From Acidimicrobiia bacterium (GTDB lineage Bacteria; Actinomycetota; Acidimicrobiia; UBA2766): DNA of 64,000 nt. Below, one piece after another: positions 1-64,000 of the stretch. Positions within the stretch are counted from its first letter, which is position 1. Every line of letters starts with the position of its first letter. Made by a program: the position numbers and the translations under genes. The stretch lies in contig JAIBAC010000001.1 in assembly GCA_019695375.1 (NCBI GenBank), positions 25,638 through 89,637 of the forward strand, in the 5' to 3' direction. The notes under the pieces are model-generated. The model worked only from the letters and a program-made list of their open reading frames with translations. It ran no database searches and had not been told where the DNA came from.

Positions 1-231
1 ACACCGGTCGTGTGCAGCGACGACGCCGCTGTGCGCGAGGTCGCCGGGAGTGCCGCGCTGGTGGTCGGGTCGACTGATTCGGGGGCCTGGACCGCAGCGC
101 TGGGGTCGGTACTCGATGACGCGGCGGAGGCACGCCGCCTTGCGGAGGCCGGGCGGACGCGGGCCGGCGAGTTCGACTGGTCCCGCTGCGCGGCCGCCAC
201 GCTCGCCGTCTACCGCGCTGTGGCGCGGTAG
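1..231 (+). CDS. glycosyltransferase (group 1) C-terminal fragment, 5' end outside window
   Basis: In-frame ORF running from window edge to stop at 229-231; C-terminal region typical of GT-B glycosyltransferases; strong GC3 bias. Confidence 0.5.
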   Translation, partial: TPVVCSDDAAVREVAGSAALVVGSTDSGAWTAALGSVLDDAAEARRLAEAGRTRAGEFDWSRCAAATLAVYRAVAR

Positions 232-527
232 CGCCGGCGCAGGAGCGCGCCTACTTGCTCAGGTCGTTGACCTCGACGGCGAGGATCACGTCGGCGGGGA
301 TCATGATCGTGCTGCCGCCGCTGAAGAGCAGGTGCAGCCACCCTTCGTCCGTCTCGTACTCGGTGACCCTGCCGCGGTCCGAGCCGATGAACTGCGGACC
401 CATCTGGGGGTCCTTGAAGTGAACCGTGATGCGTTCGCCGCTCTCGAGCTTCTGCACGCGCTGGTCCTCGATTCCTCGTCGCTGTCGAGCGGGCGATGTT
501 ACCGGCGGCGTACGCCGCCGTGGGGGG

Positions 528-1742
528 TCATGTCGTGGCGGCCTCGACGCTGCCGCTGCGGCGCTTGAACCAGCGCGGCGGGAAGTCCCACCCCTCGCAA
601 CGGGCGAACACGGCCACGAAAGCCACGAGGATCGGGGTCGCGACGGCCGCGACGACCACCTGGCGCAGGATGATCGGCCAGCCGGTCAGGGTCGGCCACG
701 CCCCCACCCAGTGCACCGTCCACCACGCCAGCGAGTAGGCGAGCATGTGCCAGATGTAGATCGTGTAGTTGTTCGTCGCCATGTAGTCGACGAAGGGCCG
801 CACGCCCCGCACGCTCGAGAACCTCGTGAGCGACTCGCGTGCCCAGACGAGCAGGAGCATGGCGGCGCTGCCCCCCATCAGGTACGCCGCCGTGGGTGGG
901 AACTGGTTGCCGTCGTTGGCGGTCCCGAAGAGGTAGTCGGGGTAGGGGCCCGCGACCATGACCACGGTCGCGAGCGTGCAGACCGCGGCGCCGGGCAGGA
1001 GCCAGCGCCGCACCTTCTCGTACTCGCGGTCGATGTAGAAGAACCCGATGTAGGCGAAGAACGTCCACGTGGTCAGGATCCGCGCGAGGAGGAGCAGCGG
1101 TAGCCCTCCCAGCACCTTCTGGCCCAGGTCGCACGCGAGCGTCGTGCCCGCGAGCAGGACGGGGAACAGGTACTTGAGGCGCCTGCGCTGGTAGATGCGG
1201 GCGGCCCCCGGCATCACGAGCGTGATGAACATCAGCGCCGTGAGGAACCAAAAGGGAGCCTGCGTCACCCCGAGGCAGTCGAAGTGCGGGTACGGCATCA
1301 CCCACGAGAGCGCCTTGAGCGGGTTCATCGTGAACCACATCTCCGTGCTCCGGAGTGCGGGGTCGCCGCAGGCGCCGACCTTGGCCGCCCACAGCGTGAG
1401 CTCGAGCACGACCATCACGGCGGCGAACACGAAATAGGGGATCAGGAGTCGCTTGAAGCGGCGCGCGTAGTAGGTGCGCACGGACCCGAGGGCGCTCTTC
1501 TTGCTCAGCGCCCCCACCATCCCGAACCACATGGGCATGACGAACACGAGGATCCACGACATCCACGGCGCCTGGAAGTACCTGTCGATCCCGATCGAGT
1601 TGAGCCCGTTGTCCTGTACGACGAGGAAGAACCAGTGCGCGACGACGACGAGGAAGATCATCAGCGCCTGCGAGAACGTGACGAAGCGGTCCCGTTCGCG
1701 TGGCGGTGAGGACACGGCGGGCAGGTCGGGCGTTGCAGTCAT
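528..1742 (-). CDS. acyltransferase 3 family integral membrane protein
   Basis: Multi-TM protein with acyltransferase_3-like hydrophobic profile; start chosen at ATG 1742 (MTATPDLP...) inside longer ORF 528..1817. Confidence 0.7.
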   Translation of the reverse strand: MTATPDLPAVSSPPRERDRFVTFSQALMIFLVVVAHWFFLVVQDNGLNSIGIDRYFQAPWMSWILVFVMPMWFGMVGALSKKSALGSVRTYYARRFKRLLIPYFVFAAVMVVLELTLWAAKVGACGDPALRSTEMWFTMNPLKALSWVMPYPHFDCLGVTQAPFWFLTALMFITLVMPGAARIYQRRRLKYLFPVLLAGTTLACDLGQKVLGGLPLLLLARILTTWTFFAYIGFFYIDREYEKVRRWLLPGAAVCTLATVVMVAGPYPDYLFGTANDGNQFPPTAAYLMGGSAAMLLLVWARESLTRFSSVRGVRPFVDYMATNNYTIYIWHMLAYSLAWWTVHWVGAWPTLTGWPIILRQVVVAAVATPILVAFVAVFARCEGWDFPPRWFKRRSGSVEAATT

Positions 1743-1780
1743 CGGCGCGTACCTTCCGCCACCACCCCGGGATCTCCTGC

Positions 1781-1903
1781 CCCCGACGTGGGGACGTGAA
1801 ACGCCCTCACACACCACTTCGCGTCCCCACGTCGATGCCGACCCCCGACGTGGGGACGTGAAACGCCCTCACACACCACTTCGCGTCCCCACGTCGATGC
1901 CGG
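1781..1903. repeat. two perfect tandem copies of a ~62-bp unit, each containing a 13-bp inverted repeat (CGACGTGGGGACG / CGTCCCCACGTCG) around a 25-nt loop
   Basis: Direct reading: unit 1781-1841 repeated 1843-1903; intergenic between lipoprotein stop (1911) and acyltransferase start (1742). Confidence 0.9.
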
Positions 1904-1910
1904 GGGCACG

Positions 1911-2375
1911 TCAGCGGGCGGTGCCGAGCTCAGCGGAGCACTGTTCGGCCGCCTTCTGCACGGCCGGGTCCTGCGCGAGCTGAGCGAGAGCGGCTTCGTC
2001 GTAGGAGACCCGCCCACCGGAGTCGACGTTGGGCGACGGCACGGCGATCCCCTTGGTGCGCAGGCAGTCCACCATCGCGTCGATGGAGGCATCACCTCCG
2101 CTGCCCGACGACGACTTCGACGACGGCGAAGAGGGCGACGACGAGGACGAGGACGACGGCGGCGGCGAACCGGAGCGGTTCGTGGGCGCCGGCTGGACCA
2201 GGGTCGACGCGGCCGTGGTCGTGGTGTTGATCACCTCGACCGGAGTCCCCGGTTTCGTGGTGGTGGTGACCGGTTCCGCCCCCAACCGCCCGTCCGGGGC
2301 CGCTCCGCACGCGGCGGCCGCGAACACCGCTGCGAGCCCCAGCGCCAGCCCGGCCGCGGCACGCCCCCGGCTCAT
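1911..2375 (-). CDS. putative lipoprotein with poly-Ser/Pro linker
   Basis: N-term MSRGRAAAGLALGLAAVFAAAACG has signal peptide plus Cys lipobox-like; Ser-rich low complexity; ATGA overlap with upstream HAD gene. Confidence 0.6.
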   Translation of the reverse strand: MSRGRAAAGLALGLAAVFAAAACGAAPDGRLGAEPVTTTTKPGTPVEVINTTTTAASTLVQPAPTNRSGSPPPSSSSSSSPSSPSSKSSSGSGGDASIDAMVDCLRTKGIAVPSPNVDSGGRVSYDEAALAQLAQDPAVQKAAEQCSAELGTAR

Positions 2376-2965
2376 CGGACCCACACCGCGTGGCTGGCGG
2401 CCTCGAGGAGATCGGAGTCGCCCGCGGAGTCCCCGTAGGCCCAGAGCTCGACCGCGTCGACGGACTCGCCCAGCCACTCCTCGAGTCGTGCGACCTTCGC
2501 GGGCCCGCGCACGTTGCCGCCGGCCATGACCCCGGTGAGCACCCCGTCGCGCGCCTCCAGTTCGACTGCGCAAACGCCGTCGAAGCCGAGCGCGGCACCG
2601 ACATGGCGCAGGTAGACGTCGAGCGAGGCGGACACGACCACCAGCTCGTCCCCGCGGCGGCGATGCTCCTCGACGCGGCCGACCGTGTCAGCGCGCAGGC
2701 GGCGTTGCAGGATCTCGGTCGCGAACTCCGCTCCCATCGCCTCGACGTCGACGGCGCTGCGACCGCGCAGGACGCGTGCGAAGACCGCCGCCTTCAGCTC
2801 GTCACGGCTCGTACGCCCCGTGGCGACCCCGAGCAGGCGCGGGAGCTCGGCGGCCATGGCGGCCAGGAAGCGCCACACGCCCGCGACCCGCACCAGGAAC
2901 GGCACGAGGCAGTCGCGCTTGCTCAGCGTCCCGTCGAAGTCGAACGCAGCAACGTGCCGTGGCAC
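2372..2965 (-). CDS. HAD-superfamily hydrolase (HAD-IB / phosphoserine-phosphatase-like)
   Basis: N-terminal DFDGTL motif (FDFDGTLS), C-terminal GDSAGD motif; sits immediately downstream of dprE2. Confidence 0.75.
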   Translation of the reverse strand: MPRHVAAFDFDGTLSKRDCLVPFLVRVAGVWRFLAAMAAELPRLLGVATGRTSRDELKAAVFARVLRGRSAVDVEAMGAEFATEILQRRLRADTVGRVEEHRRRGDELVVVSASLDVYLRHVGAALGFDGVCAVELEARDGVLTGVMAGGNVRGPAKVARLEEWLGESVDAVELWAYGDSAGDSDLLEAASHAVWVR

Positions 2966-2972
2966 CGCGACC

Positions 2973-3743
2973 TCAGATCGGCAGGCGGCGGAACACGGCG
3001 CGGGGCATGTGACGCAAGCCGCTCATCACCCACCGGAACAGGGGCGGCGCCCACACGATCTCCTTGCCGGTGGCGACGCCTTCGACGATGATCCGCGCCA
3101 CGTCGCCGGCATCGACGGCGAGCGGTGCAGCAGCCATGCCGGCCGTCATCTTGGTCTTGACGAAGCCAGGCCGCACGATCAGCACCCGTGCACCGGTGCC
3201 CTGCAGGCGGTCCTGAAGCCCCTGGGCCACGTAGTCGAGGCCCACCTTGGACGCGCCGTAGACGAAGTTCGACCTGCGCGGTCTCTCCGCCGCTGCCGAC
3301 GACATCACGACCGCGGTGCCGTGGCCTTGCTGCTCGAGGCGGTTCGCGATCGGCATCAGCAGCGAAACCGCTCCCGTGAGGTTCGTTCGCAGTTCGGCGA
3401 GGGCGGCTCGTGCATCGCGGGAGTTGCGGTCCTGGTCGCCGAGCACACCCCAGGCGAGATGGACGACGTCGAAGTCGCCGTAGTGGCCGAACACGCCGTC
3501 GACGAAGCGCTGGTGCTCGTCGGGGTCTGCCCACGCGTCGAAGCCCACGACCTCGGCCGTGGCGGCGCCGGCGGCGCGCAGCGCGGCCGCGTTCTCCTCT
3601 GCCGCGGCCTTGTCGCTCTCGAGGGCCGCGAGGACGACGACGCGGGCTCCGCGCTCGACGAACGCGAGCGCCGTGGCGCGGGCGATGTCGGATGCTCCTC
3701 CGAGGACGAGGAGCGAGTCGACTTTGCCGAGGGCGTCTTGCAT
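2973..3743 (-). CDS. dprE2: decaprenylphospho-2-keto-ribose 2-reductase DprE2-like short-chain dehydrogenase
   Basis: SDR Rossmann motif GGASDIARA, 256 aa, immediately downstream of DprE1 homolog as in mycobacterial Rv3790-Rv3791. Confidence 0.8.
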   Translation of the reverse strand: MQDALGKVDSLLVLGGASDIARATALAFVERGARVVVLAALESDKAAAEENAAALRAAGAATAEVVGFDAWADPDEHQRFVDGVFGHYGDFDVVHLAWGVLGDQDRNSRDARAALAELRTNLTGAVSLLMPIANRLEQQGHGTAVVMSSAAAERPRRSNFVYGASKVGLDYVAQGLQDRLQGTGARVLIVRPGFVKTKMTAGMAAAPLAVDAGDVARIIVEGVATGKEIVWAPPLFRWVMSGLRHMPRAVFRRLPI

Positions 3744-3776
3744 GGCTGTGTCTTCCGATCTCGGGTCGGGGACGGG

Positions 3777-5144
3777 TCAGACGAGGCGGAGCCTGCGTGC
3801 GAGGTCGGAGCGCATGACCCCGTCGGGATCGAGCTTCGCGCGCACCTCACGCCAGCGGTCCAGCTCTGGGTACATCGCCGCGAACACGTCGGGGTCGACG
3901 CGGCTGTCCTTCGCCAGGTAGATGCGCCCACCGGCTGCGAGCACGTGCTGGTCGAGCTCGTCGAGCATCGCGGCGAGGCCACGGGTGCGTGTGGGGATGT
4001 CGAGGGTCAGCGTCCATCCCTCCATCGGGAAGCTGAGCATCCCCGCGTTCGCGCGCCCGAAGCGCTTGAGCACCGTCACCGGCGATGCGGCACCGCCGTG
4101 GGCGAGGCGTTCCACGGCATACCGGACCGTCGCCTCGGCCCCGAACGGCACGACGAACTGGTACTGCAGGAACCCGCGTGGCCCGTAGAGGCGGTTCCAG
4201 TCCGTGACCCCGTCGAGGGGATGGAAGTACGCGGGCACGGATTCGACGGCGGTTCGCGGGTTGCGCGGCGATTTCGTGTACCACGCCCAGTTGAACGCGC
4301 CGATCGAGAAGCGGTTGACGACTCCGACCGGCAACGGCGGCACCTGCACGCGCTCGGGGGCCGAGTAGTCGAGCGGCTCGTGCCGTCGCGCGGGTTCGAG
4401 GTCGTCGAGGCGCGTGTGCTCTGCGTGCATGAGGATCCCGCGCCCGAGGTTCGCTCCCGTGGCCAGCGAGTCGAACCAGGCCACCGCGTAGCGGTGACCC
4501 GCGTCGGTGGCCTCCATGGTCTCCATGAGCTCGTCCAGATGCGGGATCCGCCGCGTGGCGACGGTCATGTAGGCGGTTTCGACGGGGACGAGCTGCAGCA
4601 CAGCACGGGTCACGATCCCCGTCAGCCCCATCCCACCCGCCGTCGCCCAGAACACCTCCGGGTTGGTCGCGGCCGAGACCCCGGTGTAGGTGCCCGATGG
4701 TGCGAGCAGGTCGAACGAGACGACGTGGTCGCAGAAGCTCCCGTCGACGTGGTGGTTCTTGCCGTGGATGTCGGCGGCGATCGCGCCGCCGACGGTGACG
4801 TTGCGGGTGCCTGGCAGCACCGGCGGGAACCAACCGTGGGGGATGACGAGCTCCATGAGCTTGTCGAGGCCGAGGCCGGCGTCGACCTCCACGACGCCGG
4901 TCTCCCAGTCGGCGGCCACGGCGCAGTCGAGGCTCGTCATGTCGACGACGGCGCCGCCGGCGTTCTGAGCGGCATCGCCGTAGGAGCGCCCGAGCCCGCG
5001 GGCGATGATCCCACGCGGCCCGGCGGCGGCTAGTGCGCGCGAGACGTCGTCGCCGACGGCCGGCAGCACGACATCGGCACCTGTCGGGACGGTGCGGCCC
5101 CAGCCCGAGAGCGCGCGGCGCCGCGAGGCGGCCTCACTTGACAT
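3777..5144 (-). CDS. dprE1: decaprenylphosphoryl-beta-D-ribose oxidase DprE1 (FAD-linked)
   Basis: 455 aa FAD-binding PCMH-type oxidase; N-term LSGWGRT motif and overall similarity to DprE1 family. Confidence 0.85.
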   Translation of the reverse strand: MSSEAASRRRALSGWGRTVPTGADVVLPAVGDDVSRALAAAGPRGIIARGLGRSYGDAAQNAGGAVVDMTSLDCAVAADWETGVVEVDAGLGLDKLMELVIPHGWFPPVLPGTRNVTVGGAIAADIHGKNHHVDGSFCDHVVSFDLLAPSGTYTGVSAATNPEVFWATAGGMGLTGIVTRAVLQLVPVETAYMTVATRRIPHLDELMETMEATDAGHRYAVAWFDSLATGANLGRGILMHAEHTRLDDLEPARRHEPLDYSAPERVQVPPLPVGVVNRFSIGAFNWAWYTKSPRNPRTAVESVPAYFHPLDGVTDWNRLYGPRGFLQYQFVVPFGAEATVRYAVERLAHGGAASPVTVLKRFGRANAGMLSFPMEGWTLTLDIPTRTRGLAAMLDELDQHVLAAGGRIYLAKDSRVDPDVFAAMYPELDRWREVRAKLDPDGVMRSDLARRLRLV

Positions 5145-6159
5145 ACAGGCCCACCGCGAAACAGCCGAGCCACACGAGCCCGATCACCTGCAGCATGCGG
5201 TCGCCGAGGATTACCTCCTCGGGCGCGCCGCCGCGACCCTGGTCGCACACCATCGCGTACCGGAACAGGGCGAGCAGGAACGGCGCGATCGAGAGCTGGA
5301 ACCAGATGGCACCGCCGATCTCGTCGGCGCGCTCGAAGGCCCACAGGCAGTAGGCGGAGATGCAGACCGCGGAGGACACCGTGCGCATGTGGTTGAGGAG
5401 GTCGACGGAGTAGTCCGCGAGGGCGGCTCGCGTCTTGGTGGCGGAGTCCTCACCGACGTCGTGCAGTTCGGCGCGCCTCTTGGCGACGACCATGAACAAC
5501 GATCCGAACGAGGTCACGATGATGAACCACTGCGAGATCGGCACTCCCGTCGCGACGCCGCCTGCGAGGGCGCGCAGTATGAACCCGGCGGCGACCACCG
5601 CGATGTCGAGCAGCGCGATGTGCTTCATCCAGATGCTGTAGTTCAACGTCAGCGTCAGGTAGACGGCGATCACGACGCCGAGCTGCCACGTGCCGAAGCC
5701 AAACGCGAGGCCGACAGCGGCGGCCATGAGGCCGACTCCCACGGTCCAGCCCAGCCACAGCGGCACGATGCCTGCGGCGATCGGCCGGTGCCGTTTGCGC
5801 GGATGGTGGCGGTCGGCGTCGACGTCACGTGCGTCGTTGACGAAATACGTGCCCGACGCAGCGAGCGAGAAGACGACGAACGCGAGCACTGCGTCCACGA
5901 GGACGTCGCGGTCGAGCAGCATCCCGGCGGCTCCGGGCGCCGCGAACACGAGGACGTTCTTGACCCACTGCTTGGGGCGCGCTTCTCGCAGGAGGCCGCC
6001 TGCGAGTGTGTCCTTCCACGTCCGCGCCGTCTCGGGCCGGGGTGTGGCGGGGACACCCGCCACGTCGACGTCGGGGGCGGTGTCGGTGGTCATGGGGTCA
6101 TCGGGGGGCGGCGCGGGCTGGTCGCGGTGCGAAGGTGGCTTCGGCACCGGCGAGTTCAT
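5134..6159 (-). CDS. decaprenyl-phosphate phosphoribosyltransferase (UbiA prenyltransferase family, Rv3806c-like)
   Basis: UbiA-family membrane protein with NDxxDxxxD motif (FVNDARDVDADRHH); start set at ATG 6159 (AGGA-like RBS), alternative ATG 6093. Confidence 0.75.
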   Translation of the reverse strand: MNSPVPKPPSHRDQPAPPPDDPMTTDTAPDVDVAGVPATPRPETARTWKDTLAGGLLREARPKQWVKNVLVFAAPGAAGMLLDRDVLVDAVLAFVVFSLAASGTYFVNDARDVDADRHHPRKRHRPIAAGIVPLWLGWTVGVGLMAAAVGLAFGFGTWQLGVVIAVYLTLTLNYSIWMKHIALLDIAVVAAGFILRALAGGVATGVPISQWFIIVTSFGSLFMVVAKRRAELHDVGEDSATKTRAALADYSVDLLNHMRTVSSAVCISAYCLWAFERADEIGGAIWFQLSIAPFLLALFRYAMVCDQGRGGAPEEVILGDRMLQVIGLVWLGCFAVGLYVK

Positions 6160-6184
6160 GTCCTGCCCGTGCTCGCCGGCGCGT

Positions 6185-7252
6185 TCACAGCCCGAGCCGT
6201 TCGGCGACGACTTCGAGGTCGGGTGCGACTGCGTCTGGCACCGCGATCTCCTGCACGACACGGTCGGGGTCTTTGAGGCCGTGACCCGTGAGCGTCGCGA
6301 CGATGACCGCATCCGCGGGCACTTCGCCACGTCCTGCCTTCTGCAGCAGCAGGGCGACACCGGCCGCCGACGCCGGCTCGCAGAACACGCCTTCCGTGTC
6401 GGCGAGGAGGCGGTAGGCGGCGAGGATCTCGGCGTCGGTCACGGATTCGATGGTGCCGCCTGAGCTGTCACGGGCGTCGAGCGCACCCTGCCACGACGCC
6501 GGGTTCCCGATGCGGATCGCTGTCGCGATCGTCTGCGGGCTCGCAACCGCCTCGCCGCGCACGATCGGCGCGGCGCCGGCAGCCTGCGCACCCCACATGG
6601 CAGGACGGTCCGGCCCGTCGAGGCCGGCCGTCTCGTACGCCTCGACGGCTTCGGTGTAGCCGAGCCAGGCTGCCGTTATGTTGCCTGCGTTGCCGACGGG
6701 CATCACGTGCACGTCCGGTACGCGACCGAGGGCGTCGATGATCTCGAACGCGACCGTCTTCTGGCCCTCGATGCGAAGCGGGTTCACAGAGTTGACCAGT
6801 GCAACCGACTCGAGCTCACCGAGCTTGCGCGCGATCGTGAGGGCGTCGTCGAAGTTGCCCTCGATCGGGATAACGGTGGCGCCGTGGATGAGGGCCTGCG
6901 CGAGCTTGCCGAGCGCGATGTTGCCGTCGGGTATGACGACGCCGCATCGCAGACCCGCGCGGCACGCGTACGCGGCGGCCGACGCCGATGTGTTCCCCGT
7001 CGATGCGCACACGACCGCGCTGGCGCCGGTGGCAACGGCACCGCTGACCGCCACGCACATCCCGCGGTCCTTGAACGAGCCTGTCGGGTTCATGCCCTCG
7101 AACTTCAAGTAGAGGCGCGCCCCGATCCGGGCGCCGAGGCGCGGCGCAGGGATCAGCGGTGTGTCGCCCTCCAGCAGGGTGATCGCGGGCGCATCGGCGG
7201 GCAGGCGCGAGAGGCGGCCGCGGAACTCGTCCACCACCCCGCGCCAGGCCAT
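6185..7252 (-). CDS. thrC: threonine synthase
   Basis: PLP-binding motif FEGMNPTGSFKDRG; 355 aa; 1-nt overlap with hom stop. Confidence 0.9.
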   Translation of the reverse strand: MAWRGVVDEFRGRLSRLPADAPAITLLEGDTPLIPAPRLGARIGARLYLKFEGMNPTGSFKDRGMCVAVSGAVATGASAVVCASTGNTSASAAAYACRAGLRCGVVIPDGNIALGKLAQALIHGATVIPIEGNFDDALTIARKLGELESVALVNSVNPLRIEGQKTVAFEIIDALGRVPDVHVMPVGNAGNITAAWLGYTEAVEAYETAGLDGPDRPAMWGAQAAGAAPIVRGEAVASPQTIATAIRIGNPASWQGALDARDSSGGTIESVTDAEILAAYRLLADTEGVFCEPASAAGVALLLQKAGRGEVPADAVIVATLTGHGLKDPDRVVQEIAVPDAVAPDLEVVAERLGL

Positions 7253-8574
7253 CAGGCGTCCTCGTCGGCCACGACACGCATGACGGCGGCGACGTTCTCG
7301 ACGCCGTCGAGACCACCGGCGACGGCCACCGCGGCGTCGACGTCGGCTTCGCGTGAAGCGTGCGTGATCATCACGAGCTCGGCGTCGGCCTCGCGGCCTT
7401 CCTGCAGCACGCTCTTGAGCGACACACCGTGGTCGCCGAAAGCGCGCGCTATCTCGGCGAGCACTCCTGGGCGGTCTTCGACCTCGAGGCGCACGTAGTA
7501 CTGGCTCGTGGCATCGGCGCCGTCCTTGATGCCGTGCAGGGCACGCCGGGAAACGTGGGGGCCACGGGCACCCTGGCGCAGGTTCCTTGCCGCGTCGACC
7601 ACGTCTCCGACGACGGCCATCGCCGTCGGTCCCGCACCGGCGCCGTGGCCGTAGAACATCATGCGTCCCGCTGACTCGCCCTCGACGAAGACCGCGTTGT
7701 AGCTGAGCCGCACGTTCGCGAGCGGATGCGAGTCCGGGATCATCGCCGGGAAGACACGGGCGAGGACGGCGTCGGCGGCCTCGTCGTACTCGGCGACCGC
7801 GAGGAGCTTCACGACGTAGCCGAGTCGGCGTCCGAGCCCGAGGTCGTGCGCATCGATCCCACGGATGCCTTCGGTCGGGACGTCGGTGTCGTGCACCCGC
7901 GTCCCGAACGCGAGCGTCGCGAGGATCGCGGCCTTCTGTGCGGCATCGTGGCCGTCGACGTCGGCGCTCGGCTCGGCCTCGGCGTACCCGAGCGCTTGCG
8001 CGTCGGCGAGCACGGCGTCGAAGCCGGCACCCTCCTCGTCCATGCGCGTGAGGATGTAGTTCGTCGTGCCGTTGACTATTCCCATGACGCGGCGGACGTA
8101 CTCGCCTGCGAGCGTCTCGGTGAGCGGGCGGATGATCGGGATCCCGCCGCCCACCGACGCCTCGTAGAGGAGGTCGACGTTGGCGGCTCGTGCCTTGTCG
8201 AGGAGCGCGGGACCGTCGGCCGCCATGAGCGTCTTGTTCGCGGTCACGACCGGTTTGGACAGGTCGAGCGCCGCGGCCACGAGGCTGCCGGCCGGGTCGG
8301 TGCCGCCCATCACCTCGACGACGAGGTCGATGTCGTCGGCGGCGACGACGGCGGCAGGGTCGTCGGTCAGCACCGTGTCGGGCACCGGCAGGTCGCGTTC
8401 GACGCCGAGGTCGCGAACTGCGATGCGCACCACCTCGACGTCCACGCCCGAATAGCGCGTGATCGCCTCACGGCGCTGGGTGAGGATGCGAACCGATTCC
8501 GCTCCCACGGTGCCGCAGCCGAGGAACCCGACGCGGACGGTTGGCCCGACGTCGTCTGCCGATGCTGTTGTCAC
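7252..8574 (-). CDS. hom: homoserine dehydrogenase with C-terminal ACT domain
   Basis: N-terminal NAD-binding GCGTVG, catalytic domain motifs, C-terminal ACT (YYVRLEVEDRPGVLAEIA). Confidence 0.9.
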   Translation of the reverse strand: MTTASADDVGPTVRVGFLGCGTVGAESVRILTQRREAITRYSGVDVEVVRIAVRDLGVERDLPVPDTVLTDDPAAVVAADDIDLVVEVMGGTDPAGSLVAAALDLSKPVVTANKTLMAADGPALLDKARAANVDLLYEASVGGGIPIIRPLTETLAGEYVRRVMGIVNGTTNYILTRMDEEGAGFDAVLADAQALGYAEAEPSADVDGHDAAQKAAILATLAFGTRVHDTDVPTEGIRGIDAHDLGLGRRLGYVVKLLAVAEYDEAADAVLARVFPAMIPDSHPLANVRLSYNAVFVEGESAGRMMFYGHGAGAGPTAMAVVGDVVDAARNLRQGARGPHVSRRALHGIKDGADATSQYYVRLEVEDRPGVLAEIARAFGDHGVSLKSVLQEGREADAELVMITHASREADVDAAVAVAGGLDGVENVAAVMRVVADEDA

Positions 8575-8577
8575 CCT

Positions 8578-9612
8578 CTACCCCGCGAGATGGACGGAGG
8601 CGATCGCTACCGAGTCGCCCGTGCCGGCGAGCAGGCTACCGGAGACCCCGGTGGCGTCGACCTTCCATCCCTTGATCCGGAACTGAACTCCGTCGAGGTC
8701 GCCGTCGATGTACACGGCGTAGCCGCCGCCGTTCTCCGACAGGATGCCGACGCCGGCACCGCGGCCGCCCTCGCCCTGGGACATCGTGAGGGTCTTGTCG
8801 TCGGGTTTGGTGGGTGGGTTCCAGACGAGCGTCGACAGCAGCGACACGGCGGGCTCCAGCGGAGAGCCGGGCCCCGGTGCAGGCGAGATGGAGAGGACGG
8901 CGGCCGGACCCGTCGGGGGTGGCGGGGTCGCCGGCGTGGGGCCGGTGCGGACGACGGTCGCGCTGCCCTCGGCGCTGCACTTGCCGGCGCCTTCCTCGAC
9001 GTGCACGAGCCACGTGGGCAGGAGCGGCAGTTCGACCCAGTTGAACGTCAGGTTCGCGTCGATGCTGCTCGGAGCCGGCTGGTCTGGCGGCGTCTCGGGT
9101 GATGTGAGCCGCATCTCGATCGCTCGCTCCTCGATCGTCTGGATCACCGCTGTCGTCCTGAGCGTGTCCTTGGCACCACCGGTCACGCGGCCCACCCACG
9201 GCAGTGACTGGCTCACGTCGTCCGCGGTGCCGATCGCCATCGTCGAGCCCGTCTCGGACACGCGCAACTCGAGGCTCGACACGAAGGCCCGCACCGCTTC
9301 GACCTGGGGCGCGTCCACCGGGACCTCGGTCGTGTCGCCCTGGAAGCTCTTGGGGTCGAGGGGGTTCACGATCGCGAGCAGCTCGTCGAGTGAGCCCTTC
9401 ACGTCGATGCGGCACGCTGCGCTGGAGATGCGGACGCCTGTGAGCTGGTAGACGCCGCCGCCTGCGTAGACCCCCGACGCGGGCCGATCTCCGGTGTTCG
9501 TGACAGCGGTGTCGACCGGGCCGTGGATGCGGGTCTGCTCAGGATCGTTGACGCAGGCCGATGCCAGCACGCTGGCGGCGCAGATCACGACGACGGCGTG
9601 GGATGCCTTCAC
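8578..9612 (-). CDS. lipoprotein of unknown function, GTG start overlapping lysA stop
   Basis: Frame with strong GC3 bias starting GTG at 9612 (GTGA overlap with lysA TGA); N-term KASHAVVVICAASVLASAC signal peptide and lipobox; Pro/Thr-rich linker. Confidence 0.6.
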   Translation of the reverse strand: MKASHAVVVICAASVLASACVNDPEQTRIHGPVDTAVTNTGDRPASGVYAGGGVYQLTGVRISSAACRIDVKGSLDELLAIVNPLDPKSFQGDTTEVPVDAPQVEAVRAFVSSLELRVSETGSTMAIGTADDVSQSLPWVGRVTGGAKDTLRTTAVIQTIEERAIEMRLTSPETPPDQPAPSSIDANLTFNWVELPLLPTWLVHVEEGAGKCSAEGSATVVRTGPTPATPPPPTGPAAVLSISPAPGPGSPLEPAVSLLSTLVWNPPTKPDDKTLTMSQGEGGRGAGVGILSENGGGYAVYIDGDLDGVQFRIKGWKVDATGVSGSLLAGTGDSVAIASVHLAG

Positions 9613-10958
9613 CGCATCAGCCGCATCACGTCGTCGAGGCCCTCGCGGCGGATGACCACACGCGCGACGCCGTCGCGGGCGAACACGACCGCGGGCCGGC
9701 CGACGAGGTTGTAGTTGTTGGCCATCGCGTACCCGTAGGCGCCGGTCGCAGGCGTGACGAGCACGTCGCCGGCCCTGACGTCGGCCGGTAGGCGGGCATC
9801 GCTGACGAGCACGTCGCCGGACTCGCAGTGCTTGCCGGCCACGTCGGCCACGAGGTCGCGCGGCGCCAGCGGTCTGGCGGCGACGAGCGTCTCGTAGCCG
9901 GCGCCGTACAGCGCCGGGCGCAGGTTGTCGCTCATGCCGCCGTCGACGGCGACGTAGGTCCTGACGCCGGGGAGGTGCTTGATCGTGCCCACCGTGTAGA
10001 GCGTCACCCCCGCGCGGCCCACGAGCGCGCGACCGGGCTCGACGTAGACGACCGGATCGTCGAGGCCGGCTTCTGCCGCAGCCGTGGCCACGACGGATGT
10101 GAGCGCCGCGATCCAATCGGGAACCGCTACGGGCACGTCACCCGCCGTGTACGCGATGCCGAGCCCACCGCCGACGTCGAGCTCGCGCACCGGCGCGCCC
10201 ACGATCGCGCTCGCCTCGGCTGCGAACTGGACCAGTGCGGCGGCGGCCTCGCGGAAGCCGTCGAGGCCGAAGATCTGGCTGCCGATGTGGCTGTGCACCC
10301 CGACGAGCTCGAGTCCACGGCGGCCTGCGACGTCCTTCACCGCTTCGAGCGCCTGCCCGTTGGCCCAGCCGAAGCCGAACTTGGACTCCTCGTGGCCGGT
10401 GCGGATGTACTCGTGCGTGTCGGCGTCGACGCCGGGCGTCAGGCGGACGAGGACGTCCTGTGGTGGGCCACCGCCGTCACGCACCACGGCATCGAGGTTG
10501 TCGACGTCGTCGAAGGAGTCGAGCACGATCCGGGCGACGCCGGCAGCCCGCGCCGCCGCGAGCTCGGCGGGGGTCTTGTTGTTGCCGTGCATGACGAGGC
10601 GCTCGGGCGGGAAGCCTGCAGCGAGCGCGACGCCGAGCTCGCCGTCGGTGGACACGTCGAGCCAGAGTCCGCGCTCGGCGACGATGCGCAGCAGCGCCGG
10701 GCAGCTGAACGCCTTCGACGCATACGCGACGCGGCCTTCCAGCGGTGTGGGCGCCGCCGCGAACGCGTCGGTGAGCTCCGTGCAACGCGTCTCGATCGCA
10801 GCTTCGTCGTAGACGAACAGGGGTGTGCCGTGTTCGTGTGCGAGGTCCACGAGATCGCACCCCGCGATGCGGAGATGTCCGGCCGCGTCGACGCCTGCAG
10901 AGGGCGGCAGGACGTCTGCGAGTCCGGCGAGCTGCGCTGGCAGCGAGGTCGTGGTCAT
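9609..10958 (-). CDS. lysA: diaminopimelate decarboxylase
   Basis: 449 aa, PLP-dependent fold III decarboxylase motifs (YASKAF, HSHIGSQ, EPGRALVG, CESGD). Confidence 0.9.
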   Translation of the reverse strand: MTTTSLPAQLAGLADVLPPSAGVDAAGHLRIAGCDLVDLAHEHGTPLFVYDEAAIETRCTELTDAFAAAPTPLEGRVAYASKAFSCPALLRIVAERGLWLDVSTDGELGVALAAGFPPERLVMHGNNKTPAELAAARAAGVARIVLDSFDDVDNLDAVVRDGGGPPQDVLVRLTPGVDADTHEYIRTGHEESKFGFGWANGQALEAVKDVAGRRGLELVGVHSHIGSQIFGLDGFREAAAALVQFAAEASAIVGAPVRELDVGGGLGIAYTAGDVPVAVPDWIAALTSVVATAAAEAGLDDPVVYVEPGRALVGRAGVTLYTVGTIKHLPGVRTYVAVDGGMSDNLRPALYGAGYETLVAARPLAPRDLVADVAGKHCESGDVLVSDARLPADVRAGDVLVTPATGAYGYAMANNYNLVGRPAVVFARDGVARVVIRREGLDDVMRLMR

Positions 10959-11037
10959 TCCCGAAACCGTATCGGCTCGCAGCAGTGCCGCGAGAACAAC
11001 TTGCCCCGGCGCCGGCGGCGGCTACCGTCAGGGCACG

Positions 11038-12390
11038 ATGGCGGATCCCAAGATCACGATGGTCGGCGCCGGGGGGATGTCCTTCGGTCCCACGATGGTC
11101 AACGACGTGGTCCACACGCCGGCACTGCACGGCGCGCGCCTCGTCCTGCACGACCTGAACGCCGAGCGGCTCCAGCGCGCCTACCAGTTCGCGGCGAAGC
11201 TCAACGCCGCCGCGGGGGCGCCCGTCGTGCTGGACCGCACGACCGACCCTGCCGCTGCCTACGACGGAGCGGACTTCGTCTTCTCGAGCGCCGAGTTCGA
11301 GCGCTTCGCCCGCTGGCGCCAGGACCTCGAGATACCCAACGCGCACGGCGCACGTCAGCTCACGGGCGAGAACGGGGGCCCGGGAGCGGTCTTCCACTCG
11401 TTGCGCTCCATCCACAACACCCTCGGCATCTGCGCCGACATCGAACGGTTCTGCCCCGACGCGTTCCTGGTCAACCTCACGAACCCGATGAGCCGGGTGA
11501 CGCTCGCGATCAACCGCGGCACCAGCGTCCGCAACGTTGGGATGTGCCACGAGATGCCGATGGGCATCAACCGGCTGTGCCGCCGGCTCCGCGTCAAGCG
11601 CTCCCATGTCAGCGCCAAGGCGTCGGGCATCAACCACTTCACGTTCTTCACCGAGTTCGTCGACACCACGAGCGGCGAGGACCTCATGCCGCGGCTGCTG
11701 GACTTCTACACGAGCAGGTTCTTCGAGTTCGGCCCGATGGCGCAGCGTGTCGCGCACGCGTTGGAGAGCACGCTCGCCGGCGCCGCCCTCGTCGAGATGA
11801 ACTACCTGCCGCTCGTGGCAAAGGTCGCACGCGAGCACGGGCTGATCGCCGTATCGGTGGACAGCCACATCGGTGAGTACCTCCCCTTCGCCCTCGACGC
11901 CGCCGAGTGGATGCCGGTCCCGCTCGACTTCCACGAACCCGCCATGCGCGTCGCTGAACGCGCCGCGTCGTGGGCAGCGCGGACTCGCGTTCCTCTCCCG
12001 CTGCAGGCCTACGGCCACTCCAGCGAGGAGGTCGCGCCGCTCATCGCAGCGATCTGGACGGGTGAGCCCACTCGGATCCTGGCGGTCAACGTTCCCAACC
12101 GCGGCTACCTGCCCGATGTCGCCGACGGCGCCATCGTCGAGGTCGGCGCAACCGTCGACGGCGACGGCGTGCACCCGGAACGGATGCCGGCTCTCGGCGA
12201 GCCGCTCGCGGGGTGGATCGGCGTCCAGACCCGCCTGCAGGACCTCGTGGTGGACGCCGCGCTCAAGGGCGACCCCGACCTCGCTCTCCAGGCCGTCCGC
12301 GACGACCCCTGCTCACCGCCGGACGAGGAGTCGTGCCGGCGGATCTTCGACGAGCTGCGCGAGTTGCAGGCCGACCTCCTGCCCTTCTGA
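11038..12390 (+). CDS. glycoside hydrolase family 4 (NAD/Mn-dependent alpha-glucosidase-like)
   Basis: N-terminal Rossmann KITMVGAGGMSFG, conserved Cys-His region (MCHEMPMG) typical of GH4; start ATG 11038 inside longer ORF. Confidence 0.75.
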   Translation: MADPKITMVGAGGMSFGPTMVNDVVHTPALHGARLVLHDLNAERLQRAYQFAAKLNAAAGAPVVLDRTTDPAAAYDGADFVFSSAEFERFARWRQDLEIPNAHGARQLTGENGGPGAVFHSLRSIHNTLGICADIERFCPDAFLVNLTNPMSRVTLAINRGTSVRNVGMCHEMPMGINRLCRRLRVKRSHVSAKASGINHFTFFTEFVDTTSGEDLMPRLLDFYTSRFFEFGPMAQRVAHALESTLAGAALVEMNYLPLVAKVAREHGLIAVSVDSHIGEYLPFALDAAEWMPVPLDFHEPAMRVAERAASWAARTRVPLPLQAYGHSSEEVAPLIAAIWTGEPTRILAVNVPNRGYLPDVADGAIVEVGATVDGDGVHPERMPALGEPLAGWIGVQTRLQDLVVDAALKGDPDLALQAVRDDPCSPPDEESCRRIFDELRELQADLLPF

Positions 12391-12421
12391 CGGGCCGTCT
12401 CCACGGCGCTTGCCCTGGAGC

Positions 12422-12805
12422 TCAGCTGCGGCGCGCGGTGCTCCCGCGCAGCACCCCGGCGACTTGCAGTGCGAGGTCGCGCGGTTCGAACGGTTTCGTC
12501 ACATAGGTGTCGGCGCCGGCGGCGAGGCCGGCCGCCACATCCGCGGCCTGGGCGCGGGCCGAGAGCATCAGGATCCCGACACGGGTCGTCGCCGGCTCAG
12601 CCCGCAGCGACCTGCACACGTCGATGCCGTCGACGCCGGGCAGCATCACGTCGAGCACGACGAGCTCGGCGCCGATGTCGTGGGCCACCGTCACAGCGCC
12701 GAGGCCGCGGTCGACGACGGTCACCTCGTGGCCCTCGAGCTCGAGCGTGAGGCGCACGAGCTTCTGCACCGAAGGGTCGTCCTCGACGACGAGAATGCGT
12801 GCCAC
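12422..12805 (-). CDS. stand-alone response regulator receiver domain protein (CheY-like)
   Basis: 127 aa; ILVVEDD, LVVLDVMLPGVDG, TKPF motifs. Confidence 0.8.
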   Translation of the reverse strand: MARILVVEDDPSVQKLVRLTLELEGHEVTVVDRGLGAVTVAHDIGAELVVLDVMLPGVDGIDVCRSLRAEPATTRVGILMLSARAQAADVAAGLAAGADTYVTKPFEPRDLALQVAGVLRGSTARRS

Positions 12806-12906
12806 ACGGCCAGCCTACGGGGCGATCGCGACGCTGCAGACGCCGGCCGCGTCGTCCACCTCCGAGGCGTGGCGGCGACGGGTGGCGGTTACACTCGCAG
12901 GTCGTT

Positions 12907-12981
12907 GCCCTCGTAGCTCAGGGGATAGAGCACCGGCCTCCGGAGCCGGGTGCGGAGGTTCGAATCCTCCCGGGGGCGCCA
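12907..12981 (+). tRNA. tRNA-Arg (anticodon CCG)
   Basis: Hand-folded cloverleaf: acceptor GCCCTCG/CGGGGGC, D-arm GCTC AGGGGATA GAGC, anticodon loop CUCCGGA, T-arm GGAGG TTCGAAT CCTCC, discriminator G plus CCA. Confidence 0.8.
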
Positions 12982-13034
12982 GCGAAGCAGTGCCACGATC
13001 CTCTTGGTGAGCGGCTCGCCTCGAAGTCGACTTT

Positions 13035-13298
13035 TCACCAACGCAGCTCAGCGGCTTCGGTCACGAGCGCGTCGCTCACCGGAACGATGGTCGTGCCGGC
13101 GATTGCCGCCTCGAGGCGAAGTCGACGAGCCTCCCCCCAACCGGCGACAAGCGCGCCATACCGCAGCTCGGCAACAGTCTGCGCCGCGAGGAGGACGATC
13201 CGGCCGGTCATGGCTCGAACCTGCGCCTCGAAGCGCTGCCTTCGTCGAATCGACAGCGAGGCGCTGAAGACCCCGGTGTCGACCAGGATGCGACTCAC
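13035..13298 (-). pseudogene. truncated PIN-domain toxin (VapC-like N-terminal ~87 aa), GTG start, no adjacent antitoxin ORF
   Basis: SRILVDTGVF...TVAELRYGA matches first half of VapC PIN domains; ORF ends ~55 bp from tRNA-Arg 3' end; C-terminal PIN acidic residues missing. Confidence 0.5.
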
Positions 13299-13381
13299 GC
13301 TTCAAGTGCAGCGAAGAAGGCGTCGACCACCTCATCGGGGAGGCTACCGCCGACGATCCACCAGTGGTCACGACGTGACGC

Positions 13382-14095
13382 TCAGGGGCGAACGGCCTCG
13401 AAGACCATCGTCTCGAAGCGGTTGATGCGCTCGTCGCCGATGAACTCGCCGTGGGTCTCGAGTCCGCTGAGGGCGTCGTGTTCGCTCTTGGCGACATCGC
13501 ACTCGGCGACGTCGACGAAGCCGGCGGCGTCGAGGGCGGCCTGCAGCGTGCGGCGTGCGTAGACGAAGGTGTGACCCCAGGCGCGCATCGCGTGGTTCAA
13601 GACGTGCACCTCGTCGGCCTCGGGCACGTCCTCGAAGTACATCCGCTTGTAGTAGTCGACGTAGTGGCGTGCGTCGTCGCCGGCGGCCCCCGGCACGAGG
13701 CCCACGAGCGTCTCCAGGCACGGCGTCGCCACGCGCAGCACCCCGCCGGGGCGCAGCACGCGGCGCACCTCCGCCAGCAGGCTCTTGCCTGCGGGGTAAG
13801 GGACGTGCTCGATGACGTGTTCGGTGAACACGTAGCGGAAGGTGGCGTCGTCGAAGGGGAGCGGTTCCGTGGCGTCGAGGAACACCATCCCGGGAAGGTC
13901 GTCGAGGTCGGTGTTCAGCCAGCCGTCGAGCGGGTTGCCGCCACCGCCGATCTGGAGTTTGGGCTCGGTCGCCTCCGCCAGGTAGGCAGCCACCTGAGCG
14001 GGACGGCGACGCCGGCGTGCCATCGTCCGCACCTCGGTACGCAGGACGTGGCCGACGTATCGGATGCGGTCGAGATTGCGGCTCGCTGTCGACAT
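13382..14095 (-). CDS. class I SAM-dependent methyltransferase
   Basis: Motif I-like LQIGGGGNPLDGWLNTD, motif post-I/II (VLRPGGVLRV); start at first ATG 14095 (GTG 14113 alternative). Confidence 0.65.
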   Translation of the reverse strand: MSTASRNLDRIRYVGHVLRTEVRTMARRRRRPAQVAAYLAEATEPKLQIGGGGNPLDGWLNTDLDDLPGMVFLDATEPLPFDDATFRYVFTEHVIEHVPYPAGKSLLAEVRRVLRPGGVLRVATPCLETLVGLVPGAAGDDARHYVDYYKRMYFEDVPEADEVHVLNHAMRAWGHTFVYARRTLQAALDAAGFVDVAECDVAKSEHDALSGLETHGEFIGDERINRFETMVFEAVRP

Positions 14096-14165
14096 AGGTG
14101 CCTCATTCCGCACGGCGATCCCGCGCTCCTGCGCTGACTTGCGGGCTGTGGCGGCGACGCGAGGC

Positions 14166-15257
14166 CTAGACCATCGCGCCCACGTCGGCGTCGGCGTGGG
14201 CCTCCATGAACTCCACGAGGTGCGGGAGGTACGACGCTACCGGTGGGCACGTCACGCCGCTGCCTTCGAGATCGCGGCCGGCGTTGGTCGTGTCGTAGTG
14301 GGTCGGGTGCACGAAGTACGCGACGGCGCTCGCGGGGATCCGCATGAAGCGCTCGAGGGGGCCGATGTTCGCGAGCGCCCACGTGGTGAGGCGCTGCGGC
14401 ATCGGTACCCGTACCGCACGCCTCGACGTGACGCGGCACATCTCCACTATGAGCTCCTCGATGGTCAGAGGCCGTGGATCGGCGAGCTGGTACGTGACCC
14501 CGAGCGAGGTGGTGGACGCAGCGAGTTGGTCGATGGCGTCGATGACGAAGTCCGACGGCACCATGTTGAAGCGCGTCTTGCGCGGGTCGCCGATGACGGG
14601 GACCACCGCGAACGACTGCGGCTGACGCAGCAGCCACTGCAGCACGAAGTACGGTCCGTCGAACTTCTGCGTCTCGCCGGTGTGGGAGTCGCCGACGACG
14701 ACCGACGGCCGGTAGACGGTCGTGGGCATGCCGCCGTCGCGGGCTTTCGCCACCTCGACCTCGGCGAGGAACTTCGTCTCCTCGTAGTAGTTGTTGAAGC
14801 CCTGCCCCACGTCGAGGTCGGTCTCCTTGAACGGACCGCAGTGGTGGCCGCTCACGTAGCAGGTGCTGACGTAGTGGTGGCGTTGCAAGCCGGGGCAGTC
14901 CGCGGCGAAGCGCAGGACGTTGCGGGTGCCTTCGACGTTGACGGCCATCCCCACCTCCCGCGCGACGCCCAGGTCGTAGACCGCTCCCAGGTGCCAGACC
15001 TCCGTCGTCTGCGCCATGATCTCCGCGCGTCCGGCGAGATCGAGGTCCGCGGCGGTGAGGTCGCCGGCCACGCACTCGATCCGGCCCGCGAGGGCGGGCT
15101 CGTGGGCGACGAGCTCCTCGACACGCGCCTTCGCGAGGGCGTCGAACTTCGGTTGCACGAGGCACACGGCGCGGGCGTCGGGCCTGCGTGCGAGGATCCG
15201 CGGAACCAGCCGGCTTCCCAGGAAACCCGGGAAGCCCGTGACGAAGATCGTGTCCAT
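14166..15257 (-). CDS. NAD(P)-dependent epimerase/dehydratase-family reductase (fatty acyl-CoA reductase / thioester-reductase-domain-like)
   Basis: N-terminal IFVTGFPGFLGS Rossmann, YxxxK-type SDR extended family; start set at MDTIF (15257) inside ORF to 15338. Confidence 0.65.
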   Translation of the reverse strand: MDTIFVTGFPGFLGSRLVPRILARRPDARAVCLVQPKFDALAKARVEELVAHEPALAGRIECVAGDLTAADLDLAGRAEIMAQTTEVWHLGAVYDLGVAREVGMAVNVEGTRNVLRFAADCPGLQRHHYVSTCYVSGHHCGPFKETDLDVGQGFNNYYEETKFLAEVEVAKARDGGMPTTVYRPSVVVGDSHTGETQKFDGPYFVLQWLLRQPQSFAVVPVIGDPRKTRFNMVPSDFVIDAIDQLAASTTSLGVTYQLADPRPLTIEELIVEMCRVTSRRAVRVPMPQRLTTWALANIGPLERFMRIPASAVAYFVHPTHYDTTNAGRDLEGSGVTCPPVASYLPHLVEFMEAHADADVGAMV

Positions 15258-15352
15258 GCGCCTGCCCTCCGACCGTCTCGCCGAACTCACCCTCCCCGCG
15301 AGGGTATCGCCCGCGTGAGCTACTTGACAAACGGTCATCAGATGTCCAATGT

Positions 15353-16528
15353 ATGGACATGACTGCGATACCCGTAAACCAGGCGGCGGCGGCCTGGCGC
15401 GACCGCAAGCGCTATCTCTGGCCCTTCGCTCTCCTGGTCCCGGCCCTGCCCTTCATCGCCGGTGGGCTCGTGGCGCTCACCGGCTCCGGCGTGTTCTGGT
15501 GGGTCGGCCCCCTCGTGGTGTTCGGTGTCATGCCGCTGCTCGACACGGTCCTCGGCCGCGACAGCACCAACCCGCCCGACACAGCGGTCGCCTCCCTCGA
15601 GTCCGACCACTACTACCGCTGGTGCACGTACCTGTTCGTCCCGCTCCAGTACGCGTCGCTCGTGTGGGCATGCTGGATGTGGTCGCGCGGGTCCCTCGCG
15701 CCCGTGGACTCGTTCGGTCTCGCGATCACCGTCGGCTGCGCCGCCGGCATCGCGATCAACACGGCGCACGAGCTGGGCCACAAGCGACCTGCGGTCGAGC
15801 GGTGGCTGTCGAAGGTCGCGCTCGCACAGACCGGCTACGGCCACTTCCAGCTCGAGCACAACCGCGGCCACCACGCGCGGGTCTCGACCCCTGAGGACCC
15901 GGCGAGCTCGCGCATGGGCGAGCACTTCTACGAGTTCTTCCCCCGCACCGTCATCGGCGGACTGCGCTCGGCGATCCGCCTCGAGCGCGAGCGCGAGGCG
16001 CGCACGGGTGAGCGGTTCTGGTCGCCGCGCAACGAGCTCCTCAACGCGTGGGTGATGACCGTCGTGCTGTTCGGCGCCCTCGTGGCGATCTTCGGGCTCG
16101 CGGTCCTGCCGTGGCTTGTCGTGCAGGCCGTGTTCGGCTTCTCCCTGCTCGAGGTCGTCAACTACGTCGAGCACTACGGCCTGCTGCGCGACCGCCGCGC
16201 GGACGGCAAGTACGAGCGCTGCCGTCCGGAGCACTCGTGGAACGCCAACCACACGGTCTCGAACCTGTTGCTGTTCCACCTGCAGCGCCACAGCGACCAC
16301 CACGCCAACCCCACGCGCCGCTTCCAGACGCTGCGCCACTTCGATGACGCACCTCAGCTTCCCAGCGGGTACGCAGGCATGATCCTGCTCGCATACGTTC
16401 CACCCCTGTGGCGACGCGTGATGGACCACCGCGTCCTCGCGTTCTACGACGGTGACCTCGACCGCGTGAACGTCCACCCCCGGGCGCGGCGTCGCCTCGA
16501 GCGTCGCTACGGCACGGCGGCCGCGTGA
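15353..16528 (+). CDS. alkB: alkane 1-monooxygenase (AlkB-type integral membrane di-iron hydroxylase)
   Basis: Three histidine boxes HELGHK, EHNRGHH, LQRHSDHH plus hydrophobic TM segments; 391 aa. Confidence 0.85.
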   Translation: MDMTAIPVNQAAAAWRDRKRYLWPFALLVPALPFIAGGLVALTGSGVFWWVGPLVVFGVMPLLDTVLGRDSTNPPDTAVASLESDHYYRWCTYLFVPLQYASLVWACWMWSRGSLAPVDSFGLAITVGCAAGIAINTAHELGHKRPAVERWLSKVALAQTGYGHFQLEHNRGHHARVSTPEDPASSRMGEHFYEFFPRTVIGGLRSAIRLEREREARTGERFWSPRNELLNAWVMTVVLFGALVAIFGLAVLPWLVVQAVFGFSLLEVVNYVEHYGLLRDRRADGKYERCRPEHSWNANHTVSNLLLFHLQRHSDHHANPTRRFQTLRHFDDAPQLPSGYAGMILLAYVPPLWRRVMDHRVLAFYDGDLDRVNVHPRARRRLERRYGTAAA

Positions 16529-17172
16529 GCAGCGCGTCGAAGCCGGAACCCGTGACCCCGGTTCCCTTCGGCGAGGCGGCGCGGGCGCTGATGCAGACCA
16601 CGATCCTGGCAGCCGTGCGCGACCTGATGGACGACCGTCCGTGGAGCTCCATCACCATGGCCGACGTCGCCCGGCGCGCGGGCGTGAGCCGCCAGACGCT
16701 CTACAACGAGTTCGGCGGCCGCAAAGACCTCGCGCGGGCGTACGCACTGGACGTGGCCGACTCGCTCCTCGACCGTGTCGAGGCGGAGGCGCTCAGCCAC
16801 GCCGGCGATCCCCGCGCTGCGCTACTGGGCGCGTTCTCGCTGTTCCTGACGATCGCGGCGGACGAACCGATCGTGCGTGCTCTGACCGCCCCGAGCGGCG
16901 CTGACGACTTCGCGGCGCTGGTCGGCACGCCCGAGGGAGTGCCGATCCTGAACGGGGCGACGGAACGGATCCGCAAGGTGATGCGGACGCTGGCCCCTCT
17001 CGCCGCCGCCGAGGACGTCGCCGCCCTCGCCGACGTCGTCGTGCGCCTCGCGATGAGCCACCTGAGCGTGCCGGGCGGCTCGGTCGCGGAGGCCACGGAG
17101 GCGCTCACACGCGTGGTCGGGCCGGCGCTCGACACGCTCGCCGCGGGACCGGCCCGCACTCAGGTGGGCTAG
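16525..17172 (+). CDS. TetR-family transcriptional regulator (AlkU-like), ATGA-coupled to alkB
   Basis: N-terminal HTH (ITMADVARRAGVSRQTLYNEFGGRKDL); 215 aa. Confidence 0.8.
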   Translation: MSSASKPEPVTPVPFGEAARALMQTTILAAVRDLMDDRPWSSITMADVARRAGVSRQTLYNEFGGRKDLARAYALDVADSLLDRVEAEALSHAGDPRAALLGAFSLFLTIAADEPIVRALTAPSGADDFAALVGTPEGVPILNGATERIRKVMRTLAPLAAAEDVAALADVVVRLAMSHLSVPGGSVAEATEALTRVVGPALDTLAAGPARTQVG

Positions 17173-17181
17173 CGTCGCCGT

Positions 17182-17547
17182 ATGGGTGTCGCACGGCGCG
17201 TCGCGAGGTTCAACAAGCACGTCACCAACCGCGTGCAGATGCTGTGGGCCCCACGTTTCGCGCCGTGGGCAGTCGTCATCCACGTCGGCAGGCGCAGCGG
17301 TCGTGAGTACCGCACACCGGTGGTCGCCGCGGTCTCGGGATCGACCATCACCATCGCGCTCCCCTACGGCGTCGAGTCGGACTGGGTGCAGAACCTGCTC
17401 GCGGCGAAGGGCGGGACCTTCGTTCGGCGTCGTCGCGAGTACCGGCTCATGGACCCCACGGTGGTGGCGGCCTCGGGAGCGGGCGCCGGGATCATCCGCC
17501 CGCTGATGGGCATCACGTCGCACGCCCTCGTCGCGCGCATCGGCTGA
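17182..17547 (+). CDS. nitroreductase-family deazaflavin (F420)-dependent oxidoreductase (DUF385)
   Basis: 121 aa; GRRSGREYRTPV motif characteristic of DUF385/Ddn-like proteins. Confidence 0.7.
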   Translation: MGVARRVARFNKHVTNRVQMLWAPRFAPWAVVIHVGRRSGREYRTPVVAAVSGSTITIALPYGVESDWVQNLLAAKGGTFVRRRREYRLMDPTVVAASGAGAGIIRPLMGITSHALVARIG

Positions 17548-17596
17548 CACCCGGGGAGGCCCAGCCCGGGCAGTTCGACGCGGGAGCGCCGCATCG

Positions 17597-18751
17597 ATGC
17601 GTCCCGACCCGAGCGGACATGCGCCCGGCGTACTAGACCTGATCCCCGATTTCGCGCGAGGAGGCGGCAGTGGCATGCATGCACCGCACACGCCGGCAAC
17701 CCGAGGGGCCGGCGCCGCGGTGAGTGTCAGCGGCGGGGCAGGACGCGCCGTCGCGTCGTGGGATGCCCTCATCGAGGCGTCGGGACGGCGCGAAGGGAAC
17801 GCCCTCCTCATCTCGGAACCTCCCTTCGTGCAGTCGGCGCAGACGCCTGTGTGGCCGCTGAGCCAGGTGATCGCTGCTGCGATGAGCCTTGCCGACGCCG
17901 GCACGGTCGCGTTCGACATCGAGGTCGATCGTCTCCTCGCGGGTCTCGAACGGCACCGCCGCGGTGACGCGTACACGGCCCACCCGCGTGAGAGGCTCCG
18001 CTACTACGACGACAACGCCTGGGTCGGACTCGGGCTCGCTCAGTGGCACACCCAGCGCGGGCGCGGACGCGATCTCGCCGCCGCACGCCGGTTGTTCGCG
18101 TTCGCGGCCGCAGGCGAACATCGAGACGGCGGAGTCCATTGGCGCGAGGGGACGCGCGAGCCGCGCAACACCTGCTCGACCGCACCGGCCGCGCAGCTCG
18201 CCCTGCGCATCCACGGTCTCACCGGCGAGCCCGGCCTCGTCGAGTTCGCGGCACGTGCCGACAGGTTCCTGTCCGAGACGCTCGAGTCTCCGCAGGGCCT
18301 GATGTGGGACCACGTCGATGCCGACGGCACGGTCGAGCGGACCGTGTGGTCCTACAACCAGGGCAGCACGGTCAGCGCTCGCGTCCTGCTCGGCCGCGCC
18401 ACCGGCGACGCGCGCCACGTTCGAAGTGCGCAGGCGCTCGCGGATGCGACGCTGGAGCACTTCGGCCGCGACGACGGCTGGTGGCGCCAGCCTGCGGTCT
18501 TCAACGCCATCTGCCTGCGGAACCTGGTCTCCGCCGCCGCAATCGCACCCGAGATCGGGCGCGACCGCATCCACGCCACTCTCGCGGACTACCTCGATCG
18601 CGTCTGGGAGGAGGCGCGCGAGGACGAAACCGGCCTGTTCGTCAACGGCGGCATCGGCCGGTACGACCAGAGCTGCATCGATCAGGCCGGCATCACTCAG
18701 CTCTATGCGCTCAGCGCGTGGCCTCGTGACCGGCTCCACCTCGTCGCCTGA
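17597..18751 (+). CDS. glycoside hydrolase family 76-like (alpha-1,6-mannanase fold) protein
   Basis: YYDDNAWVGL and WSYNQGS motifs typical of GH76; true start uncertain (alternative ATG 17675). Confidence 0.6.
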   Translation: MRPDPSGHAPGVLDLIPDFARGGGSGMHAPHTPATRGAGAAVSVSGGAGRAVASWDALIEASGRREGNALLISEPPFVQSAQTPVWPLSQVIAAAMSLADAGTVAFDIEVDRLLAGLERHRRGDAYTAHPRERLRYYDDNAWVGLGLAQWHTQRGRGRDLAAARRLFAFAAAGEHRDGGVHWREGTREPRNTCSTAPAAQLALRIHGLTGEPGLVEFAARADRFLSETLESPQGLMWDHVDADGTVERTVWSYNQGSTVSARVLLGRATGDARHVRSAQALADATLEHFGRDDGWWRQPAVFNAICLRNLVSAAAIAPEIGRDRIHATLADYLDRVWEEAREDETGLFVNGGIGRYDQSCIDQAGITQLYALSAWPRDRLHLVA

Positions 18752-18820
18752 CGCGTGGGTAGGAGATACCGTCACCCCGGTGCTTCTCATCGATTCTCAT
18801 CTTGAGTAGCCTCACAGACG

Positions 18821-19255
18821 ATGAGCTCGGATCTCCACGTGACGGTCGCGGCACGGCTCCACCAGGTGGGCCAGCGCTTCACGCCGGGACGTCGTGCGCT
18901 CGTCGACGTGCTCGACGCGTCCGAGCGGCCGCTCACGCTGCCCGAGATCCTCGAACACGACAGCTCTGTCGCCCAGAGCAGCGCCTATCGCAATCTGAGC
19001 GTGCTCGAGCGCGCGAGCGTCGTACGGCGCATCTCGACGACCGACGAGTGGGCGCGCTTCGAGCTCGCCGAGGACCTCACCGAGCACCACCACCATCTGA
19101 TCTGCGGCATCTGCGGCACCGTCGAGGACTTCACCGTCGGCGCCGACCTCGAGTTGGCGGTCGACCGTGCTCTGAGGCGCATCGCGCGGAGGCGCGGCTT
19201 CGCGCCGGAGCACCACCGCCTCGACCTGATCGGCACCTGTTCCAGGTGCGTTTGA
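18821..19255 (+). CDS. Fur-family metalloregulator (likely Zur)
   Basis: 144 aa; HHHHLICGICG...CSRC metal-binding motifs; adjacent (convergent) to Zn-type ABC transporter. Confidence 0.75.
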   Translation: MSSDLHVTVAARLHQVGQRFTPGRRALVDVLDASERPLTLPEILEHDSSVAQSSAYRNLSVLERASVVRRISTTDEWARFELAEDLTEHHHHLICGICGTVEDFTVGADLELAVDRALRRIARRRGFAPEHHRLDLIGTCSRCV

Positions 19256-19270
19256 GGCCCCGGCCTGACC

Positions 19271-20119
19271 TCAGCGACCGTGCCGGACCCGAGCGCGCGA
19301 CACGGCGTACAGCACCAGCCACACGGCGACCGCGATCGTGACGATCGCGAAGCTCGGCGGCAGGTCGAACATCGCGGCTGCCAAGAGGCCCGTCCACACC
19401 GACACCAGCGCGATCGCGGTCCCGAGCGCGACGACCGCGGCCGGCCGCGCCGTGACGTAGAGGGCAGCGGCCGACGGCGTGACCACCAGTGCGAACAGCA
19501 GCAGCGTCCCGATCACCTGGACCGACATCGTCACCACCAGCGCGAGCAGGACCATGAAGACGACCCCGAGCGCGCGCACGGGCACGCCTCTTGCCTCGGC
19601 CACCTGCGGGTCGATCGAGGCGAACACGAGCGGCCGTGCGACGACGGCGAGCACGGCACCGAGCACGAGCGTGAAACACGCGAACGTGAGGATCTGGGCA
19701 CCGGACACACCGAGCAGGTTCCCGAAGAGGATGCTCGTCACGGTGCTCGCACTCCGGCTCGCGAGTGAGCCGAAGAGGACCCCGAGCGCCGTCGCGAAGG
19801 CGAGCACCGTGCCGGTCGCCACCTCGCGCTCGGAGACGGCCTTGCCCAGGGCTCCGATCGCAAGCGCACCTGCGATGCAGAAGACGAGGAGGCCCGCCGT
19901 CACCGGCAACCCGAGCACGACCGCCCCCGTCGCTCCCGGGAAGCCGATGTGCGCGAGCGCATGCGCGGCGAAGACCTGCCTGCGCACGACGACGTGATAG
20001 CCGATGAGACCGGCTGCCACCGCCACGAGCGAGCCGGCGACGAACGCGTTCACCATGAACGGCGCGCGGACGACGTCGAACCAGTCCGATTGGTAGCCGA
20101 CCGCGGCGACCACGCCCAT
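19271..20119 (-). CDS. znuB: metal ABC transporter permease (ZnuB/TroCD family)
   Basis: 282 aa, 8-9 TM helices, ABC-3 family profile. Confidence 0.8.
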   Translation of the reverse strand: MGVVAAVGYQSDWFDVVRAPFMVNAFVAGSLVAVAAGLIGYHVVVRRQVFAAHALAHIGFPGATGAVVLGLPVTAGLLVFCIAGALAIGALGKAVSEREVATGTVLAFATALGVLFGSLASRSASTVTSILFGNLLGVSGAQILTFACFTLVLGAVLAVVARPLVFASIDPQVAEARGVPVRALGVVFMVLLALVVTMSVQVIGTLLLFALVVTPSAAALYVTARPAAVVALGTAIALVSVWTGLLAAAMFDLPPSFAIVTIAVAVWLVLYAVSRARVRHGR

Positions 20120-20895
20120 CAGCCACCTCCGCCCCGCGTGAACAGGTCGCCCTGAGCGGTCCTGACCACACGCACCGGTGTCCCGTAGAGGTGCGTGAGC
20201 AGTTCGGAGTTCACGACGGCACCGATCTCGTCGTAGTGGGGATGGCCGTCGAGGAGGTAGACCGCGCCGGTGAGGACGGGCAGGAGCGGGTTCACGTCGT
20301 GGGAAACCACCATGATCGTGACGTCACCACGGGCGCTGACGTCCTCGATGAGCGACACCACGTCGCTCTGGCTCGCCACGTCGAGACTCGAGAGCGGCTC
20401 GTCGAGGAGGAGCAGGTCGGGGTCGTCGACGAGGGCCTGCGCGATCGCGACGCGCTGCTGCTGGCCTCCGGAGAGACGCGAGACGCGCCGGTTCGCGAAC
20501 TCGGCGACGCCGGCGTCTTCCAATGCCGCGTCCACACGGCCGCGATCGTTCGCAGACAGCGGCCGCATGCCCCACCTGGTGCCCGAGATCCCGAGGGCGA
20601 CCAGGTCGCGGCAGCGGACCGCTTCACCGACCGAAGCCGTGTAGTTCTGCGGCACGTAACCGATGCGGCGATTGCCGCGCCTGGGACGGTCACCGAGAAC
20701 GCGGACGCTGCCCTCACTTGGCGCCACGAGGCCGAGGAGCAGTTCGAACAGCGTCGTCTTTCCCGACCCGTTGGGACCGATCACGGCCACGCAGGCACCG
20801 GCGGGCAGCGCGAAGGTGCCTTCGGACCAGAGCCGGTGCCCGCCCCGCTTCACGGCGACCCCGTCGAGCTCGACCACGTCCTCCGCCGCGGTCAT
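20119..20895 (-). CDS. znuC: metal ABC transporter ATP-binding protein
   Basis: Walker A GPNGSGKTT, signature LSGGQQQRV, Walker B LLLLDEP; ATGA overlap with upstream SBP gene; real start ATG 20895 inside long ORF. Confidence 0.85.
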   Translation of the reverse strand: MTAAEDVVELDGVAVKRGGHRLWSEGTFALPAGACVAVIGPNGSGKTTLFELLLGLVAPSEGSVRVLGDRPRRGNRRIGYVPQNYTASVGEAVRCRDLVALGISGTRWGMRPLSANDRGRVDAALEDAGVAEFANRRVSRLSGGQQQRVAIAQALVDDPDLLLLDEPLSSLDVASQSDVVSLIEDVSARGDVTIMVVSHDVNPLLPVLTGAVYLLDGHPHYDEIGAVVNSELLTHLYGTPVRVVRTAQGDLFTRGGGG

Positions 20896-21872
20896 CGCAG
20901 CCCCAGAGCGCCGGCGAGGCTGTCGAGCTGGCCGACCTGCCACGCCACGAACCCGTCGACACCGGCCGGGACGGTCTCCGTCACCTCGACGACGGGCACC
21001 GAAGACGCCACGGCGCGGGATCGCGCGCTGTCGGCGAGGGTGCTCTCGGTCTGGCTGTTGAAGACGAGCACGTCGACGGCATGCGTGCTCAGCTCCTCCC
21101 CCAGCGCGTAGACGTCGCCCGGCGACGGATCGGCCTCGTTCGCGGTGGCAGCCGCATACCCGGCGGGCGTGCGGTCCACGAGCCCGAGGGCATCGGCCAT
21201 GTGGTCGAAGACCGGCTCGGTGGCAGCGAACCGCCGCCCCGCCGCGCCCGCGCGCATGGCGGCGACCGCTGCATGGATCGGCTCGACGCGCGCCGTCCAC
21301 TCGGCCCGACGCGCGTCGAGGTAGTCCGCGGCTCCGGGTGACAGCGCGCGCAGTTCGGCGGTCACGGCATCGGCGACCTGATCGAGGAACCGCGGTCCGT
21401 ACCAGATGTGGGGGTTGTCGCCCTCGTGGAGCCCCACCACCTCGCCGGCATCCACCACGGGCGGCGCCGGCGACATGGTGTCGAGGACGTGCTCGGCCCA
21501 ATCGTCGTAGCCGAGACCGTTGGCCACGACGAGGTCGGCGTCGGTGAAGCGCGCCGCATCCGACGTGGCCGGCTCGAACTCGTGAGGATCTGCCGCGGAC
21601 CTCCCGACGATGGTCGTCACGTGGCCGCACGCTCCCGCGACCGTGGTCACGAGATCGGTCCACTGACCGACCGTCACCACGATGTCGACGGGCTCCACCG
21701 GGCAGTCGGCGCGACCGGCGGCTGCCGCGTCACCCGGGCGCATCGTGGCGGGCTCCTGCGCCGCGCACCCGGGGATCACGGCGGCCGCGACCGAGGTGGC
21801 AGCGAGCACACGGACGGACAGGGGCACCACAGGGTCGTCTCGGGCAGGGGCTATTCCGGCTTTGAGAATCAT
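20892..21872 (-). CDS. znuA: metal (Zn/Mn) ABC transporter substrate-binding lipoprotein (ZnuA/TroA family)
   Basis: Signal peptide with lipobox (VIPGCAAQ), TroA-like fold motifs (DPHIWY-like GDNPHIWYGP); start ATG 21872. Confidence 0.8.
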   Translation of the reverse strand: MILKAGIAPARDDPVVPLSVRVLAATSVAAAVIPGCAAQEPATMRPGDAAAAGRADCPVEPVDIVVTVGQWTDLVTTVAGACGHVTTIVGRSAADPHEFEPATSDAARFTDADLVVANGLGYDDWAEHVLDTMSPAPPVVDAGEVVGLHEGDNPHIWYGPRFLDQVADAVTAELRALSPGAADYLDARRAEWTARVEPIHAAVAAMRAGAAGRRFAATEPVFDHMADALGLVDRTPAGYAAATANEADPSPGDVYALGEELSTHAVDVLVFNSQTESTLADSARSRAVASSVPVVEVTETVPAGVDGFVAWQVGQLDSLAGALGLR

Positions 21873-21877
21873 ACTCA
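21863..21877. promoter_or_regulatory. candidate Zur box: imperfect palindrome TGAGAATcATACTCA overlapping znuA start codon
   Basis: 7-1-7 inverted repeat (6/7 match) resembling actinobacterial Zur boxes (TGAAAATGATTTTCA class); located in divergent promoter region. Confidence 0.4.
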
Positions 21878-21944
21878 CTGCAGGAGGCGGCCGGGCAACC
21901 CCGCCACGCGGCCTCCCACGCCTTCGTGCCGTAGGCTCTCCGGC

Positions 21945-23183
21945 ATGTCGATCGACATGCGCACCCGCGACGACGCGGTCGAGCCGCCGCCCGTCGATCC
22001 CGAGGCGTTCTTCGACGCGGACCTCCCCGATCTGTTCGCACGTGCGGCCGGCTTGGTCGCACCCGGACTCTCCCTCCTCGACCCTGCACCGGTCGCGATC
22101 GAGGTCGGTGACCGCAGCTGGTTGCTGGAGGCGTCGGGCACCGGCGAGCCACACGTGACCGCCGAGACCGGCCGTAGGGGCGCGGCAGCCGAGGCAGGCC
22201 GGCTGCGGCTCACACCTGAGCAGCTGCACGACCTCGTCCACGACCAGGTGACCGCCATGGGGCTGTTCTCCGCGGGTCGCATCGACGTGTCGCGGGTCCG
22301 CCTCGATCACGTCCTGCACTGGTGGCTCGCGCTGCGCAGCGCCCTCGACCAGGTACCTGTGCACACGCCTGGTGCCGTCGAGACCCTCGACGCCGACGGA
22401 CGGCCCCTCGACCTGAAGCGCTCGTTCGACCCCGACGACGACCGCGCCGAGATGGCCCGCTTCCTGGAGGCGGCGGGGTTCCTGCACGTGCGCGGGATGT
22501 ACACCGAGTCCGAGATGCGCCAGGTCGAACTGGACATGGACGCCGCCGCACCCGACTACTCACCCGGCGACGGGCGTTCCTGGTGGGCCCGCACCGACGG
22601 CGGCGTCTCGCGGCTGGTGCGCATGCAGTACTTCGACCGCAAGTCCGAAACCGTCGCGGCGATGCTCGACGACGACCGATTCCAATCCCTCGCCGGCCTC
22701 CCCGGCTGTGGCCATGTGGCCCGCCCTCACGACCACACCAACCGCATCGAGGCGCTCTTCAAACCGCTCGGGGTCGTGGAGGGGATCTCCGACGTGCCCT
22801 GGCACAAGGACTGCAGCCTCGGCCGCCACTCCTACGAGTGCTGTGGAATCACCGTCGGCTTCTCCGTGACAGGGGCGGGGCCCGACTCGGGCCAGCTCCG
22901 CGTGATCGCCGGCTCCCACAGGGCTCTCGTGTGGCCGGCGCTGCTGCAGCCGGGTCTCGACCTCGAGGAGGTCGAGCTGCCGACCGAACGCGGCGACGTG
23001 ACCCTCCATCTGAGCTGCACCCTGCACATGGCACAGCCGCCGACCGAACGTGAACGCCGCGTCATGTACACGTCGTTCACGCTGCCGCCGGTCGATGCCG
23101 GAGCCACGTCAGCGGCCCGCCGGCGCCTCGGGGCACTGCGCGAGGCCGCGCCTGTGTCCGTGTCCCAACCGGCCGCGCGGTAG
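21945..23183 (+). CDS. SCP2-like lipid-binding domain fused to phytanoyl-CoA dioxygenase (PhyH)-like Fe(II)/2OG oxygenase domain
   Basis: N-term SCP2-type pattern; C-term HxD (VPWHKDCS) and distal His (LHLSCTLHM); start ATG 21945 inside longer ORF. Confidence 0.55.
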   Translation: MSIDMRTRDDAVEPPPVDPEAFFDADLPDLFARAAGLVAPGLSLLDPAPVAIEVGDRSWLLEASGTGEPHVTAETGRRGAAAEAGRLRLTPEQLHDLVHDQVTAMGLFSAGRIDVSRVRLDHVLHWWLALRSALDQVPVHTPGAVETLDADGRPLDLKRSFDPDDDRAEMARFLEAAGFLHVRGMYTESEMRQVELDMDAAAPDYSPGDGRSWWARTDGGVSRLVRMQYFDRKSETVAAMLDDDRFQSLAGLPGCGHVARPHDHTNRIEALFKPLGVVEGISDVPWHKDCSLGRHSYECCGITVGFSVTGAGPDSGQLRVIAGSHRALVWPALLQPGLDLEEVELPTERGDVTLHLSCTLHMAQPPTERERRVMYTSFTLPPVDAGATSAARRRLGALREAAPVSVSQPAAR

Positions 23184-23280
23184 CGGGCCCACTACGATCG
23201 GAACCTCGGCCCGGCGCGCATTCGGGAATTCCCCGCGGCCGGTCCACGTTTCCCAGCCGATCGGCCGGACAGGAGAACGC

Positions 23281-23598
23281 ATGGCCACGGTTAGCGAGGT
23301 CAAGGAACAGGATTTCAACGAGCAGGTCCTCCTTGCCGACGGCAAGGTCGTCGTCGACTTCTGGGCGCCGTGGTGTGGACCGTGCAAGGCCGTGGCCCCC
23401 GAGATCCAGAAGCTCGCCGACAAGCACGGCAACGTCACGTTCGTGAAGGTCAACGTCGACGAGGCGCCCTCGGTCGCGGGCCGCTACAACATCATGGGCA
23501 TCCCGACCATCGGGATGTTCGAGAGCGGCCAGCTCGTCAAGACCGCCGTCGGTGCGATGCCCGCGGAGCGACTCGAGAGCGAGCTCGGCCTCACCTGA
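23281..23598 (+). CDS. trxA: thioredoxin
   Basis: WAPWCGPCK active site, 105 aa. Confidence 0.9.
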   Translation: MATVSEVKEQDFNEQVLLADGKVVVDFWAPWCGPCKAVAPEIQKLADKHGNVTFVKVNVDEAPSVAGRYNIMGIPTIGMFESGQLVKTAVGAMPAERLESELGLT

Positions 23599-23656
23599 GG
23601 GTGGGGAGCTGTGCCGCCGCGGTGTGCGGCGGCGAAGTCGGCCTACGCTGACCCGG

Positions 23657-24541
23657 ATGGACACCTCGCGCCTGAAGTACAGATGGCACCCTGACTTCGC
23701 GTCCGCGCCGACGCTGGTGCTCGCGTTCGGGGGCTGGAACGACGCCGGCGAAGCCGCGACCGGGTCCGTCCTGTGGCTGCGCGACGAGCTCGATGCCGAG
23801 CCGTTCGTGGAGATCGCCGGTGACGCGTACTACGACTTCCAGCAGGTGCGTCCGATCGTGACCGTCGAGGACGGTCTCGTGCGCGAGGTCACCTGGCCGC
23901 GAGTGACCCTGAGCGCGACGTCGTCGGGAACCGGTTCACCGATCGTGCTCGGCCACGGTTTCGAACCGCAGTACCTGTGGCCGGACTTCTGCGCCGATCT
24001 CGTGCAGGTCGCGACCGACTGCGGCGCCGGCGGCATCGTGTTCCTCGGGTCCCTGCTCGCCGATGTTCCCCACACGCGGCCGTCACCGCTCGTCGCGACG
24101 GCGTCGTCGGACGCCGTTCGCATCCGCACGGGGATCGAGGGTGCCAACTACATCGGCCCGACCGGGATCGTGGGGGCGGCGGCGAAGGCGTTCGCCGACG
24201 CCGGCTTCGAGACCGTGAGCATCTGGGCGTCGGCATCGCACTACGTGTCCGCCGAGGCGAACCCGAACGCGATGCTGTCACTGCTCGAGAAGGTGCGCGA
24301 GGTCTGCGGTGTCGACGTCGACACGGGTGCGCTGAACGCGACGGTGCAGAGCTGGCGCGCCAAGGTCGACGAGGCCATGGAGGACCACCCCGACGTCGCC
24401 GCCTATGTGCGCATGCTCGAGCGCCGCGTCGACAGCGGCGGCGACGGCCCGGCGCCGTTGCGCGCCGAGGACCTGCCGTCGGGGGACGAGCTCGCCGCCG
24501 AGTTCCAGCGCTTCCTCCGCGACCACGGCGAAGAGGGCTGA
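23657..24541 (+). CDS. PAC2-family protein (proteasome assembly chaperone 2-like)
   Basis: Start ATG 23657; sequence pattern (LVLAFGGWNDAGEAAT, VFLGSLLADVPHTRP) typical of bacterial PAC2/DUF75 proteins. Confidence 0.6.
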   Translation: MDTSRLKYRWHPDFASAPTLVLAFGGWNDAGEAATGSVLWLRDELDAEPFVEIAGDAYYDFQQVRPIVTVEDGLVREVTWPRVTLSATSSGTGSPIVLGHGFEPQYLWPDFCADLVQVATDCGAGGIVFLGSLLADVPHTRPSPLVATASSDAVRIRTGIEGANYIGPTGIVGAAAKAFADAGFETVSIWASASHYVSAEANPNAMLSLLEKVREVCGVDVDTGALNATVQSWRAKVDEAMEDHPDVAAYVRMLERRVDSGGDGPAPLRAEDLPSGDELAAEFQRFLRDHGEEG

Positions 24542-24606
24542 CAGGATTCGGCGTCCGGCGCGCGGAATCCACAGGGGCAGCTAGAGCCCTGGAGGCCCGC
24601 GACCCG

Positions 24607-25494
24607 ATGAAGAACCTGCTGTCCCTACTGCTGTCGCTGCCGACCTTCCTGCGCAGGGTCAAGTTCGTCTACCGCGCGAAGTTGATGGCCCGCCTGATGC
24701 GGGTCGATCTCGACATCCACGTCGACAGGCGGGTCAAGATCGGCCGCAACGTGCTGTTGAAGCTCGAGGCCGGCAACCCGGTCACGGTCCACATCGGCCC
24801 CAACGTCGTGATCGAGGACGACGTCCGCTTCGAGGTGCGCAACAACATCGGCCACGACCCGACCCTCTGGATCGAGGGCAACGCCATCATCCACCCCAAC
24901 GCGACCATGATCTTCGGCGGCCACCTGGTCTTGAAGGGGATGAACGAGATCGGTTACGGCACGGTCATCCGCTGCAGCCAGTACATCGAGTGGGGGTCGC
25001 CGTCGGGCACAGGCGAGTACGTGAGCGTGTACGACTTCCTCCACGCGACCGACCAGGCACAGACCACGATGTACCAATCGGTCCTGATCAGCCAGCCCGT
25101 GAAGATCGGCAACTGGGTGATGCTCGCGGCCAAGTCGGTCGTCAACCCCGGTTCCACCATCTCGGACATGACGATCGTGGCACCGAACTCGGTCGTGTCG
25201 GGCAACCACGGCGACCCGCTCGAGATCCTGGCCGGCATCCCGGCCAAGCACCTGTTCAAGCCCGAGATGTGGCCGCTGCTCGACAACCCCTTCATCGCCG
25301 CGGTGACGTCGTGGATCGGCGACAAGCCCGGCGCCGGTTTCAAGACGGTCGAGGAGGCCAAGAAGACGACACCCGACCCGGGCCGGTACCGTATGGACCA
25401 GCACGGCTGGGACGCGATCGTCAACATGGGCAAGGAACGGGTCGGCGAGAAGGTGGAGGAGGGCGCCGAGATCGCCCGTACCAAGGCCGACTGA
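24607..25494 (+). CDS. hexapeptide-repeat (left-handed beta-helix) acyltransferase
   Basis: Imperfect [LIV]GxxxxI hexapeptide periodicity (VKIGRNVLL, VHIGPNVVI, AIIHPNATM, VKIGNWVML); start ATG 24607. Confidence 0.6.
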   Translation: MKNLLSLLLSLPTFLRRVKFVYRAKLMARLMRVDLDIHVDRRVKIGRNVLLKLEAGNPVTVHIGPNVVIEDDVRFEVRNNIGHDPTLWIEGNAIIHPNATMIFGGHLVLKGMNEIGYGTVIRCSQYIEWGSPSGTGEYVSVYDFLHATDQAQTTMYQSVLISQPVKIGNWVMLAAKSVVNPGSTISDMTIVAPNSVVSGNHGDPLEILAGIPAKHLFKPEMWPLLDNPFIAAVTSWIGDKPGAGFKTVEEAKKTTPDPGRYRMDQHGWDAIVNMGKERVGEKVEEGAEIARTKAD

Positions 25495-25835
25495 GCGCCA
25501 TCGACACAGCTCTCACAGCACCAACGGCGCCGTGGACCATCGGGGGAAGGTCCACGGCGCCGTCGCGAACGCTTCGCCCGCCACCACCCGTCACGGCGGC
25601 GCCACCCGTCGAGGCGGCGTGACGCGGTCGCGTACCCTTGGGGCACAGGAATTGCCGACCGACCTGTGGAAGACTTCGGCGAGGCCAGAGGCATGGTGAC
25701 GCCCGGACTGTTGGGCCTTGGTGGGCGGGGACCGGATGTCACGACGCTCATGGCCGCCGCGTGGTGGGTCCCCCATCCCGCGCGGGTAGGTGGCGCGGTC
25801 CACCCTGGTGGGCCGGCGATTGCGAGGAGTGGCTA

Positions 25836-27542
25836 GTGGCGCGCAGACAGGCGTCGGGACCCATCGGTGAACTGCTGCTCAAGCGCAAGCTCGTCCGCCG
25901 CGAGGAGCTCGACGCGGCACTCGCTCACCAGGCGCAGAGCCCTGGCAACCGGATCGGAGAGATCCTCGTGGAGCTCGGCTACCTGCAGCCGAGCCAGCTC
26001 ACCCGCACCCTGGCCGAGCTCTACGGCGTCCCGGCCTACGAGGTGGGGACTCGTTGCGAGCCGGACGCGGTGGCGCTGATCCCGAAGGACTTCGCCGAGG
26101 ACCAGCTCCTGCTGCCGGTGCGCCTCGACGGCGACGCCGGTGATGTGATCGTGGTCGCGACCCCGCGACCCGACGACACGGAGCTCCTCGCGTTCGTGAC
26201 GGAGCGGACGGGCAAGACCGTCTCACCGCTCGTGGCGTCGGAGGCCGTCGTGCGCAGGGCGATCGGCGAGGCGTACCAGACCCTGCACGCGGTCGAACAG
26301 CACGTGGCCGCCTACCGGACCACCGCGATCGCCGCCACCACGGACGACTCGACGTCGATCTCCGCGGTCACCGAGGACGCACCGGTGGTGCGCATCGCCA
26401 ACATCCTCGTGACCGAGGCGCTGCGCGAGCGGGCCTCGGACGTGCACATCGAGCCTCAGCCCGACCGCCTGCGCATCCGCTACCGCGTCGACGGCACCTT
26501 GCGCGACGTCCAGGACCTTCCGCTCGAGATGGGGCCGGCGCTGGCGTCACGCATCAAGGTCATGGCCGACCTCGACATCATCGAGCGGCATCGCAGCCAG
26601 GACGGCCAGATGACCCTCGAGGTCGAAGGCCGCCAGGTCGACATCCGCGTCGCGATCACCGAATCGATCTGGGGCGAGAAGGTCGTGCTTCGTGTGCTCG
26701 ACCGCGGCAAGTCCGTTCTCGGCGTCGGGCAGCTGGGCATGCCCGACGAGCTCGTGAGCCAGTACCTGCCGGTCGTGCACATCCCCTTCGGGATGGTCTG
26801 CGTCGCGGGACCGACCGGCGCCGGCAAGACGACCACCCTCTACGCGTCGCTGAACGAGCTCGACCGCTTCGAGCGCAACATCACGACCATCGAGGACCCC
26901 GTCGAGTACATCTTCCCCGACATCACCCAGATACAGATCCACAAGGCGTACGGGCGCGACTTCGCCCACGGCCTGCGTGCACTCCTGCGCCAGGACCCCG
27001 ACGTGATCCTCGTGGGCGAGGTGCGCGACACCGAGACCGCCGAGATCGCGACCCAGGCGGCCCTCACCGGCCACGCCGTGTTCTGCTCTGTGCACGCCAC
27101 CGACTCGGTCGCGGCGCTGTTCCGCTTCCTCGACATGGGCGTGCCCAACTACCTCATCGCGCCGGCGATGGAGGCGATCGTGGCCCAGCGCCTCGTGCGC
27201 CGCATCTGCCACGTCTGCGCCGTCGAGTACGTCCCGAGCGCCGACGAGCTCGCCTTGTACGAGAAGGTCACCGGCGTGCGGCGCGAGGAGTTCTGGCACG
27301 GCACCGGATGCACCCACTGCCACGGGACCGGCTACTACGAACGCATCGGTGTGTACGAGTTCCTGCGCCTCGACGACGAGATCAAGGAGCTGATCGTGCG
27401 AGGCGCGACCGCGGCGGAGCTGCGCGACGCAGCCGTGAAGACATCGGGGATGGTGCCTCTCGGTCAGGCTGCGATGGCCAAGGTGACCACCAACGAGACC
27501 ACCATCTCCGAGGTGATCAGGACCGTCTATGCAGCCGGTTGA
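25836..27542 (+). CDS. pilB: type IV pilus assembly / type II secretion ATPase (PilB/GspE family) with N-terminal GspE_N domain
   Basis: Walker A GPTGAGKTTT, Asp box, His box, tetracysteine motif CHVC...CTHCHGTG; GTG start 25836 preceded by GAGGAG. Confidence 0.85.
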   Translation: MARRQASGPIGELLLKRKLVRREELDAALAHQAQSPGNRIGEILVELGYLQPSQLTRTLAELYGVPAYEVGTRCEPDAVALIPKDFAEDQLLLPVRLDGDAGDVIVVATPRPDDTELLAFVTERTGKTVSPLVASEAVVRRAIGEAYQTLHAVEQHVAAYRTTAIAATTDDSTSISAVTEDAPVVRIANILVTEALRERASDVHIEPQPDRLRIRYRVDGTLRDVQDLPLEMGPALASRIKVMADLDIIERHRSQDGQMTLEVEGRQVDIRVAITESIWGEKVVLRVLDRGKSVLGVGQLGMPDELVSQYLPVVHIPFGMVCVAGPTGAGKTTTLYASLNELDRFERNITTIEDPVEYIFPDITQIQIHKAYGRDFAHGLRALLRQDPDVILVGEVRDTETAEIATQAALTGHAVFCSVHATDSVAALFRFLDMGVPNYLIAPAMEAIVAQRLVRRICHVCAVEYVPSADELALYEKVTGVRREEFWHGTGCTHCHGTGYYERIGVYEFLRLDDEIKELIVRGATAAELRDAAVKTSGMVPLGQAAMAKVTTNETTISEVIRTVYAAG

Positions 27543-28947
27543 CCCCAACGGTCCCCATGCGGCCGCCGCGGCCACGCACGCCCACCCGCCCGTGCCGGCC
27601 GGCTACGCCTCACCCCAGCCTCCCTACCCCGCGGGTGCGGGCCACGCCGCTCCGGCGCCGCCACCGGCGCCGGTCACGCCCGAGCCCGAGGACGAGCGCC
27701 GGCGGGTGGAGGCCAAGCGCCGCCGCGACCGCCCCAAGATCGGCACGTACGCGTACAAGATCCGCACCGCCCACGACGTGATCGTGCGCGGCAAGCTCCG
27801 CGCGGCGAGCGCCGAGCAGGCCGCCATGATCGTGAACCAGCCCGGCGGCGAGATCCTCAAGCTGCGCCGCCAGTCCGACGTGCTCCACATGGAGATCGGT
27901 CCGCGGCGAATCAAGGGCGCCGAGCTCGTCATCTTCACACGCCAGCTCGCCGCGTTCGTGCGCTCGGGGATCCCGATGATCGAGGCGCTCGGCTCGATCG
28001 GCGGCGAGAACGCGAGCCGCCAGCTCCAGGACACTCTGCGCGAGGTGTCGCTCGACCTCGCCGAGGGGATGCCGCTCAGCCGCGCGATCTCCCAGCATCC
28101 CACGGTCTTCCCCAACTGGTACGCCGACCTCGTGCGCGCCGGCGAGACGACCGGCAAGCTCGACACCGTGCTCGAATCCGCTGCCCGCTACCTGCAACGC
28201 CAGGAGGAGGCGAAGAAGAAGGTCCGGTCGGCGCTGATCTACCCGGCGGTGATCGCGGTGATGGCGGTGGTCACCGTGGCCGTCCTCCTCGTGTACGTGC
28301 TGCCCAAGTTCGTGACGTTCTTCGAGGAGTTCGACGCGCAGCTCCCGGCCATAACCAGGGCACTGCTCACCACCTCCAAGTTCATCAGCGACAACCTCCT
28401 GTGGATCGCCCTCGGGTTCGCGATCGTGGTGCTCGTCGCGATCGTCCTCGTGCGGACCCCGCCGGGGCGGTACGCGTGGGACTGGCTCAAGATCAAGGTG
28501 CCGCTGCTCGGCATCGTGATCCGCTACTCCATCGTCGAGCGCTTCTGCGCGACGCTTGCCACGATGGTCTCCGCCGGCGTGCCGCTCGTCACCACGTTCA
28601 CGGTCGTCATCGACGGCGCCCGCAACAAGGTGTTCGAGCGCTCTCTCACCAGGGTGCGCGAGTCGATGATGATCGGCCAGGGCATGAGCGGCCCGATCGC
28701 GGCGACCGGCCTGTTCCCCCCGATCGTGCCCCAGATGGTCAAGGTCGGCGAGGACACGGGCACGCTCGACGAGCAGCTCCGCATGGCCCAGGAGTTCTTC
28801 GGTGAGGAGCTCGACTACCGCCTCCAGAAGTTCACCGCAATCTTCGAGCCGATGATGATCATCTTCATGGGTGTGATCGTCGGATTCGTGGCGCTCGCGA
28901 TCGTCTCCGCGATGTACGGGATCTTCCAGCAGGTCAAGCTGAAATGA
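27529..28947 (+). CDS. pilC: type IV pilus platform protein (PilC/GspF family) with Pro-rich N-terminal extension
   Basis: Two GspF repeats, 3 TM helices; overlaps pilB by 14 nt. Confidence 0.85.
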   Translation: MQPVDPNGPHAAAAATHAHPPVPAGYASPQPPYPAGAGHAAPAPPPAPVTPEPEDERRRVEAKRRRDRPKIGTYAYKIRTAHDVIVRGKLRAASAEQAAMIVNQPGGEILKLRRQSDVLHMEIGPRRIKGAELVIFTRQLAAFVRSGIPMIEALGSIGGENASRQLQDTLREVSLDLAEGMPLSRAISQHPTVFPNWYADLVRAGETTGKLDTVLESAARYLQRQEEAKKKVRSALIYPAVIAVMAVVTVAVLLVYVLPKFVTFFEEFDAQLPAITRALLTTSKFISDNLLWIALGFAIVVLVAIVLVRTPPGRYAWDWLKIKVPLLGIVIRYSIVERFCATLATMVSAGVPLVTTFTVVIDGARNKVFERSLTRVRESMMIGQGMSGPIAATGLFPPIVPQMVKVGEDTGTLDEQLRMAQEFFGEELDYRLQKFTAIFEPMMIIFMGVIVGFVALAIVSAMYGIFQQVKLK

Positions 28948-29450
28948 CGGATCCGGAGCCGACCGGCGAGTCCGGCATGACTCTCGTCGAGATCATGATC
29001 GCGATCGTGATCATGAGCGTGGTCGTCGTCGGGGTCCTCGCCCTGCTGGCGACGCTCGTGCGCGCCTCGGACCTGTCCAACCGCAAGACCGAGGCCGAGA
29101 CCACCGCGATCGCGGCAGCGGACTACCTCAAGGCCTCCGACTTCGACTACAGCGGCGCCGGCGGCTGCGAAGCCCACTACGCGACCGAGCTCGCCGCGTA
29201 CACGACCGTCTACCCGACCCCCGGGTTCACGACGTCGGTGCACGTGTACCGCGGCGACGCCGCCAGCATCAGCGCGGGAGCCGCAATCGCGACTCCCGAC
29301 GCGGGGACGCCCTGCCTCGACGGCAGCACTCCGGTCCTGCGGCTGTCGGTGGAGGTGACCGCCGACGACGGCGCGGTGTCGCGCTCTCAGGACGTCGTGC
29401 TGCGCTGCGACCCGGCAGCCGCCAAGGCCGCAGGAGGGACGTGCCTGTGA
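28944..29450 (+). CDS. prepilin-type minor pilin (N-terminal cleavage/methylation domain)
   Basis: Leader ...GESG followed by MTLVEIMIAIVIMSVVVVGVLALL class III signal; ATGA overlap with pilC. Confidence 0.75.
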   Translation: MTDPEPTGESGMTLVEIMIAIVIMSVVVVGVLALLATLVRASDLSNRKTEAETTAIAAADYLKASDFDYSGAGGCEAHYATELAAYTTVYPTPGFTTSVHVYRGDAASISAGAAIATPDAGTPCLDGSTPVLRLSVEVTADDGAVSRSQDVVLRCDPAAAKAAGGTCL

Positions 29451-30169
29451 GCGGTGATCACCGCGGCGGGGACCACGGGTTCACCCTGATCGAGGTGATG
29501 CTCACCGTCGTGCTCCTGTCGGTCGTGATGGGCGCGCTCGCGACCGCGGCGATCGTGTTCCTGCGCAACATCAACGAGACGCAGGCACGCCTCTACGTCG
29601 CGAACTCGCGCTCGCTCACGTCGCGCTACCTCGTGGGCGACATCCAATCCGCCGCCGTCTACGACCCCGCCTTCACGCCGACGCCGTGGACGGGGGGCAG
29701 TGACGGGACGGTCGTGTGGCCCGGTGCGCCCGCCACGCCGGCCGCGCCGAGCACCGACCCGGTGACGGCCACGAACGGGGTCGTGGAGTGCGACGCGACG
29801 CCGCGGACGGTCCTGACCGCCTACCACTACGACATCTTCCCCGGCGACGACCCAGACGTGGCGTCGAAGGACCGCGCCGTCAAGGTCGAATACACGGTGG
29901 TCGCGCCGCCGCCCGGTGACGACTGCCAGCTGGTGCGCACGAAGTGGGCGGTCACGGACACTGGTGGAACGTACGACTGGGCGGCACTGGAGCAGAACGC
30001 CGTCGCGCACGAGCTCCGCGTCGACGGCACCACACCGATGGTCACCACCACGGACCAGGGCGGTGGTCGCTGGCAGGTACACGTGAACCTGCAGCCGAAG
30101 TCATCGGAGGGCGTCGAGTACGCCTACGACTTGTGGGCCAAGCGCCGAGTGGACACCATCGTGCCATGA
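29441..30169 (+). CDS. prepilin-type minor pilin
   Basis: GDHG/FTLIEVMLTVVLLSVVMGALA prepilin motif; GTG start 29441 (alt GTG 29447) after AGGAGG. Confidence 0.75.
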   Translation: MPVSGDHRGGDHGFTLIEVMLTVVLLSVVMGALATAAIVFLRNINETQARLYVANSRSLTSRYLVGDIQSAAVYDPAFTPTPWTGGSDGTVVWPGAPATPAAPSTDPVTATNGVVECDATPRTVLTAYHYDIFPGDDPDVASKDRAVKVEYTVVAPPPGDDCQLVRTKWAVTDTGGTYDWAALEQNAVAHELRVDGTTPMVTTTDQGGGRWQVHVNLQPKSSEGVEYAYDLWAKRRVDTIVP

Positions 30170-32040
30170 AGGTGGGTGCCCGAGAGGTGGGACACGTGCG
30201 TCGACCGCGACAGCCACGGCGAGACGGCGCCGAGCAGGGCTCGGCCCTGATCATCGCGCTCGTCTTCCTGGTCGTGTTCGCGATGCTCGCCGGTGCGGTC
30301 GCTCAGCTCGCGACCGGTTCGCTGCGGACAGGCGAGACCGTGGGGGACCACAGCGACACGCTCTTCGGCGCCGACGACGCATCCGAACGCACGCAGGTCG
30401 CGATCGAGCAGAACCTCGACCCCGTCTGCCAGGCGGACGCCACGATCAAGCCCTACGTCCACGACGGCGACACCTACCTCGTGCGCTGCTCGTACCTCAA
30501 AGAGGGCGAGAACCCCCTGCCCGGCATCCACTTCGCGATGATGCTGTTCAGCAAGGACGAGTGGGCACTGACCAAGACCGGCTCGCCGGCCGCGTCGCTC
30601 ACCGGCGACATCCGCCTCAACACCGCGTTCCCGTGCTTCCGCTTCGCCCCCGACGGCTTCGTGAATCCGTTCGGGGTCATCGCGTGCACGAACCCGCCCG
30701 ACGAGCGTTCCGGGCGCATCCTCGGCGTCGACCAGTACTCACCGGTGGGCCCGATCCGCTTCCGCGCCAACTCCGAGGGCGCCCAGGGAGTCATAGACGT
30801 GCGCAGCAGCGACTGCAGCGGCAGCGGCTGGCTCCCGAGCCCCGTCGACATGGCATCGGCGCACGGCGGCCCGCACCTGCAGAACGCCAACAACGACGGC
30901 AGCGGCCCCTACACGTCGTTCACGAACGCCAACTGGACGTGCCACACCGACGACCTCGTGGACTCCGATCCCGACTACCCGCTGCCCGACCAGGTCGCCG
31001 ACGGGACGCTACCCACCCAGAGCTCTGCGGGCACATACGAGGACTGCAGTTCGACACCTCAGTGGTTCAACGTCGGATACCCGGTCCTGATGCAGTACAG
31101 CTGCGTGCGCCACTTCACGCCGGGGCGCTACACGTCCAACCCGACGCTCGACCTGACGGCCTCGTACGGTTACAACGGCAAGTCCACCGGGGTGCGGGCG
31201 AACATCTTCGATCCCGGGGTGTACTGGTTCGACACCGACGACACGGTGCCGCCGCAGCCGTGGTTCCCCGAGCCGGGTCTGAGCTTCTCTGTCAAGGACC
31301 AGTACCGCGACGCCCCCGTTGTGATGGGAACGGCCGACTCCCGCATACGGGCCAACACCACCTGGACCAACACCAACATCGTGGCCCAGATCCCGATCGG
31401 TGAGCGCTGCCTCGCAGGCGAGCCCGGTGTCGAGATGGTCTTCAACCCCGGCTACGGCATGGTGATCAACCCCGTGACAGGAGGCGCCGGCTTCCCCTCG
31501 GCACAGGTCACCGCGTGCCAGCTGCGGCCCGGACAGGTCGCCGGCGGCCAGCCCGGCATCGTGCTGTACCAGAAGAAGTACCCGGCCGCGGACTGGGACG
31601 GCGGCTTTACGAACTGGCCTGCGGGCAATCCGTCGCCGTGGCCCCAGCACCCCGCATGGGGGACGTTCGCCCTGTTCAACTCCGCCGACAACGTGAGCTC
31701 GGGCGGGCTCGTGATGGACGGCTTCGTGTACGCACCGCACGGCATCATCAAGACCGCCGTCGGGCTCGTGTCGACGTCGGGCACCCAGATCGCGTCGGGG
31801 ATCATCGCGTTCTCCCTGCAGCTCAAGGCGGTCGGCGCCGGCGGCCAGATGGTCGCCAACGAGCAGCCCCGCTTCGCCGGCAAGTACCTCGTCGAGATCT
31901 GGAACTGCGGGACGGCCGTCGACGCCGCTGCGTGCGGCATCGACGCCAAGCCCGCCGACGCGCGTGCCCTCGTCGACGCCGCCGTCCCCGGCGGCTCGGG
32001 CCCCACCCCGATCCGCTTCGACCGCTGGCTGCCCAACTGA
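30166..32040 (+). CDS. large PilX_N-domain minor pilin-like protein (624 aa) with Cys-rich C-terminal region
   Basis: N-term GSALIIALVFLVVFAMLAGAVAQLATGSLRTG resembles PilX N-terminal domain; ~16 Cys in extracytoplasmic part; ATGA overlap with previous pilin. Confidence 0.65.
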   Translation: MKVGAREVGHVRRPRQPRRDGAEQGSALIIALVFLVVFAMLAGAVAQLATGSLRTGETVGDHSDTLFGADDASERTQVAIEQNLDPVCQADATIKPYVHDGDTYLVRCSYLKEGENPLPGIHFAMMLFSKDEWALTKTGSPAASLTGDIRLNTAFPCFRFAPDGFVNPFGVIACTNPPDERSGRILGVDQYSPVGPIRFRANSEGAQGVIDVRSSDCSGSGWLPSPVDMASAHGGPHLQNANNDGSGPYTSFTNANWTCHTDDLVDSDPDYPLPDQVADGTLPTQSSAGTYEDCSSTPQWFNVGYPVLMQYSCVRHFTPGRYTSNPTLDLTASYGYNGKSTGVRANIFDPGVYWFDTDDTVPPQPWFPEPGLSFSVKDQYRDAPVVMGTADSRIRANTTWTNTNIVAQIPIGERCLAGEPGVEMVFNPGYGMVINPVTGGAGFPSAQVTACQLRPGQVAGGQPGIVLYQKKYPAADWDGGFTNWPAGNPSPWPQHPAWGTFALFNSADNVSSGGLVMDGFVYAPHGIIKTAVGLVSTSGTQIASGIIAFSLQLKAVGAGGQMVANEQPRFAGKYLVEIWNCGTAVDAAACGIDAKPADARALVDAAVPGGSGPTPIRFDRWLPN

Positions 32041-32046
32041 CGCCCG

Positions 32047-32174
32047 GCCCCACGCCAAACGCGGGCGGAATCGCCCGCGAGCACGTCAGACCACCCGCGT
32101 TTGGGGGACGGACCCACGCCAAACGCGGGCGGAATCGCCCGCGAGCACGCCAGACCACCCGCGTTTGGGGAGGT
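32047..32174. repeat. two tandem ~64-bp copies (1-2 mismatches) each containing 11-bp inverted repeat CCAAACGCGGG/CCCGCGTTTGG and nested GCGGGCG-GAAT-CGCCCGC hairpin
   Basis: Direct reading; located between pilX-like stop and major pilin start. Confidence 0.9.
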
Positions 32175-32301
32175 GGCCGCCCCGCGCGTTGGCGGGCGGG
32201 ATGGCAGGATCTGGGGCTCTCATGTAGAAATGCGTGACTGTTGGGTAGTGGGCTGAGTTACCTGGATCAGGAAGTCGACCCTTACTGGGGGAGAACCGGC
32301 G

Positions 32302-32673
32302 ATGAAGAGACAGTTCGAGCGGCTGCACGCCGCGCGGGTGGGCGAGGGTGAAGGCGGGTTCACCCTGATCGAGCTCCTGATAGTTATCGTGATCCTCGGC
32401 ATCCTCGCCGCCGTCGTCGTCTTCTCGGTGAGCGGCATCACCGACACCGGCGACCAGGCAGCCTGCACGTCGAGCCGCTCCGCGATCGAGACCGGCCTCG
32501 AGGCCGCCTACGCGAAGTCGAACCCGAAGGCTTACCCGGTGGACCTCGCGGCACTGCAGGCTTCGGGAATGGTTGGCGAGCTCAACGGTGTGACTGCGAC
32601 GTGGACGGTCAACGCCGGGCCTCCGCAGACGATCAGCGGACTGACCGTCAGCACCCCGACCACCACCTGCTGA
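32302..32673 (+). CDS. pilA: type IV major pilin (prepilin with G/FTLIELL cleavage-methylation site)
   Basis: 123 aa; leader MKRQFERLHAARVGEGEGG then FTLIELLIVIVILGILAAVV; GGAGA RBS. Confidence 0.85.
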   Translation: MKRQFERLHAARVGEGEGGFTLIELLIVIVILGILAAVVVFSVSGITDTGDQAACTSSRSAIETGLEAAYAKSNPKAYPVDLAALQASGMVGELNGVTATWTVNAGPPQTISGLTVSTPTTTC

Positions 32674-32699
32674 ACCAGCAGGCAGACGACACTCCATCC

Positions 32700-32724
32700 G
32701 TACCCCGGCCCGCGGCCGGGGTAC
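32700..32724. terminator. GC-rich hairpin (11-bp stem GTACCCCGGCC/GGCCGGGGTAC, 3-nt loop) between convergent pilA and pilT
   Basis: Perfect inverted repeat read from sequence 27 bp after pilA stop. Confidence 0.5.
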
Positions 32725-32730
32725 GGCGCG

Positions 32731-33744
32731 TCAGGGGAGGCCGAGCACCTGACGTTCGGACTCCTCGAGGGTGACCATCCCCTCCGCACGGCTCGAGCGG
32801 ATCACGTTGTGGATCTGGTTGGTCTTGGCCTCGCGGATCAGGTTTCGCACCGGGTCGGTGGCGATCAGGACCTCGAACGCCGCCACACGACCCCCGGTGG
32901 GGCTGGGATGGAGGCGCTGGTGGACGACAGCGAGCAGCGCGGCACTGAGCTGGGCGCGCACCTGGTTCTGATGATCGCCACCGAACGCGTCGATGATGCG
33001 GTCCACCGCCTGTGCCGTGTCGTTGGTGTGAAGGGTTGCGAACACCAGGTGGCCGGTCTCGGCGATGGTCAACGCCGACGAGATCGACTCGAGGTCGCGC
33101 ATCTCACCGACGAGGACGACATCGGGATCCTCACGCAGCACGGACCGCAACGCCATGTGGAAGTCGGGGGTGTCGGTGCCTACCTCACGCTGGTCGACGA
33201 CGGCGTGCTTGTGGGTGAACACGTACTCGATGGGGTCCTCGAGCGTGATCACGTGGCACGCCCGCGTCTGGTTGATGCGCTCGATCAGCGACGCGATCGT
33301 CGTCGACTTGCCCGACCCGGTGGGACCCGTCACGATCACGAGGCCCGTGCTCTTCTCGGTCAACGCCACCACAGCGGGAGGGACACCGAGCTGCTCCGGT
33401 GCCGGTATCACCGCGGGCAGGTGCCGCAGGGCCACCGCCCAGTGCCCCTTCTGACGGAAGACGTTCCCGCGGAAGCGTGCACGACCGGTCCAGTCGAACG
33501 CGAAGTCCGCCGTGTTGTGCTCGGCGAGCTGAGCGCGGTGCTCCTCCCCGACGAGCGCCTCGACACACGCGTCGACCTCGACGTCGGTGAGCGGTTCCGC
33601 TCTCATCGTGCGGAGCGCTCCGTCGACGCGGCCACGCGGTGGTGTGCCCACGGACAGGAGCAGGTCGGAGCCGCCGATCGCGACGAGCTGGTCGAGGAGC
33701 CACTCGAGCAGAGTGACCGCCGCCTGCGTCTCGTAGGCCTCCAT
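32731..33744 (-). CDS. pilT: twitching-motility / pilus retraction ATPase PilT
   Basis: Walker A GPTGSGKSTT, Asp box, His box (GHLVFATLHTN), AIRNLIRE-like motif (PVRNLIREAK); start at MEAYE 33744. Confidence 0.85.
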   Translation of the reverse strand: MEAYETQAAVTLLEWLLDQLVAIGGSDLLLSVGTPPRGRVDGALRTMRAEPLTDVEVDACVEALVGEEHRAQLAEHNTADFAFDWTGRARFRGNVFRQKGHWAVALRHLPAVIPAPEQLGVPPAVVALTEKSTGLVIVTGPTGSGKSTTIASLIERINQTRACHVITLEDPIEYVFTHKHAVVDQREVGTDTPDFHMALRSVLREDPDVVLVGEMRDLESISSALTIAETGHLVFATLHTNDTAQAVDRIIDAFGGDHQNQVRAQLSAALLAVVHQRLHPSPTGGRVAAFEVLIATDPVRNLIREAKTNQIHNVIRSSRAEGMVTLEESERQVLGLP

Positions 33745-33801
33745 GGCGTGACACGGTACACGCACTGCGACAACACCAAGTCGCGGTCATAGCCTCAGGG
33801 G

Positions 33802-34953
33802 GTGCGATTCGCGTCCCGCCTCTGTCTCGCGCCCGAGGACCCGGCCGAGATCACCTCGGCGGCGGCCTCGATGCGCTCCGAGCTCGGCGAGCCCGCGACA
33901 CTCGTCGCCGTGTTCGCCTCCGCCCGATTCGGTGACGATCTCGAGACGATCACCGGAGCCGTCGCCGGCGCCACCGGTGCGGATGTGCTCTTCGGCTGCA
34001 CCGCAGGCGGGGTCGTCGGCGGCGCCATCGAGATCGAGCACGCGCCCGCCGTGTCGCTGTGGGCGGCGGCGATGCCCGGTGTCGAGATCGACGCACGCCA
34101 TGTGGAGCATCCCGGCTCGGACGCAGCGGCTTTCGTGAACATGCCCTCGATCGGCGACGACACTGCGGCGCTCATCCTCGTCGCCGACCCGTTCACGTTC
34201 CCCTCGGACCTGTTCTGCACGACGATCGACCACGAACACCCCCGACTCACCTGCGTCGGCGGCCTCGCCTCGGGCGGCCGGCAGGCCGGCGAGACACGCC
34301 TCGTGCTCGACGGCTCGATCCACGACACGGGAGCGGTCGCGGTGGCGCTGTCGGGTGCGGTCGCCGTGCGCACCCTGGTGAGCCAGGGCTGCCGCCCGAT
34401 CGGGCGATCACTGCTCGTCACCGCCGGTGAGCGCAACCGGATGCTCGAGCTCGGCGGTCGCCCCGCTGTCGACCGGCTCGTCGAGACCGTCGCCGAGCTC
34501 GCCCCCGAGGACCGCGAGCTCATCGAGGGCGGGCTCCACATCGGGCGCGTGGTGGACGAGCACAAGGTCGAGTTCGGGCGCGGCGACTTCCTGATCCGCA
34601 ACGTGGTGGGTATCGAGCGCGACTCCGGCGCAGTCGCGATCGGTGACTCCGTCGAGGTCGGCTCGACCGTTCAGTTCCACGTGCGCGACGCCGTGACAGC
34701 CGACGAGGACCTCGCCGCGCTGTTGGCAGAGATCGGCGACGCAGAGACGGAGACCGGGGTGCTGGTCTTCACGTGCAACGGCCGCGGGCGGCGCTTCTTC
34801 GGGATGCCCGACCACGACGCCGCCGCGATACGGGCACTCCTCGGGACCAGCGACGTCGGTGGCTTCTTCTGCGCAGGCGAGATCGGCCCGGTGGGAGGCG
34901 TCAACCACCTCCACGGATACACCGCAGCCGTCGCAGTCCTGTCCGCGCCGTGA
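33802..34953 (+). CDS. FIST-domain sensory protein (FIST_N + FIST_C), no output domain
   Basis: 383 aa; C-terminal GFFCAGEIGP motif typical of FIST_C. Confidence 0.65.
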   Translation: MRFASRLCLAPEDPAEITSAAASMRSELGEPATLVAVFASARFGDDLETITGAVAGATGADVLFGCTAGGVVGGAIEIEHAPAVSLWAAAMPGVEIDARHVEHPGSDAAAFVNMPSIGDDTAALILVADPFTFPSDLFCTTIDHEHPRLTCVGGLASGGRQAGETRLVLDGSIHDTGAVAVALSGAVAVRTLVSQGCRPIGRSLLVTAGERNRMLELGGRPAVDRLVETVAELAPEDRELIEGGLHIGRVVDEHKVEFGRGDFLIRNVVGIERDSGAVAIGDSVEVGSTVQFHVRDAVTADEDLAALLAEIGDAETETGVLVFTCNGRGRRFFGMPDHDAAAIRALLGTSDVGGFFCAGEIGPVGGVNHLHGYTAAVAVLSAP

Positions 34954-35910
34954 TCAGGCCGGGGTGCGGCTGCGGCTCGCCAGCCAGGCACCGGCGATCA
35001 CGAGCCCACAACCGGCGACCGCTATCGGCACGGCGGTCTCGCCGTTGACGAACACACCGAGGCCGAGAGCGACCACAGGCACGAAGTAGATCCCGATCGA
35101 ACCGCGGTCGGCGCCGACGCGGCCAACGAGCGAGACCATCGCCACGAACGCGACGCCGCTGCCCAGCACGCCGAGCGGCACCATCGCCACGAGGCTTGCG
35201 GCCGTGAAGGTCGAGTCGCCCACCGACCAGATCGCGCCGGGTACGGAGACAGCGAGCGCCACCAGCTGGCCGCGCAGGACGACCGGCAACGTCCCGTACC
35301 GCTGCTGCAGCGGCGCGGCGACGGTCGCACCGATCGCGTAGCAGACGACGGCGACGATGATCAGCGCGACGCCGAGTGGGCTCGCGTCAGCGCCCACCAC
35401 TTCGGGAAGGGAGATGCAGACGATCCCTGCAAAGCCGACGCCGATGCCGATCGCCTGCGTGCGGCCGGGGGGGCGCCTGGTGGTGATCGCCACCACCACG
35501 GCGGCCACGACCGGCATGGCACCGTTGATCATCCCCGCCACCGACGTCGCCACCCACTGCTCGGCGATCGGGAAGAGCACGAACGGGACGGCCATCCACA
35601 CGACACCGAGGACCGCGATCTCGCGCCACGCCGCCCGCGGCACCGGCGCTCGTGCCTTGGGCAGCACCGCAAGGGTCAGCGCACCCAGCAGGATCCGCAG
35701 GAACGCGACGAGGCCGGGGCGCAACCCCTCGATCCCGATCGCGATGAACAGGAACGACGAACCCCAGATCGAGGCGACGAGAGCGACGAGACCCCACTCC
35801 GTGGGGCCGAACGCGCCCTGATGGGTGCCGAGCGCCCCGTGGGGTGCACGATCGGTCTCTCTGGCCCGGCCCTCGCCTCGCTTCTCACCCCCACCTGAGG
35901 GCGCTGTCAC
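34954..35910 (-). CDS. EamA/DMT-family transporter
   Basis: 10-TM profile, two EamA repeats; GTG start 35910 overlapping etf stop (GTGA). Confidence 0.7.
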   Translation of the reverse strand: MTAPSGGGEKRGEGRARETDRAPHGALGTHQGAFGPTEWGLVALVASIWGSSFLFIAIGIEGLRPGLVAFLRILLGALTLAVLPKARAPVPRAAWREIAVLGVVWMAVPFVLFPIAEQWVATSVAGMINGAMPVVAAVVVAITTRRPPGRTQAIGIGVGFAGIVCISLPEVVGADASPLGVALIIVAVVCYAIGATVAAPLQQRYGTLPVVLRGQLVALAVSVPGAIWSVGDSTFTAASLVAMVPLGVLGSGVAFVAMVSLVGRVGADRGSIGIYFVPVVALGLGVFVNGETAVPIAVAGCGLVIAGAWLASRSRTPA

Positions 35911-37685
35911 TCGAGCGCCCTTGCGAGCAGCGGGACGGCGTCGTGCCAGTCGGCGACGATGCCGACGTCGCAGTAGCCGAAGACCGGTGCGGCCGCATCG
36001 GTGTTGATGGCGAGGACCGAGCCAGCCGCGCGGAATCCCGACGAGTGGTTGAACTTCCCGCTCGCCCCGATGCTGACGAGCAGGCGCGGCGCCACCGCGA
36101 TCCCGGTGATGCCGATCTGGCGACTCCGTGGCAGCCAGCCCCGGTCTGTCACCTTGCGCGTGGCACCGAGCTCGGCACCTAGCACCTTGACGAGGCGGTC
36201 GAGCTCGCCGTACTCGTCGGGATCGACGCCGACACCGACGCAAACCACGACGTGAGCGAGCGTGAGGGCTTCACCGTCGTCCTCGACCGTGTGCGCGACG
36301 ACGCGGACGCGTCCGCTGCCGGCGACGCCCACGGTCTGCACCGCCGGGAACGACGCGGCCACTGGGCCGTCGGCGGCGAGCACACCGGGACGCACCGTCG
36401 CCATCTGCACCGAGGACGACGACGTGATCGCGGCGACGAGCGATCCGCCGAACGCGGGCTTCCACGCGACGAGGCGGCCATCGGCGCCGACGTCGAGCTC
36501 GACGGCATCGCCGGTGAGGCCGTGCCCACCTGCCGCCGCGACCCGCGACGCTATCTCACGTCCCCGAGCGGTGCTCGGCGCTATGACACCCCAGGGGCAG
36601 GCATCGGCGACCAGCTGGGAGATCGCAGCGGCGTAGTCCTCGTCGGATGCGACCGGGTCGGCGTCGAGCACCGTGACCGCGCCGACACCGGACGGCACCG
36701 CCCCCAGATCGGCACCCAACGACACGACGCGTGCGCCGAGGCCGAGCACGCGAGCGAGCCGCGCGGCCTCCTGGCCGAGCTCGTGAGCCAGCCGCGGGCG
36801 GGTCGGGTCAACCAACGCCCAGACCTCACGACCACCGCCGACGTCCACGTGGTCGACGTCGGCCGTCCGCGGCGCGAAACCGTCGGTGACCGCGGCGTCG
36901 AGGGCACCGCGTCGTGCGAGTGCTCCGACCGCCGACTCGACCTGCGACGCCGCGTCGCCGGTGAGCACCAACGGGTCGCGCTCGACGGCCAGCGATCGGG
37001 TCGCTCCCACCGAGGTCGGGGACGCGGCGGCACCCCACGGGCCGTCACCGAGGTCCGCTGCGGTCACGGTCCAGATCCGGTCGGCGGAGACGGCAGCACG
37101 CTCGTCCGGGAAGGCCTTCGCAGGCGCCGTGAGCCGCTCTGCGCAGCTCAACACGGCCGGCAGCTCACCTTCGATGCGGCGGTGGCCGTCGTCGGTCTCG
37201 CACACTGCCGCGAACGTGGCAGCCATCAGGTCGATGTCGAGCTCACGCACCGGCCCTGCGAACGGCCACCCGAGCAGCTCGGCGAGCTCGGGGCCGACCT
37301 GCCCTGTGTCGGAATCCACCGAGTTCTTGCCCACGAGCACGAGGTCGAGGTCGCCGATCTGGTGCAGCAGGCGGGTGAGCGCCGTCGCGGTCGCCAGGGT
37401 GTCAGAACCCGCGAACACCCCGTCGCTGAGGAGCACCCCGCGATCGGCGCCACATGCGATCGCCTCACGCAGGCAGTCCTCGGCCGAGGGGGGACCCATC
37501 GTCACGACGACGACCTCGGCGTCCGCATCGGTGGCGAGCTCGACCGCCTCGGCAACCGCGCGCCGGCAGTACGGGTTGAGCTCGAGCTCGACACCATCGC
37601 GTCTCACGCGGCCGTCGGGTCCCAGCGTCATCTCCTCGAAGCGGGGTACCTGCTTCACGAGAGCAGCGATACGGGCGGCGGTCAC
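35907..37685 (-). CDS. etfBA: fused electron transfer flavoprotein beta-alpha (EtfB-EtfA single polypeptide, 592 aa)
   Basis: N-terminal EtfB-like (RIAALVKQVP...), C-terminal EtfA FAD-binding region (SIGASGKFNHSSGFRAAGSVLAINTD). Confidence 0.75.
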   Translation of the reverse strand: MTAARIAALVKQVPRFEEMTLGPDGRVRRDGVELELNPYCRRAVAEAVELATDADAEVVVVTMGPPSAEDCLREAIACGADRGVLLSDGVFAGSDTLATATALTRLLHQIGDLDLVLVGKNSVDSDTGQVGPELAELLGWPFAGPVRELDIDLMAATFAAVCETDDGHRRIEGELPAVLSCAERLTAPAKAFPDERAAVSADRIWTVTAADLGDGPWGAAASPTSVGATRSLAVERDPLVLTGDAASQVESAVGALARRGALDAAVTDGFAPRTADVDHVDVGGGREVWALVDPTRPRLAHELGQEAARLARVLGLGARVVSLGADLGAVPSGVGAVTVLDADPVASDEDYAAAISQLVADACPWGVIAPSTARGREIASRVAAAGGHGLTGDAVELDVGADGRLVAWKPAFGGSLVAAITSSSSVQMATVRPGVLAADGPVAASFPAVQTVGVAGSGRVRVVAHTVEDDGEALTLAHVVVCVGVGVDPDEYGELDRLVKVLGAELGATRKVTDRGWLPRSRQIGITGIAVAPRLLVSIGASGKFNHSSGFRAAGSVLAINTDAAAPVFGYCDVGIVADWHDAVPLLARALE

Positions 37686-37799
37686 TGGCGGCTCCCAGGA
37701 TTACCGGGCGGAAACGTCGCCCGAGAGTATCTGCGCCACGAGCACCGACCCAGCCGGAAAGAGCGCAGAATCCCGGCATCTGCGCGCCAGACTGTTGCG

Positions 37800-38336
37800 A
37801 TGCGCACATCTTCGAAGGTCCTGTCGGTCGGCATCGTGGTCGCGGTGGCCGTGGCACTCGGATCGTGCAGCCGGACGTTCGGCGCCAGGGAGGACGGCAC
37901 CGACGAGAATCCCGGTGACACCACGACCGTGACCACCGCCGCAGCGTCCACGTCGACGAAGGCCCCCACCACGTCTGGCAAGGACAAATCCGAGTCGAAG
38001 ACGACGACCACGTCGAAGCCGGCACAGGGCACCACCGACGACGGCTTCGGCGGCAACCCACCGAGCTTCCCGGCGTTCACCTTCACGGCGACGCGGAACG
38101 CCGACGGGACCGTCACGGTCACAGGCTCCGGATGTGCCGGCGGGAAGGTGTCGCTGTATCCGTCCACGTCGAGCTCAGGCGAGGGCGGCGATCCCTTCTA
38201 CGCCAACCCCGACTCCGCGGGGAACTTCACGGCGACGGCCAAGATCCCAGCGGGTCAGCTGCAGGGGACCTGCTTCGGGGTCGGCACCAGCGGGCAGTCC
38301 CATGTGGGCGGCTCCCACACCGTCACGATCCCGTAG
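37800..38336 (+). CDS. secreted lipoprotein, Thr/Ser-rich, unknown function
   Basis: MRTSSKVLSVGIVVAVAVALGSC lipobox; 178 aa; embedded in long spurious ORF. Confidence 0.6.
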   Translation: MRTSSKVLSVGIVVAVAVALGSCSRTFGAREDGTDENPGDTTTVTTAAASTSTKAPTTSGKDKSESKTTTTSKPAQGTTDDGFGGNPPSFPAFTFTATRNADGTVTVTGSGCAGGKVSLYPSTSSSGEGGDPFYANPDSAGNFTATAKIPAGQLQGTCFGVGTSGQSHVGGSHTVTIP

Positions 38337-38349
38337 CAGAGCACGAGCT

Positions 38350-39234
38350 GTGGGAACCAGGTTCGGGCTCTACCTACCTCAGATGAGGATGGGCTACGAC
38401 ACGATCGTCGAACGCGTTCTCACCGCCGAGAACGCGGGCTTCGACTCGGTGTGGTTCATGGACCACCTGGCACCGCCGATGCTCCCTGCGGCCGACAGCT
38501 TCGAGGGGTGGACGCTGGCCACCGCAGTCGCGGTGCGGACGACGCGCATCCGCGTGGGCCACATGGTTCTCTGCGACGGATTCCGCCATCCGTCACTGCT
38601 CGCGAAGATGGCCGCGACGCTCGACGTCGTGAGCGGCGGACGGCTCGAGCTCGGTATCGGTTGGGGCTCGGTGCCCGTCGAGCTCGCGCGGTTCGGATTC
38701 GGCACCGAGCCCGCCGCGGTGCGCAGCGCGCGGATGGAGGAGACACTCGAGGTCCTGCGGCTTCTCTGGAGTGGAGACGCTGTCGACTTCGACGGCGAGT
38801 TCGTGGCTCTCAGCGGCGCCCAGCAGCGTCCGGTTCCCCTTCAGCAACGGATCCCGGTCCACGTCGGCGGTGCCGCGGACCGCACCATCTCCGTCGCCCG
38901 CCGCCACGCTGACTGGTGGAACTGCCCCGCCACCGACGCCGACCGCTTCCCGGAACTGGCCGCTCTCGTCGGCGACCGCGTCAAGAAGTCGCTGCAGCGG
39001 GTGGTGGGGCTCGCGCCGACGCGCGCCGCACGCGATGACGTGGCGGCGACGGCTCAGCGGCGCTTCGCCGGTTGGCGCGGTGTCACCACCGGCACGCCTG
39101 ACGAGGTCGCGGCCGTGCTGCGTGCCGACGTCGACGCGGGAGCCGACGGCTTCATCATCACGTTCAGCGACTTCGGCGACGTGGCGACTCTCGCGCTCTT
39201 CGCTCGCGAGGTGGCCGCCGCCGTCACACCTTGA
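38350..39234 (+). CDS. LLM-class (luciferase-like) F420-dependent oxidoreductase
   Basis: N-term [12 protein letters not shown]-barrel LLM motifs ([18 protein letters not shown]); GTG start 38350 (alt ATG 38386). Confidence 0.7.
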
Positions 39235-39460
39235 TGCCGCGGCGGCGCATGTCGGCGAGGACCTTCTCGATCCCGAGCTTGTCGATCGTGCGCAGGCCCT
39301 TGGTGCTCACCTTGAGGCGCACCCACCGCTTCTCGCTCGGCACCCAGAAGCGGCGCGTGTGGATGTTCGGTACGAAGCGGCGCTTGGTCTTGTTGTGCGC
39401 GTGCGACACGTTGTTGCCCGTGCGGGGGCGCTTGCCCGTTACCTGGCAGACCTTCGACAT
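39224..39460 (-). CDS. rpmB: 50S ribosomal protein L28
   Basis: 78 aa [12 protein letters not shown]...[11 protein letters not shown] matches L28 family. Confidence 0.9.
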
Positions 39461-39523
39461 GTGAGCTCCCCGAGGTGGCAGAGGGGGTTCGAGAGCAAGC
39501 GGCGAGTGTAGCAACTCGCCGCG

Positions 39524-40963
39524 CTACCTGGCCTGGCGAGCCTCCCCGGAGCGGTCCAGGAACACGTCGCGAACCGTGACGATGTCGTCGCCGGAGAGGA
39601 TGCCGGAACGCCCCAGGAGCCGGCCCCGCTCCCAGTTCGTGAGCCCGAGCTCGGGGCGCTGCCATGCCCACTGGCCGTCCACCCATCGCGTGAATCCGGC
39701 CCCGACGTAGGGCGCGTCGACCGCGTCGTAGAACTGCTCGAACGCACCCGGGTTCGTCGTGAGGATCGACGCGACGAAGTGCGGGCTGTGGTCGTTGACG
39801 AGCCGAGCGGCTGCCGGCAGCCCGTCGGCGGTCACGAACGCGAGCTCGGGTCGGCCTTCCCACTCGTACTCGCGCGACAGCGACTCGATCGGAATGTCGG
39901 ACGTCCCCGTGGCTGCCACGACCCCACTCGACCCGGCCGCCACGTGCACGACGGCGTCGAGGGACTCGAGCGTCTTGGCGACGACGGGACCGAGGACCTC
40001 GATCGCAGCGGTGTCGAGCACCAGGGTGTTCAACGTGTTGCACACCTTGCGGTCGAGGCTCGCGCTCACCGCGTTCTCGACCGCGGCGGGCGTGGCTGTC
40101 GCATCGACGTACATCCAGGCGCCGCCGGTCCCGTGCAGCGACGCCGGGATACCGTGCTGCTCGGCGATCGAACCCAACAGCGCGACGGTCGGACCCGAGC
40201 CCCGCGCGACCGCGAGCCGCACCTGCGGCAGCGTGAACAGGGCCTGCCCCGCCGCCCGGTCGCGGCTGCGTACGAGGCGCACCGCACCTGCGGGCAACCC
40301 GGCGTGCGCGAGCGCCGGGGCGAGGGCGTGCTGCTCGATCGCCTCGGCCGTGCCGAGGGCATCCCCGCCGATGCGCATCACGGCGGTGTTGCCGTTCCGC
40401 AGCACCCCGACGCCGTCGGCGAAGACGTTGGGCCGTCCTTCGAACACGAACGCGACCACACCGAGGGGCGCGACGCGGCGCTCCAGCACGTAGTCAGGGC
40501 CCTCACGCCGTTCGACGACACGACCCACAGACGATTCGCGACCGGCCCACCCGCGGAGGCCGTCGACCATCGCGGCACGCATCTTGTCGCTCACCGGCAG
40601 GCGGTTCGTGAACCGGCCGGCGGTCCGGGCGCGCTCGACATCGGCTGCGTTCGCGGCTGCGATCACGTCCCACACGGAGTCGTCGTCGAGGAGGGCGGCG
40701 AAACCGTCGAAGAACGCGTCGACGCGGCCCGGCTCCGTCGTCGTCATGGCCGCGAACGCGGCATGGGCGTCGTCAACGGCCGCGGTCGCTGCACGGCGGG
40801 CCGCCTCCCCCACGACCAGGAGATCACCGGTGCGGGCGACGGCAACCACCCGGTCACCCGGAACCGTCTCGGGCATCGGCACGACCCAGTCCCCCACGAC
40901 CACGGGCGTGCCCGCCGCCACCTCGGTGAAGCGCCTGCGGTCCGTGTCGATCTCGCTGTCCAT
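39524..40963 (-). CDS. proA: glutamate-5-semialdehyde dehydrogenase (gamma-glutamyl phosphate reductase) with ~60 aa N-terminal extension
   Basis: ProA motifs (FEGRPNVFADG, KVCNTLNTLV); start ATG 40963. Confidence 0.75.
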   Translation of the reverse strand: MDSEIDTDRRRFTEVAAGTPVVVGDWVVPMPETVPGDRVVAVARTGDLLVVGEAARRAATAAVDDAHAAFAAMTTTEPGRVDAFFDGFAALLDDDSVWDVIAAANAADVERARTAGRFTNRLPVSDKMRAAMVDGLRGWAGRESSVGRVVERREGPDYVLERRVAPLGVVAFVFEGRPNVFADGVGVLRNGNTAVMRIGGDALGTAEAIEQHALAPALAHAGLPAGAVRLVRSRDRAAGQALFTLPQVRLAVARGSGPTVALLGSIAEQHGIPASLHGTGGAWMYVDATATPAAVENAVSASLDRKVCNTLNTLVLDTAAIEVLGPVVAKTLESLDAVVHVAAGSSGVVAATGTSDIPIESLSREYEWEGRPELAFVTADGLPAAARLVNDHSPHFVASILTTNPGAFEQFYDAVDAPYVGAGFTRWVDGQWAWQRPELGLTNWERGRLLGRSGILSGDDIVTVRDVFLDRSGEARQAR

Positions 40964-41054
40964 GACGCAAGGATGGCCTACACCGAGGGAACGAAGAAAG
41001 GCATTCCGCCGCCGGCAGGCGGGCGGTGTCGTGCCCGCGATAGCTTGACCGGCC

Positions 41055-41561
41055 ATGTACGAGCTACGCCCGGAAGGGCTGGACTTCCTCGGGTCCGCTC
41101 CCGTGATCCACGTGTTCGAGGGAGACGTCGCCGCCCCGCGCAAGGCGGTGTTCGCTCTCGTCGCCGACACCGCTTCGTGGGCGCAGTGGTTCCCGGGGTT
41201 CAGACGCGGGTCCTACGGTGCGCCACCCGAGACCGGTACCCAGGTGGGCATGCCGCGTTCGATCGTCATCGGCCCCGGCGTCCGCATCGAGGAACACGTG
41301 GCGGCGTGGGACGAGCCCGAGCGATATGCCTACGGCGTCGAGCGCACCTCGGTGCCGATGGCGAACGCGCTCGTGGAGGCATGGGACCTCACCGAGATCG
41401 ACGTGCCCGGCTCCCCGGGCGGCGGCACCCGTGTCAAGTGGACCTTCGCCATCGATCCGAAATGGCCGATGCGCCTCACCACGCCGCTCGCCCCACCCGT
41501 CCTCGGGTTCCTGTTCCGCAAGGCGCTGCGCAAGCTCGAGGCCGCCGCACAAGCTGGCTGA
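41055..41561 (+). CDS. SRPBCC-family (polyketide cyclase/START-like) protein
   Basis: 168 aa; fold-typical pattern, no catalytic motif assignable. Confidence 0.5.
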   Translation: MYELRPEGLDFLGSAPVIHVFEGDVAAPRKAVFALVADTASWAQWFPGFRRGSYGAPPETGTQVGMPRSIVIGPGVRIEEHVAAWDEPERYAYGVERTSVPMANALVEAWDLTEIDVPGSPGGGTRVKWTFAIDPKWPMRLTTPLAPPVLGFLFRKALRKLEAAAQAG

Positions 41562-41909
41562 ACCGGCTCGGCGGCATGGCCACCAGGGTTGCCGGCTCAG
41601 CCCCGACGGACCGCGGTCAAGCTCACCGAGCGTGGTGTCGAAAGAGTGGGTGAGGGCCGCCGGCCCGCAGAACCCCGAGACGAGACACGGACGCTTCGAG
41701 TTCCGGTGAGCACCCAAGAGCACAGAGTCGCATCGGCATCCAGCTGGCGCCAGGACCCCGGCCCCGGCCACGCCCGCATGATCCTGCGTCCCTTCGGGGG
41801 CTCGCCTCTGCGCCAGCGCGGCCACATCCGTCCGCGCCGCCGGCCGAGTCGTACGCTCCGGCGTGGCCGCACCCACCGCCGCTGACCGACGACCACTCGA
41901 TGGCGGCGC

Positions 41910-42668
41910 TCAGCCGGTCAGCTCCCGTGCACGTGTGAACACGTCGTCGAGCATCGACTCGGTGAGGCGCCGCGTGAAGGTGTTCTGCTGGCTCGGGTGG
42001 TAGCAGCCCAGCAGCGTGATCCCGCCGACTGCGACCTCGGCACCGTGACCGAATCGGGGCTTGGGCCGCACGGGCCCGAACAACGCGAGCGCTCCGTCCC
42101 ACGCGAACGTGCCGAGCGCCACGACCACGGACACGTCGACGAGGAGATCGACCTCCGTCCGCAGCCACGGACGGCAGTTGTCGCGTTCGACGGGGGTCGG
42201 CTTGTTCTGAGGTGGAGCGCAGCGGACCGATGCGGTCACGAACGCCCCGTCGAGGCGCAGGCCGTCGCCACGGTGGGTCGACTCCGCCTGGTTGGCCCAT
42301 CCGCATCTGTACATCGACGCGAACAACCAGTCGCCCGAGCGGTCACCGGTGAAGATGCGGCCGGTGCGGTTGGCGCCGTGAGCGGCCGGGGCGAGGCCGA
42401 GGACGAGCAGCCGTGCGCCGGGGTCGCCGAAACCAGGTACCGGCCGGCCCCAGTAGTCCCAGTCACGGAACGCGGCGCGCTTGTGCTGAGCGACCTCCTC
42501 GCGCCACGCCACGAGCCGCGGGCAGCGCCGGCACCCGATCAGCTCGGCCTCGAGTCGCTCCAGTGCGGCCTCGCGCCCGTCCTCGCGTCCGGATAGGTCC
42601 ACGAGGCGACGGTAGCCGCGCGGCAGACCGCGGGCGGCGGGGCGGCGATCGGTACCGACGGCTGCCAC
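41910..42668 (-). CDS. family-4 uracil-DNA glycosylase (Fe-S cluster type)
   Basis: [19 protein letters not shown] motif (GEAPG-like) and Cys ligands (CRRCPRL...). Confidence 0.8.
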
Positions 42669-42706
42669 TACGCTGCAACCGGTAGCCGCCGTCGCACGAG
42701 AGCTGC

Positions 42707-43918
42707 ATGATCGTCATCGCGCCCGAGATCAGTGCCGTGAGCGACACGGCCATCACGATCTGCTGCGCGACCGCCGACGACGATTCGCACCCTCGCCCCC
42801 ATGACGTCGAGGTCGTGCTCAAGCCGGCGGAGGGCGGACCGGCGCGGCGCGTGCACCTACCCGCAGACGAGGCCGACCCCGAGTCCGGCCTGCGGCAGGT
42901 GACGATCGACGGCCTCGAACCGGGCACCGACTACGAGGTGGACATCCACGGCAACGGCCACACCGCCCTGCCCGACCTCGTGTTCTTCCCGAACGAAGTG
43001 CGCACCCTCGACAGCCCGCCCGGCGAGCGCATCTGCACCATCGCGACCGTGTCGGACCTGCACTTCGGCGAGGAGGTGTGCGGGCTCGGGCCGAGCGGAC
43101 GCGAGACGCCGGTGTTCCGGGCCCGCGACGAGGACCCGCCCTACTGGCACTACATGAACCACGCCATCGTCGACGAGATCGCGAAGGCAGGCGTTGATGC
43201 CGTGGTGGTCAAGGGCGACATCACCGGTGACGGCCACGCGCACGAGTTCGAGTCGGCGCGGGAGGCCTTCGACCGCCTTCCCATGCCGTGGCACTCGGTC
43301 ATGGGGAACCACGACCGCATGCAGGACGGCGTCGACGGTTTCGCCCTGCTGGGTCAGCCCGACGACCCCGCCCGCGCCGTCGACGTCGACGGTGTCCGTC
43401 TCGTGCTCGTCGACACCGTCGACCCCGGACGCGATGGCGGCACGCTGCCACCCGATCGCCGCGGCGCCCTCGCCGACGTCCTCGCCGACGGCCACGGAGC
43501 TCCCACGCTCGCGTTCGCGCATCACTACACGTCGTCACCCAAGAAGCGCACGAAGAAGGCGTTCGGCCTGAGCCGCCCCGACTCCGAGGCCCTCCTCTCC
43601 ATGCTCGCCGCCCACCCCGAGGTCGGCGGCTTCTTCGCGGGTCACACGCACCGCAACCGCGTCCGCCGCTTCGCCGAGACGGGCGCGATGCCACACGGGG
43701 AGGTGTGCGCCACGAAGGACTACCCGGGCGCATGGGCGTCGTACCGCGTACACGAGGGCGGCTACGTGCAGCAGGTGCACCGATGTGGCGCGCCGCGCGC
43801 CCTCGCGTGGTCGCACAGGGCCAAGGACATGTACTTCGGGTTGTACCGCGCCTACGCGATCGGGACTCTCGCCGAACGCTGCTTCAGCTACCGCTGGGAC
43901 GCTCGCGACCGCGGCTGA
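42707..43918 (+). CDS. metallophosphoesterase (calcineurin-like, purple-acid-phosphatase-type) with N-terminal beta-sandwich domain
   Basis: GDxxxD/GNHD/GHxH motifs ([23 protein letters not shown]). Confidence 0.7.
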
Positions 43919-44710
43919 TCAGGCGTCGAGCGCTTCGCGGGCCATGGCGGGGTCGTCGGTGATCACCGCCGCCACCCCCGCTCGTGCGACGCCGGCGACA
44001 GCGGCGGCGTCGTTGAGGGTCCACGGTGCGACCCAGCATCCTGCCTCGCGCGCCGCGGACACGACTTCGGCTGCCCCGGCCGCCTCCAACGTCACGAGGT
44101 CCGGGTGGAGTCCGCGGCAGCCCGCGTCGACTGCAGCCGGCAGCGCCTCCGACGGTGCCCAACCGAGCGTGAGCAGCGCGACGGCGACCTCGGGCGCAGC
44201 CGCCACCGCGGCCCGCGCGAAGTCGATCGAGAACGACGACAGGAAGACACGGTCGGTCTCACCACGTGCGGCCACGAGGCGGGCGACGTCGCCGGCGAGG
44301 AGGGCGTCGTCGGCCTCGGCCTTGATCTCGACGTTGACCACCAGGCCTGCACCAGCGGCGAAGTCGAGGACGGATTCGAGGACCGGGACACCCACACCGC
44401 GGCCGCGGAAGGGGTGGTCGCCCGCGGGGCCGGCGAACGCCCAGCCTGCGTCCACGTTCGCGAGCCGGCTCGCCGTGGTCTCGGACACGCGCCCCGTCAC
44501 CCCTGTCGTGCGCTCCAGGGTCGGGTCGTGGATGACGACGATCGCACCGTCGGAGCTGCGGTGCACGTCGAGCTCGAAGCCGTCGGCACCGGCCGCCGCG
44601 GCCGCCTCGAAGCCGGCCATCGTGTTCTCCGGCGCCAGGCGGGGTGCACCGCGGTGCCCGACCACGAGCGGCCGCCCATACCCGTTGAGCAGGGCAAACA
44701 TGGACGACAA
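43919..44710 (-). CDS. glycerophosphodiester phosphodiesterase
   Basis: VVGHRGAP...ENTMAGF, ELDVH motifs of GDPD family. Confidence 0.8.
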   Translation of the reverse strand: MSSMFALLNGYGRPLVVGHRGAPRLAPENTMAGFEAAAAAGADGFELDVHRSSDGAIVVIHDPTLERTTGVTGRVSETTASRLANVDAGWAFAGPAGDHPFRGRGVGVPVLESVLDFAAGAGLVVNVEIKAEADDALLAGDVARLVAARGETDRVFLSSFSIDFARAAVAAAPEVAVALLTLGWAPSEALPAAVDAGCRGLHPDLVTLEAAGAAEVVSAAREAGCWVAPWTLNDAAAVAGVARAGVAAVITDDPAMAREALDA

Positions 44711-44850
44711 GCTACATCAACGGGGTTCGTGGGGCTCGCGGGCAGGATCTCGTGCGCGCGCTTGCGAAAGTTCACGAAGCGTTGACACTGGCGTCACCCG
44801 GCACTACGATCCCCAATGTTGCGCTCCACCCCACCAGGTGGCCACTGCCT

Positions 44851-44866
44851 TGTGAACGTTCTCACA
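44851..44866. promoter_or_regulatory. perfect CRP/Cmr-type binding site TGTGA-N6-TCACA
   Basis: TGTGAACGTTCTCACA ~78 bp upstream of whiB TTG start in a lower-GC promoter region. Confidence 0.6.
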
Positions 44867-44943
44867 ATCACAAGAGAGCAATTTCCCCTCACAAGGCCCA
44901 CCAAGACAATCCGGGGGGCAGGACAACCAGGAGGGCGGGTCCC

Positions 44944-45246
44944 TTGCAGACCTTGAACCGTTCAATTCAGGACCACGACGTCGTCGAGGAGCGCGAGTGG
45001 CGCGACTTCGCCGCTTGCCGTGACACAGACCCCGATCTCTTCTTCCCGGTCGGCACGACCGGAGTCGCGCTCGAGCAGATCAAGGCGTCCAAGCGCATCT
45101 GCAAGACGTGCGAGGTCCGTGCGGAGTGCCTTCAGTTCGCTCTGGCCACCAACCAGGAGTCGGGCGTCTGGGGTGGCACGAGCGAGGAGGAGCGCCGTGC
45201 GCTGCGCAAGTCCTGGCTCGCTCGCCAGCAGCGCCGCTCGGCCTGA
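44944..45246 (+). CDS. whiB1: WhiB-family Fe-S transcription factor (WhiB1-like)
   Basis: Cys pattern C-x24-C-x2-C-x5-C, FFPVG, GVWGG, ERRAL motifs; TTG start 9 nt after AGGAGG. Confidence 0.8.
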   Translation: MQTLNRSIQDHDVVEEREWRDFAACRDTDPDLFFPVGTTGVALEQIKASKRICKTCEVRAECLQFALATNQESGVWGGTSEEERRALRKSWLARQQRRSA

Positions 45247-45256
45247 GCTCCCACCT

Positions 45257-46786
45257 CTAGAGGCCTGACGCCCCCTCGAAGCCGTCGTCGACCGGGTCGA
45301 CCGCCAGCGCGTCGACCTGGGGGCTGAACGGCACGGGGAACGTCAACGTCACGCACCCCCCGGCGGCCTCGGCGCCGGCGCGGACGTCCATCTCCCCGTT
45401 GAGCTCGCCTGCGACGAGCGTTCGGACGATCTTGAGCCCGAGGCCGCCCTGGCCCTCCAGCTCGAAGCCGTCGGGGAACCCGCTGCCGTTGTCCTCGACC
45501 TCGACGCGCATCCAGCCGTCCTCGCGGCGCAGGCGAACCCGCACCCACCACGGCGCCACCTCGTCCTCGTCGCTGTCGAGGCCGGCGAAGCCGTGTTCGA
45601 CGGCGTTCTGCAGCAACTCGGTCAACACGACCGCGAGCGGCGTCGCCACCTCGGCGGGCAGGATCCCCGCCTCACCGTCGATCGCGAAGCGGATGCGACG
45701 CTCCCCGACGAGGCCTTCCTCGACGTCGCGCAGCAGCGGGTACAGGATGCTGTTGAACGGCAGCCAACCTCCTGCCTCCCGCGAGAGCATCTCGTGGACG
45801 AGCGCGATCGAGCGGATGCGGCGCACCGACTGCGCGAGCGCCTCCTGCGCCTCGTCGGAGTCCGTGCGCCGCGCCTGGAGCTGCAGCAGCGACGCGATGG
45901 TCTGCAGGTTGTTCTTCACCCGGTGGTGGATCTCCCTGATCGCCGCCTCCTTCGAGAGGAGGAGGCGGTCGCGGCGACGCAGCTCGGACACGTCACGCAC
46001 GAGCACGAGGCAGCCCGTCGACTGCCCGCCACGGATCAGGGGCAGGCCGAGCACGAGGATCGAGACGTCACCGTCCTCGAACTCGTCGCTCGCGGGCACG
46101 CCTGTCGCGACCGCCGAGTGCACGGCCGTGTCCGACACCCCCAGCTCCCGAAAAGTCACGTCGTCCATCGAACCGAACACGCCGAGACGGTGGAACGCGC
46201 TCGTCGCGTTCGGCGAACGGAACTTGATGCGCAGGTCGGCATCGAGGCGCACGAAGCCGTCACCGGCACGGACGGTGTCGGTGAGCACCGGCCCGCCGCT
46301 GCGGTACGGGAACGTGCCCTCGGAGATCATGATCGCCATGTCGCGCCCGGCGTCGGCGTAGGCCCTTTCCTGTGGGCTGGCGCGGCGCCGGTCCTCCCGC
46401 CAGCGCTCGTGTGAGAGAACCGCGACGAGAACGCCGTCGCGACGCACCGGGACCGCGTAGACGTCGATCGGACTGGGCCGGTGAGGCGGCGTCATCACCC
46501 CGACGGTCATCTCGCCGGTCTCCCACGCCTTCGCGACCCAGGGCCGTTCGTCAGGGTCGTACATGCGCCCGACGGGGTCCTCGAGGTAGGTGGTCTCGCT
46601 GTTGGTGGGCCGCTGGTGCGCGAGGACCACGAACGCGTCGCTCTCGGCTGCGGGCACGAACAGGAGGAGATCGGAGAAGTGCAGGTCGGCGAGCAGCTCC
46701 CACTCGGCGACGAGGTGCTGGAGATGGGAGATGTGGTACGGCGGCAGCCGGACGTGCTGACGTACGAGCTCGGCGATCGTGGACAC
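45257..46786 (-). CDS. pdtaS: sensor histidine kinase PdtaS-like (GAF-PAS-HisKA_2-HATPase)
   Basis: EIHHRVKNNLQ HisKA_2 motif, N-term STIAELVRQHVRLPP like PdtaS; GTG start 46786. Confidence 0.8.
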   Translation of the reverse strand: MSTIAELVRQHVRLPPYHISHLQHLVAEWELLADLHFSDLLLFVPAAESDAFVVLAHQRPTNSETTYLEDPVGRMYDPDERPWVAKAWETGEMTVGVMTPPHRPSPIDVYAVPVRRDGVLVAVLSHERWREDRRRASPQERAYADAGRDMAIMISEGTFPYRSGGPVLTDTVRAGDGFVRLDADLRIKFRSPNATSAFHRLGVFGSMDDVTFRELGVSDTAVHSAVATGVPASDEFEDGDVSILVLGLPLIRGGQSTGCLVLVRDVSELRRRDRLLLSKEAAIREIHHRVKNNLQTIASLLQLQARRTDSDEAQEALAQSVRRIRSIALVHEMLSREAGGWLPFNSILYPLLRDVEEGLVGERRIRFAIDGEAGILPAEVATPLAVVLTELLQNAVEHGFAGLDSDEDEVAPWWVRVRLRREDGWMRVEVEDNGSGFPDGFELEGQGGLGLKIVRTLVAGELNGEMDVRAGAEAAGGCVTLTFPVPFSPQVDALAVDPVDDGFEGASGL

Positions 46787-46898
46787 GCGCGGATCGTACC
46801 CGCGCCCGCACTCCTTTCGGCTGTGGTGCGGCCCGTGGCCTGCCGATGAGTCAGTCGTGGAGCACGAGGAGTCACAGGCAGGTCCTCCGGGACGGACG

Positions 46899-47744
46899 AT
46901 GATGGTGGTGGGTGCTCCGCCATCGGTGGCCGAGGTCGTGGACGACCGATGCAGGTCGCGGGCGGTCGTCGTGCGGCGCCGCCCGGCGACGGCGCTGGAC
47001 TGCGAGCGCGATCTAGACTTCGACGCCCCGTCGGTCCTCGTGCTCGGTGACTTCTTCGGTTCCGAGCCTGCGGCTCTGGTGCGACGGCTCAAGGCACCTC
47101 CGCACCGGGCGTTCCTGCCCGTGCTGGCGCTCGTCGACGGACCCGATCAGCGCCGTGACGTGTGGGCAGCAGGTGCTGACCTCGCACTCGAGCTGCCGTG
47201 TGCCGCCGACGACGTAGCGGCCGCCGTGGACGGACTTCTCGGCCGGTGCGAGCAGATAGAGCGTCAGCTCGGGGTCGACCTCGCCACCGGACTTCTCGCC
47301 CAGGAGGCCTTCCGCGACCGCCTCGACGAGGCGATCCGTTTCGTGCGCCGCTACCACGTGCCTGGCTGCGCAGGGGTGCTCGCCCTCGCGCCCGCCGACA
47401 CCCCACCCGCAGGTATGGCCGTGCCGTACACGTTGCGGTGGGCGGCATCGATCGCACGCGCATCGATGCGCGAGGTCGACGCTCTCGGTGTCGCAGGCAC
47501 CGACGCCATCGGCGCCGTGATGCTCGGCACGACGCTCGGCGGCGGGATCGTGGCGATGCGCCGCCTCCTCGAGCACATCCAGACCGCCACGGGCGCCGCG
47601 CACGAGGGCCTCCCACGCTTGACCCCCGCCACGGCGGCGGTGACGTCGTTCGGGAACTCCGGTGTCGAGCGCCTCATGGAGCGGTTCCACCGTTCGATCT
47701 CGTGCGCCCGCGAGCGGGAGCCGGGCACTCTCGTGATCCTCTGA
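46899..47744 (+). CDS. pseudo-receiver plus degenerate GGDEF-like domain protein (paralog 1)
   Basis: Domain order and motifs parallel to downstream paralog; GGDEF position reads GTDAI. Confidence 0.5.
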   Translation: MMVVGAPPSVAEVVDDRCRSRAVVVRRRPATALDCERDLDFDAPSVLVLGDFFGSEPAALVRRLKAPPHRAFLPVLALVDGPDQRRDVWAAGADLALELPCAADDVAAAVDGLLGRCEQIERQLGVDLATGLLAQEAFRDRLDEAIRFVRRYHVPGCAGVLALAPADTPPAGMAVPYTLRWAASIARASMREVDALGVAGTDAIGAVMLGTTLGGGIVAMRRLLEHIQTATGAAHEGLPRLTPATAAVTSFGNSGVERLMERFHRSISCAREREPGTLVIL

Positions 47745-47901
47745 CGGCGCAAGCGGCTGCAGGCCGCGCGGCCGTTGCCGGAACGGCGCTAGGGTCGTGC
47801 TACGGGGACCGAAGTTCGTCATCCGCTCAAGGACGCCGCCGAAGTGGCGATCATCTTGGGAGACGCGAAGACCGGTCGACCGACCGGGGGAAGAGGATCG
47901 A

Positions 47902-48801
47902 ATGTCGGGCGCAGGTGCCAACATCAAGAGCGGCCCCCGCCGGGTGCTGCTCGCCGCCGACTCGGCCCAGGACAGCTCCCAGTTCGCAAAAGCGCTCGAG
48001 CAGCTCGGCTGCCAGGTCTACATGTCGTCGCCGTCCAAGGTCGAGGAACTCGAGCAGCTCCTCGACCTGCTCGGACCGTCGGTCGTCGTGCTCACGGGCA
48101 GCTTCGACACCGACTTCCTCTCGGTCTACCGCCGCATCAAGACGCCGCCGCACCGGGCTCTGCTGCCGGTCATCTGCACGATCGGAGCCGGCGAGAGCAA
48201 GCTCGCGCTCATCCAGGCCGGTGTCGATGCCGTCATCGCCGAGCCGTGGGAGGCCGACGAGGTCAAGGCCGCTGTCGGCGGCATCCTCGAACGCGCTGCG
48301 ATCGTCGACCAGCACAAGGAGGTCGACGACCTCACAGGTGCTCTCACACCGTCGGCGACGAACGAACGCGTCGACTACGAGGTCTCGCGTGCGCGCCGCT
48401 ACCGCCGCCAGGGCTGCCTGTCGCTCGTCGACCTCGACAACTACGACAAGGTCCGCGAGGGTGTCGGCGAGCTCGCTGCCGACGCGGGAATGCGCCGCTT
48501 CAGCCAGATCGTGCGCCATGAGCTGCGCGAGACCGACATGCTCGGCCGCCTCGACGGCGACCGCTTCGCCGTGATCATGCCCGACACCGACCTGACCGGT
48601 GCGGTGCAGGCGATGCGCCGGGTGCTCGCGGTGATCGGATGCGCGACCGTCGACGTGCCCGGCGGACAGAAGGTGACCCTGGCGGCATCGGCGGGTGTCG
48701 GCGCGTTCGGCTCCGACGGACCCGAGGCGATCCTGTCACGGGTGTCCGGCGCCATCGACCGCGCCAAAGCCGCCGGCGGCGGCGCCCTCTTCACCGCCTG
48801 A
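47902..48801 (+). CDS. pseudo-receiver plus degenerate GGDEF domain protein (paralog 2)
   Basis: DDLTGAL...SLVDLDNYDKV...RLDGDRFAVIMPDT matches GGDEF fold with GGDEF replaced by DGDRF; N-terminal receiver-like fold lacking canonical Asp pocket. Confidence 0.6.
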   Translation: MSGAGANIKSGPRRVLLAADSAQDSSQFAKALEQLGCQVYMSSPSKVEELEQLLDLLGPSVVVLTGSFDTDFLSVYRRIKTPPHRALLPVICTIGAGESKLALIQAGVDAVIAEPWEADEVKAAVGGILERAAIVDQHKEVDDLTGALTPSATNERVDYEVSRARRYRRQGCLSLVDLDNYDKVREGVGELAADAGMRRFSQIVRHELRETDMLGRLDGDRFAVIMPDTDLTGAVQAMRRVLAVIGCATVDVPGGQKVTLAASAGVGAFGSDGPEAILSRVSGAIDRAKAAGGGALFTA

Positions 48802-48843
48802 GCAGGCCGAGGCGCTTCGCCGAGCGCCTCGGTGAACAAGGGC

Positions 48844-49338
48844 TCAGTCCTCGAGCACAGCGGCAGCGGTGAGCTCGGCGAGCTCGGCCTCGAGGTCGTC
48901 ACCTGCATCGGCTGAACGGGCAGCGAGGAAACCGAAGAGCAGGCCTGAGAGCGCGAATCCGCCCCAGAGCACACCGAGCGGCTTCTTGATCTCCCCACGG
49001 GCGGCAGCGGCGAACAGCGCGACAGCGTCGAGGCCGTCGACGACCATCGCGGCCTCGTACCACCCGCGTGCGTTGCCGTGGCGGCCGGCGAGGATCTGGC
49101 CCGCTCCGATGATCGCATCGCGGCTCCCGAAGAGGCGCATGGCGAGCCGGCCGCCGGGATCGAGGTCCGCGCCGAGGATCTTGCCTGCGATCGAAGGAGC
49201 GAGGAACGAGGCGACTCCGACACCGATGCGAGTGGCCGATACACCGACCTTCCAGCCCGTGCGCTCCACCGCCATCTGCGCCTCCGTGTCCGCCGGTTCG
49301 CCGACCCGCCGACCTCGACCGGCTGGATCGGGGCGCAC
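48844..49338 (-). CDS. small hydrophobic protein of unknown function
   Basis: ORF with GC3 bias and 3-4 predicted TM segments; start uncertain (ATG 49275 possible). Confidence 0.4.
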   Translation of the reverse strand: MRPDPAGRGRRVGEPADTEAQMAVERTGWKVGVSATRIGVGVASFLAPSIAGKILGADLDPGGRLAMRLFGSRDAIIGAGQILAGRHGNARGWYEAAMVVDGLDAVALFAAAARGEIKKPLGVLWGGFALSGLLFGFLAARSADAGDDLEAELAELTAAAVLED

Positions 49339-49368
49339 CCTACACGGGCGCGGCCACCCCGCCGGGGA

Positions 49369-50589
49369 TCAACCGAAGAGGTGGTCGCCGATCCGCAACA
49401 GGCCTCCGAGGTCGGCGATGTCCACCTCGAACTGGGGTACACGCGCGATGACGTCGGCGTTGCCGGTGGACAGCTCCGCCTGCATCTCGGCCTCGCGCTT
49501 GGCGACGACCGCGAAGTTCTCGAAGTTGTCGGCGATGGTGCGCAGGATCCCTGCCGTGCGCGCCTCGTCGCCGAAGGCGACCGGGTCGAGGGCGTCGAGG
49601 CGCTTGGCCGTCTCACCGGCGTTGGCGACGTCGTCGAGACGTTGCGCGACGGCCGCTGCCGCGGGGTCGTGGAGGAAGTCCGGCAGCGCGCGGTTCAGCA
49701 CCAGCGCGCCGAGGTCGAAGTCGAGCTCCTCGAGCTTGGTGCAGAAGAACTCCGCCTCGGCGAGCGGTGCCGACTCCAGGGTGCTCACGACGCAGAACGT
49801 CGTGCGGCGGTCGTGCAGCAGCTTCTCGACCTCGCGGGCGCGGGTCACGAAGCCCTCCTGCATCGACTGGAAGTTGAGGAAGAACTCTCCGAGACGGCGC
49901 ATGAAGTCTCCGCCGAGAAGGCGGTCGGCCATGCGGTAGAACGGCCGCGCGGCGAAGTCCAGCGCGCGCACGCCGCGTTTGCCGCCGACCTTGTACGGAA
50001 GCGTGAGCACACGCAGGAACCAGCCGCCGAAGAAGTCCGCCATCCGCTCCGGCGCCTCCAGGAAGTCGATGGCGTTGCGCGTGGGAGGCGTGTCGATGAC
50101 GATGAGGTCGTACTCGCCGGAGCGGTGCAGCTCGTAGAGGCGCTCCATCGCGATGTACTCGTGGGCGTTGATGAAGCGGCCGGTGATGTTGTGGTACAGC
50201 GGGTTCTCGAGGATCTTGTACGCCGTCTCCTCGTCCGGCGCGTACCGGTGCACGAGGTCGTCCCAGCTCCGTTTGGTGTCGAGCATCGCCGCGAACATGC
50301 GCCCGCGCGGCTCCACGCCCGCCTCACGGAACTTCTCAGTCGGCACCTCGCGCGCGACGTTGCCGATGCCCTCGAGACCGAGCGCCGTGGCGAGGCGGCG
50401 TGCGGGGTCGACCGTGAGCACGAGGACGGAACCGCCGAGCCGAGCCGCCGCCACTGCGGCCGCGGCCGCAGCCGCCGACGTCTTGCCGACCCCGCCGGAG
50501 CCGCAGAAGATCACCATCTCCTTGGACGCGAGAAGGTGCTCGAACGACGTGTGCACCGACGTGTCGTCGCGCCTGCGGGTCCGGCTCAC
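49369..50589 (-). CDS. ArsA-family (Get3-like) ATPase
   Basis: P-loop CGSGGVGKT, DTPPT motif; paired with second ArsA-like gene. Confidence 0.75.
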   Translation of the reverse strand: MSRTRRRDDTSVHTSFEHLLASKEMVIFCGSGGVGKTSAAAAAAAVAAARLGGSVLVLTVDPARRLATALGLEGIGNVAREVPTEKFREAGVEPRGRMFAAMLDTKRSWDDLVHRYAPDEETAYKILENPLYHNITGRFINAHEYIAMERLYELHRSGEYDLIVIDTPPTRNAIDFLEAPERMADFFGGWFLRVLTLPYKVGGKRGVRALDFAARPFYRMADRLLGGDFMRRLGEFFLNFQSMQEGFVTRAREVEKLLHDRRTTFCVVSTLESAPLAEAEFFCTKLEELDFDLGALVLNRALPDFLHDPAAAAVAQRLDDVANAGETAKRLDALDPVAFGDEARTAGILRTIADNFENFAVVAKREAEMQAELSTGNADVIARVPQFEVDIADLGGLLRIGDHLFG

Positions 50590-51581
50590 AGGCCCATCTC
50601 CGCTGCCAGAGCGTCTGCCACGAGGCGTGTCGCCCGCTTGCCGTGGCTGCGCGTGAACAGATACGGGACGTACATCATCGGGAGCGGCACCTCCGATCGG
50701 AGGCGCCGGATGTGCTCAACCCGCGTGCGCCGCAGCGTCACTGCGAGGCGGGCGGCTTCGAGGACCGGCTCGAGCGGAGCGCCGACCACCGATTCGGCTG
50801 CTTCGACGGCGTCGGCGTCACCGAGGCGATCGAACGTGTCTTCCTCGGCCGTCGTGAACAGCTCGGGCAGCACACGGTTGACCACGACGCCTGCGAGGCG
50901 GACGTCGAGTGCCTCCGTCGCGTGGTAGAGCTCGATCGTCTCCGAAACCGGCATCTCCTCGGGCGTCGCCACGATCAGCAGCGCCGTGCGGTTCGGATCG
51001 GCGAGCACCTCGCGCATCCAATCGGTCTGGGTGCGCACCATCCCGACCTCGAACAGTTCGTTGATCGCGGCCGGGGCGTCGAGCTGGCCGACGATGCGCC
51101 CCGTCGGGGCGGCGTCGACGACGATCAGGTCCCACTTGAAGTCGACACCTTCGGTCAGCGTCGCCTCGTACGCGATCTTGCCGACCGTGAGGATCTCCTT
51201 GACCCCCGGCGCCGCGTTGGCGACGAACTCGAAGATCGACGAGAGCGGCCCGATGCGGCTCATCATCCCCATCTTGAGGAAGATCTGGAGGTACTCGCGC
51301 AGTGAGTCCTCGGTGTTCATCGTCATCGACCACAGTCCGGGACGGATCTCGACGGGGTCGTAACCCACCCGCGGGTGCTCGAAGAAGTCGGTCAGGTTGC
51401 CCTTGGCGTCGACCTCGACCATGAGCGTGCGCTTGCCGAGGCTCGCCGCCAGCTCACCGATGGCAGCCGCGATGGTCGACTTGCCGGTGCCGCCCTTGCC
51501 GGTGACGAAGAGGAGCTGGCGACCGAGCAGATCGAGCGCAGACGTGGGGTCAGCGCTCTGTGCCTCGGGGACGGCGTTCAT
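50586..51581 (-). CDS. ArsA-family ATPase (second paralog)
   Basis: P-loop GKGGTGKST, VVDAAPTG motif; ATGA overlap with downstream paralog. Confidence 0.75.
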   Translation of the reverse strand: MNAVPEAQSADPTSALDLLGRQLLFVTGKGGTGKSTIAAAIGELAASLGKRTLMVEVDAKGNLTDFFEHPRVGYDPVEIRPGLWSMTMNTEDSLREYLQIFLKMGMMSRIGPLSSIFEFVANAAPGVKEILTVGKIAYEATLTEGVDFKWDLIVVDAAPTGRIVGQLDAPAAINELFEVGMVRTQTDWMREVLADPNRTALLIVATPEEMPVSETIELYHATEALDVRLAGVVVNRVLPELFTTAEEDTFDRLGDADAVEAAESVVGAPLEPVLEAARLAVTLRRTRVEHIRRLRSEVPLPMMYVPYLFTRSHGKRATRLVADALAAEMGL

Positions 51582-51632
51582 CCCAAGCAGGTTTGCAGGA
51601 TTCGTCGGTAACGGCGAAACCGTGCCCGTCCG

Positions 51633-51869
51633 TCACGCCATGAAACCGATACCGCCGGCCTTCGAGCCGTCCTCGACCTCGACGTAGGTGAGCTTGTCGG
51701 TGGGCACGACGACCGTCTTGCCCTTGGAGTCTGTGACCCGCACGAACTTGTCGGCGGCGCTGATCGCGCTGGTAAGCGACTCGAGCACGTCACCGGCTTC
51801 GCCTTCGACCTCGAGCTCGAGCTCCTTGGCGGAGAAAACCACGCCGAGATGAACCTTGGTCGTCGCCAT
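51633..51869 (-). CDS. DUF3107-family small protein
   Basis: 78 aa MATTKVHLGVVFSAKELELE... typical of actinobacterial DUF3107 found next to ArsA pair. Confidence 0.6.
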   Translation of the reverse strand: MATTKVHLGVVFSAKELELEVEGEAGDVLESLTSAISAADKFVRVTDSKGKTVVVPTDKLTYVEVEDGSKAGGIGFMA

Positions 51870-51902
51870 CGTCGAAAGCCTCTCAGGTCTGCGGGGTCGG
51901 TC

Positions 51903-52595
51903 TCACGGGTCGACGCTCGGTCGACGCGGGTCGGAGCCGGGCGATCTTACATTGGCCCATCCGCCGTGGTGACGCTGCGCCCAAGCGCGGTCGACGTGTC
52001 CGGTGGCCATCCCTCGCAGGGCCTCGCGGTCACGAAGGCCGAGCACGACGTGCCCTGCGACGACGAGGACAAGCGCGGCGGCCGTCAGGTCGTGGACGAG
52101 GTTTGCGCCCGCCTTGAGCCACTGCGGGAAGTGGGTGTGGAAGAACATGATCGTGCCGGTGCCGGCGAGCACCGCGATCGCGGCGGCTGTGAACGCGGCG
52201 TTGAGCTTCTGGCCGGGATTGAACTTGCCGACCGGTGGTGGAGGGACACCGCCACGGCGCGCGAAGAGGTCGGCGCGCCAGCCGCCGTGGACCCAGTCTG
52301 CGTCGGCGGCGTCGCGCAGGTCGATCTCGCGCAGGTCGGCGCGCAGGCCCCGGCCCCACGATCCCGCCAATGCGAGCAGTGCCCAGGCGACGATCGAATA
52401 GCCAGCGGTGTCGTGGGCGACACGTACGAGCTCGCGACGACCGACGGCCTCCGACAGCGCCGGGACGAACATGATCGCCCCCGTCGCCGCGAGGACGGCG
52501 AACCCGACTGCGTTGGCCCAGTGGAACGCACGCGTGTTCAGGTCGAAGCGCCGGACCGTCACGGGCGAGGCGTGTTCAGGTGGACTTGTAGCCAT
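51903..52595 (-). CDS. cytochrome b (Ni/Fe-hydrogenase-type b561) membrane subunit
   Basis: 4 TM helices with conserved His (FHWANAVGF, AHDTAGY, FFHTHF); start uncertain (52595 or GTG 52562). Confidence 0.6.
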   Translation of the reverse strand: MATSPPEHASPVTVRRFDLNTRAFHWANAVGFAVLAATGAIMFVPALSEAVGRRELVRVAHDTAGYSIVAWALLALAGSWGRGLRADLREIDLRDAADADWVHGGWRADLFARRGGVPPPPVGKFNPGQKLNAAFTAAAIAVLAGTGTIMFFHTHFPQWLKAGANLVHDLTAAALVLVVAGHVVLGLRDREALRGMATGHVDRAWAQRHHGGWANVRSPGSDPRRPSVDP

Positions 52596-53301
52596 TGGAC
52601 GCACCAACCCATCCGTCCTGGTCGTAGCCGCGCACCTCCCAGTATCCGGGGTCGGCCGAGTCGGTGACCGTGATCTCGCTCACCCACTTGGTGCCCTTGT
52701 AGCCGTACATCGACGGCACGATCACCCGCGCCGGGTAGCCCTGGGCCTGTGACAGCGGTTCACCGCCGAGGTGGGTGGCGATGAGGTTCTCGGGCCGGCG
52801 GGCCTGCTCCATCGTGAGCGACTCGGTGTAGGCGCCGTCGAAGCTGGCGAAGGCCACAGCGCCGTCCGTGCTCGACGCGCCGGCTGCGTCGAGCACGGTT
52901 GCGAGCGGCACCCCGCTCCACACGCAGTCGTAGACGCTCCAGCCGGTGACGCAGTGGAAGTCACTGGTCTCGTCGACTGTGCCGAGTCCTCGGAGGCTCC
53001 CGTAGTCCAGCGACAGGGGGCTGTCGACGTCACCGGCGACGGCGAGGCGCCAATCTGCGAGGCTCGCAGTGGGCAACGAGTCGGTGACGGTGTAGATGCG
53101 GAACCTTCCCGTCGGCAGGACGCGCGACACCGTCTGCTGGGCGGCCTTGCCCAACACACCGGCGACGACCGTGGCGCCGGCCCCGAGACCGACCAGAGAC
53201 AGGAACGCCCGCCTTCCGACGCCGCGGCGCACCGGCTCGAGCGCGCCGGCCTCGACGGCGTCGGTTACGTCGCCGGCTGCGGGTGAGTCGCTCATCCCCA
53301 C
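52576..53301 (-). CDS. molybdopterin-dependent oxidoreductase, sulfite-oxidase family (MsrP/YedY-like) with Tat signal
   Basis: RRAFLSLVGLGAGA twin-arginine signal; Moco-binding Cys region (FHCVTGWS). Confidence 0.75.
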   Translation of the reverse strand: MGMSDSPAAGDVTDAVEAGALEPVRRGVGRRAFLSLVGLGAGATVVAGVLGKAAQQTVSRVLPTGRFRIYTVTDSLPTASLADWRLAVAGDVDSPLSLDYGSLRGLGTVDETSDFHCVTGWSVYDCVWSGVPLATVLDAAGASSTDGAVAFASFDGAYTESLTMEQARRPENLIATHLGGEPLSQAQGYPARVIVPSMYGYKGTKWVSEITVTDSADPGYWEVRGYDQDGWVGASNGYKST

Positions 53302-53350
53302 AGTCTCGTCCGCGTACCGGCGGTGGTCATGGGTTCTCTGCAGCCTCGTG

Positions 53351-54475
53351 TCACATGAGCTTCAGCTCAGGGCGGCGGATCCTGGTTCGCTGCGTGGCGG
53401 CGATCGCGTCCGCGATGCGGACGATCTCGGTGGCCGCAGGCGAGTCGGGGTGGGCTGCGACCACCGGGCGTCCCGCGTCGGCACCCTCACGCAGGACCTC
53501 GTCGATGGGGACCTGGCCCAGGAGCGGCACGTCGAGGTGCTCCGCGAGAGCCTCGCCGCCACCCTCTCCGAAGATGGCACGGTGGCTGCCGTCGGCCTCG
53601 ACGAGCCAGCTCATGTTCTCGATCACACCGAGAACCCGCTGGTTCGCCTTCTTCGCCATCGCGCCGGCTCGCACCGCGACCCGCTGCGCGGCGAGCTGCG
53701 GTGTCGTGACCACGACGACCTCGACCGTCGGCAGGAACTGCGAGAGCGAGATCGCTATGTCGCCCGTCCCCGGCGGCATGTCGACGAGGAGGTAGTCGAG
53801 CTCACCCCAGTACACGTCGACGAGGAACTGCTCCATCGCCTTGTGCAGCATCGGGCCGCGCCACACCACGGCCTGGTCCTCGTCGACGAAGTAGCCGATC
53901 GAGACGCAGCGCACACCGTGGACCTCCGGCGGCACGATCACGCGCCCGACGAGGTTGGGGGGACGGTCGACGCCGAGCATCCGCGGTATCGAGAAGCCCC
54001 AGACGTCGGCGTCGACGAGGCCCACTGCGGCGCCGTCCCGCGCAAGGGCGACGGCGAGGTTCGTGGTGATCGACGACTTCCCGACGCCGCCCTTGCCCGA
54101 GCTGACGGCGATCACGCGGGCGCGCGAAGCCCCCGATTGGAAGACGTTCTCACGGGTCTGACCCGGCATCGAGTCGGGAGCGACCTCGAGCACCTCCATC
54201 AGGCGGTCGAGCTCGGCGTCGTCCATCGTGTGCACGTCGAGCTCGACACGATCGCCGGCGGCAGCACCCACGGCGGTGGACTCGATCGAGGCGAGCAGGG
54301 CGTCGCGCCAGGGGTGGGAGTCCGAGGTGAGCGCGACCTCGACGGTCAGGCGGCCACCCTCGCGGCGCAGATCGGAGATCATCCCCAGCTCGACGATCGA
54401 GCGGCGCAGCTCGGGATCCTCCACTTCTGACAGCGCTTCGCGGACGGCTCCCAGTACGGCGTCGTCAGTTGCCAT
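53351..54475 (-). CDS. mrp: Mrp/ApbC-family Fe-S cluster carrier ATPase with N-terminal DUF59-like domain
   Basis: P-loop SGKGGVGKSS, CxxC-type motif region; start ATG 54475 within very long ORF. Confidence 0.85.
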   Translation of the reverse strand: MATDDAVLGAVREALSEVEDPELRRSIVELGMISDLRREGGRLTVEVALTSDSHPWRDALLASIESTAVGAAAGDRVELDVHTMDDAELDRLMEVLEVAPDSMPGQTRENVFQSGASRARVIAVSSGKGGVGKSSITTNLAVALARDGAAVGLVDADVWGFSIPRMLGVDRPPNLVGRVIVPPEVHGVRCVSIGYFVDEDQAVVWRGPMLHKAMEQFLVDVYWGELDYLLVDMPPGTGDIAISLSQFLPTVEVVVVTTPQLAAQRVAVRAGAMAKKANQRVLGVIENMSWLVEADGSHRAIFGEGGGEALAEHLDVPLLGQVPIDEVLREGADAGRPVVAAHPDSPAATEIVRIADAIAATQRTRIRRPELKLM

Positions 54476-54523
54476 GGGCAGCGTTTCCTCGCTCAGGGGG
54501 ACTGCCCGAAAACTATAATCACC

Positions 54524-55336
54524 ATGTCCGTAGGAGAAATTCGGCGCAGCACGCGCTGGAGTTCGTACCGAAAGATGCCCCCTACAGTGCCCTCGACGGC
54601 TCCACGCCCGACCCCGACACCACCCGACCCGCCTGCCCCGCAGGCCGGGTTGTCGGAGCGTCTCGACGAGGTGAGCCGCGCCTTCGGCGACCCCACACGG
54701 CGCGCCATCTACTTCGAGGTCGTCGACTCCGGCAGCACGACCGTCGCCCACATCGCCGACCGTTTCGGCGTGCACCCGAACGTCGCCCGCCACCACCTCG
54801 AACGCCTCCTCGTCGACGGATACCTCGAGGTCGCGGCGCCCGAGGCGCACAGCCGCCGCGGAGCCGGTAGGCCGTCCAAGCGCTACGTGCCCTCGGCCAA
54901 GGAGGTCGGCCTCGGCGTCGAGACCGCCCACGACGAGCACCTCCTCGTCGAACTGCTGCTCGCGACGCTCACGACGCTTGAACCCGCCGATGCGTCGCGC
55001 CTCGCCGAGCAGGCAGGCGCCGAGTACGGCCGGCGCCTCGCCTCTTCCTCGCTCACCCCCGACCAGCAGTGCGAGTCCCACGACCAGCTCCTGGCCTCGG
55101 TCGCGGCCTCCCTGTCGGACCACGGCTTCGCCGCGACGGCCAATCCCGGCAACGACGAGATCGTGAGCGAGGCGTGCCCGTTCGGCGAGATCGCCCAGCG
55201 GTTCCCCCACGTCGTCTGTGCCCTGGACCACGGGATGGTCCGCGGCATGGTCGAACACCTGAGCGGAACACCCGTCGAGATACGGCAGGGACGCAGCCGC
55301 GCCCAGGGTGACGCCGCCTGCGCCACGAGCTTCTGA
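54524..55336 (+). CDS. ArsR/SufR-type winged-helix regulator with C-terminal Cys-containing domain
   Basis: HTH (TVAHIADRFGVHPNVARHHLERLLVDGYL), C-terminal Cys residues (SEACPFG...VVCALDHG); directly upstream of cysteine desulfurase. Confidence 0.55.
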   Translation: MSVGEIRRSTRWSSYRKMPPTVPSTAPRPTPTPPDPPAPQAGLSERLDEVSRAFGDPTRRAIYFEVVDSGSTTVAHIADRFGVHPNVARHHLERLLVDGYLEVAAPEAHSRRGAGRPSKRYVPSAKEVGLGVETAHDEHLLVELLLATLTTLEPADASRLAEQAGAEYGRRLASSSLTPDQQCESHDQLLASVAASLSDHGFAATANPGNDEIVSEACPFGEIAQRFPHVVCALDHGMVRGMVEHLSGTPVEIRQGRSRAQGDAACATSF

Positions 55337-55338
55337 CC

Positions 55339-56448
55339 GTGACGGTCTACCTCGACCACGCCTCCGCGACCCCGATCGTGCCGCAAGCACGAGCCGCGAT
55401 GGCACCGTGGCTCGAACGCGCCGCCGATCCGGCGCGGGTCCACTCCGATGGGCGTGAGGCACGCGCGGCGGTGGAGGCGGCGCGCGACCAGGTCGGCGAG
55501 CGTCTCGGGGTGCGGCCTCGCGACGTGATCTTCACCGGTAGCGGCACCGAAGCACTGAACTGGGTCGTCTACGCCGCGGCAGGGCTCACCCCCAAGTCAC
55601 GCGGACCGTGGGGGCGGCGGATCGTGGTCACCGCCGTAGAGCACACCGCCGTCCTCGACGCAGCCCGCCTCGCTGCGACTCGTGCGGGCCTCGACCTCGT
55701 CGAGATCCCTGTGGACACGGACGGTTCGATCTCGCCGTTCGAGGTGCCGCCCGACACGGCACTGGTCGCATGCCAGCACGTCAACCACGAGACAGGCGTC
55801 GTGCAGCCGGTCGAGGAGGTCGCCGAGCGCTGTGCCGGTGCCGGCGCGCGGCTCCTCGTGGATGCGTGCCAGTCCGTCGGCGTCACCGTCCCACACGCTG
55901 ACTTCGTCGTCGTCTCGGGCCGCAAATGGGGCGGGCCGGCAGGTACCGGGGCGCTCGGGCTCGGGCGGCGCGTTCGCATCGACCCGCTCCTCGTGGGAGG
56001 CGAGCAGGAGCTGTTGCGCCGCGCAGGTGGTGAGAACGTCAGCGGCATCGTCGGCCTCGGTGCTGCGTGCGCCACACCGTTCCCCGACCTCGTGGGCCTG
56101 CGCGACGACCTCGTCGCGGGCCTGGGGTCGATCGCCGGCGTCGAAGTCGTCGGCCTCGGCGCACGCCGCGCTCCGCAGATCGTGTGCGCGACGGCGACTC
56201 CCCTAGGCGGCGAGGCTCTCCTGATCGGCCTCGACCGTGCCGGGATCATGGCGAACTCGGGATCGTCGTGCTCGGCGGAGCGCCTCGAACCGAGCCACGT
56301 GCTGCGAGCCATGGGAGCCGACGCTGACTCGTCACTGCGCTTCGGGCTCGGATGGGACACGACCGCGTCGGACATCGCCGCCGTGAACGACACCCTGCCC
56401 AGCCTCGTCGCCGAACTGCGCTCCCTGAGGGAGCACGCCGGTGCCTGA
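55339..56448 (+). CDS. cysteine desulfurase (class V aminotransferase, NifS/IscS-like)
   Basis: PLP Lys region (VVSGRKWGGPAGTG), active-site SGSSCS. Confidence 0.8.
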   Translation: MTVYLDHASATPIVPQARAAMAPWLERAADPARVHSDGREARAAVEAARDQVGERLGVRPRDVIFTGSGTEALNWVVYAAAGLTPKSRGPWGRRIVVTAVEHTAVLDAARLAATRAGLDLVEIPVDTDGSISPFEVPPDTALVACQHVNHETGVVQPVEEVAERCAGAGARLLVDACQSVGVTVPHADFVVVSGRKWGGPAGTGALGLGRRVRIDPLLVGGEQELLRRAGGENVSGIVGLGAACATPFPDLVGLRDDLVAGLGSIAGVEVVGLGARRAPQIVCATATPLGGEALLIGLDRAGIMANSGSSCSAERLEPSHVLRAMGADADSSLRFGLGWDTTASDIAAVNDTLPSLVAELRSLREHAGA

Positions 56449-57025
56449 CGACACGAAGACCGAGAGCGAGAGCACGCAGCGGTGGACCCGACTCGTGCTG
56501 ATCGGCGCGATCGTGCTCGTGCCCACGATGCTCGTGGCGTTCCTCGTGTTCAGCACCGAACGTGGATCCGCTCCCGCAGCCGTGGGGCCCGTCACGGCTG
56601 CACCCGTCCTCGCCGACGGGCGCTCCGCCACACGCGAGTTGATCGCGTCCCTCGACCCGTCGCTGGCGTGCGTGGCGATCGACCAGACCACGATCGCACG
56701 TGTCGACGAGCTCGTCGCCGGGAGCCACCTCGAGCTCGACCAGGTCCCTCCCCCGGCCGGCGCCGTCGCGTGCGACGGCGGTGGACTCGAGCGCAACTAC
56801 ATCGTGTTCAGGCGTGCCGACGACGCACGTTCGCTCTTCGAGGCGGCGGCTTCGGTCGCAGGCGCCACCCCTGTCACGTCCGGGCCCGCAACCGGGTGCC
56901 GCAACTTCGCCGTCGCCGGAACCGGCGCCGTGACGGTCCTCTGCGACGACCACCCCGACGTCGTGTGGACCGCCCGTGCCGCAGGACTCGACGCCACTGC
57001 GGTGCTGGCTCAACTCGCTGGATAG
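56441..57025 (+). CDS. membrane-anchored protein of unknown function
   Basis: Single N-terminal TM (LVLIGAIVLVPTMLVAFLVF), 8-nt overlap with desulfurase. Confidence 0.45.
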   Translation: MPDDTKTESESTQRWTRLVLIGAIVLVPTMLVAFLVFSTERGSAPAAVGPVTAAPVLADGRSATRELIASLDPSLACVAIDQTTIARVDELVAGSHLELDQVPPPAGAVACDGGGLERNYIVFRRADDARSLFEAAASVAGATPVTSGPATGCRNFAVAGTGAVTVLCDDHPDVVWTARAAGLDATAVLAQLAG

Positions 57026-57035
57026 GCTGGCCTCG

Positions 57036-57725
57036 ATGACCGATCAGCAACTCGAGACCGTCGCGCAGAGCTCGAACGGCTCCCGGCCCCAGTCCGGGCT
57101 CGAACCACTCGGAGCCGGCCCCGACAGGGGATCGTCGCGTCTGCTCATGGCACTCGTCGCAGTGCTCCTGATCGGCCTCGTCGTCGCTGCCGTGCTGGTC
57201 GGCGGCGTCGGGACGTCCGACGACGACGCCTCCACGTCTGCGCCGGCGTCGACGACCGCACCCACATCCCCGGCGGTGGCGCCGCACGAGCCCGAGATCG
57301 AGTACCCGGACCAGACCCCCGGTCCCGCGCCGGACTTCGACTTCACGACCTTCGACGGCAGGCAGGTGTCGCTCGCGGCGCTGCGCGGCTCGCCCGTGGT
57401 GTTGAACTTCTGGGCGTCGTGGTGCGTGCCGTGCCGCAAGGAGATGCCCGCCTTCCAGCAGCTCTCCGACGAGCTCGCGGGGCGCGTCTCGTTCGTGGGC
57501 CTCGCATCCCAGGACGGCGAGGCCGATGCCCGTCGCTTCGCCGAGGCGAACTCGATCGACTACACGCTCGGGCTCGCCCCCGACGGCCTCGCGGATTCGA
57601 TGGGGGTCTTCGGCCTGCCGTCCACGTTCCTCATCGACACCAACGGGTCGATCGTCGACGCCCACTTCGGCGAGCTCTCACACGACGAGCTCCTCGCCAA
57701 GCTGCAGCGCTACGGCTTCGCCTAG
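57036..57725 (+). CDS. TlpA/ResA-family membrane-anchored thiol-disulfide oxidoreductase
   Basis: WASWCVPC thioredoxin-fold active site after N-terminal TM anchor. Confidence 0.8.
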   Translation: MTDQQLETVAQSSNGSRPQSGLEPLGAGPDRGSSRLLMALVAVLLIGLVVAAVLVGGVGTSDDDASTSAPASTTAPTSPAVAPHEPEIEYPDQTPGPAPDFDFTTFDGRQVSLAALRGSPVVLNFWASWCVPCRKEMPAFQQLSDELAGRVSFVGLASQDGEADARRFAEANSIDYTLGLAPDGLADSMGVFGLPSTFLIDTNGSIVDAHFGELSHDELLAKLQRYGFA

Positions 57726-58198
57726 ACGTCCGAGGACTCGGCCACCGCCTTGAGACGGGCCAGGCCCTTCTCGAAATCCCTGCCCACGGCCTTGTCCATC
57801 GACCAGAAGATCGACATGACCCGCGTCATGAACGTCTTCCTGCCCGTCATGGCCCATGTGACCCTGGTTCCGTCGTCTGCTGGCGCGAGTGTGAACACGA
57901 TGTCGTTGCGCGCCTTGAAGGGCTTGACGAACTCGAGGTCGATGCGGACCTCGGCACCGTCCTCGGCACCGACGATCTTCATCGTCCCTTCTCCGACCTT
58001 CCGGTTGCCCTGCCAGGAGTAGGTCGCGCCGACGCCGGAGTCGGCGCCGCCGTAGGTGCGCGTCATGTTCGCGTCCGTGTCCTCCCACGGCGACCAGCCC
58101 TCCCACCGGTGGAAGTCGACGACTGACTCGTAGATCGTGGCGGCGGGCGCGGCGATGACGATGTCACGCTGCACCGTGTAGGTCTGTTCCATGGTCAC
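57722..58198 (-). CDS. SRPBCC-family (AHSA1/polyketide-cyclase-like) protein
   Basis: 158 aa, fold-level pattern only. Confidence 0.5.
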   Translation of the reverse strand: MTMEQTYTVQRDIVIAAPAATIYESVVDFHRWEGWSPWEDTDANMTRTYGGADSGVGATYSWQGNRKVGEGTMKIVGAEDGAEVRIDLEFVKPFKARNDIVFTLAPADDGTRVTWAMTGRKTFMTRVMSIFWSMDKAVGRDFEKGLARLKAVAESSDV

Positions 58199-58207
58199 GT
58201 CCTGTCT

Positions 58208-58948
58208 TCAGATGGCAGTCAGTCTGTCGAGGCCGAGCCAGGTCATGAATCCGATGATCTGCTGTGACAGCCAGGTGACCTTGCCGAAGACCATCAGGAG
58301 CCCGAAGACAACCATGATCGTCCCTGCGATGGCGTTGATGAGGCGGGCATGGCGCTTGAACCAGCCGAACACGCGGCTCAGCTCGCTGAGCGCGAGGCCC
58401 GAGAGCAGGAACGGGACGCCGAGGCCTGCGGCGTAGGCGACGAGCAGCGCGATCCCGCGGCCCACGCTCGCGGTGGCGGCTGCGAGCGTGAGCACTCCCC
58501 CGAGGATGGGGCCGATGCACGGCGTCCACCCGAACGCGAACGCCATCCCCATCACCGGCGCCCCCCACCCGCCGAGGGAGTCACCCACCCGGAAACGGCG
58601 CTCGCGTTCGAGCCACATCGGCCTCAGGATCCCGGCGAGGAACACCCCGAACACGATGATCACGACCCCGAATGCGATCTCGAACACGCGCTGGTTCCGC
58701 ACCAGGAACTTGCCGACGGTCGCGGCACTCGCGCCGAGGAGGACGAACACCGCCGTGAAACCCGCCATGAACAACGCGACCCCACGCAGCACCTTCAGGC
58801 GCTGCTCCCGCGCGGTCTCGCGCTCCTGCAGCTCCGCGACGGAGACGCCCGTCACTATCGACAGGTATGCGGGTACGAGCGGCAGCACGCACGGCGACAG
58901 GAACGAGATCATCCCCGCGCCGAACGCCGCCAGGAGCGAGACGTCCAC
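58208..58948 (-). CDS. ccdA: cytochrome c-type biogenesis protein CcdA (DsbD-like transmembrane electron transporter)
   Basis: Two conserved Cys in TM1/TM4 (FLSPCVLPLVP, FGWTPCIGPILG); GTG start 58948. Confidence 0.8.
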   Translation of the reverse strand: MDVSLLAAFGAGMISFLSPCVLPLVPAYLSIVTGVSVAELQERETAREQRLKVLRGVALFMAGFTAVFVLLGASAATVGKFLVRNQRVFEIAFGVVIIVFGVFLAGILRPMWLERERRFRVGDSLGGWGAPVMGMAFAFGWTPCIGPILGGVLTLAAATASVGRGIALLVAYAAGLGVPFLLSGLALSELSRVFGWFKRHARLINAIAGTIMVVFGLLMVFGKVTWLSQQIIGFMTWLGLDRLTAI

Positions 58949-58954
58949 CCACCC

Positions 58955-59625
58955 AAACTACAAAGGCGCCCGGCCTGCTCCCCACAAGGCGCTCGGCACT
59001 TCCTCCCACGGACCTCGTGAACCACGTACCTCGACCCGTGGACGTCAAGAGAGGAAGCACCTCGGCCTGCTTTCCACAGAGGCGCTCGGCACTTCCTCCC
59101 ACGGACCTCGTGAACCACGTACCTCGACCCGTGGACGTCAAGAGAGGAAGCACCTCGGCATGCTTTCCACTGAGGCGCTCGGCACTTCCTCCTACGGACC
59201 TCGTGAACCACGTACCTCGACCCGTGGACGTCAAGAGAGGAAGCACCTCGGCCTGCTTTCCCCTGAGGCGCTCGGCGCTTCCTCCTACGGACCTCGTGAA
59301 CCACGTACCTCGACCCGTGGACGTCAAGAGAGGAAGCACCTCGGCCTGCCACTCCACAAGGCGCTCGGCGCTTCCCTCCTACGGACCTCGTGAACCACGT
59401 ACCTCGACCCGTGGACGTCAAGAGAGGAAGCACCTCGGCCTGCCACTCCACAAGGCGCTCGGCGCTTCCCTCCACAAAGGCGCTCGGCGCTTCCTCCTAC
59501 GGACCTTGTGAACCACGTACCTCGACCCGTGGACGTTGAGAGAGGAAGCACCTCGGCCTGCTACCCGTGCCGCTCCAGACAGGAAGCACCTCGGCCTGCC
59601 ACTCCACAAGGCGCTCGGCGAGGTC
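58955..59625. repeat. array of ~7 tandem 93-bp structured repeats (MIRU/VNTR-like), last units degenerate
   Basis: GGCGCTCGGC anchor recurs at 58988, 59081, 59174, 59267, 59360, 59454, 59478 (period 93/94); each unit has nested inverted repeats (CACTTCCTCC..GAGGAAGCAC, CCACG..CGTGG). Confidence 0.9.
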
Positions 59626-60418
59626 ACATACCGCGGAAACGTGGGGGGCGCTTCTCGGCGAAGGCGGCGAGGCCTTCACGCAGGTCGGAAGACGCGCACG
59701 CGGCCTCGGACGCGTTCTTGTGGCGGCTGTACTCGGCATCGGAGTCCGCGAGCCACCAGCTGTCCACGACGGACTGGATGGCGGCCTTGTGGCCGGTGAC
59801 GGACAGCGGTGCTCGTGTCGCAATCCGCTGCGCCCACTCCGTCGCCCGCGACCGCGCGTCGCCGGCGGCGACGACCTCGTGCACGAAACCGAGCGCCGCG
59901 GCACCCTCACCGTCGACGGGATCGCCTGTGAGGAGCAGGCGGCGTGCGGCAGCCGGTCCGAACTCGCACACAAGCCTGTTCAGGTTGACGATGTCGAGTT
60001 GCAGTCCGATGCGGGCCGCAGGGATCCCGATCATCGCGTCGGTGGCCACCACCCGGAGGTCGCACGCAGCGAGCACCTGACAACCGGCACCGAGCGCCGG
60101 CCCCTCGACGCCCGCGACGAAGGGGACACGGAAGTGCGCCATCCGGTCGAGGACGGCCTGGAACAGCGGCAGGAACCCGCCCCTGTCCGAAGAGTCGTCG
60201 AAGTCGCCGAAGTCGGCACCCGCGCAGAACGCCGGCGGATCGCCGACCACGACAACTGCCCGCACGTCAGGAGCAGCCTCGACACGGTCGAGCGCGGCGT
60301 GCAAACGCCCCGTCATCGCGACGCTCAAGGCGTTGCGGCGTGATGGGCGTGTGAGGGTCAGGGTGGCGACGGCTGCGTCGACGGCGACGACCACGTCGCC
60401 CTGTTCGGGCTCAGACAT
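59624..60418 (-). CDS. enoyl-CoA hydratase/isomerase family protein
   Basis: Crotonase fold motifs (FCAGADF, GAGCQVLAACD); start ATG 60418. Confidence 0.8.
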   Translation of the reverse strand: MSEPEQGDVVVAVDAAVATLTLTRPSRRNALSVAMTGRLHAALDRVEAAPDVRAVVVVGDPPAFCAGADFGDFDDSSDRGGFLPLFQAVLDRMAHFRVPFVAGVEGPALGAGCQVLAACDLRVVATDAMIGIPAARIGLQLDIVNLNRLVCEFGPAAARRLLLTGDPVDGEGAAALGFVHEVVAAGDARSRATEWAQRIATRAPLSVTGHKAAIQSVVDSWWLADSDAEYSRHKNASEAACASSDLREGLAAFAEKRPPRFRGM

Positions 60419-60450
60419 GGATCGCAGCGTAGCGAGCCCGCACAACTACC

Positions 60451-60825
60451 TTGCGGGCGGTGGAGGCTGTGGACGCGTTCCTCGAGCGCTTCGGCGTGGA
60501 CGGGCGGCGGGTCCTCGATGTCGGGTGCGGGGACGGCGGCCTCCGCGACCACCTCGAGGCGAACCATCCCGGGTTCCTCTCCTACCTCGGCGTCGACTCC
60601 GCCGATGCCATAGCACGGGCGCGGCGTGCCCATCCCGACGCCCACCGCGACTTCGCCGTGCGCGACGTCGCTGCTGCACCGTTCCCGCCGGGGACCTTCG
60701 ACCTCGTCGTGTCCCTCGGCGGGTCGGGACCACCGATCGCGGACCTCGCGCAGATGGCGACCGTCGCCGCCCTCAGGACCGCTGCCGACGGCACGGCCGA
60801 GTCCGCGACAGGGGGGTCGCGCTAG
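60451..60825 (+). CDS. small class I SAM-dependent methyltransferase-like protein
   Basis: Motif I VLDVGCGDGG; TTG start 60451 (GTG 60468 alternative); only 124 aa so possibly truncated. Confidence 0.45.
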   Translation: MRAVEAVDAFLERFGVDGRRVLDVGCGDGGLRDHLEANHPGFLSYLGVDSADAIARARRAHPDAHRDFAVRDVAAAPFPPGTFDLVVSLGGSGPPIADLAQMATVAALRTAADGTAESATGGSR

Positions 60826-61616
60826 CGGCCCTTCCAGACCGGATCGCGCTTCTGCATGAAGGCCGCGATGCCCTCGGCAGCGTCCTCGGCTGACGTGTTC
60901 ACCGACAGCATCGCCTGCAGATAGGCGAGGGCGGCATCACGGGGCATGTCGCGGGTCGCGTAGTAGGCGTCGCGGCCGAGACGCAGGATGGCCGGCGACT
61001 TCGACGCGAGGATGCCGACGAACTCGGCGACGTCGGCATCGAGCGCCTCCGGCTCGCTCACCGAGCGCACGAACCCGATGCGGGCGGCCTCCGCAGCGCT
61101 CACGCGCCGGCCCGTCATCATCAACTCGAGCGCTGTCTTCGGGGCCATCGCGTCCATGAGCACGACCGAGATCATCATCGGCCACAAGCCGCGGTCGATC
61201 TCCGGTACACCGAACGTCGCCCGCTCCGACGCCATCACGAAGTCGCACGCGAGGGCGAGGCCCATTCCGCCGGCGAGGCAGTAGCCCTGCACACGCGCCA
61301 CGACCGGCTTGCCGAGGCGCCACATGTCGCGGAACAGGTCGGCGAGGTGACCGCGGGCGTGATGGAGATCGAGCGGGCCGGGCAGCTCGTCACCGACGAA
61401 GCTCGCGCCGAGGTCGGCGCCGGCACAGAACGCCTTGTCGCCCGCACCGGTGAGCACGACGGCACCGACGCCGGGATCAGCCTTCGCCGTCGCGAACGCT
61501 TCACGCAGCTCGGCCATCACCTGCGGCGACATCGCGTTGTGGCGTTCCGGCCGGTTGATGGTCACCGTCGCGACACGACCGGCGACGTCGTAGAGGACCG
61601 TCTCGAGCTCGGACAT
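60822..61616 (-). CDS. enoyl-CoA hydratase/isomerase family protein
   Basis: FCAGADL, crotonase fold; start ATG 61616. Confidence 0.8.
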   Translation of the reverse strand: MSELETVLYDVAGRVATVTINRPERHNAMSPQVMAELREAFATAKADPGVGAVVLTGAGDKAFCAGADLGASFVGDELPGPLDLHHARGHLADLFRDMWRLGKPVVARVQGYCLAGGMGLALACDFVMASERATFGVPEIDRGLWPMMISVVLMDAMAPKTALELMMTGRRVSAAEAARIGFVRSVSEPEALDADVAEFVGILASKSPAILRLGRDAYYATRDMPRDAALAYLQAMLSVNTSAEDAAEGIAAFMQKRDPVWKGR

Positions 61617-61627
61617 GGCCCGCGAAG

Positions 61628-64000
61628 CTAGTCCCGGCCTCGGTCCTTCGCTGCCGGAGAACCCTCGACGGCCTCGCGCGGGAACTTCTTCTTGCAGGCG
61701 GTGCAGGTGAGCGTCGCGCCGGCACCGGTCAGCAGACCCCCGCACTCGGGGCAGGGCAGCGCGTGCGGCTTCTCCCACGCCACGAAGTCGCAGTCGGGGT
61801 ACTTGTTGCAGCCGTAGAAGGTCTTGCCCTTCTTGGAGCGACGCGTCACGAGGTCGCCCTCACCGCACTTGGGGCACTTGACCCCTGTCGACTGCTCGAT
61901 GCGCTTGATGTGCTTGCAGTCCGGGTAGCGGCTGCAGCCCAGGAACGCCCCGAAGCGACCCCTGCGCATCTGCATCGTGCCCTCGCCGCACTCGGGGCAG
62001 GTCTCACCGCCACCGTGGGCCTTCGCCTCGGCGAGGTCCTCGTCGAGGGGCCGCGAGTACGTGCACTCCGGGTAGCCGCTGCACGCGATGAACTGGCCGT
62101 AGCGCCCGCGCTTCTTGACGAGCTCGTTCCTGCCGCACTCAGGACAGGTCTCGCCGATCGGCTCGGGTGCCCAGTCGCCGTCGGCCGAGCCGAGAGGGCG
62201 GCTGAAGTCGCACGAGTCCGGGTTGTTGGTGCACGCCACGAAGCGGCGCCCGCGGAACCCGGTGCGGAACTCGAGCGGGGCACCGCACTGCGGGCAGCCG
62301 CCCATGACCTTCTCGATGCGGCGTTCGAGCTCGTCGTGGAACGAACGCACCTCCGGCTTCCACTCGCGCCGGCCGCCCGCGATCTCGTCGAGGTCGGCCT
62401 CCATCGCCGCCGTGAACCCGTAGTCGACGTACTCGGGGAAGTGCTTCGCCAGGAAGTCGCACACCGACGTTCCGATCTCGGTCGGCTGGAAGCGCTTCGC
62501 GTCGAGCAGGACGTACTCGCGCTCCTTGATCGTTCCCAGCGTCGGTGCGTAGGTGGACGGGCGGCCGATGCCGAGCTCCTCGAGCTTCTTGACCAGCGAC
62601 GCCTCCGTGTAGCGCGGCGGCGGCTTGGTCTGGTGCTCGCGCTTTTGAACGCGGCGGGCCGCTAGCGCGTCGCCGCCGTGCAGCTCGGGCAGTCGCGACT
62701 CCTCGTTGCCGGGCGCATCCTCGGCCGACGCGTCGGCCTCTGCGTCGGTGTCGCGGTCCTCCTGGTACACGCGCAGGAAGCCGTCGAAGACGACCGTCTG
62801 GCCGGTGGCGCGCAGCTTGTACACGGTCGCGCGCCCGCTGGGCCTCGCCTCGATGTCGGCAGACACCTGCTGCAGGACCGCGTCGGTCATCTGCGACGCG
62901 ACCGCGCGCTGCCAGATGAGGCGGTACATGCGTTGGAGATCGCGCCCGTCGCGGTGGTCGGCAAGCGCCGCCGCGACCGCGTCGGGGGTGCGCCGCGCCG
63001 ACGTCGGCCGAACCGCCTCGTGCGCCTCCTGCGCCCCCTGGCTACGGGTCTTGTAGGCGCGCACACCGTCGTGGTACCGCTCGCCGTAGGTGTCGCGGAT
63101 CACGTCACCGATCTCGGCCGTGGCGACATCGGAGAGGTTGACCGAGTCGGTGCGCATGTAGGTGATAAGACCGACCTGGCCCTCGCCGGGCATGTCGAGG
63201 CCCTCGTAGAGGATCTGGGCGAGACGCATGGTGCGGCTCGCGCTGTAGCCGAGCTTGCGCGCGGCCTCCTGCTGCAGCGTCGATGTCGTGAACGGTGGCG
63301 TCGGACGGCGCTTGACATCCTTCTTCTTGACGTCGACGACAGCCCACGAGGAGTCCTGCAGGTCCGCGAGGTAGGTGTCGGCGAGCGCCGAGTCCGCGAT
63401 CGCTCCCTTGTAGCGGACCGTCTCGTTCGCCTTCGGGCCGTCGCCCTCAGGCGTGAGCACGAGGCGCGGCCGCGACGTGAACACGAGGTCGTCGTCGTCG
63501 ACGGCGACGAGGCGGGCGTCGAAGGTCTCCTGCGCACCATCCTTCTGCAGGCGCGCCCAGATCGAGTAGTAGTCCTCCGCCTCGAACGCCTCGATCTCAC
63601 GCTCGCGGTCGACCACGAGACGCAGCGCGACCGACTGCACGCGTCCCGCGGACAGCGCGCCCCCGGACTGCAGCGAGTCCCACAGCACCGGCGAGAGGCG
63701 GTAGCCGACGAAGCGGTCGATGATCCGCCGGGCCTGCTGCGCATCGACGAGGGGCATCTCGATCTCGCGCGGGTGCGAGAACGCGTCCTTGATCGCGTCC
63801 TTCGTTATCTCGCTGAACGTCACGCGCTGGGTCGACTCGGGCTTGGCCTTGAGCGCCTCGGCGAGATGCCATGCGATCGCCTCGCCCTCGCGGTCGAGGT
63901 CCGTCGCGAGCCAGAGCGTCTCGGCCTTCTTGAGCTGGGCCTGGAGCTCCTTGACGAGGTCCTTCTTGTCCTTGGGCACGAGGTACTTGACCTCGACGTC
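61628..64000 (-). CDS. topA: DNA topoisomerase I, partial (N-terminal ~100 aa beyond window) with four C-terminal C4 zinc ribbons
   Basis: TOPRIM DxDxEGE (LATDLDREGEAIAWHL), catalytic domain, CPECG/CPKCG x4 zinc ribbons; frame continues to window edge. Confidence 0.9.
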   Translation of the reverse strand, partial: DVEVKYLVPKDKKDLVKELQAQLKKAETLWLATDLDREGEAIAWHLAEALKAKPESTQRVTFSEITKDAIKDAFSHPREIEMPLVDAQQARRIIDRFVGYRLSPVLWDSLQSGGALSAGRVQSVALRLVVDREREIEAFEAEDYYSIWARLQKDGAQETFDARLVAVDDDDLVFTSRPRLVLTPEGDGPKANETVRYKGAIADSALADTYLADLQDSSWAVVDVKKKDVKRRPTPPFTTSTLQQEAARKLGYSASRTMRLAQILYEGLDMPGEGQVGLITYMRTDSVNLSDVATAEIGDVIRDTYGERYHDGVRAYKTRSQGAQEAHEAVRPTSARRTPDAVAAALADHRDGRDLQRMYRLIWQRAVASQMTDAVLQQVSADIEARPSGRATVYKLRATGQTVVFDGFLRVYQEDRDTDAEADASAEDAPGNEESRLPELHGGDALAARRVQKREHQTKPPPRYTEASLVKKLEELGIGRPSTYAPTLGTIKEREYVLLDAKRFQPTEIGTSVCDFLAKHFPEYVDYGFTAAMEADLDEIAGGRREWKPEVRSFHDELERRIEKVMGGCPQCGAPLEFRTGFRGRRFVACTNNPDSCDFSRPLGSADGDWAPEPIGETCPECGRNELVKKRGRYGQFIACSGYPECTYSRPLDEDLAEAKAHGGGETCPECGEGTMQMRRGRFGAFLGCSRYPDCKHIKRIEQSTGVKCPKCGEGDLVTRRSKKGKTFYGCNKYPDCDFVAWEKPHALPCPECGGLLTGAGATLTCTACKKKFPREAVEGSPAAKDRGRD

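What the first reader, a model, noticed from the sequence alone, without database searches (positions are those of the whole stretch)
1781..1903. Perfect tandem duplication of a 62-bp hairpin element (13-bp stem, 25-nt loop) between a lipoprotein gene and an acyltransferase gene
Each unit carries CGACGTGGGGACG...CGTCCCCACGTCG. Two identical copies argue for a recent duplication or an actively maintained element. It sits at the 3' end of the long lysA-to-HAD operon and 5' of the acyltransferase, so it could be a terminator/attenuator pair, a structured sRNA, or a miniature mobile repeat.
Basis: seen in the sequence. Interest (0 to 1): 0.5.

Follow-up and report, generated by a model that had tools for sequence, protein, structure and literature searches.

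The report
Two-copy array of dispersed hairpin repeat
The duplicated 62-bp hairpin is neither a one-off duplication nor a purpose-built terminator: it is one small array of a REP/BIME-like repeat family that fills intergenic gaps of related Acidimicrobiia genomes in head-to-tail arrays, all pointing the same way along each large contig.

Summary
Window 1780-1840 and 1842-1902 are identical, and each copy carries a perfect 13-bp inverted repeat.

It is not a local oddity. The same hairpin, with a 25-nt inner segment, occurs in at least 59 arrays (154 units) in the part I could fetch of a related genome, the Acidimicrobiia MAG STL-ACT9. That genome is about 81% identical to the window in the one region they share. 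Two-unit arrays are the commonest form there (33 of 59).

- **Position:** arrays sit right after gene ends. Of 36 resolved contexts, 18 were convergent, 15 co-directional and 3 divergent.
- **Turnover:** the window's site is empty in three relatives that keep the same gene order. One site filled in the MAG is empty in the window.
- **Orientation:** it is mixed relative to transcription but fixed per contig, about 25/25 on one 1.5-Mb contig and 24/24 the other way on a 1.3-Mb contig. Gene-strand bias and GC skew mostly place the G-rich strand on the leading strand.

Best reading: a non-autonomous, REP/BIME-like repeat that probably spreads through single-stranded DNA. No transposase was found. 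Any terminator or mRNA-stabiliser effect would be secondary. The family appears undescribed.

The parts
1842..1902 (-). Repeat unit 1 in mRNA / G-strand order, the promoter-proximal copy: 5' extension CGGCATC, 51-nt hairpin, GGGGG tail
1780..1840 (-). Repeat unit 2 in mRNA / G-strand order, identical to unit 1
1784..1834 (-). Hairpin of the 1780-1840 copy. The 13-bp perfect outer stem is 1784-1796 / 1822-1834. The 25-nt inner segment is 1797-1821 and forms six further pairs on the - strand.
1846..1896 (-). Hairpin of the 1842-1902 copy. The outer stem is 1846-1858 / 1884-1896.
1835..1845 (-). Linker between the hairpins, read on the - strand as GGGGGTCGGCATC when the outermost stem bases are included. 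It is the family's short G/T-rich linker type that gives the 62-bp period.
1743..1784 (-). Native spacer kept from the empty site: GGGGGCAGGAGATCC...GGAAGG (ribosome-binding site at 1752-1757)...ATG. It is conserved in relative L099, which lacks the repeat.
   Evidence: alignment A1
528..1742 (-). Downstream gene, an Acyl_transf_3 acyltransferase. It is not part of the element and marks the insertion site.
1911..2375 (-). Upstream ORF, a putative secreted protein or lipoprotein with no Pfam hit. Its stop codon is at 1911-1913, 8 nt from the first unit.
53302..53350 (.). Empty site in the window. It corresponds to a 3-4-unit array of the same family in MAG locus L062 4382-4607.

Best explanation
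**Shown.** The 2 x 62-bp repeat is a two-unit, head-to-tail array of a dispersed intergenic hairpin repeat family of an Acidimicrobiia lineage.
- A unit has a short 5' extension (about TTCGGATG; here CGGCATC), then a 51-nt hairpin, then a G/T-rich tail or linker. The hairpin has an invariant 12-13-bp outer stem GACGTGGGGACG/CGTCCCCACGTC around a 25-nt inner segment. The linker is about 12-13 nt (period 62) or about 22-24 nt (period 72).
- The array was acquired in this species' lineage, because the orthologous spacer in relatives is 40-52 bp and has no hairpin.
- Arrays grow by local duplication, because units within an array share private variants.
- The family's orientation is fixed along Mb-scale contigs and independent of the direction of transcription.

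**Inferred.**
- The G-rich strand lies on the leading strand, which is the lagging-strand template. I put this at about 0.75.
- The family therefore spreads through single-stranded DNA exposed at replication forks, cut and joined by an HUH/Y1-type enzyme (RAYT, TIRYT or IS200-like) that recognises the hairpin. This is the mechanism proposed for REP/BIME and IS200/IS605. I put it at about 0.4-0.5, and the enzyme was not found.

**Local consequence in the window (inferred, untested).** The two -31 kcal/mol hairpins now sit in the lipoprotein-acyltransferase intercistronic RNA, upstream of an intact ribosome-binding site. There they could protect the upstream mRNA 3' end or partly attenuate read-through. 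That would be a by-product, not the reason the sequence exists.
For: **Dispersal.**
About 55 of them are in one MAG, STL-ACT9.
- nhmmer defined 59 arrays and 154 units there. Array sizes were 1 (7 arrays), 2 (33), 3 (9), 4 (4), 5 (3), 7 (2) and 9 (1). Periods peak at 60-62 and 71-73.
- The window genome is a different species from the MAG. Only 49363-54543 aligns, at about 81%.

**Turnover.**
- The L062 array corresponds to an empty site in the window.
- The window's site is empty in L099, L102 and L105, whose acyltransferases are 78%, 77% and 64% identical and which keep the HAD-lipoprotein-acyltransferase gene order.
- A same-species contig (L093) carries the array with one SNP.

**Location.** Of 36 resolved contexts, 18 were convergent, 15 co-directional (10 with the G-strand sense, 5 antisense) and 3 divergent. 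Arrays usually start 5-25 nt after a stop codon.

**Polarity.**
- All arrays on contig 3 (8 kb to 1.48 Mb) are '-'. One call, L035, was ambiguous and was resolved as '-' by its linker. All arrays on contig 4 (208 kb to 1.34 Mb) are '+'.
- 279 genes are co-oriented with the G-strand against 175 opposed (p = 1e-6). The replication component of GC skew has the expected sign in contig 4 (+0.0135, SE 0.003), in the small '-' contigs (-0.027) and in the window (-0.0215, SE 0.005).
- On contig 8, element orientation flips together with gene strand.

**Strand asymmetry.** The inner helix is 87% paired on the G strand (449 Watson-Crick plus 263 G.T) and 59% paired on the C strand, over 82 unique units.

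**Link to Y1 transposases.**
- In Virgibacillus profundi, a hairpin with the same 11-nt stem lies 35 bp from a Y1_Tnp gene whose closest solved relative is E. coli TnpA-REP. GGGGACGGTTCT copies lie on both sides of that gene.
- Inverted repeats flanking TIRYT genes share the motif GGGGWSAS (PMC3733652).

**Match to E. coli BIME-2.** BIME-2 elements form tandem copies that are well conserved within a locus, with linkers variable in length and sequence and copy number variable between loci and strains (PMC3333891). All of this matches.
Against: - No RAYT, TIRYT or IS200-type gene was found in the 64-kb window or in about 0.45 Mb of MAG loci, by motif scans and tblastn.
- No gene there is flanked by single arms of the hairpin.
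- Quentin et al. 2018 report that Actinobacteridae carry only IS200-type Y1 genes.
- The replication proxies are weak. Raw GC skew is uninformative. The first 424 kb of contig 3 shows neither gene-strand bias nor skew although the elements stay '-'. Polarity relative to replication is therefore supported, not proven.
- The G.T asymmetry is largely inherited from the family consensus. It could also reflect leading-strand mutation bias rather than selection for a fold.
- As DNA, the two strands fold about equally well.
- The units are head-to-tail and have no unpaired GTAG or CGTC tag, unlike classical REPs.
Confidence: 0.8

Rival explanations
1. A terminator or attenuator pair that evolved in place to end the upstream operon or to gate expression of the acyltransferase.
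For: - The hairpins are strong (about -31 kcal/mol each as RNA), lie 8 nt after a stop codon and are on the sense strand.
- Many family members sit at gene 3' ends, half of them between convergent genes.
- From my own knowledge: hairpins without U-tracts have been proposed as terminators in high-GC actinobacteria, but this is contested.
Against: - There is no U-tract, and the consensus scan found no terminator.
- The spacer in relatives is 40-52 bp, has the same ribosome-binding site and has no hairpin. The genes are therefore natively co-transcribed and the structure is an insertion.
- The same sequence occurs at 59 or more unrelated loci.
- Family orientation relative to transcription is mixed, 10 sense and 5 antisense. 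This is what the 61% gene-strand bias alone predicts.
Confidence: 0.07
2. A chromosome-architecture element kept by the host. Its polarity would be maintained by selection, for example as binding or loading sites for a replication, segregation or topology protein (in the manner of KOPS, or of gyrase at BIME-2), rather than by the insertion mechanism.
For: - Orientation is absolute over Mb-scale contigs.
- The outer stem is invariant while the inner segment and linkers drift.
- E. coli BIMEs bind gyrase, IHF and Pol I (PMC3333891).
Against: - Density is low, about one array per 60 kb.
- Sites turn over between species about 80% identical.
- Copy number per site is highly variable, 1 to 9.
- The elements avoid divergent promoter regions and pile up at gene ends, as tolerated selfish DNA does.
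- This reading still needs a separate mechanism for dispersal.
Confidence: 0.12
3. A structured small RNA gene, or another cis-acting RNA motif such as a riboswitch or protein-binding leader, for the acyltransferase.
For: The region has a significant fold. G.U pairs favour the sense strand at this locus.
Against: - There is no Rfam match and no promoter-like site.
- It is absent from the orthologous leader in relatives.
- Family members lie next to unrelated genes and in both transcriptional orientations.
Confidence: 0.03
4. A neutral, one-off slippage duplication of a chance palindrome.
For: The two copies are identical. Arrays do appear to grow by local duplication.
Against: The same hairpin, with the same unit architecture, occurs 154 or more times in a related genome and also in a second MAG. 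Two units is the family's modal state.
Confidence: 0.01

Closest known systems
E. coli BIME-2 (tandem REP/iREP clusters associated with the RAYT TnpA-REP)
   Same: - Both are intergenic and high-copy, and both are inverted-repeat units repeated in tandem.
- Copies within one locus are nearly identical.
- Linkers come in short and long forms and vary in sequence.
- Copy number differs between loci and between strains.
- Both are enriched after gene ends (PMC3333891; PMC3733652; here).
   Different: - Each arm here is a plain 13-nt sequence, not itself a 35-nt palindrome, so the unit is one long hairpin.
- Units are strictly head-to-tail.
- There is no unpaired GTAG tag.
- Orientation is strictly fixed per contig. 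The REP papers I searched for 'leading strand', 'strand bias' and related terms returned no such report.
- No RAYT was found.
- The host is an actinobacterial class, not a proteobacterium.
REPINs (REP doublets forming hairpins) mobilised by single-copy RAYTs
   Same: Both have two inverted conserved arms around a less conserved middle, forming a long hairpin. Both are non-autonomous and are present in populations of tens to hundreds per genome.
   Different: REPIN arms are REPs with their own stem and a GTAG tag. REPINs are mostly singletons rather than head-to-tail arrays. A flanked RAYT defines that system and was not found here.
IS200/IS605-family ends and their miniature derivatives (PATEs)
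   Same: - Both are strand-specific hairpins acting in ssDNA.
- In both, orientation is locked to the lagging-strand template (PMC6006769; PMC3333891).
- A two-hairpin, same-orientation element resembles a left end plus right end with nothing in between. This fits the two-unit mode here.
   Different: IS200/IS605 hairpins are short and imperfect, with guide tetranucleotides and defined target sequences. No such target or TnpA was identified here. Linkers differ between loci, so the dimer does not look like one fixed mobile unit.
TIRYT-associated inverted-repeat families (Di Nocera et al. 2013; subclass 2.1 of Quentin et al. 2018)
   Same: - The G-run motif matches in part: GGGGACGT here against the consensus GGGGWSAS.
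- Both are moderately abundant families organised in dimers or clusters.
- A hairpin with the identical 11-nt stem abuts a TIRYT-like Y1_Tnp gene in Virgibacillus.
   Different: The motif matches at only 6 of 8 positions. The inner sequence differs: GTTCTTT... in the Firmicutes copies against TGAGGTGGG... here. No TIRYT gene was seen in the Acidimicrobiia data.
Mycobacterial interspersed repetitive units (MIRU-VNTR)
   Same: Both are actinobacterial, intergenic, 40-100-bp tandem units with variable copy number inside operons. Both would be useful for strain typing.
   Different: From my own knowledge, MIRUs are not palindromic, follow the operon's orientation and carry short ORFs coupled to the flanking genes. 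Here the units are hairpins and their orientation ignores transcription.
Intrinsic (Rho-independent) terminators
   Same: Both are GC-rich hairpins just downstream of a stop codon.
   Different: There is no U-tract, the hairpin is 51 nt long, it is duplicated, and it is absent from the orthologous site.

Membership tests
REP/BIME (RAYT-associated repetitive extragenic palindromes) | Short palindromic unit present in many intergenic copies per genome | tested here: met
   At least 154 units in at least 59 arrays in the fetched part of MAG STL-ACT9, almost all intergenic. The unit is 51 nt, longer than the classical 20-40 nt.
REP/BIME (RAYT-associated repetitive extragenic palindromes) | Conserved unpaired GTAG (or CGTC) tag at the foot of the hairpin | tested here: not met
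   There is no GTAG. GACG/CGTC occurs, but inside the paired stem. CGTC-type REPs have 8-9-bp stems that start with AT pairs and 4-5-nt loops, which does not fit.
REP/BIME (RAYT-associated repetitive extragenic palindromes) | Units mainly paired in inverted orientation (head-head or tail-tail; REPIN/BIME) | tested here: not met
   All multi-unit arrays of the STL-ACT9 family are head-to-tail. The one mixed call is in the variant family of the second MAG (L076).
REP/BIME (RAYT-associated repetitive extragenic palindromes) | A cognate RAYT gene flanked by the repeats (REPtron) | tested here: inconclusive
   None was found in the window plus about 0.45 Mb of MAG loci. That is only about 12% of that genome, and RAYTs are usually single-copy.
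IS200/IS605-derived miniature elements (PATE) | Orientation tied to the replication direction, with the active strand on the lagging-strand template | tested here: inconclusive
   Orientation is uniform per contig. Gene-strand bias (279 against 175) and skew agree in most segments, but contig 3 from 8 to 424 kb is neutral. The origin and terminus were not located.
IS200/IS605-derived miniature elements (PATE) | Defined tetra- or pentanucleotide target 5' of the left end, with no target duplication | tested here: inconclusive
   The filled-versus-empty comparison places the array between TGA...CCC and GGGGGCAGG. The species are too diverged (about 78% identity) to fix the junction.
IS200/IS605-derived miniature elements (PATE) | A TnpA (Y1) of the IS200 type in the genome | tested here: inconclusive
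   tblastn with IS200 and IS608 TnpA sequences written from memory, plus motif scans, found nothing in the sequence held. The whole genome was not available.
TIRYT-associated TIR repeats | GGGGWSAS motif in the repeat arms | tested here: inconclusive
   The arm reads GGGGACGT, matching 6 of 8 positions.
TIRYT-associated TIR repeats | Repeats flank a TIRYT gene | tested here: inconclusive
   Met only for the Virgibacillus hairpin that shares the stem. No such gene appeared in the Acidimicrobiia loci.
Intrinsic terminator | GC-rich stem with a 3-8-nt loop followed by a U-tract | tested here: not met
   The scan found 0 terminator-like sites in 1400-2400. On the sense strand each hairpin is followed by GGGGG.
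Known RNA families (Rfam 15) | A match at or above the family's gathering score | tested here: not met
   The only hit in the window is a tRNA at 12907-12978.
MIRU-type VNTR | Units oriented with the operon and carrying short ORFs coupled to the flanking genes | tested here: not met
   Orientation relative to the flanking genes is mixed, 10 sense and 5 antisense, and 18 arrays lie between convergent genes. ORF coupling was not examined.
CRISPR array | Conserved repeats separated by unique spacers of about 30 nt, usually with cas genes nearby | tested here: not met
   The 'spacers' are 12-24-nt G/T-rich linkers that resemble one another. Arrays are mostly 2 units long and scattered at 59 or more loci.

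The most novel reading that the evidence does not exclude
The family is a previously unrecognised kind of replication-polar, head-to-tail hairpin element in Actinomycetota. It would spread through the lagging-strand template using an enzyme that is not a classical REP-flanked RAYT: either a distant TIRYT-like or other HUH enzyme, or another ssDNA nuclease. This would be in a phylum whose genomes were reported to carry only IS200-type Y1 genes. Its orientation would then mark replication direction on contigs where GC skew is nearly flat.
Probability: 0.35. Interest if true: 0.75.

Novelty: new variant of a known kind. Interest (0 to 1): 0.55.

Why it matters
1. **It corrects the annotation.** The element should be read as selfish or structural repeat DNA, not as a dedicated regulator of the acyltransferase.
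2. **It describes an apparently unreported repeat family.** The family has an unusual mix of properties: head-to-tail arrays, an invariant stem, and orientation that in the sample is 100% fixed over megabase contigs. If the polarity tracks replication, the family is a natural record of ssDNA-based spread in a lineage where no REP/RAYT system is known. It would also give a practical marker for orienting MAG contigs.
3. **It explains assembly breaks.** Every short-read contig of this species ends inside the repeat. Only the large-contig MAG (contigs of 1.3-1.5 Mb) shows full arrays.
4. **It offers typing loci.** Copy-number variation per locus would allow VNTR-style typing of these uncultured Acidimicrobiia.

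Tried and rejected
- **Rfam, gathering thresholds.** Nothing at the locus.
- **Promoter and terminator consensus scan.** Nothing.
- **Search for a mobilising enzyme.**
  - RAYT motif scan of six-frame translations: only the Virgibacillus gene.
  - tblastn with that gene and with IS200/IS608 TnpA sequences written from memory: no hit in the Acidimicrobiia loci or the window.
  - Scan for isolated stem arms flanking a gene: none.
  - Protein-database search with a RayT-like consensus written from memory: 7802 hits, none on a contig whose length matches a STL-ACT9 contig. Uninformative.
- **Other collections.** The metagenome scan gave only 6 hits, all of the GGGGACGGTTCT, Firmicutes-like type and none next to a Y1 gene. 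The viral scan gave 0 hits.
- **Recurrent neighbouring genes.** An all-against-all clustering suggested a paralogue family next to arrays. Pfam showed unrelated proteins (Oxidored_molyb, ECH, Polysacc_deac) linked only by translated repeat sequence, so this was an artefact.
- **Raw GC skew per locus.** Uninformative. Only the strand-corrected component gave a signal.
- **RNA-level selection as the cause of the G.U asymmetry.** Rejected as the main explanation, because orientation relative to transcription is what the gene-strand bias alone predicts.
- **Literature.** Full-text searches for the stem sequence, and for 'Acidimicrobiia' together with 'repetitive extragenic palindromic', found nothing relevant.

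Full report
**1. The observation**

The window contains two identical 61-nt copies, 1780-1840 and 1842-1902, spaced 62 nt apart. Tandem Repeats Finder scores them at period 62, 100% matches, score 246, and the repeat finder lists them as D13.

Each copy holds a perfect 13-bp inverted repeat, CGACGTGGGGACG / CGTCCCCACGTCG, with 25 nt between the arms. The exact 13-mer occurs only at these four places in the 64 kb.

The region folds much better than shuffled sequence: z = -6.7 on the + strand and -3.2 on the - strand.

Both flanking genes are on the - strand.
- The ORF 1911-2375 ends 8 nt before the repeat. It has no Pfam hit and a signal-peptide-like N-terminus.
- The Acyl_transf_3 gene 528-1742 starts 38 nt after the repeat.

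On the sense (-) strand the '25-nt loop' forms six more pairs, two of them G.U. There is no U-tract, no consensus promoter or terminator and no Rfam family. The description is therefore correct, with coordinates off by one.

**2. It is a member of a dispersed family**

I scanned one genome per species for ACGTGGGGACG-N15-35-CGTCCCCACGT.
- About 55 loci lie in a single MAG, 'Acidimicrobiia bacterium STL-ACT9' (JAXLRM01; contigs of 1.5 and 1.34 Mb plus smaller ones).
- Several more lie in a second actinobacterial MAG, SOY_34_metabat_58.

A profile built from 139 units and searched with nhmmer defined 59 arrays and 154 units in the fetched MAG loci.
- Array sizes were 1 (7 arrays), 2 (33), 3 (9), 4 (4), 5 (3), 7 (2) and 9 (1).
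- Unit spacing peaks at 60-62 and at 71-73 nt.

The window's 'perfect tandem duplication' is thus the family's commonest form.

The window is not from that MAG. Only 49363-54543 aligns, at about 81% identity.

**3. Anatomy of a unit**

Read on the G-rich strand, a unit has three parts:
- a short 5' extension, typically TTCGGATG (CGGCATC in the window);
- the hairpin GACGTGGGGACG - 25 nt - CGTCCCCACGTC, whose inner consensus is TGAGGTGGGTTGTGGACCCGTTTTG;
- a G/T-rich linker, either short (12-13 nt, for example GGTCTGGGTTACG) or long (22-24 nt), often continuing after the last unit as (GGGGGTC)n-like tracts.

Conservation differs by part.
- The outer stem is invariant, although that is partly a consequence of the search pattern.
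- The inner segment varies between loci but is nearly identical within a locus.
- The linkers vary most. In the 9-unit array of L054, I count about 9 differences in 104 linker positions against 1 in about 440 hairpin positions.

The window's inner segment is only 15/25 identical to the MAG consensus, while its stem and its linker type match.

Across 82 unique units, the ten inner pairs are 87% paired on the G strand (449 Watson-Crick plus 263 G.T) but 59% paired on the C strand.
- As RNA, the consensus G strand is a continuous helix of about 24 bp (-39.5 kcal/mol, against -31.2 for the C strand).
- As DNA, the two strands differ little.

Much of this asymmetry is inherited from the consensus. 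It could also reflect leading-strand mutation bias, so I do not read it as proof of selection for a fold.

**4. Where the arrays sit**

Of 36 arrays with both neighbours resolved, 18 lie between convergent genes, 15 between co-directional genes and 3 between divergent genes. They usually begin 5-25 nt after a stop codon.

Among the co-directional cases, the G strand is sense in 10 and antisense in 5. This is what the 61% gene-strand bias predicts by itself. Nothing therefore indicates a strand-specific RNA role.

One array lies in frame inside dnaX, between domain III and the tau C-terminal domain.

**5. Turnover**

The window's site can be compared with relatives found through the acyltransferase.
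- Contigs L099 (78% identity), L102 (77%) and L105 (64%) keep the order DprE1-like oxidase, SDR, HAD, lipoprotein-like ORF, acyltransferase.
- Their spacers are 52 bp, 40 bp, or overlapping, with no hairpin.

In the alignment, the segment GGGGGCAGGAGATCC...GGAAGG...ATG is shared between the window and L099. The 124-bp array sits between the stop codon and that segment.

A same-species metagenome contig (L093) carries the array with one loop SNP. Conversely, a 3-4-unit array in MAG locus L062 corresponds to an empty 49-bp spacer in the window.

The element is therefore gained and lost on the time scale of species divergence. It is not a conserved regulatory feature of this operon.

Every short-read (Logan) contig of this species breaks inside the repeat.

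**6. Polarity**

Because the stem pattern is its own reverse complement, the scan could not select for orientation. Yet orientation is uniform per contig.
- Every array on contig 3 (24 loci, 8 kb to 1.48 Mb) has its G strand on '-'. The one ambiguous profile call, L035, is '-' by its linker.
- Every array on contig 4 (23 loci, 208 kb to 1.34 Mb) has it on '+'.
- Contigs 5 and 6 are '-' and contig 7 is '+'.
- Contig 8 is '+' at 40 kb and '-' at 96-128 kb.

Proxies for replication direction mostly agree that the G strand is the leading strand, which is the lagging-strand template.
- 279 genes are co-oriented with the G strand and 175 are opposed (p = 1e-6).
- The gene-strand bias is opposite on contigs 3 and 4 (Fisher p = 0.003).
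- The strand-corrected GC skew is +0.0135 +/- 0.003 on contig 4, -0.027 on the small '-' contigs and -0.0215 +/- 0.005 in the window.
- On contig 8 the element flips together with gene strand, in a convergent arrangement that would fit a terminus.

The weak point is contig 3 from 8 to 424 kb. It shows no gene-strand bias and no skew, although its elements remain '-'. I therefore put about 0.75 on the polarity tracking replication.

**7. How it probably works**

The following combination is what is described or proposed for elements handled as single-stranded DNA by HUH/Y1 enzymes:
- a conserved hairpin;
- strand-specific organisation;
- insertion polymorphism;
- a preference for gene ends;
- tandem amplification with variable linkers.

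The published parallels are these.
- IS200/IS605 elements excise from and insert into the lagging-strand template (PMC6006769; PMC3333891).
- E. coli TnpA-REP cleaves and joins BIME ssDNA and is proposed to add BIME units in tandem.
- The description of BIME-2 in that paper matches this family closely: tandem copies conserved within a locus, linkers variable in length and sequence, copy number variable between loci and strains.

There is one lead to a specific enzyme class.
- The scan also found long hairpins with the same 11-nt stem in Firmicutes and other phyla, extended as GGGGACGGTTCT....
- In Virgibacillus profundi, one such hairpin lies 35 bp upstream of a Y1_Tnp gene (Pfam E = 4.9e-13). 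The gene's closest solved relative is E. coli TnpA-REP (4ER8, E = 5.5e-6). GGGGACGGTTCT copies lie on both sides of the gene.
- This resembles the 'TIRtron' arrangement of TIRYT transposases, whose flanking repeats share the motif GGGGWSAS (PMC3733652; PMC6006769).

However, I found no Y1 gene of any kind in the window or in about 0.45 Mb of the MAG. Quentin et al. also report only IS200-type Y1 genes in Actinobacteridae. The mechanism is therefore an inference, at about 0.4-0.5. The membership tests for REP/BIME fail on two defining features, the unpaired GTAG tag and the inverted pairing.

**8. Local consequence**

In relatives, the lipoprotein-like gene and the acyltransferase are 40-52 bp apart and share a ribosome-binding site, so they are presumably co-transcribed. 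In the window's species, two -31 kcal/mol hairpins now sit in that intercistronic RNA with the ribosome-binding site intact.

They could block 3'-exonucleases, offer a double-strand-specific RNase a target, or attenuate read-through. None of this is tested, and the lack of a U-tract argues against efficient intrinsic termination.

**9. Comparison and novelty**

The element works most like BIME-2/REP clusters and, in its polarity, like IS200/IS605-type ssDNA elements. It is not a demonstrable member of either.

Full-text searches found no description of the motif and no paper that mentions both Acidimicrobiia and 'repetitive extragenic palindromic'. A 2025 REP survey lists Acidimicrobium ferrooxidans only in a table of palindrome counts.

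I rate it a new variant of a known kind: a REP/BIME-like family with head-to-tail arrays and strict chromosomal polarity in Actinomycetota.

**10. Verdict**

- The 'mobile repeat' reading is supported. The terminator, attenuator and sRNA readings are not supported as the element's identity.
- Interest is moderate (0.55).

Noticed in passing
window 32045-32170; L079 3602-3719: A second tandem hairpin family ('B'): 64 bp x 2 at 97% identity, with an 11-bp stem CCAAACGCGGG/CCCGCGTTTGG. It lies between a + strand gene ending at 32040 and a pilin-like gene starting at 32303. Two tandem copies (83% identical) also occur in the MAG. In both genomes family B points the opposite way to family A, so it may be polar too.
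   Followed up: partly
window 58971-59561: A third intergenic tandem array ('C'): 93-bp units x about 6 at 95% identity, each with internal inverted repeats. It lies between the stop of an enoyl-CoA hydratase gene (59624, - strand) and the start of the next - strand gene (58948). No clear copy was found in the fetched MAG loci.
   Followed up: partly
L086 4217-4350 (MAG contig 5): A two-unit array with a 71-72-nt period (24 codons) lies in frame inside dnaX (3778-5586, - strand), between domain III and the tau C-terminal domain. Di Nocera et al. 2013 noted that intragenic REPs are often found in replication and repair genes.
   Followed up: partly
L047 2040-3300 and 255-310 (Virgibacillus profundi): A RAYT/TIRYT-like Y1_Tnp gene (2150-2923, - strand) has a long hairpin, GAAACGTGGGGACGGTTCT...AGAACCGTCCCCACGTTTC, 35 bp upstream. 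GGGGACGGTTCT copies lie on both sides, and further copies of the hairpin are nearby. Related hairpins occur in Oscillospiraceae, Syntrophomonadaceae and Clostridia genomes and in two high-GC metagenome contigs.
   Followed up: partly
L016 7887-7924, L029 5142-5179, L030 4314-4350, L055 2927-2964 (Amycolatopsis): A conserved 38-nt hairpin, ACGTGGGGACG-CGTGT..-CGTCCCCACGT, has strikingly AT-rich flanks in genomes that are otherwise about 65% GC. It recurs in three Amycolatopsis species. It was not examined further.
   Followed up: no
L060 5802-7112 (MAG contig 3): Two arrays in the same orientation, of 3 and 2 units, flank a 1-kb segment. The segment encodes a DUF559 / REase_MTES_1575 protein with an AbiEi_4 N-terminus. 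This could be coincidence or a cargo-like arrangement.
   Followed up: partly
MAG contig 8, between L063 (40-48 kb) and L025 (96-104 kb): Element orientation and gene-strand majority both flip, in a convergent sense, somewhere between 48 and 96 kb. This is a candidate replication terminus. Only one array lies on the left side.
   Followed up: partly
MAG contig 3, 8-424 kb (L041...L071): All twelve loci keep the '-' element orientation. Yet this segment shows no gene-strand bias (47 + against 40 -) and no strand-corrected GC skew, unlike the rest of the contig. This is unexplained and is the main caveat to the replication-polarity reading.
   Followed up: partly
L001-L011, L094-L098 (Logan contigs of the window's species): All short-read contigs covering the flanking genes end inside the repeat, 31 nt or one unit in. 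The element therefore systematically fragments k-mer assemblies of this organism.
   Followed up: yes
window 2973-5144 and upstream: The operon upstream of the repeat encodes a DprE1-like FAD oxidase (3777-5144), a DprE2-like SDR (2973-3743) and a HAD hydrolase (2372-2965). On a related same-species contig a UbiA-family gene lies upstream. This is an arabinan-type decaprenyl-phosphoryl sugar pathway signature in an Acidimicrobiia genome.
   Followed up: no

Follow-up and report, generated by a model that had tools for sequence, protein, structure and literature searches.

Gene organization of the locus

Nine densely packed genes were located on the minus strand at positions 1911-10958 of the 64-kb stretch of DNA analyzed here (the window). 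The enzymes were identified by Pfam and NCBIfam profile searches, and all of them scored above the curated NCBIfam equivalog cut-offs. The first gene of the block was lysA (9609..10958), which encoded a diaminopimelate decarboxylase of 449 aa (TIGR01048, 440 bits, cut-off 298; PF02784, PF00278). It was followed by lipoA (8578..9612), encoding a predicted lipoprotein of 344 aa, by hom (7252..8574), encoding a homoserine dehydrogenase of 440 aa with a C-terminal ACT domain (NF004976, 508 bits; PF00742, PF03447, PF01842), and by thrC (6185..7252), encoding a threonine synthase of 355 aa (TIGR00260, 287 bits, cut-off 167). The next gene was ubiA (5134..6159), encoding the DPPR synthase, a polyprenyl-phosphate 5-phosphoribosyltransferase of 341 aa orthologous to Rv3806c (NF008978, 384 bits, cut-off 207). 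Then came DprE1, an FAD-dependent polyprenylphosphoryl-ribose 2'-oxidase of 455 aa (3777..5144; NF053785, 595 bits, cut-off 500), and DprE2, an SDR-family 2'-keto reductase of 256 aa (2973..3743; NF053786, 300 bits, cut-off 250; PF00106). The block was completed by a stand-alone HAD-IB hydrolase of 197 aa (2372..2965; TIGR01490, 130 bits, cut-off 98; PF12710) and by lipoB (1911..2375), the last gene of the tight block, encoding a second predicted lipoprotein of 154 aa. Also on the minus strand, a tandem hairpin element in two copies lay directly after lipoB (1784..1896, from repeat and fold analysis), followed by an Acyl_transf_3 membrane acyltransferase of 404 aa (528..1742; PF01757, 70 bits; weak NolL-like match). 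On the other side, a divergent intergenic region of 79 nt (10959..11037) separated lysA from a GH4 glycosidase gene, as determined from L001 gene calls mapped onto the window and from GH4 Pfam matches. The original prediction, which had described nine co-directional minus-strand genes running from lysA-hom-thrC to the DPPR synthase, DprE1 and DprE2 with a HAD hydrolase and lipoproteins, was confirmed in coordinates and identities.

The junctions were read from the sequence. The lysA/lipoA pair overlapped by 4 nt, with GTG as the lipoA start, and lipoA and hom were separated by 3 nt. The thrC start lay on the hom stop with a 1-nt overlap. The gaps were 33 nt for dprE1/dprE2 and 7 nt for dprE2/HAD, and HAD and lipoB overlapped by 4 nt. 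Overlaps of 1-4 nt and gaps below 35 bp had been predicted throughout. The limit on the gaps held, with 33 nt as the maximum. However, ubiA and dprE1 overlapped by 11 nt, and the thrC/ubiA gap depended on the start codon, being 25 nt from the first ATG and 91 nt from the second.

The DPPR synthase gave 254 bits to the M. tuberculosis Rv3806c structure (8j8j) and retained the NDxxDxxxD motif. It contained seven hydrophobic segments and would be 319 aa long if started at the second ATG (6093). DprE1 gave 407 bits to M. smegmatis DprE1 (4aut), and the lysine of AKDSR was retained. The cysteine targeted by benzothiazinones (GWNVCVDFP) was replaced with threonine in the present protein (GWTLTLDIP).

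Amino acid genes at the junction

The order and orientation of lysA, hom and thrC were those of the canonical actinobacterial lysA-hom-thrC-thrB-rho string, and this order was retained in 30 of 80 metagenome thrC loci. The present locus differed from the canonical string in the lipoprotein gene between lysA and hom, and in the arabinose module, which followed thrC in place of thrB or rho. No thrB (GHMP kinase) was found at the locus or in any ORF scanned across the 64 kb. It had been proposed that the cell-wall genes replaced thrB. This was not borne out, because thrB was commonly absent after thrC in related loci: in high-GC metagenome sequences related to this one (L091, L099, L087, L127), rho often came immediately after thrC, so that loss of thrB alone from the canonical position occurred there too. 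Another related thrC locus (L098) carried a phosphoglycerate-mutase-type protein, which we take to be an alternative homoserine kinase. The missing thrB is thus ordinary by comparison of gene order, and what is specific to this locus is the lack of both thrB and rho after thrC.

The joining of amino acid genes to the arabinose module had also been called unusual. This was true only in comparison with mycobacteria. In 13 Ilumatobacteraceae-type loci, aroA abutted HAD-ubiA, and the aroA stop and the HAD start overlapped by 4 nt in nine of them. In the other four (L029, L030, L052, L085), the HAD start of the longest ORF lay from 43 nt before to 13 nt after the aroA stop. This aroA-joined module of another Acidimicrobiia group indicated that joining to amino acid operons recurs in the class.

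The HAD-IB hydrolase as a candidate phosphatase

In an alignment of 28 orthologues, the HAD motifs DFDGT, SAS, K156 and GDSxGD were invariant. The AlphaFold model had a pLDDT of 96.7, and its top PDB match was a HAD-IB protein (3fvv). The neighborhoods of 80 HAD orthologues in other genomes were examined, with one genome per species. At least one of ubiA, dprE1 and dprE2 lay within 10 kb in 56 loci and within 400 nt in 34, and all three were within 10 kb in 34. Of the 39 loci in which both flanks reached at least 9 kb, 29 showed the association. It was seen in several gene orders, including those of Proteobacteria (L051, L066). About 24 of the 80 loci had no ubiA or dprE gene in reach, and 10 of these had both flanks of at least 9 kb. 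The TIGR01490 family is broad, with copies of about 37% identity on 1,699 plasmids without evident arabinose context. Sampling from the UbiA side gave HAD within the cluster in two of four loci, while a third had a spaced layout that ended too early to tell. None of the four contained PAP2.

HAD-DPPR-synthase fusions were encoded on proteobacterial plasmids. The Cereibacter azotoformans protein WP_238823651 (498 aa) consisted of a PF12710 HAD domain and UbiA, and its gene was followed by GtrA, DprE1-like and DprE2-like genes. Its N-terminal domain was matched to the HAD family alignment by hhalign with 96.7% probability (E = 4e-10). Pairwise BLAST of the window HAD against the fused domain showed no similarity (E = 0.38), and the link was at the profile level only. 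Experiments by Kelly et al. (2024, PMC11127046) showed that a fused HAD domain strips the 5-phosphate from polyprenyl-phospho-ribose. When the HAD domain of C. youngae ORF15 carried the D18A mutation, farnesyl-P-ribose-5-P accumulated. The same mutant still gave some product, and the data suggest that DPPR dephosphorylation is partly bypassable (PMC11127046).

The HAD-IB protein had been proposed as a non-orthologous replacement for Rv3807c (PAP2). Neighborhood conservation, the HAD-UbiA fusion and the published biochemistry of the fused domain (PMC11127046) agreed with this proposal. No PAP2 was found within the 64-kb window, and the HAD orthologues were co-conserved with dpr genes. None of them reached the NCBIfam cut-offs for SerB, ThrH or HisN. 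A role of the HAD as a phosphatase was therefore well supported, with polyprenyl-phospho-ribose-5-phosphate as the predicted substrate. Since the fused phosphatase was demonstrated in 2024, the concept is already known, and Acidimicrobiia show a variant of it in which the HAD stands alone.

Two other functions were weighed against this assignment. The HAD-IB protein might serve amino acid metabolism, either as a ThrH-like phosphoserine:homoserine phosphotransferase that offsets the missing thrB or as a SerB- or HisN-type phosphatase, with the dpr adjacency being incidental. The locus lacks thrB, P. aeruginosa ThrH is itself a HAD-IB protein (1rku, among the structure matches), and weak NCBIfam matches to histidinol-phosphatase (62 bits) and SerB (30 bits) were obtained. 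In L016, moreover, the HAD lay directly after thrC, and no ubiA or dprE gene was present in the 15 kb available. However, the NCBIfam scores were far under the cut-offs (280, 400 and 144 bits), and the ThrH match was marginal (E = 2.8e-3; structure rank 32, TM 0.54). The adjacency to thrC was confined to one lineage, in contrast to the ubiA/dprE adjacency in most of the sampled loci. The genes after the L016 HAD, two for GT4 glycosyltransferases and one for the same acyltransferase, again point to a glycan setting. We consider a role in amino acid metabolism very improbable. It is also improbable that the HAD acts on lipid headgroups in general, for example as a PgpC-like phosphatidylglycerophosphatase, with the 5-phosphate of DPPR cleared by an unlinked enzyme. 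Many orthologues carry the JGI name 'phosphatidylglycerophosphatase C', and the partial bypass in the D18A mutant would fit such a function. However, the JGI name was assigned automatically, and this function leaves unexplained both the fusion to UbiA and the conserved, often translationally coupled placement by ubiA or dprE2.

Transcriptional organization of the block

We infer that all nine genes may be co-transcribed. The arguments for one operon were the overlaps and short gaps, the kept order, the strong tandem hairpin past lipoB and the lack of an internal terminator. No terminator-like site was found on the minus strand within the block, including the thrC-ubiA spacer. The same gene order was found in relatives whose HAD was 72-79% identical, and also in L174, whose lipoA was 78% identical. 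The 79-nt spacer between lysA and the GH4 gene is presumed to be the promoter region. No sigma-70 consensus was found in it, and Acidimicrobiia promoters would escape the scan used.

The thrC-ubiA junction was the least conserved of the block, and thrC was joined to the arabinose module in close relatives only. L167 and L174 had spacers of about 100 nt, and in L170 the two genes overlapped by 4 nt. A spacer of about 100 nt, as in the relatives, or of 91 nt, from the second ATG here, leaves room for an internal promoter.

The nine genes might instead be two abutting units, lysA-lipoA-hom-thrC and ubiA-dprE1-dprE2-HAD-lipoB, the latter possibly including the acyltransferase. The arabinose module would then be transcribed from a promoter of its own, within or close to the 3' end of thrC, and the adjacency would derive from the break-up of an ancestral thrC-(thrB)-rho string without regulatory meaning. 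The variable spacer between thrC and ubiA favors such a division, and the module sits in very different contexts elsewhere in the class, so that it behaves as a mobile unit. A promoter at this position would be missed by the same sigma-70 scan. However, the spacer was without terminator-like structure, and the junction was kept across several species, one of them (L170) with a stop/start overlap. In addition, the coupling of the module to aroA in a second lineage, mostly by a 4-nt stop/start overlap, argues for read-through. We regard two units as doubtful, although they retain an appreciable chance.

Predicted pathway and comparison with known systems

The locus is probably a lysA-hom-thrC string joined to a self-contained module for a polyprenyl-phosphate-linked D-arabinofuranose donor, in which the HAD is the non-orthologous counterpart of Rv3807c. 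The string would be a housekeeping actinobacterial one with a lineage-specific lipoprotein gene after lysA. The HAD would strip the 5-phosphate via the Asp nucleophile of the DFDGT motif, and would be the separately encoded equivalent of the 'phosphoribose phosphatase' domain that is fused to the same transferase in some Proteobacteria. DprE1 would oxidize the 2'-OH, and DprE2 would reduce the keto intermediate to the arabino configuration. The lipid-linked arabinose would presumably be flipped to the outside, where GT-C transferases encoded elsewhere may decorate an envelope glycan, and the downstream Acyl_transf_3 protein may acylate this glycan. Arabinose is the predicted end product, and the carrier lipid and the glycan acceptor are likewise predictions. 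No flippase or GT-C transferase was found in the 64 kb, so the use of the product was not seen.

The original prediction used a mycobacterial frame of comparison, although the host is an Acidimicrobiia MAG and does not belong to Corynebacteriales. It also placed the mycobacterial DPPR synthase and phosphatase at loci separate from dprE1/dprE2. In M. tuberculosis, Rv3806c/Rv3807c and dprE1/dprE2 (Rv3790/91) lie in one cell-wall region of about 30 kb. Three of the four enzymes of the mycobacterial DPA pathway (Rv3806c, Rv3807c, Rv3790, Rv3791) had clear orthologues here with retained catalytic motifs, and the same chemistry is predicted, from PRPP to lipid-linked Araf, a donor known chiefly from the tuberculosis cell wall. 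In contrast to the PAP2 membrane protein Rv3807c, the phosphatase candidate here is a soluble HAD-IB protein. The present locus also differed in the threonine of DprE1, in its host, and in having the four genes in one tight cluster joined to lysA-hom-thrC. Neither Emb/Aft-type transferases nor an Rv3789-type flippase was found in the window.

The three-component Gram-negative pentofuranose systems described by Kelly et al. (2024, PMC11127046) combine C. youngae ORF15, a HAD phosphoribose phosphatase domain fused to the phosphoribosyltransferase, with a flippase and a GT-C enzyme. The pairing is the same as here: a HAD-family phosphatase and a UbiA-type phosphoribosyltransferase give polyprenyl-P-ribofuranose, and DprE1/E2 are added where Araf is needed. 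ORF15 was likened by its published description, and the profile-level sequence match was with the related plasmid-borne Cereibacter fusion. Unlike ORF15, the HAD here is a separate TIGR01490 gene after dprE2, and neither the cluster nor the window carries the flippase and GT-C genes of these systems. Outside Corynebacteriales, homologues of DPPR synthase, DprE1 and DprE2 are also grouped compactly in the cluster for pilin D-Araf of P. aeruginosa (PsPA7_6245-6251) and in the rhizobial noe operon for arabinosylation. Unlike the present locus, the former encodes a homologue of Rv3807c (6245) as well as a GtrA-like protein. The noe operon of IRBG74 has a GtrA-family gene and no recognizable phosphatase. 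Neither is joined to amino acid biosynthesis genes, in contrast to the present locus. The present locus is thus genuine, but it departs only modestly from a pathway that is already known.

Lipoproteins and downstream region

Neither lipoA nor lipoB matched a Pfam or NCBIfam family. The lipoA signal peptide ended in VLASAC, consistent with the lipobox rule. Only eight homologues (70-100% identity) were found among 5.8 billion proteins, none with a name or Pfam domain, and the L016 copy was 31% identical. GC3 was 0.89, and third codon positions carried most of the differences from the L174 orthologue (125, against 50 and 38 at the other two), so that lipoA is a real coding gene. By these searches, it is lineage-restricted. 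In the case of lipoB, a signal peptide ending in AAAC was followed by a Ser/Pro-rich linker and a small C-terminal domain with two cysteines. A gene of 152-168 aa followed HAD in L167, L168 and L170, and the C-terminal 40 aa were 70% identical in L174.

The hairpin element consisted of two perfect tandem copies of 51 nt, G+C-rich, with a 62-nt period. Only these two copies were present in the window, with zero expected by chance. The fold of 1740-1915 had -95.4 kcal/mol (z = -3.4), and the element may be a transcript end or stabilizer. The tandem repeat was absent in relatives, where lipoB and the acyltransferase gene were 52 nt apart. The acyltransferase followed lipoB in L167-L169, and in L016 it was located 3 kb downstream of HAD; it is a conserved downstream neighbor and probably belongs to the same glycan locus. 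All six Logan contigs broke 38 nt past the lipoB stop, within the tandem repeat.

Gene organization of the block

Nine genes, marked by a strong GC signal at third codon positions, were located on the minus strand at 1911-10958 of the window, in which G+C content was about 70%. In reading order they were lysA (9609-10958; TIGR01048, 440 bits, cut-off 298), lipoA (8578-9612), hom (7252-8574; NF004976, 508 bits), thrC (6185-7252; TIGR00260, 287 bits, cut-off 167), the UbiA-type DPPR synthase gene ubiA (5134-6159; NF008978, 384 bits, cut-off 207), dprE1 (3777-5144; NF053785, 595 bits, cut-off 500; PF01565), dprE2 (2973-3743; NF053786, 300 bits, cut-off 250; PF00106, SDR fold), a HAD-IB hydrolase gene, here called HAD (2372-2965; TIGR01490, 130 bits, cut-off 98), and lipoB (1911-2375). 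Each enzyme with a stated cut-off scored above it, which agreed with the identities originally assigned. The junctions were overlaps of 4, 1, 11 and 4 nt and gaps of 3, 25, 33 and 7 nt, and no terminator-like site was found on the coding strand within the block. The tight nine-gene arrangement of the original prediction was thus confirmed, but two of its details changed. The overlap of ubiA with dprE1 was 11 nt, longer than had been described, and the gap between thrC and ubiA was 25 nt from the first ATG of ubiA or 91 nt from the second.

The two predicted lipoproteins had no family match. Both carried a signal peptide, with lipobox-like ends of A-S-A-C in lipoA and A-A-A-C in lipoB. Judged from its sequence, lipoA is a real gene, because its GC3 was 0.89 and the differences from an orthologue were concentrated in the third base of codons (125 differences; 50 and 38 in the other two bases). 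A search of 5.8 billion proteins gave eight close lipoA orthologues, all from the same lineage, and no function emerged from it.

At the head of the block, a response-regulator gene overlaps the lysA start on the same strand in relatives (L168, 95-1854; L174, 8227-9998). Here (10825-12805), an oppositely oriented GH4 glycosidase gene separates the regulator (12422-12805) from lysA, and the operon head was therefore rearranged. An Rfam scan of positions 1-13000 found no riboswitch or leader; the sole match was a tRNA at 12907-12978.

Enzymes of the arabinose pathway

The sequences of the UbiA-type synthase, DprE1 and DprE2 indicated that they are orthologues of the mycobacterial pathway enzymes, and catalytic motifs of Rv3806c and DprE1 were kept. 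The UbiA protein gave 254 bits to the Rv3806c structure 8j8j. Its NDARDVDAD aligned to NDVRDVEAD of Rv3806c, so the Asp-rich NDxxDxxxD motif was retained, and seven hydrophobic segments in a crude scan indicated a polytopic membrane topology. DprE1 gave 407 bits to the M. smegmatis enzyme (4aut), with a FAD_binding_4 domain and the catalytic lysine of AKDSR. In contrast to mycobacteria, in which a cysteine occupies the benzothiazinone site (GWNVCVDFP), the window protein has threonine there (GWTLTLDIP). Cys387 of DprE1 is the site of the benzothiazinone adduct and is not needed for catalysis. This replacement bears on drug sensitivity and not on family membership, and it predicts natural insensitivity to benzothiazinones. 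The HAD protein described below is 100% identical to one from an NCBI 'MAG: Acidimicrobiia bacterium'. Since the host is a member of Acidimicrobiia and not a mycolate actinobacterium, gene order in mycobacteria serves as a remote comparison.

The HAD protein as a candidate DPPR 5-phosphatase

The motifs DFDGT (the DxDxT nucleophile loop), SAS, K156 and GDSxGD were invariant in all 28 HAD orthologues compared. The predicted model (pLDDT 96.7) had a Rossmann-like HAD-IB fold with a helical cap. Its closest solved structures were the uncharacterised protein 3fvv (top, TM 0.84) and then SerB enzymes. Its motifs and predicted fold are those expected of an active HAD phosphatase.

The gene neighbourhood was examined in 80 loci obtained by a HAD-alignment scan with one genome per species, and neighbours were counted by tblastn with the window proteins. 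The loci were mostly from Acidimicrobiia, with some from Proteobacteria, Chlamydiae and Verrucomicrobia. At least one of ubiA, dprE1 and dprE2 was within 10 kb of HAD in 56 of 80 loci and within 400 nt in 34; all three were present in 34. Where each flank was at least 9 kb long (39 loci), 29 had a ubiA or dprE gene nearby. Among the gene orders were ubiA-dprE1-dprE2-HAD and HAD-ubiA-(methyltransferase)-dprE1-dprE2; Microthrixaceae/Iamiaceae-type loci had a spaced arrangement, and Proteobacteria (L051, L066) had dprE1-dprE2-HAD-ubiA. When four loci were sampled from the UbiA side, HAD was within the cluster in two, and a third, with the spaced layout, was too short at its end to decide. No PAP2 was present in any of these four.

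Fusion proteins gave a further line of evidence. A plasmid of Cereibacter azotoformans encodes a 498-aa protein with a PF12710 HAD domain followed by a UbiA domain, and genes for a GtrA-family protein, a hypothetical protein, a DprE1-like protein and a DprE2-like protein lie 3' of it. A similar fusion was found on a Sphingomonadaceae plasmid (the two fusion loci are L172 and L173). The uncharacterised N-terminal domain of the Cereibacter fusion matched the HAD alignment at profile level (96.7%, E = 4e-10, 156 columns). The similarity was seen only at that level, as pairwise BLAST with the HAD protein gave E = 0.38. In an NCBIfam search, the HAD protein did not match NF006088 at E <= 0.01. A fused enzyme of this type has been studied biochemically in C. 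youngae. The N-terminus of its ORF15 is a HAD 'phosphoribose phosphatase' domain, and the D18A nucleophile mutant releases farnesyl-P-ribose-5-P and not farnesyl-P-ribose (Kelly et al., PNAS 2024; PMC11127046). According to the same authors, Rv3807c has no relationship to HAD enzymes of this type (PMC11127046).

The motifs and predicted fold, the neighbourhood (56/80 loci), the HAD-UbiA fusions and the published ORF15 D18A result point together in one direction. Because of this combination, the best explanation is that the stand-alone HAD protein is the phosphatase of the module, for which it is a well-supported candidate. The proposal that a HAD-IB enzyme replaces the PAP2 phosphatase non-orthologously was therefore well supported. 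The idea is not new in concept, since it already exists in fused form. Within the 64-kb window, no PAP2 domain was detected among the approximately 65 ORFs scanned, so that none stood beside the DPPR synthase. A regular-expression scan for PAP2 motifs in the window and the 80 loci also gave no match, but it missed the annotated PAP2 of L173 that served as positive control, and it was discarded as invalid and carries no evidence.

Other functions were considered for the HAD protein. Since thrB is missing, it could be a ThrH-like homoserine phosphotransferase that makes up for the loss, and one locus of Acidimicrobiia UBA2766 (L016, 8813-14964) favours this, as HAD directly follows thrC there and ubiA, dprE1 and dprE2 are absent from the 15 kb available. 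However, HAD in that locus is followed by two GT4 glycosyltransferase genes and the same acyltransferase as in the window, which is a glycan context. In addition, no NCBIfam model named ThrH was among the HAD matches at E <= 0.01, and the ThrH structure 1rku matched only marginally (E = 2.8e-3). Either the three genes were moved or lost in L016, or they were inserted in the lineage of the window. An identity as SerB or histidinol-phosphatase was also considered. The SerB score was 30 bits against a cut-off of 144, and HisN-type models gave 62 bits (cut-off 280) and 46 bits (cut-off 400), all far below. A SerB-like protein that is not co-conserved with dprE genes, which had been named among the observations that would speak against the phosphatase, was thus not what was found: scores were below the cut-offs and 56/80 loci were co-located. 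JGI labels many HAD orthologues as 'phosphatidylglycerophosphatase C', which would make the protein PgpC, but this label is automatic and leaves the gene neighbourhood unexplained.

In the rhizobial arabinosylation operon noeCNHOP, published work has assigned the role of DPPR phosphatase to noeN, and this gene was checked as a possible HAD. In the Rhizobium/Agrobacterium IRBG74 plasmid (L175, 3416-8256), noeN is by gene order the GtrA-family gene, and it was rejected as a precedent for HAD. Its family suggests that it is more likely a flippase than a phosphatase, and no recognisable phosphatase was present in the IRBG74 operon. Removal of the 5-phosphate can be partly bypassed, according to published work on ORF15 (PMC11127046) and the rhizobial operon. 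Proteins about 37% identical to HAD were found on 1,699 plasmids of a plasmid collection (Klebsiella 1,119, Escherichia 224, Pseudomonas 129), where they were annotated only as HAD-IB hydrolase.

Junctions to amino-acid operons

In L167-L170, which are close relatives with HAD 72-79% identical, the full order lysA-lipoA-hom-thrC-ubiA-dprE1-dprE2-HAD-lipoB was kept, and thrC and ubiA of L170 overlap by 4 nt. The same order was found in L174 (GCA_046331095.1), with lipoA 78% identical. In more distant Acidimicrobiia the module was located in other genomic positions. Thirteen Ilumatobacteraceae-type loci (L008, L023, L029, L030, L045, L048, L052, L054, L061, L063, L064, L074 and L085; ~8650-10650 in most) had the order ScpA-ScpB-pseudouridine synthase-tyrA-aroA-HAD-ubiA. 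In nine of these, aroA and HAD share 4 nt at the stop/start junction. For the other four (L029, L030, L052 and L085), the HAD start called from the longest ORF fell between 43 nt ahead of the aroA stop and 13 nt beyond it. From the thrC and aroA junctions together, it followed that the module was joined to the tail of an amino-acid operon at least twice in the class. Such repeated joining points to constitutive housekeeping expression and not to a specific metabolic link; it suggests growth-coupled expression, as for an essential envelope component. The proposed co-transcription with amino-acid genes, which had been described as unusual, fits the tight minus-strand block, but it would be less exceptional than claimed given the aroA joining in 13 loci. 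The original observation was real, and its interpretation was right in part.

A baseline for thrC was obtained from a metagenome scan with ThrC, which gave 80 loci, distant only (<=65% identity, mixed phyla) and with no close relatives. The order lysA-hom-thrC was common, and ubiA, dprE or HAD genes were found in none of the 80. The canonical unit is lysA-hom-thrC-thrB-rho, whereas in the window ubiA follows thrC in place of thrB and rho. Among the comparison loci, L164 has a GHMP kinase and then Rho 3' of thrC, and L148 and L095 likewise have a GHMP kinase after thrC. In L091, L099, L087 and L127, Rho directly follows thrC without thrB. L098 (9041-10240) has a cofactor-independent phosphoglycerate-mutase-like protein after thrC, which we take to be of an alternative homoserine kinase type; if so, thrB would have been displaced in that locus by a non-orthologous gene. 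The existence of thrB-less loci in this set means that the absence of thrB here is ordinary. Neither a GHMP kinase (thrB) nor a Rho domain was found anywhere in the 64-kb window, and the window is distinguished by having neither thrB nor rho after thrC. Thus, the absence of thrB from locus and window held, but its replacement by cell-wall genes was stated too strongly, because thrB-less thrC loci are ordinary.

These results did not overturn current understanding. Their main use is that they yield a prediction open to test, namely that Acidimicrobiia make lipid-linked D-arabinofuranose with a stand-alone HAD-IB phosphatase, and the module predicts envelope glycans containing D-arabinofuranose in this class. 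It is quite possible, if not quite probable, that the lipid-linked D-Araf pathway is a core housekeeping trait of Acidimicrobiia, thrC-joined in one lineage and aroA-joined in another, which would imply an undescribed Araf envelope polymer outside mycolate bacteria, and that the TIGR01490-type stand-alone HAD is a general DPPR 5-phosphatase outside Corynebacteriales. If this is true, a large HAD family annotated as 'hypothetical' gains a function for some of its members. Through this module, a pathway that is a major tuberculosis drug target (DprE1, DprE2 and UbiA) is extended to an actinobacterial class that is abundant and poorly cultured. The soluble, separately encoded HAD is a candidate, tractable to study, for 5-phosphate removal, the least well understood of the steps. 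Literature searches found neither DprE1 together with Acidimicrobiia nor arabinose in whole-cell sugars of Acidimicrobiia.

Transferase candidates and glycan-related neighbours

In the three-component pentofuranose system, a flippase and a GT-C transferase are encoded alongside the lipid-donor synthase, whereas the window is without both. No flippase of GtrA, SMR or MATE type was found in the 64 kb, and hydrophobicity profiles of all its ORFs showed no GT-C transferase. A 554-aa gene 3' of HAD in L174 was considered as GT-C and rejected, as it encodes another lipoprotein. Large proteins without a confident Pfam match flank the dpr cluster in other Acidimicrobiia. One of them, a 663-aa protein adjoining dprE2 in L030 (14396-16384, minus strand), has at least eight hydrophobic segments, a soluble C-terminal part of about 200 aa and a faint PF10131 match. 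It is a candidate GT-C arabinosyltransferase, and its family also occurs in L048, L061, L063, L067, L070 and L085; tblastn found no homologue in the window. Flanking proteins of 441, 442 and 564 aa were found in L171 and L177, the latter also with a GT87 gene. The large flanking proteins and the L177 GT87 are candidate transferases, none with a homologue in the window.

Pilins of P. aeruginosa are glycosylated with D-Araf via donor genes homologous to the module. A type IV pilus set (PilB, PilC, a 698-aa PilX_N-like protein, an N-methyl pilin and PilT) is present at 25638-33765, about 15 kb from the module. No TfpW-like polytopic transferase was found in the window, and a link between the pilus set and the module is unsupported.

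Beyond lipoB, a membrane acyltransferase gene (Acyl_transf_3, PF01757) lies at 528-1742 on the minus strand. The acyltransferase gene also directly follows the block in L167-L169; it is a conserved neighbour of the module and probably belongs to the same glycan locus. SucT (Rv1565c), the mycobacterial arabinan succinyltransferase, is of the same family, which hints that the putative glycan with arabinose may carry acyl groups. The interval between lipoB and the acyltransferase holds a 51-nt G+C-rich hairpin element in two perfect tandem copies with a 62-nt period (1784-1896, minus strand), and the window has no further copy. Positions 1740-1915 gave a fold of -95 kcal/mol, and all six Logan contigs, which are independent short-read assemblies, break inside the repeat, 38 nt past the lipoB stop. 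The repeat is absent from L167 and L168, in which 52 nt precede the acyltransferase. On the other side of the block, a GH76-family glycosidase gene at 17597-18751, 7 kb upstream of lysA, is kept in L174. We take GH76 to be an alpha-1,6-mannanase family, and this gene may indicate a mannan-type envelope polymer.

What the first reader, a model, noticed from the sequence alone, without database searches (positions are those of the whole stretch)
12907..17172. tRNA-Arg(CCG)-adjacent block: truncated VapC, methyltransferase, fatty-acyl-reductase-like SDR, divergent alkB-TetR without rubredoxins
A toxin remnant abutting a tRNA 3' end suggests a past integration or deletion at a tRNA hotspot. The adjacent cargo (AlkB hydroxylase, AlkU-like TetR, acyl reductase, MTase) looks like an alkane/long-chain alcohol/wax module. 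In mycobacteria alkB is followed by rubA/rubB, so their absence here raises the question of the electron donor. No integrase is visible, so this is an old or decayed island at most.
Basis: partly seen in the sequence, partly recalled or inferred. Interest (0 to 1): 0.5.

Follow-up and report, generated by a model that had tools for sequence, protein, structure and literature searches.

The report
Resident alkB operon beside tRNA-Arg hotspot
A tRNA-Arg gene that acts as an insertion hotspot is followed by a 350-bp dead toxin-antitoxin fossil and an accessory methyltransferase, then by a resident, repressor-controlled alkane hydroxylase operon. The locus is ordinary, and lacking neighbouring rubredoxin genes is the usual state among this enzyme's relatives.

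Summary
No rubredoxin occurs anywhere in the 64 kb.

The tRNA is a live integration site. In 99.7%-identical sibling strains, identity breaks at the last 12 nt of the tRNA, and at least 5.9 kb of low-GC restriction-modification/defence DNA lies there instead. The VapB'C' fossil has atypical codon usage, and its intact relatives sit among integrases. VapB'C' and the methyltransferase are both absent from a related Acidimicrobiia MAG.

The SDR, alkB, TetR and a 121-aa gene are not island cargo. Their codon usage is host-typical. They lie next to the same tRNA in that MAG and keep the same order in two further lineages.

Missing rubredoxins are unremarkable: 61 of 80 related alkB loci have none nearby. 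A conserved TTGACA box and a TGTCCA-N5-TGGACA palindrome over the alkB start suggest TetR repression of a leaderless alkB-tetR operon.

Verdict: an ordinary new member of known kinds, of low interest.

The parts
12907..12981 (+). tRNA-Arg(CCG) gene with encoded CCA
   Evidence: ARAGORN; Rfam RF00005, 65.2 bits. The orthologous tRNA holds the same position in L005 and L089.
12970..12981 (+). Putative attB core, CCGGGGGCGCCA (3' acceptor strand + CCA). This is the point where sibling-strain contigs switch from 99.7% identity to unrelated low-GC DNA.
   Evidence: BLAST colinearity starts at window 12967. Base-by-base junction is the same in L001, L002 and L004. Those contigs hold no tRNA. The inserted DNA has GC 53-67% against a host value of ~70%.
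13035..13298 (-). VapC (PIN) pseudogene. It keeps the N-terminal 87 of ~135 aa and lacks the C-terminal NDLWIAA and TAD acidic motifs.
   Evidence: Pfam PIN positions 1-84/120. Alignment to intact 134-136-aa homologues. GC3 0.76, codon-usage z -2.3.
13295..13381 (-). VapB antitoxin pseudogene. Only the last ~28 codons remain (..LPDEVVDAFFAALEA*), with no start codon. Its stop overlaps the vapC start (GTGA).
   Evidence: Frame translation. C-terminus matches intact 58-69-aa antitoxins encoded upstream of intact VapC homologues (..DAFYAALDA*..DAFAAALES*).
13382..14095 (-). Class-I SAM-dependent methyltransferase, 237 aa (an alternative GTG start lies at 14113). It is a lineage-restricted accessory gene of unknown substrate.
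   Evidence: Methyltransf_11/23/25. Host-like codon usage. Absent from L005. Best homologues elsewhere are no more than 51% identical, sit in unrelated contexts, and are never next to alkB or the SDR.
14166..15257 (-). Stand-alone thioester-reductase/fatty-acyl-reductase-like extended SDR, 363 aa, divergent from alkB
   Evidence: NAD_binding_4 E 1.5e-44. Matches the N-terminal half of PRK07201 and TIGR01746. Best solved relatives are the MxaA and PKS/CAR reductase domains. TGFPGFLG and YEETK motifs present. Conserved divergent from alkB in L005, L176 and L177.
15324..15359 (+). Putative alkB promoter/operator. TTGACA (15324-15329), a 17-nt spacer, CAATGT, 6 nt, then ATG at 15359. The palindrome TGTCCA-N5-TGGACA (15343-15359) spans the -10 box and the start.
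   Evidence: Invariant columns in a five-locus alignment, while the rest of the intergenic region has diverged. It does not pass the strict sigma-70 consensus scan. Function is inferred.
15359..16528 (+). alkB, integral-membrane di-iron alkane 1-monooxygenase. The conserved start is ATG 15359; an in-frame ATG also lies at 15353.
   Evidence: FA_desaturase E 4e-34. HELGHK, EHNRGHH, NYVEHYG and LQRHSDHH motifs, plus hydrophobic segments. E 2.6e-144 to 8f6t, aligned to the hydroxylase part only. In L176 only the second ATG is present.
16525..17172 (+). AlkX/AlkU-type TetR repressor, translationally coupled to alkB by a 4-nt overlap
   Evidence: TetR_N + TetR_C_35. Best solved relative is Rv3249c (5d1w), E 9.4e-35 over the full length. 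Rv3249c/AlkX directly represses alkB-rubAB in M. tuberculosis (PMC9430723). The alkB-TetR_C_35 pair recurs in L005, L085, L088, L176 and L177.
17182..17547 (+). 121-aa protein distantly related to deazaflavin-dependent (DDN/FDOR-type) oxidoreductases. It travels with alkB-TetR in close relatives only.
   Evidence: TIGR00026 scores 41 bits against a cutoff of 46, and PF04075 gives E 0.004. Conserved after the TetR gene in L005 (63%) and L176 (70%) but not in L085. No informative solved relative.

Best explanation
The interval joins two unrelated things.

(1) A tRNA-Arg(CCG) gene whose 3' end is an attachment site for integrative elements. The 1.2 kb next to it holds the dead stump of a mobile-element VapBC toxin-antitoxin pair, with the toxin cut at its 3' end and the antitoxin at its 5' end. 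It also holds a lineage-restricted methyltransferase. Together these are what is left of older insertion and deletion events. In sibling strains a fresh restriction-modification/defence element occupies the same site.

(2) A resident chromosomal lipid/alkane oxidation unit. alkB and an AlkX-like TetR form a translationally coupled operon. It is probably leaderless and probably repressed by the TetR through a palindrome that covers the -10 box and the start codon, with relief expected from a lipid-type ligand. A thioester-reductase-type SDR is transcribed divergently from the same 100-bp control region, and a small 121-aa gene follows the TetR gene.

AlkB most likely takes electrons from a rubredoxin and reductase encoded elsewhere in the genome, as in most of its relatives.

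What is shown and what is inferred:
- Shown: gene identities, the truncations, the strain polymorphism at the tRNA, the synteny, and the composition.
- Inferred: the repression mechanism, the leaderless start, the remote electron donor, and the direction of the methyltransferase gain or loss.
For: - Gene identities.
- Truncated VapC and VapB. Intact homologues lie between two tyrosine-recombinase genes and transposases, or beside HTH_17/HTH_3 genes.
- Hotspot: L001, L002 and L004, from three samples, are 99.68% identical to the window from 12967 rightward. To the left they carry an ApaLI-type endonuclease, a C5 DNA methylase, a Vsr-like gene and a TIR-like gene at GC 53-67%. L089, at 99.72% identity, shows the same unoccupied arrangement as the window.
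- Residency of the alkB unit: in L005 the order is RR, tRNA-Arg, 140 bp, SDR, alkB, TetR, p121. L176 and L177 keep SDR, alkB and TetR, and L176 also keeps p121. Codon usage is host-typical. The flanks are housekeeping genes: lysA, hom and thrC to the left, and Fur and znuABC to the right.
- Regulation: an invariant CTTGACA, the TGT.CA half-site and GACATG at fixed spacing in five loci. The TetR is homologous to AlkX/Rv3249c (PMC9430723).
- Rubredoxin: none in the window. Only 19 of 80 related loci have one nearby. Literature: PMC11854999, PMC8918992.
Against: - The left junction of the sibling-strain element, which should show an intact tRNA and an integrase, was not recovered. Site-specific integration is therefore inferred from the breakpoint position and the composition alone.
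- Only one relative (L005) spans the tRNA-SDR junction. For the methyltransferase, which has host-like codon usage, gain in the window lineage and loss in L005 cannot be told apart.
- The proposed promoter fails a strict sigma-70 consensus scan, and no operator has been tested.
- Whether this genome encodes any rubredoxin could not be checked beyond the 64 kb.
Confidence: 0.8

Rival explanations
1. One reading: the whole 12982-17172 block (VapC', methyltransferase, SDR, alkB, TetR) is one old, decayed genomic island that brought an alkane/wax module to the tRNA.
For: The block starts at a tRNA 3' end with a toxin remnant. The tRNA is demonstrably a hotspot. alkB genes occur on plasmids in other actinobacteria.
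Against: SDR, alkB, TetR and p121 lie beside the same tRNA in L005, without VapC' or the methyltransferase, at ~80% nucleotide identity. Their codon usage is at or above the window mean. There is no att repeat: the best downstream match to the tRNA 3' half is below the shuffle mean, with 172 of 200 shuffles scoring at least as high. No integrase is present. Plasmid matches cover only the alkB coding sequence, at 66-73%.
Confidence: 0.07
2. No island remnant at all. VapBC and the methyltransferase were ordinary chromosomal genes of the common ancestor. VapBC decayed in place in the window lineage, and L005 deleted the whole 1.2 kb.
For: The methyltransferase has fully host-like codon usage. Only a single relative documents the absence. 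Toxin-antitoxin genes are also common chromosomal residents.
Against: Both ends of the TA pair are cut by deletions rather than point mutations, and one cut lies 53 nt from the att-bearing tRNA end. The VapC' codon usage is atypical. Intact homologues sit among recombinases and transposases. The methyltransferase has no homologue above 51% identity in the scan and is scattered across contigs of 29-74% GC, the pattern of a horizontally moving accessory gene.
Confidence: 0.12
3. This AlkB clade has dispensed with rubredoxin. It uses another donor, for example through the co-conserved 121-aa FDOR-like protein, or it acts with the divergent reductase in a dedicated long-chain alcohol/aldehyde pathway rather than in alkane catabolism.
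For: alkB-TetR with no rubredoxin gene in between recurs in every close relative examined: L005, L085, L088, L176 and L177. The SDR and p121 co-occur with alkB in the ~80%-identity lineages.
Against: The protein is highly similar over its full hydroxylase length to a structurally solved rubredoxin-dependent AlkB. Remote rubredoxin genes are well documented (PMC11854999). p121 is below family cutoffs and is absent after the TetR gene in L085. The SDR is absent from alkB loci beyond the closest lineages.
Confidence: 0.05

Closest known systems
Mycobacterium tuberculosis alkB-rubA-rubB-alkX (Rv3252c-Rv3249c) and the actinobacterial 'complete alkB cluster'
   Same: An AlkB hydroxylase carrying the four histidine boxes, followed co-directionally by an Rv3249c-type TetR (E 9e-35 to 5d1w). 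The stop and start codons overlap. The TetR is a direct repressor of the operon in M. tuberculosis (PMC9430723).
   Different: The two rubredoxin genes between alkB and the regulator are missing, so alkB overlaps the TetR gene directly. A thioester-reductase-type SDR lies divergently upstream. The host is an Acidimicrobiia-like lineage, not a member of the Mycobacteriales.
AlkB types without a neighbouring rubredoxin gene (e.g. Rhodococcus AlkB3-AlkB8 types, PMC11854999; Burkholderia alkB loci L030-L042)
   Same: A stand-alone alkB with no rubA, rubB or reductase nearby. This is the majority state among the 80 related loci.
   Different: Here the AlkX-type TetR stays coupled to alkB, an arrangement otherwise typical of the rubredoxin-containing clusters (L007, L012, L020 and L022).
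Fontimonas thermophila AlkB-AlkG fusion (PDB 8f6t)
   Same: The closest solved structure. It aligns over residues 9-385 at E 2.6e-144 with all metal-binding motifs.
   Different: The window protein ends at residue 391 and has no fused C-terminal rubredoxin domain.
tRNA-gene-targeting integrative elements / genomic islands with VapBC addiction modules
   Same: The breakpoint lies in the 3' acceptor strand of a tRNA gene. The occupying DNA in sibling strains is low-GC defence cargo. A TA remnant lies beside the site, and its intact VapBC relatives are flanked by tyrosine recombinases.
   Different: The window itself has no integrase, no direct repeat and no cargo beyond a 347-bp TA stump and possibly one methyltransferase.
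Stand-alone NAD_binding_4 fatty acyl-CoA reductases (N-terminal half of the PRK07201/AcrA1-type proteins; NRPS/PKS/CAR terminal R domains)
   Same: Extended-SDR fold with TGxxGxxG and YxxxK motifs. NAD_binding_4 E 1.5e-44. Matches PRK07201 positions 3-357 of 657.
   Different: It covers only the reductase half, has no carrier or adenylation domains, and scores below the equivalog cutoffs. The substrate is unknown.

Membership tests
AlkB integral-membrane alkane 1-monooxygenase | Histidine boxes HELXHK, EHXXGHH and LQRHSDHHA plus the NYXEHYG motif | tested here: met
   HELGHK at 139, EHNRGHH at 168, NYVEHYG at 270, LQRHSDHH at 310
AlkB integral-membrane alkane 1-monooxygenase | Full-length similarity to a structurally or biochemically characterised AlkB, with membrane-spanning segments | tested here: met
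   8f6t E 2.6e-144 and 8sbb E 1.6e-126 over residues ~9-386. Hydrophobic segments at 21-69, 115-138 and 227-273.
AlkB integral-membrane alkane 1-monooxygenase | A rubredoxin / rubredoxin reductase electron-transfer partner encoded in the genome | not testable with these tools
   None in the 64-kb window and none in the flanks of the close relatives.
AlkX/AlkU (Rv3249c-type) TetR repressor of alkB | TetR_N HTH plus TetR_C_35 ligand domain, closest to Rv3249c | tested here: met
   PF00440 E 1e-10 and PF18556 E 1e-19. 5d1w E 9.4e-35, residues 7-201.
AlkX/AlkU (Rv3249c-type) TetR repressor of alkB | Encoded co-directionally just downstream of alkB, with a conserved operator at the alkB promoter | tested here: inconclusive
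   Position is met: 4-nt overlap, and the pair recurs in five related loci. A conserved palindrome, TGTCCA-N5-TGGACA, overlaps the start. Binding has not been tested.
VapBC type II toxin-antitoxin system | Complete PIN domain with all four conserved acidic residues | tested here: not met
   Only PIN positions 1-84 of 120 are present. The C-terminal ~49 aa, including the NDLWIAA and TAD motifs of the intact homologues, are absent.
VapBC type II toxin-antitoxin system | Complete upstream antitoxin gene with start codon and N-terminal domain | tested here: not met
   Only ~28 C-terminal codons remain, with no start codon, abutting the methyltransferase stop. Intact antitoxins are 58-69 aa.
tRNA-integrated genomic island (for the 12982-17172 block) | Direct repeat of the tRNA 3' end at the distal border | tested here: not met
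   No match to the 25-mer or the 17-mer with up to 3 mismatches. The best local alignment is below the shuffle mean.
tRNA-integrated genomic island (for the 12982-17172 block) | Integrase or other mobility genes | tested here: not met
   Pfam and NCBIfam annotation of all genes from 12422 to 19255 shows none.
tRNA-integrated genomic island (for the 12982-17172 block) | Atypical composition and presence/absence among relatives | tested here: inconclusive
   Both criteria are met only for VapC' (z -2.3, and absent from L005). The methyltransferase meets the presence/absence criterion alone: it is absent from L005 but has host-typical codon usage. SDR, alkB, TetR and p121 meet neither: they are host-typical and syntenic in L005, L176 and L177.
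Fatty acyl-CoA / thioester reductase (NAD_binding_4 extended SDR) | NAD_binding_4 domain with an N-terminal TGxxGxxG motif and a catalytic YxxxK | tested here: met
   PF07993 E 1.5e-44, positions 1-258 of 258. TGFPGFLG at 7 and YEETK at 158. MxaA R domain E 1.8e-23.
Fatty acyl-CoA / thioester reductase (NAD_binding_4 extended SDR) | Acyl-thioester substrate and alcohol/aldehyde product | not testable with these tools
   All NCBIfam equivalog models score far below their cutoffs. No conserved partner genes reveal the substrate.

The most novel reading that the evidence does not exclude
The Acidimicrobiia/Thermoleophilia clade of AlkB, in which alkB is fused in an operon directly to the AlkX-type repressor, may have lost dependence on rubredoxin. 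It would then draw electrons from a different partner, possibly the co-conserved 121-aa FDOR-like protein, or work with the divergent thioester reductase as a dedicated long-chain alcohol/aldehyde-forming unit rather than a catabolic alkane hydroxylase.
Probability: 0.05. Interest if true: 0.6.

Novelty: new member of a known kind. Interest (0 to 1): 0.2.

Why it matters
The locus has modest value as a clean natural example of serial use of one tRNA-Arg(CCG) attachment site. It shows an old toxin-antitoxin stump, an unoccupied site, and a freshly occupied site carrying a restriction-modification/TIR-like defence element, all in conspecific populations.

It also documents that poorly studied Acidimicrobiia carry a chromosomally resident AlkB with an AlkX-type repressor and a likely leaderless, operator-overlapped promoter. 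This could help when reading alkB hits in metagenomes.

It does not pose a real puzzle about AlkB electron supply, because alkB without a neighbouring rubredoxin gene is the common state.

Tried and rejected
- Downstream copy of the tRNA 3' end. Neither the 25-mer nor the 17-mer matched with up to 3 mismatches, and a gapped local alignment scored no better than shuffles. The weak match inside the SDR coding sequence (~14218-14248) is chance.
- Rubredoxin in the window. A motif scan, memory-derived probes and real probes cut from L010, L012, L020, L021 and L022 gave nothing better than E 0.11.
- Exact-sequence look-ups of the window AlkB and the response regulator found nothing. The locus was reached instead through the 99-100% cluster representatives P0001 and P0121.
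- The left end of the sibling-strain element could not be reached. The contigs stop inside the element, and its proteins were not eligible for look-up.
- The metagenome scan with the methyltransferase found only distant homologues (51% identity or less) in unrelated contexts, so it gave no functional link.
- PADLOC and Pfam gave nothing for the 385-aa island protein and nothing for the 212-aa protein. A DNA hit suggests the 212-aa protein is Vsr-like.
- The strict sigma-70 promoter and terminator scan found no promoter in 12800-17700.
- Rfam found only the tRNA.
- p121 has no informative solved relative, and the gene downstream of the TetR in L085 is unrelated to it.
- A literature search for a reductase-alkB linkage found nothing relevant.
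- The block has no plasmid counterpart beyond the alkB coding sequence.

Full report
**Observation.** The window is a ~70% GC chromosome segment, and third-position GC separates real genes from the many spurious ORFs. All features reported for 12907-17172 are present.

- tRNA-Arg(CCG) lies at 12907-12981 (Rfam).
- An 87-aa PIN/VapC ORF lies at 13035-13298 on the minus strand and covers only positions 1-84 of the 120-position PIN model.
- A class-I methyltransferase lies at 13382-14095.
- A NAD_binding_4 'male sterility'/thioester-reductase-type SDR lies at 14166-15257.
- alkB lies at 15353/15359-16528 and a TetR (TetR_N + TetR_C_35) at 16525-17172.
- AlkB carries HELGHK, EHNRGHH, NYVEHYG and LQRHSDHH. 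It matches the solved Fontimonas AlkB at E 2.6e-144, but only over the hydroxylase part of that AlkB-rubredoxin fusion.
- The TetR's best solved relative is Rv3249c (E 9.4e-35). That protein is the AlkX repressor of alkB-rubAB in M. tuberculosis (PMC9430723).
- No rubredoxin is encoded anywhere in the 64 kb, even when probed with genuine rubredoxins cut from related alkB loci.

**The toxin remnant.** Intact homologues of the VapC ORF are 134-136 aa and up to 79% identical. The alignment shows that the window copy stops at residue 87 and lacks the C-terminal NDLWIAA and TAD acidic motifs. Only 53 nt separate its stop from the tRNA, so the missing part has been deleted.

This stretch (..DAFFAALEA*) has no start codon and touches the methyltransferase stop codon. 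It matches the C-termini of the 58-69-aa antitoxins encoded upstream of intact homologues.

The toxin-antitoxin pair is therefore a 347-bp stump cut at both ends. Its codon usage is the only atypical one in the neighbourhood (GC3 0.76, z -2.3). Intact relatives sit between two tyrosine-recombinase genes and transposases, or next to excisionase-type HTH genes.

**The tRNA is a live hotspot.** The 99%-identical AlkB cluster representative led to contigs from several SRA samples. L001, L002 and L004 are 99.68% identical to the window from position 12967 rightward, through VapC', the methyltransferase, the SDR, alkB and a further 9 kb.

To the left, identity ends exactly after the last 12 nt of the tRNA (CCGGGGGCGCCA, 12970-12981). 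These contigs contain no tRNA. Instead they hold at least 5.9 kb at 53-67% GC, encoding:

- an ApaLI-type endonuclease and a C5 DNA methylase;
- a Vsr-like protein;
- an unknown 385-aa protein;
- a 345-aa protein with a TIR/nucleoside-deoxyribosyltransferase-like C-terminus.

A JGI contig (L089, 99.72% identity) shows the unoccupied arrangement of the window, tRNA included. Occupied and unoccupied forms of the same site therefore coexist in one species-level population. The other end of the element, where an integrase would be expected, was not recovered.

**The alkB unit is resident, not cargo.** The nearest genome is the Acidimicrobiia MAG STL-ACT9 (L005), with 82% AlkB identity and ~80% nucleotide identity over the flanks. 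It has the response regulator, the same tRNA-Arg(CCG), 140 bp of spacer, then SDR, alkB, TetR and p121. It has neither the VapBC stump nor the methyltransferase.

Two further lineages at ~80% AlkB identity (L176, L177) also keep the divergent SDR, alkB and TetR, and L176 keeps p121 as well. At 72-74% identity only the alkB-TetR_C_35 pair persists, in other contexts (L085, L088).

The methyltransferase, SDR, alkB, TetR and p121 all have host-typical codon usage (z 0.0 to +1.0). The flanks are housekeeping genes: lysA, hom and thrC on one side, and Fur and a znuABC-like transporter on the other. Farther along the window are pilus, ETF and ribosomal genes.

No repeat of the tRNA 3' end exists downstream, and no integrase is present. 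The methyltransferase has no homologue above 51% identity in the metagenome scan. Its distant relatives lie in contigs of 29-74% GC and are never near alkB, SDR, TetR or VapC genes. It is best seen as a lineage-restricted accessory gene. Whether it arrived with the old element or was lost from L005 cannot be decided from one comparison.

**Rubredoxins.** Among 80 species-level alkB loci fetched with up to 10 kb of flank, only 19 have a rubredoxin gene nearby. Burkholderia, Streptomyces, Catellatospora and most Acidimicrobiia loci have none.

The literature agrees. In Rhodococcus, AlkBs without a neighbouring rubredoxin gene form a large and diverse cluster (PMC11854999). The OCT-type arrangement, with all partners together, is described as a minority (PMC8918992).

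What is slightly unusual here is that the AlkX-type regulator, which normally follows rubA and rubB (as in L007, L012, L020 and L022), directly overlaps alkB. This looks like the actinobacterial cluster with the rubredoxin genes removed. Whether this genome has rubredoxins elsewhere could not be tested.

**Likely mechanism.** The 100-bp SDR-alkB intergenic region has diverged between lineages except for three elements at fixed spacing: CTTGACA, a TGT.CA half-site, and GACATG. The layout is TTGACA (15324-15329), 17 nt, a CAnnnT hexamer, 6 nt, then ATG 15359. In the four closest sequences the palindrome TGTCCA-N5-TGGACA (15343-15359) spans the -10 region and the start codon.

In L176 only the second ATG exists, so 15359 is the conserved start. 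I infer a leaderless alkB-tetR transcript repressed by its own TetR, by analogy with AlkX (PMC9430723). The strict sigma-70 scan does not call this promoter, and nothing here tests binding.

The SDR is a stand-alone reductase domain of the acyl-thioester-reducing type. It shares the control region, so it may be co-regulated. Its substrate and any pathway link to AlkB remain unknown.

**Verdict.** It is wrong about the extent of that island and about the significance of the missing rubredoxins. The locus is a new member of known kinds and of low interest. The sibling-strain defence element at the same tRNA is the most useful by-product.

Noticed in passing
L002 1-5884 (also L001 1-5624 and L004 1-1953); junction at window 12970: Conspecific strains (99.68% identity) carry a low-GC element ending at the tRNA-Arg 3' end. 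It encodes an ApaLI-type endonuclease, a C5 DNA methylase, a Vsr-like 212-aa protein, an unknown 385-aa protein, and a 345-aa protein with a TIR/nucleoside 2-deoxyribosyltransferase-like C-terminus (PADLOC E 4e-9). It looks like a defence island. Just inside its end lies a degenerate T-loop-like GGGTTCGAA.
   Followed up: partly
window 15324-15359; L005 9972-10007; L176 ~548-585: A conserved TTGACA-17-CAnnnT-6-ATG layout and a TGTCCA-N5-TGGACA palindrome lie over the alkB start. They suggest a leaderless, TetR-repressed alkB-tetR operon whose true start is ATG 15359 rather than 15353.
   Followed up: partly
window 17182-17547: A 121-aa protein scores just below the cutoff for the deazaflavin-dependent (DDN/FDOR) oxidoreductase family. 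It follows the TetR gene in the window, L005 and L176, but not in L085.
   Followed up: partly
L005 8673-8811: In the related MAG, the 140-bp spacer between tRNA-Arg and the SDR stop consists of two ~60-nt direct repeats. Each contains a CCCAAACGCGGGC...GCCCGCGTTTGGG hairpin. Nothing similar is present in the window.
   Followed up: no
L174/L175 4887-7594: An intact VapBC pair, 70% identical to the window remnant, is sandwiched between two tyrosine-recombinase genes, with Transposase_mut genes nearby. This fits a mobile origin for this VapBC family.
   Followed up: partly
window 2851-3276: blastn does not align a ~426-nt stretch between the window and contig L089, although the flanks on both sides are 99.7-100% identical and the gap has the same length in both. 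It may be a masked low-complexity or hypervariable segment.
   Followed up: no
window 18821-21100 and 21342-23183: Just to the right of the block lie a Fur-family regulator, a znuABC-like (ZnuA / ABC_tran / ABC-3) metal uptake operon and a PhyH-family dioxygenase, followed by a thioredoxin. All are syntenic in the sibling contigs. None is a plausible AlkB electron donor.
   Followed up: partly
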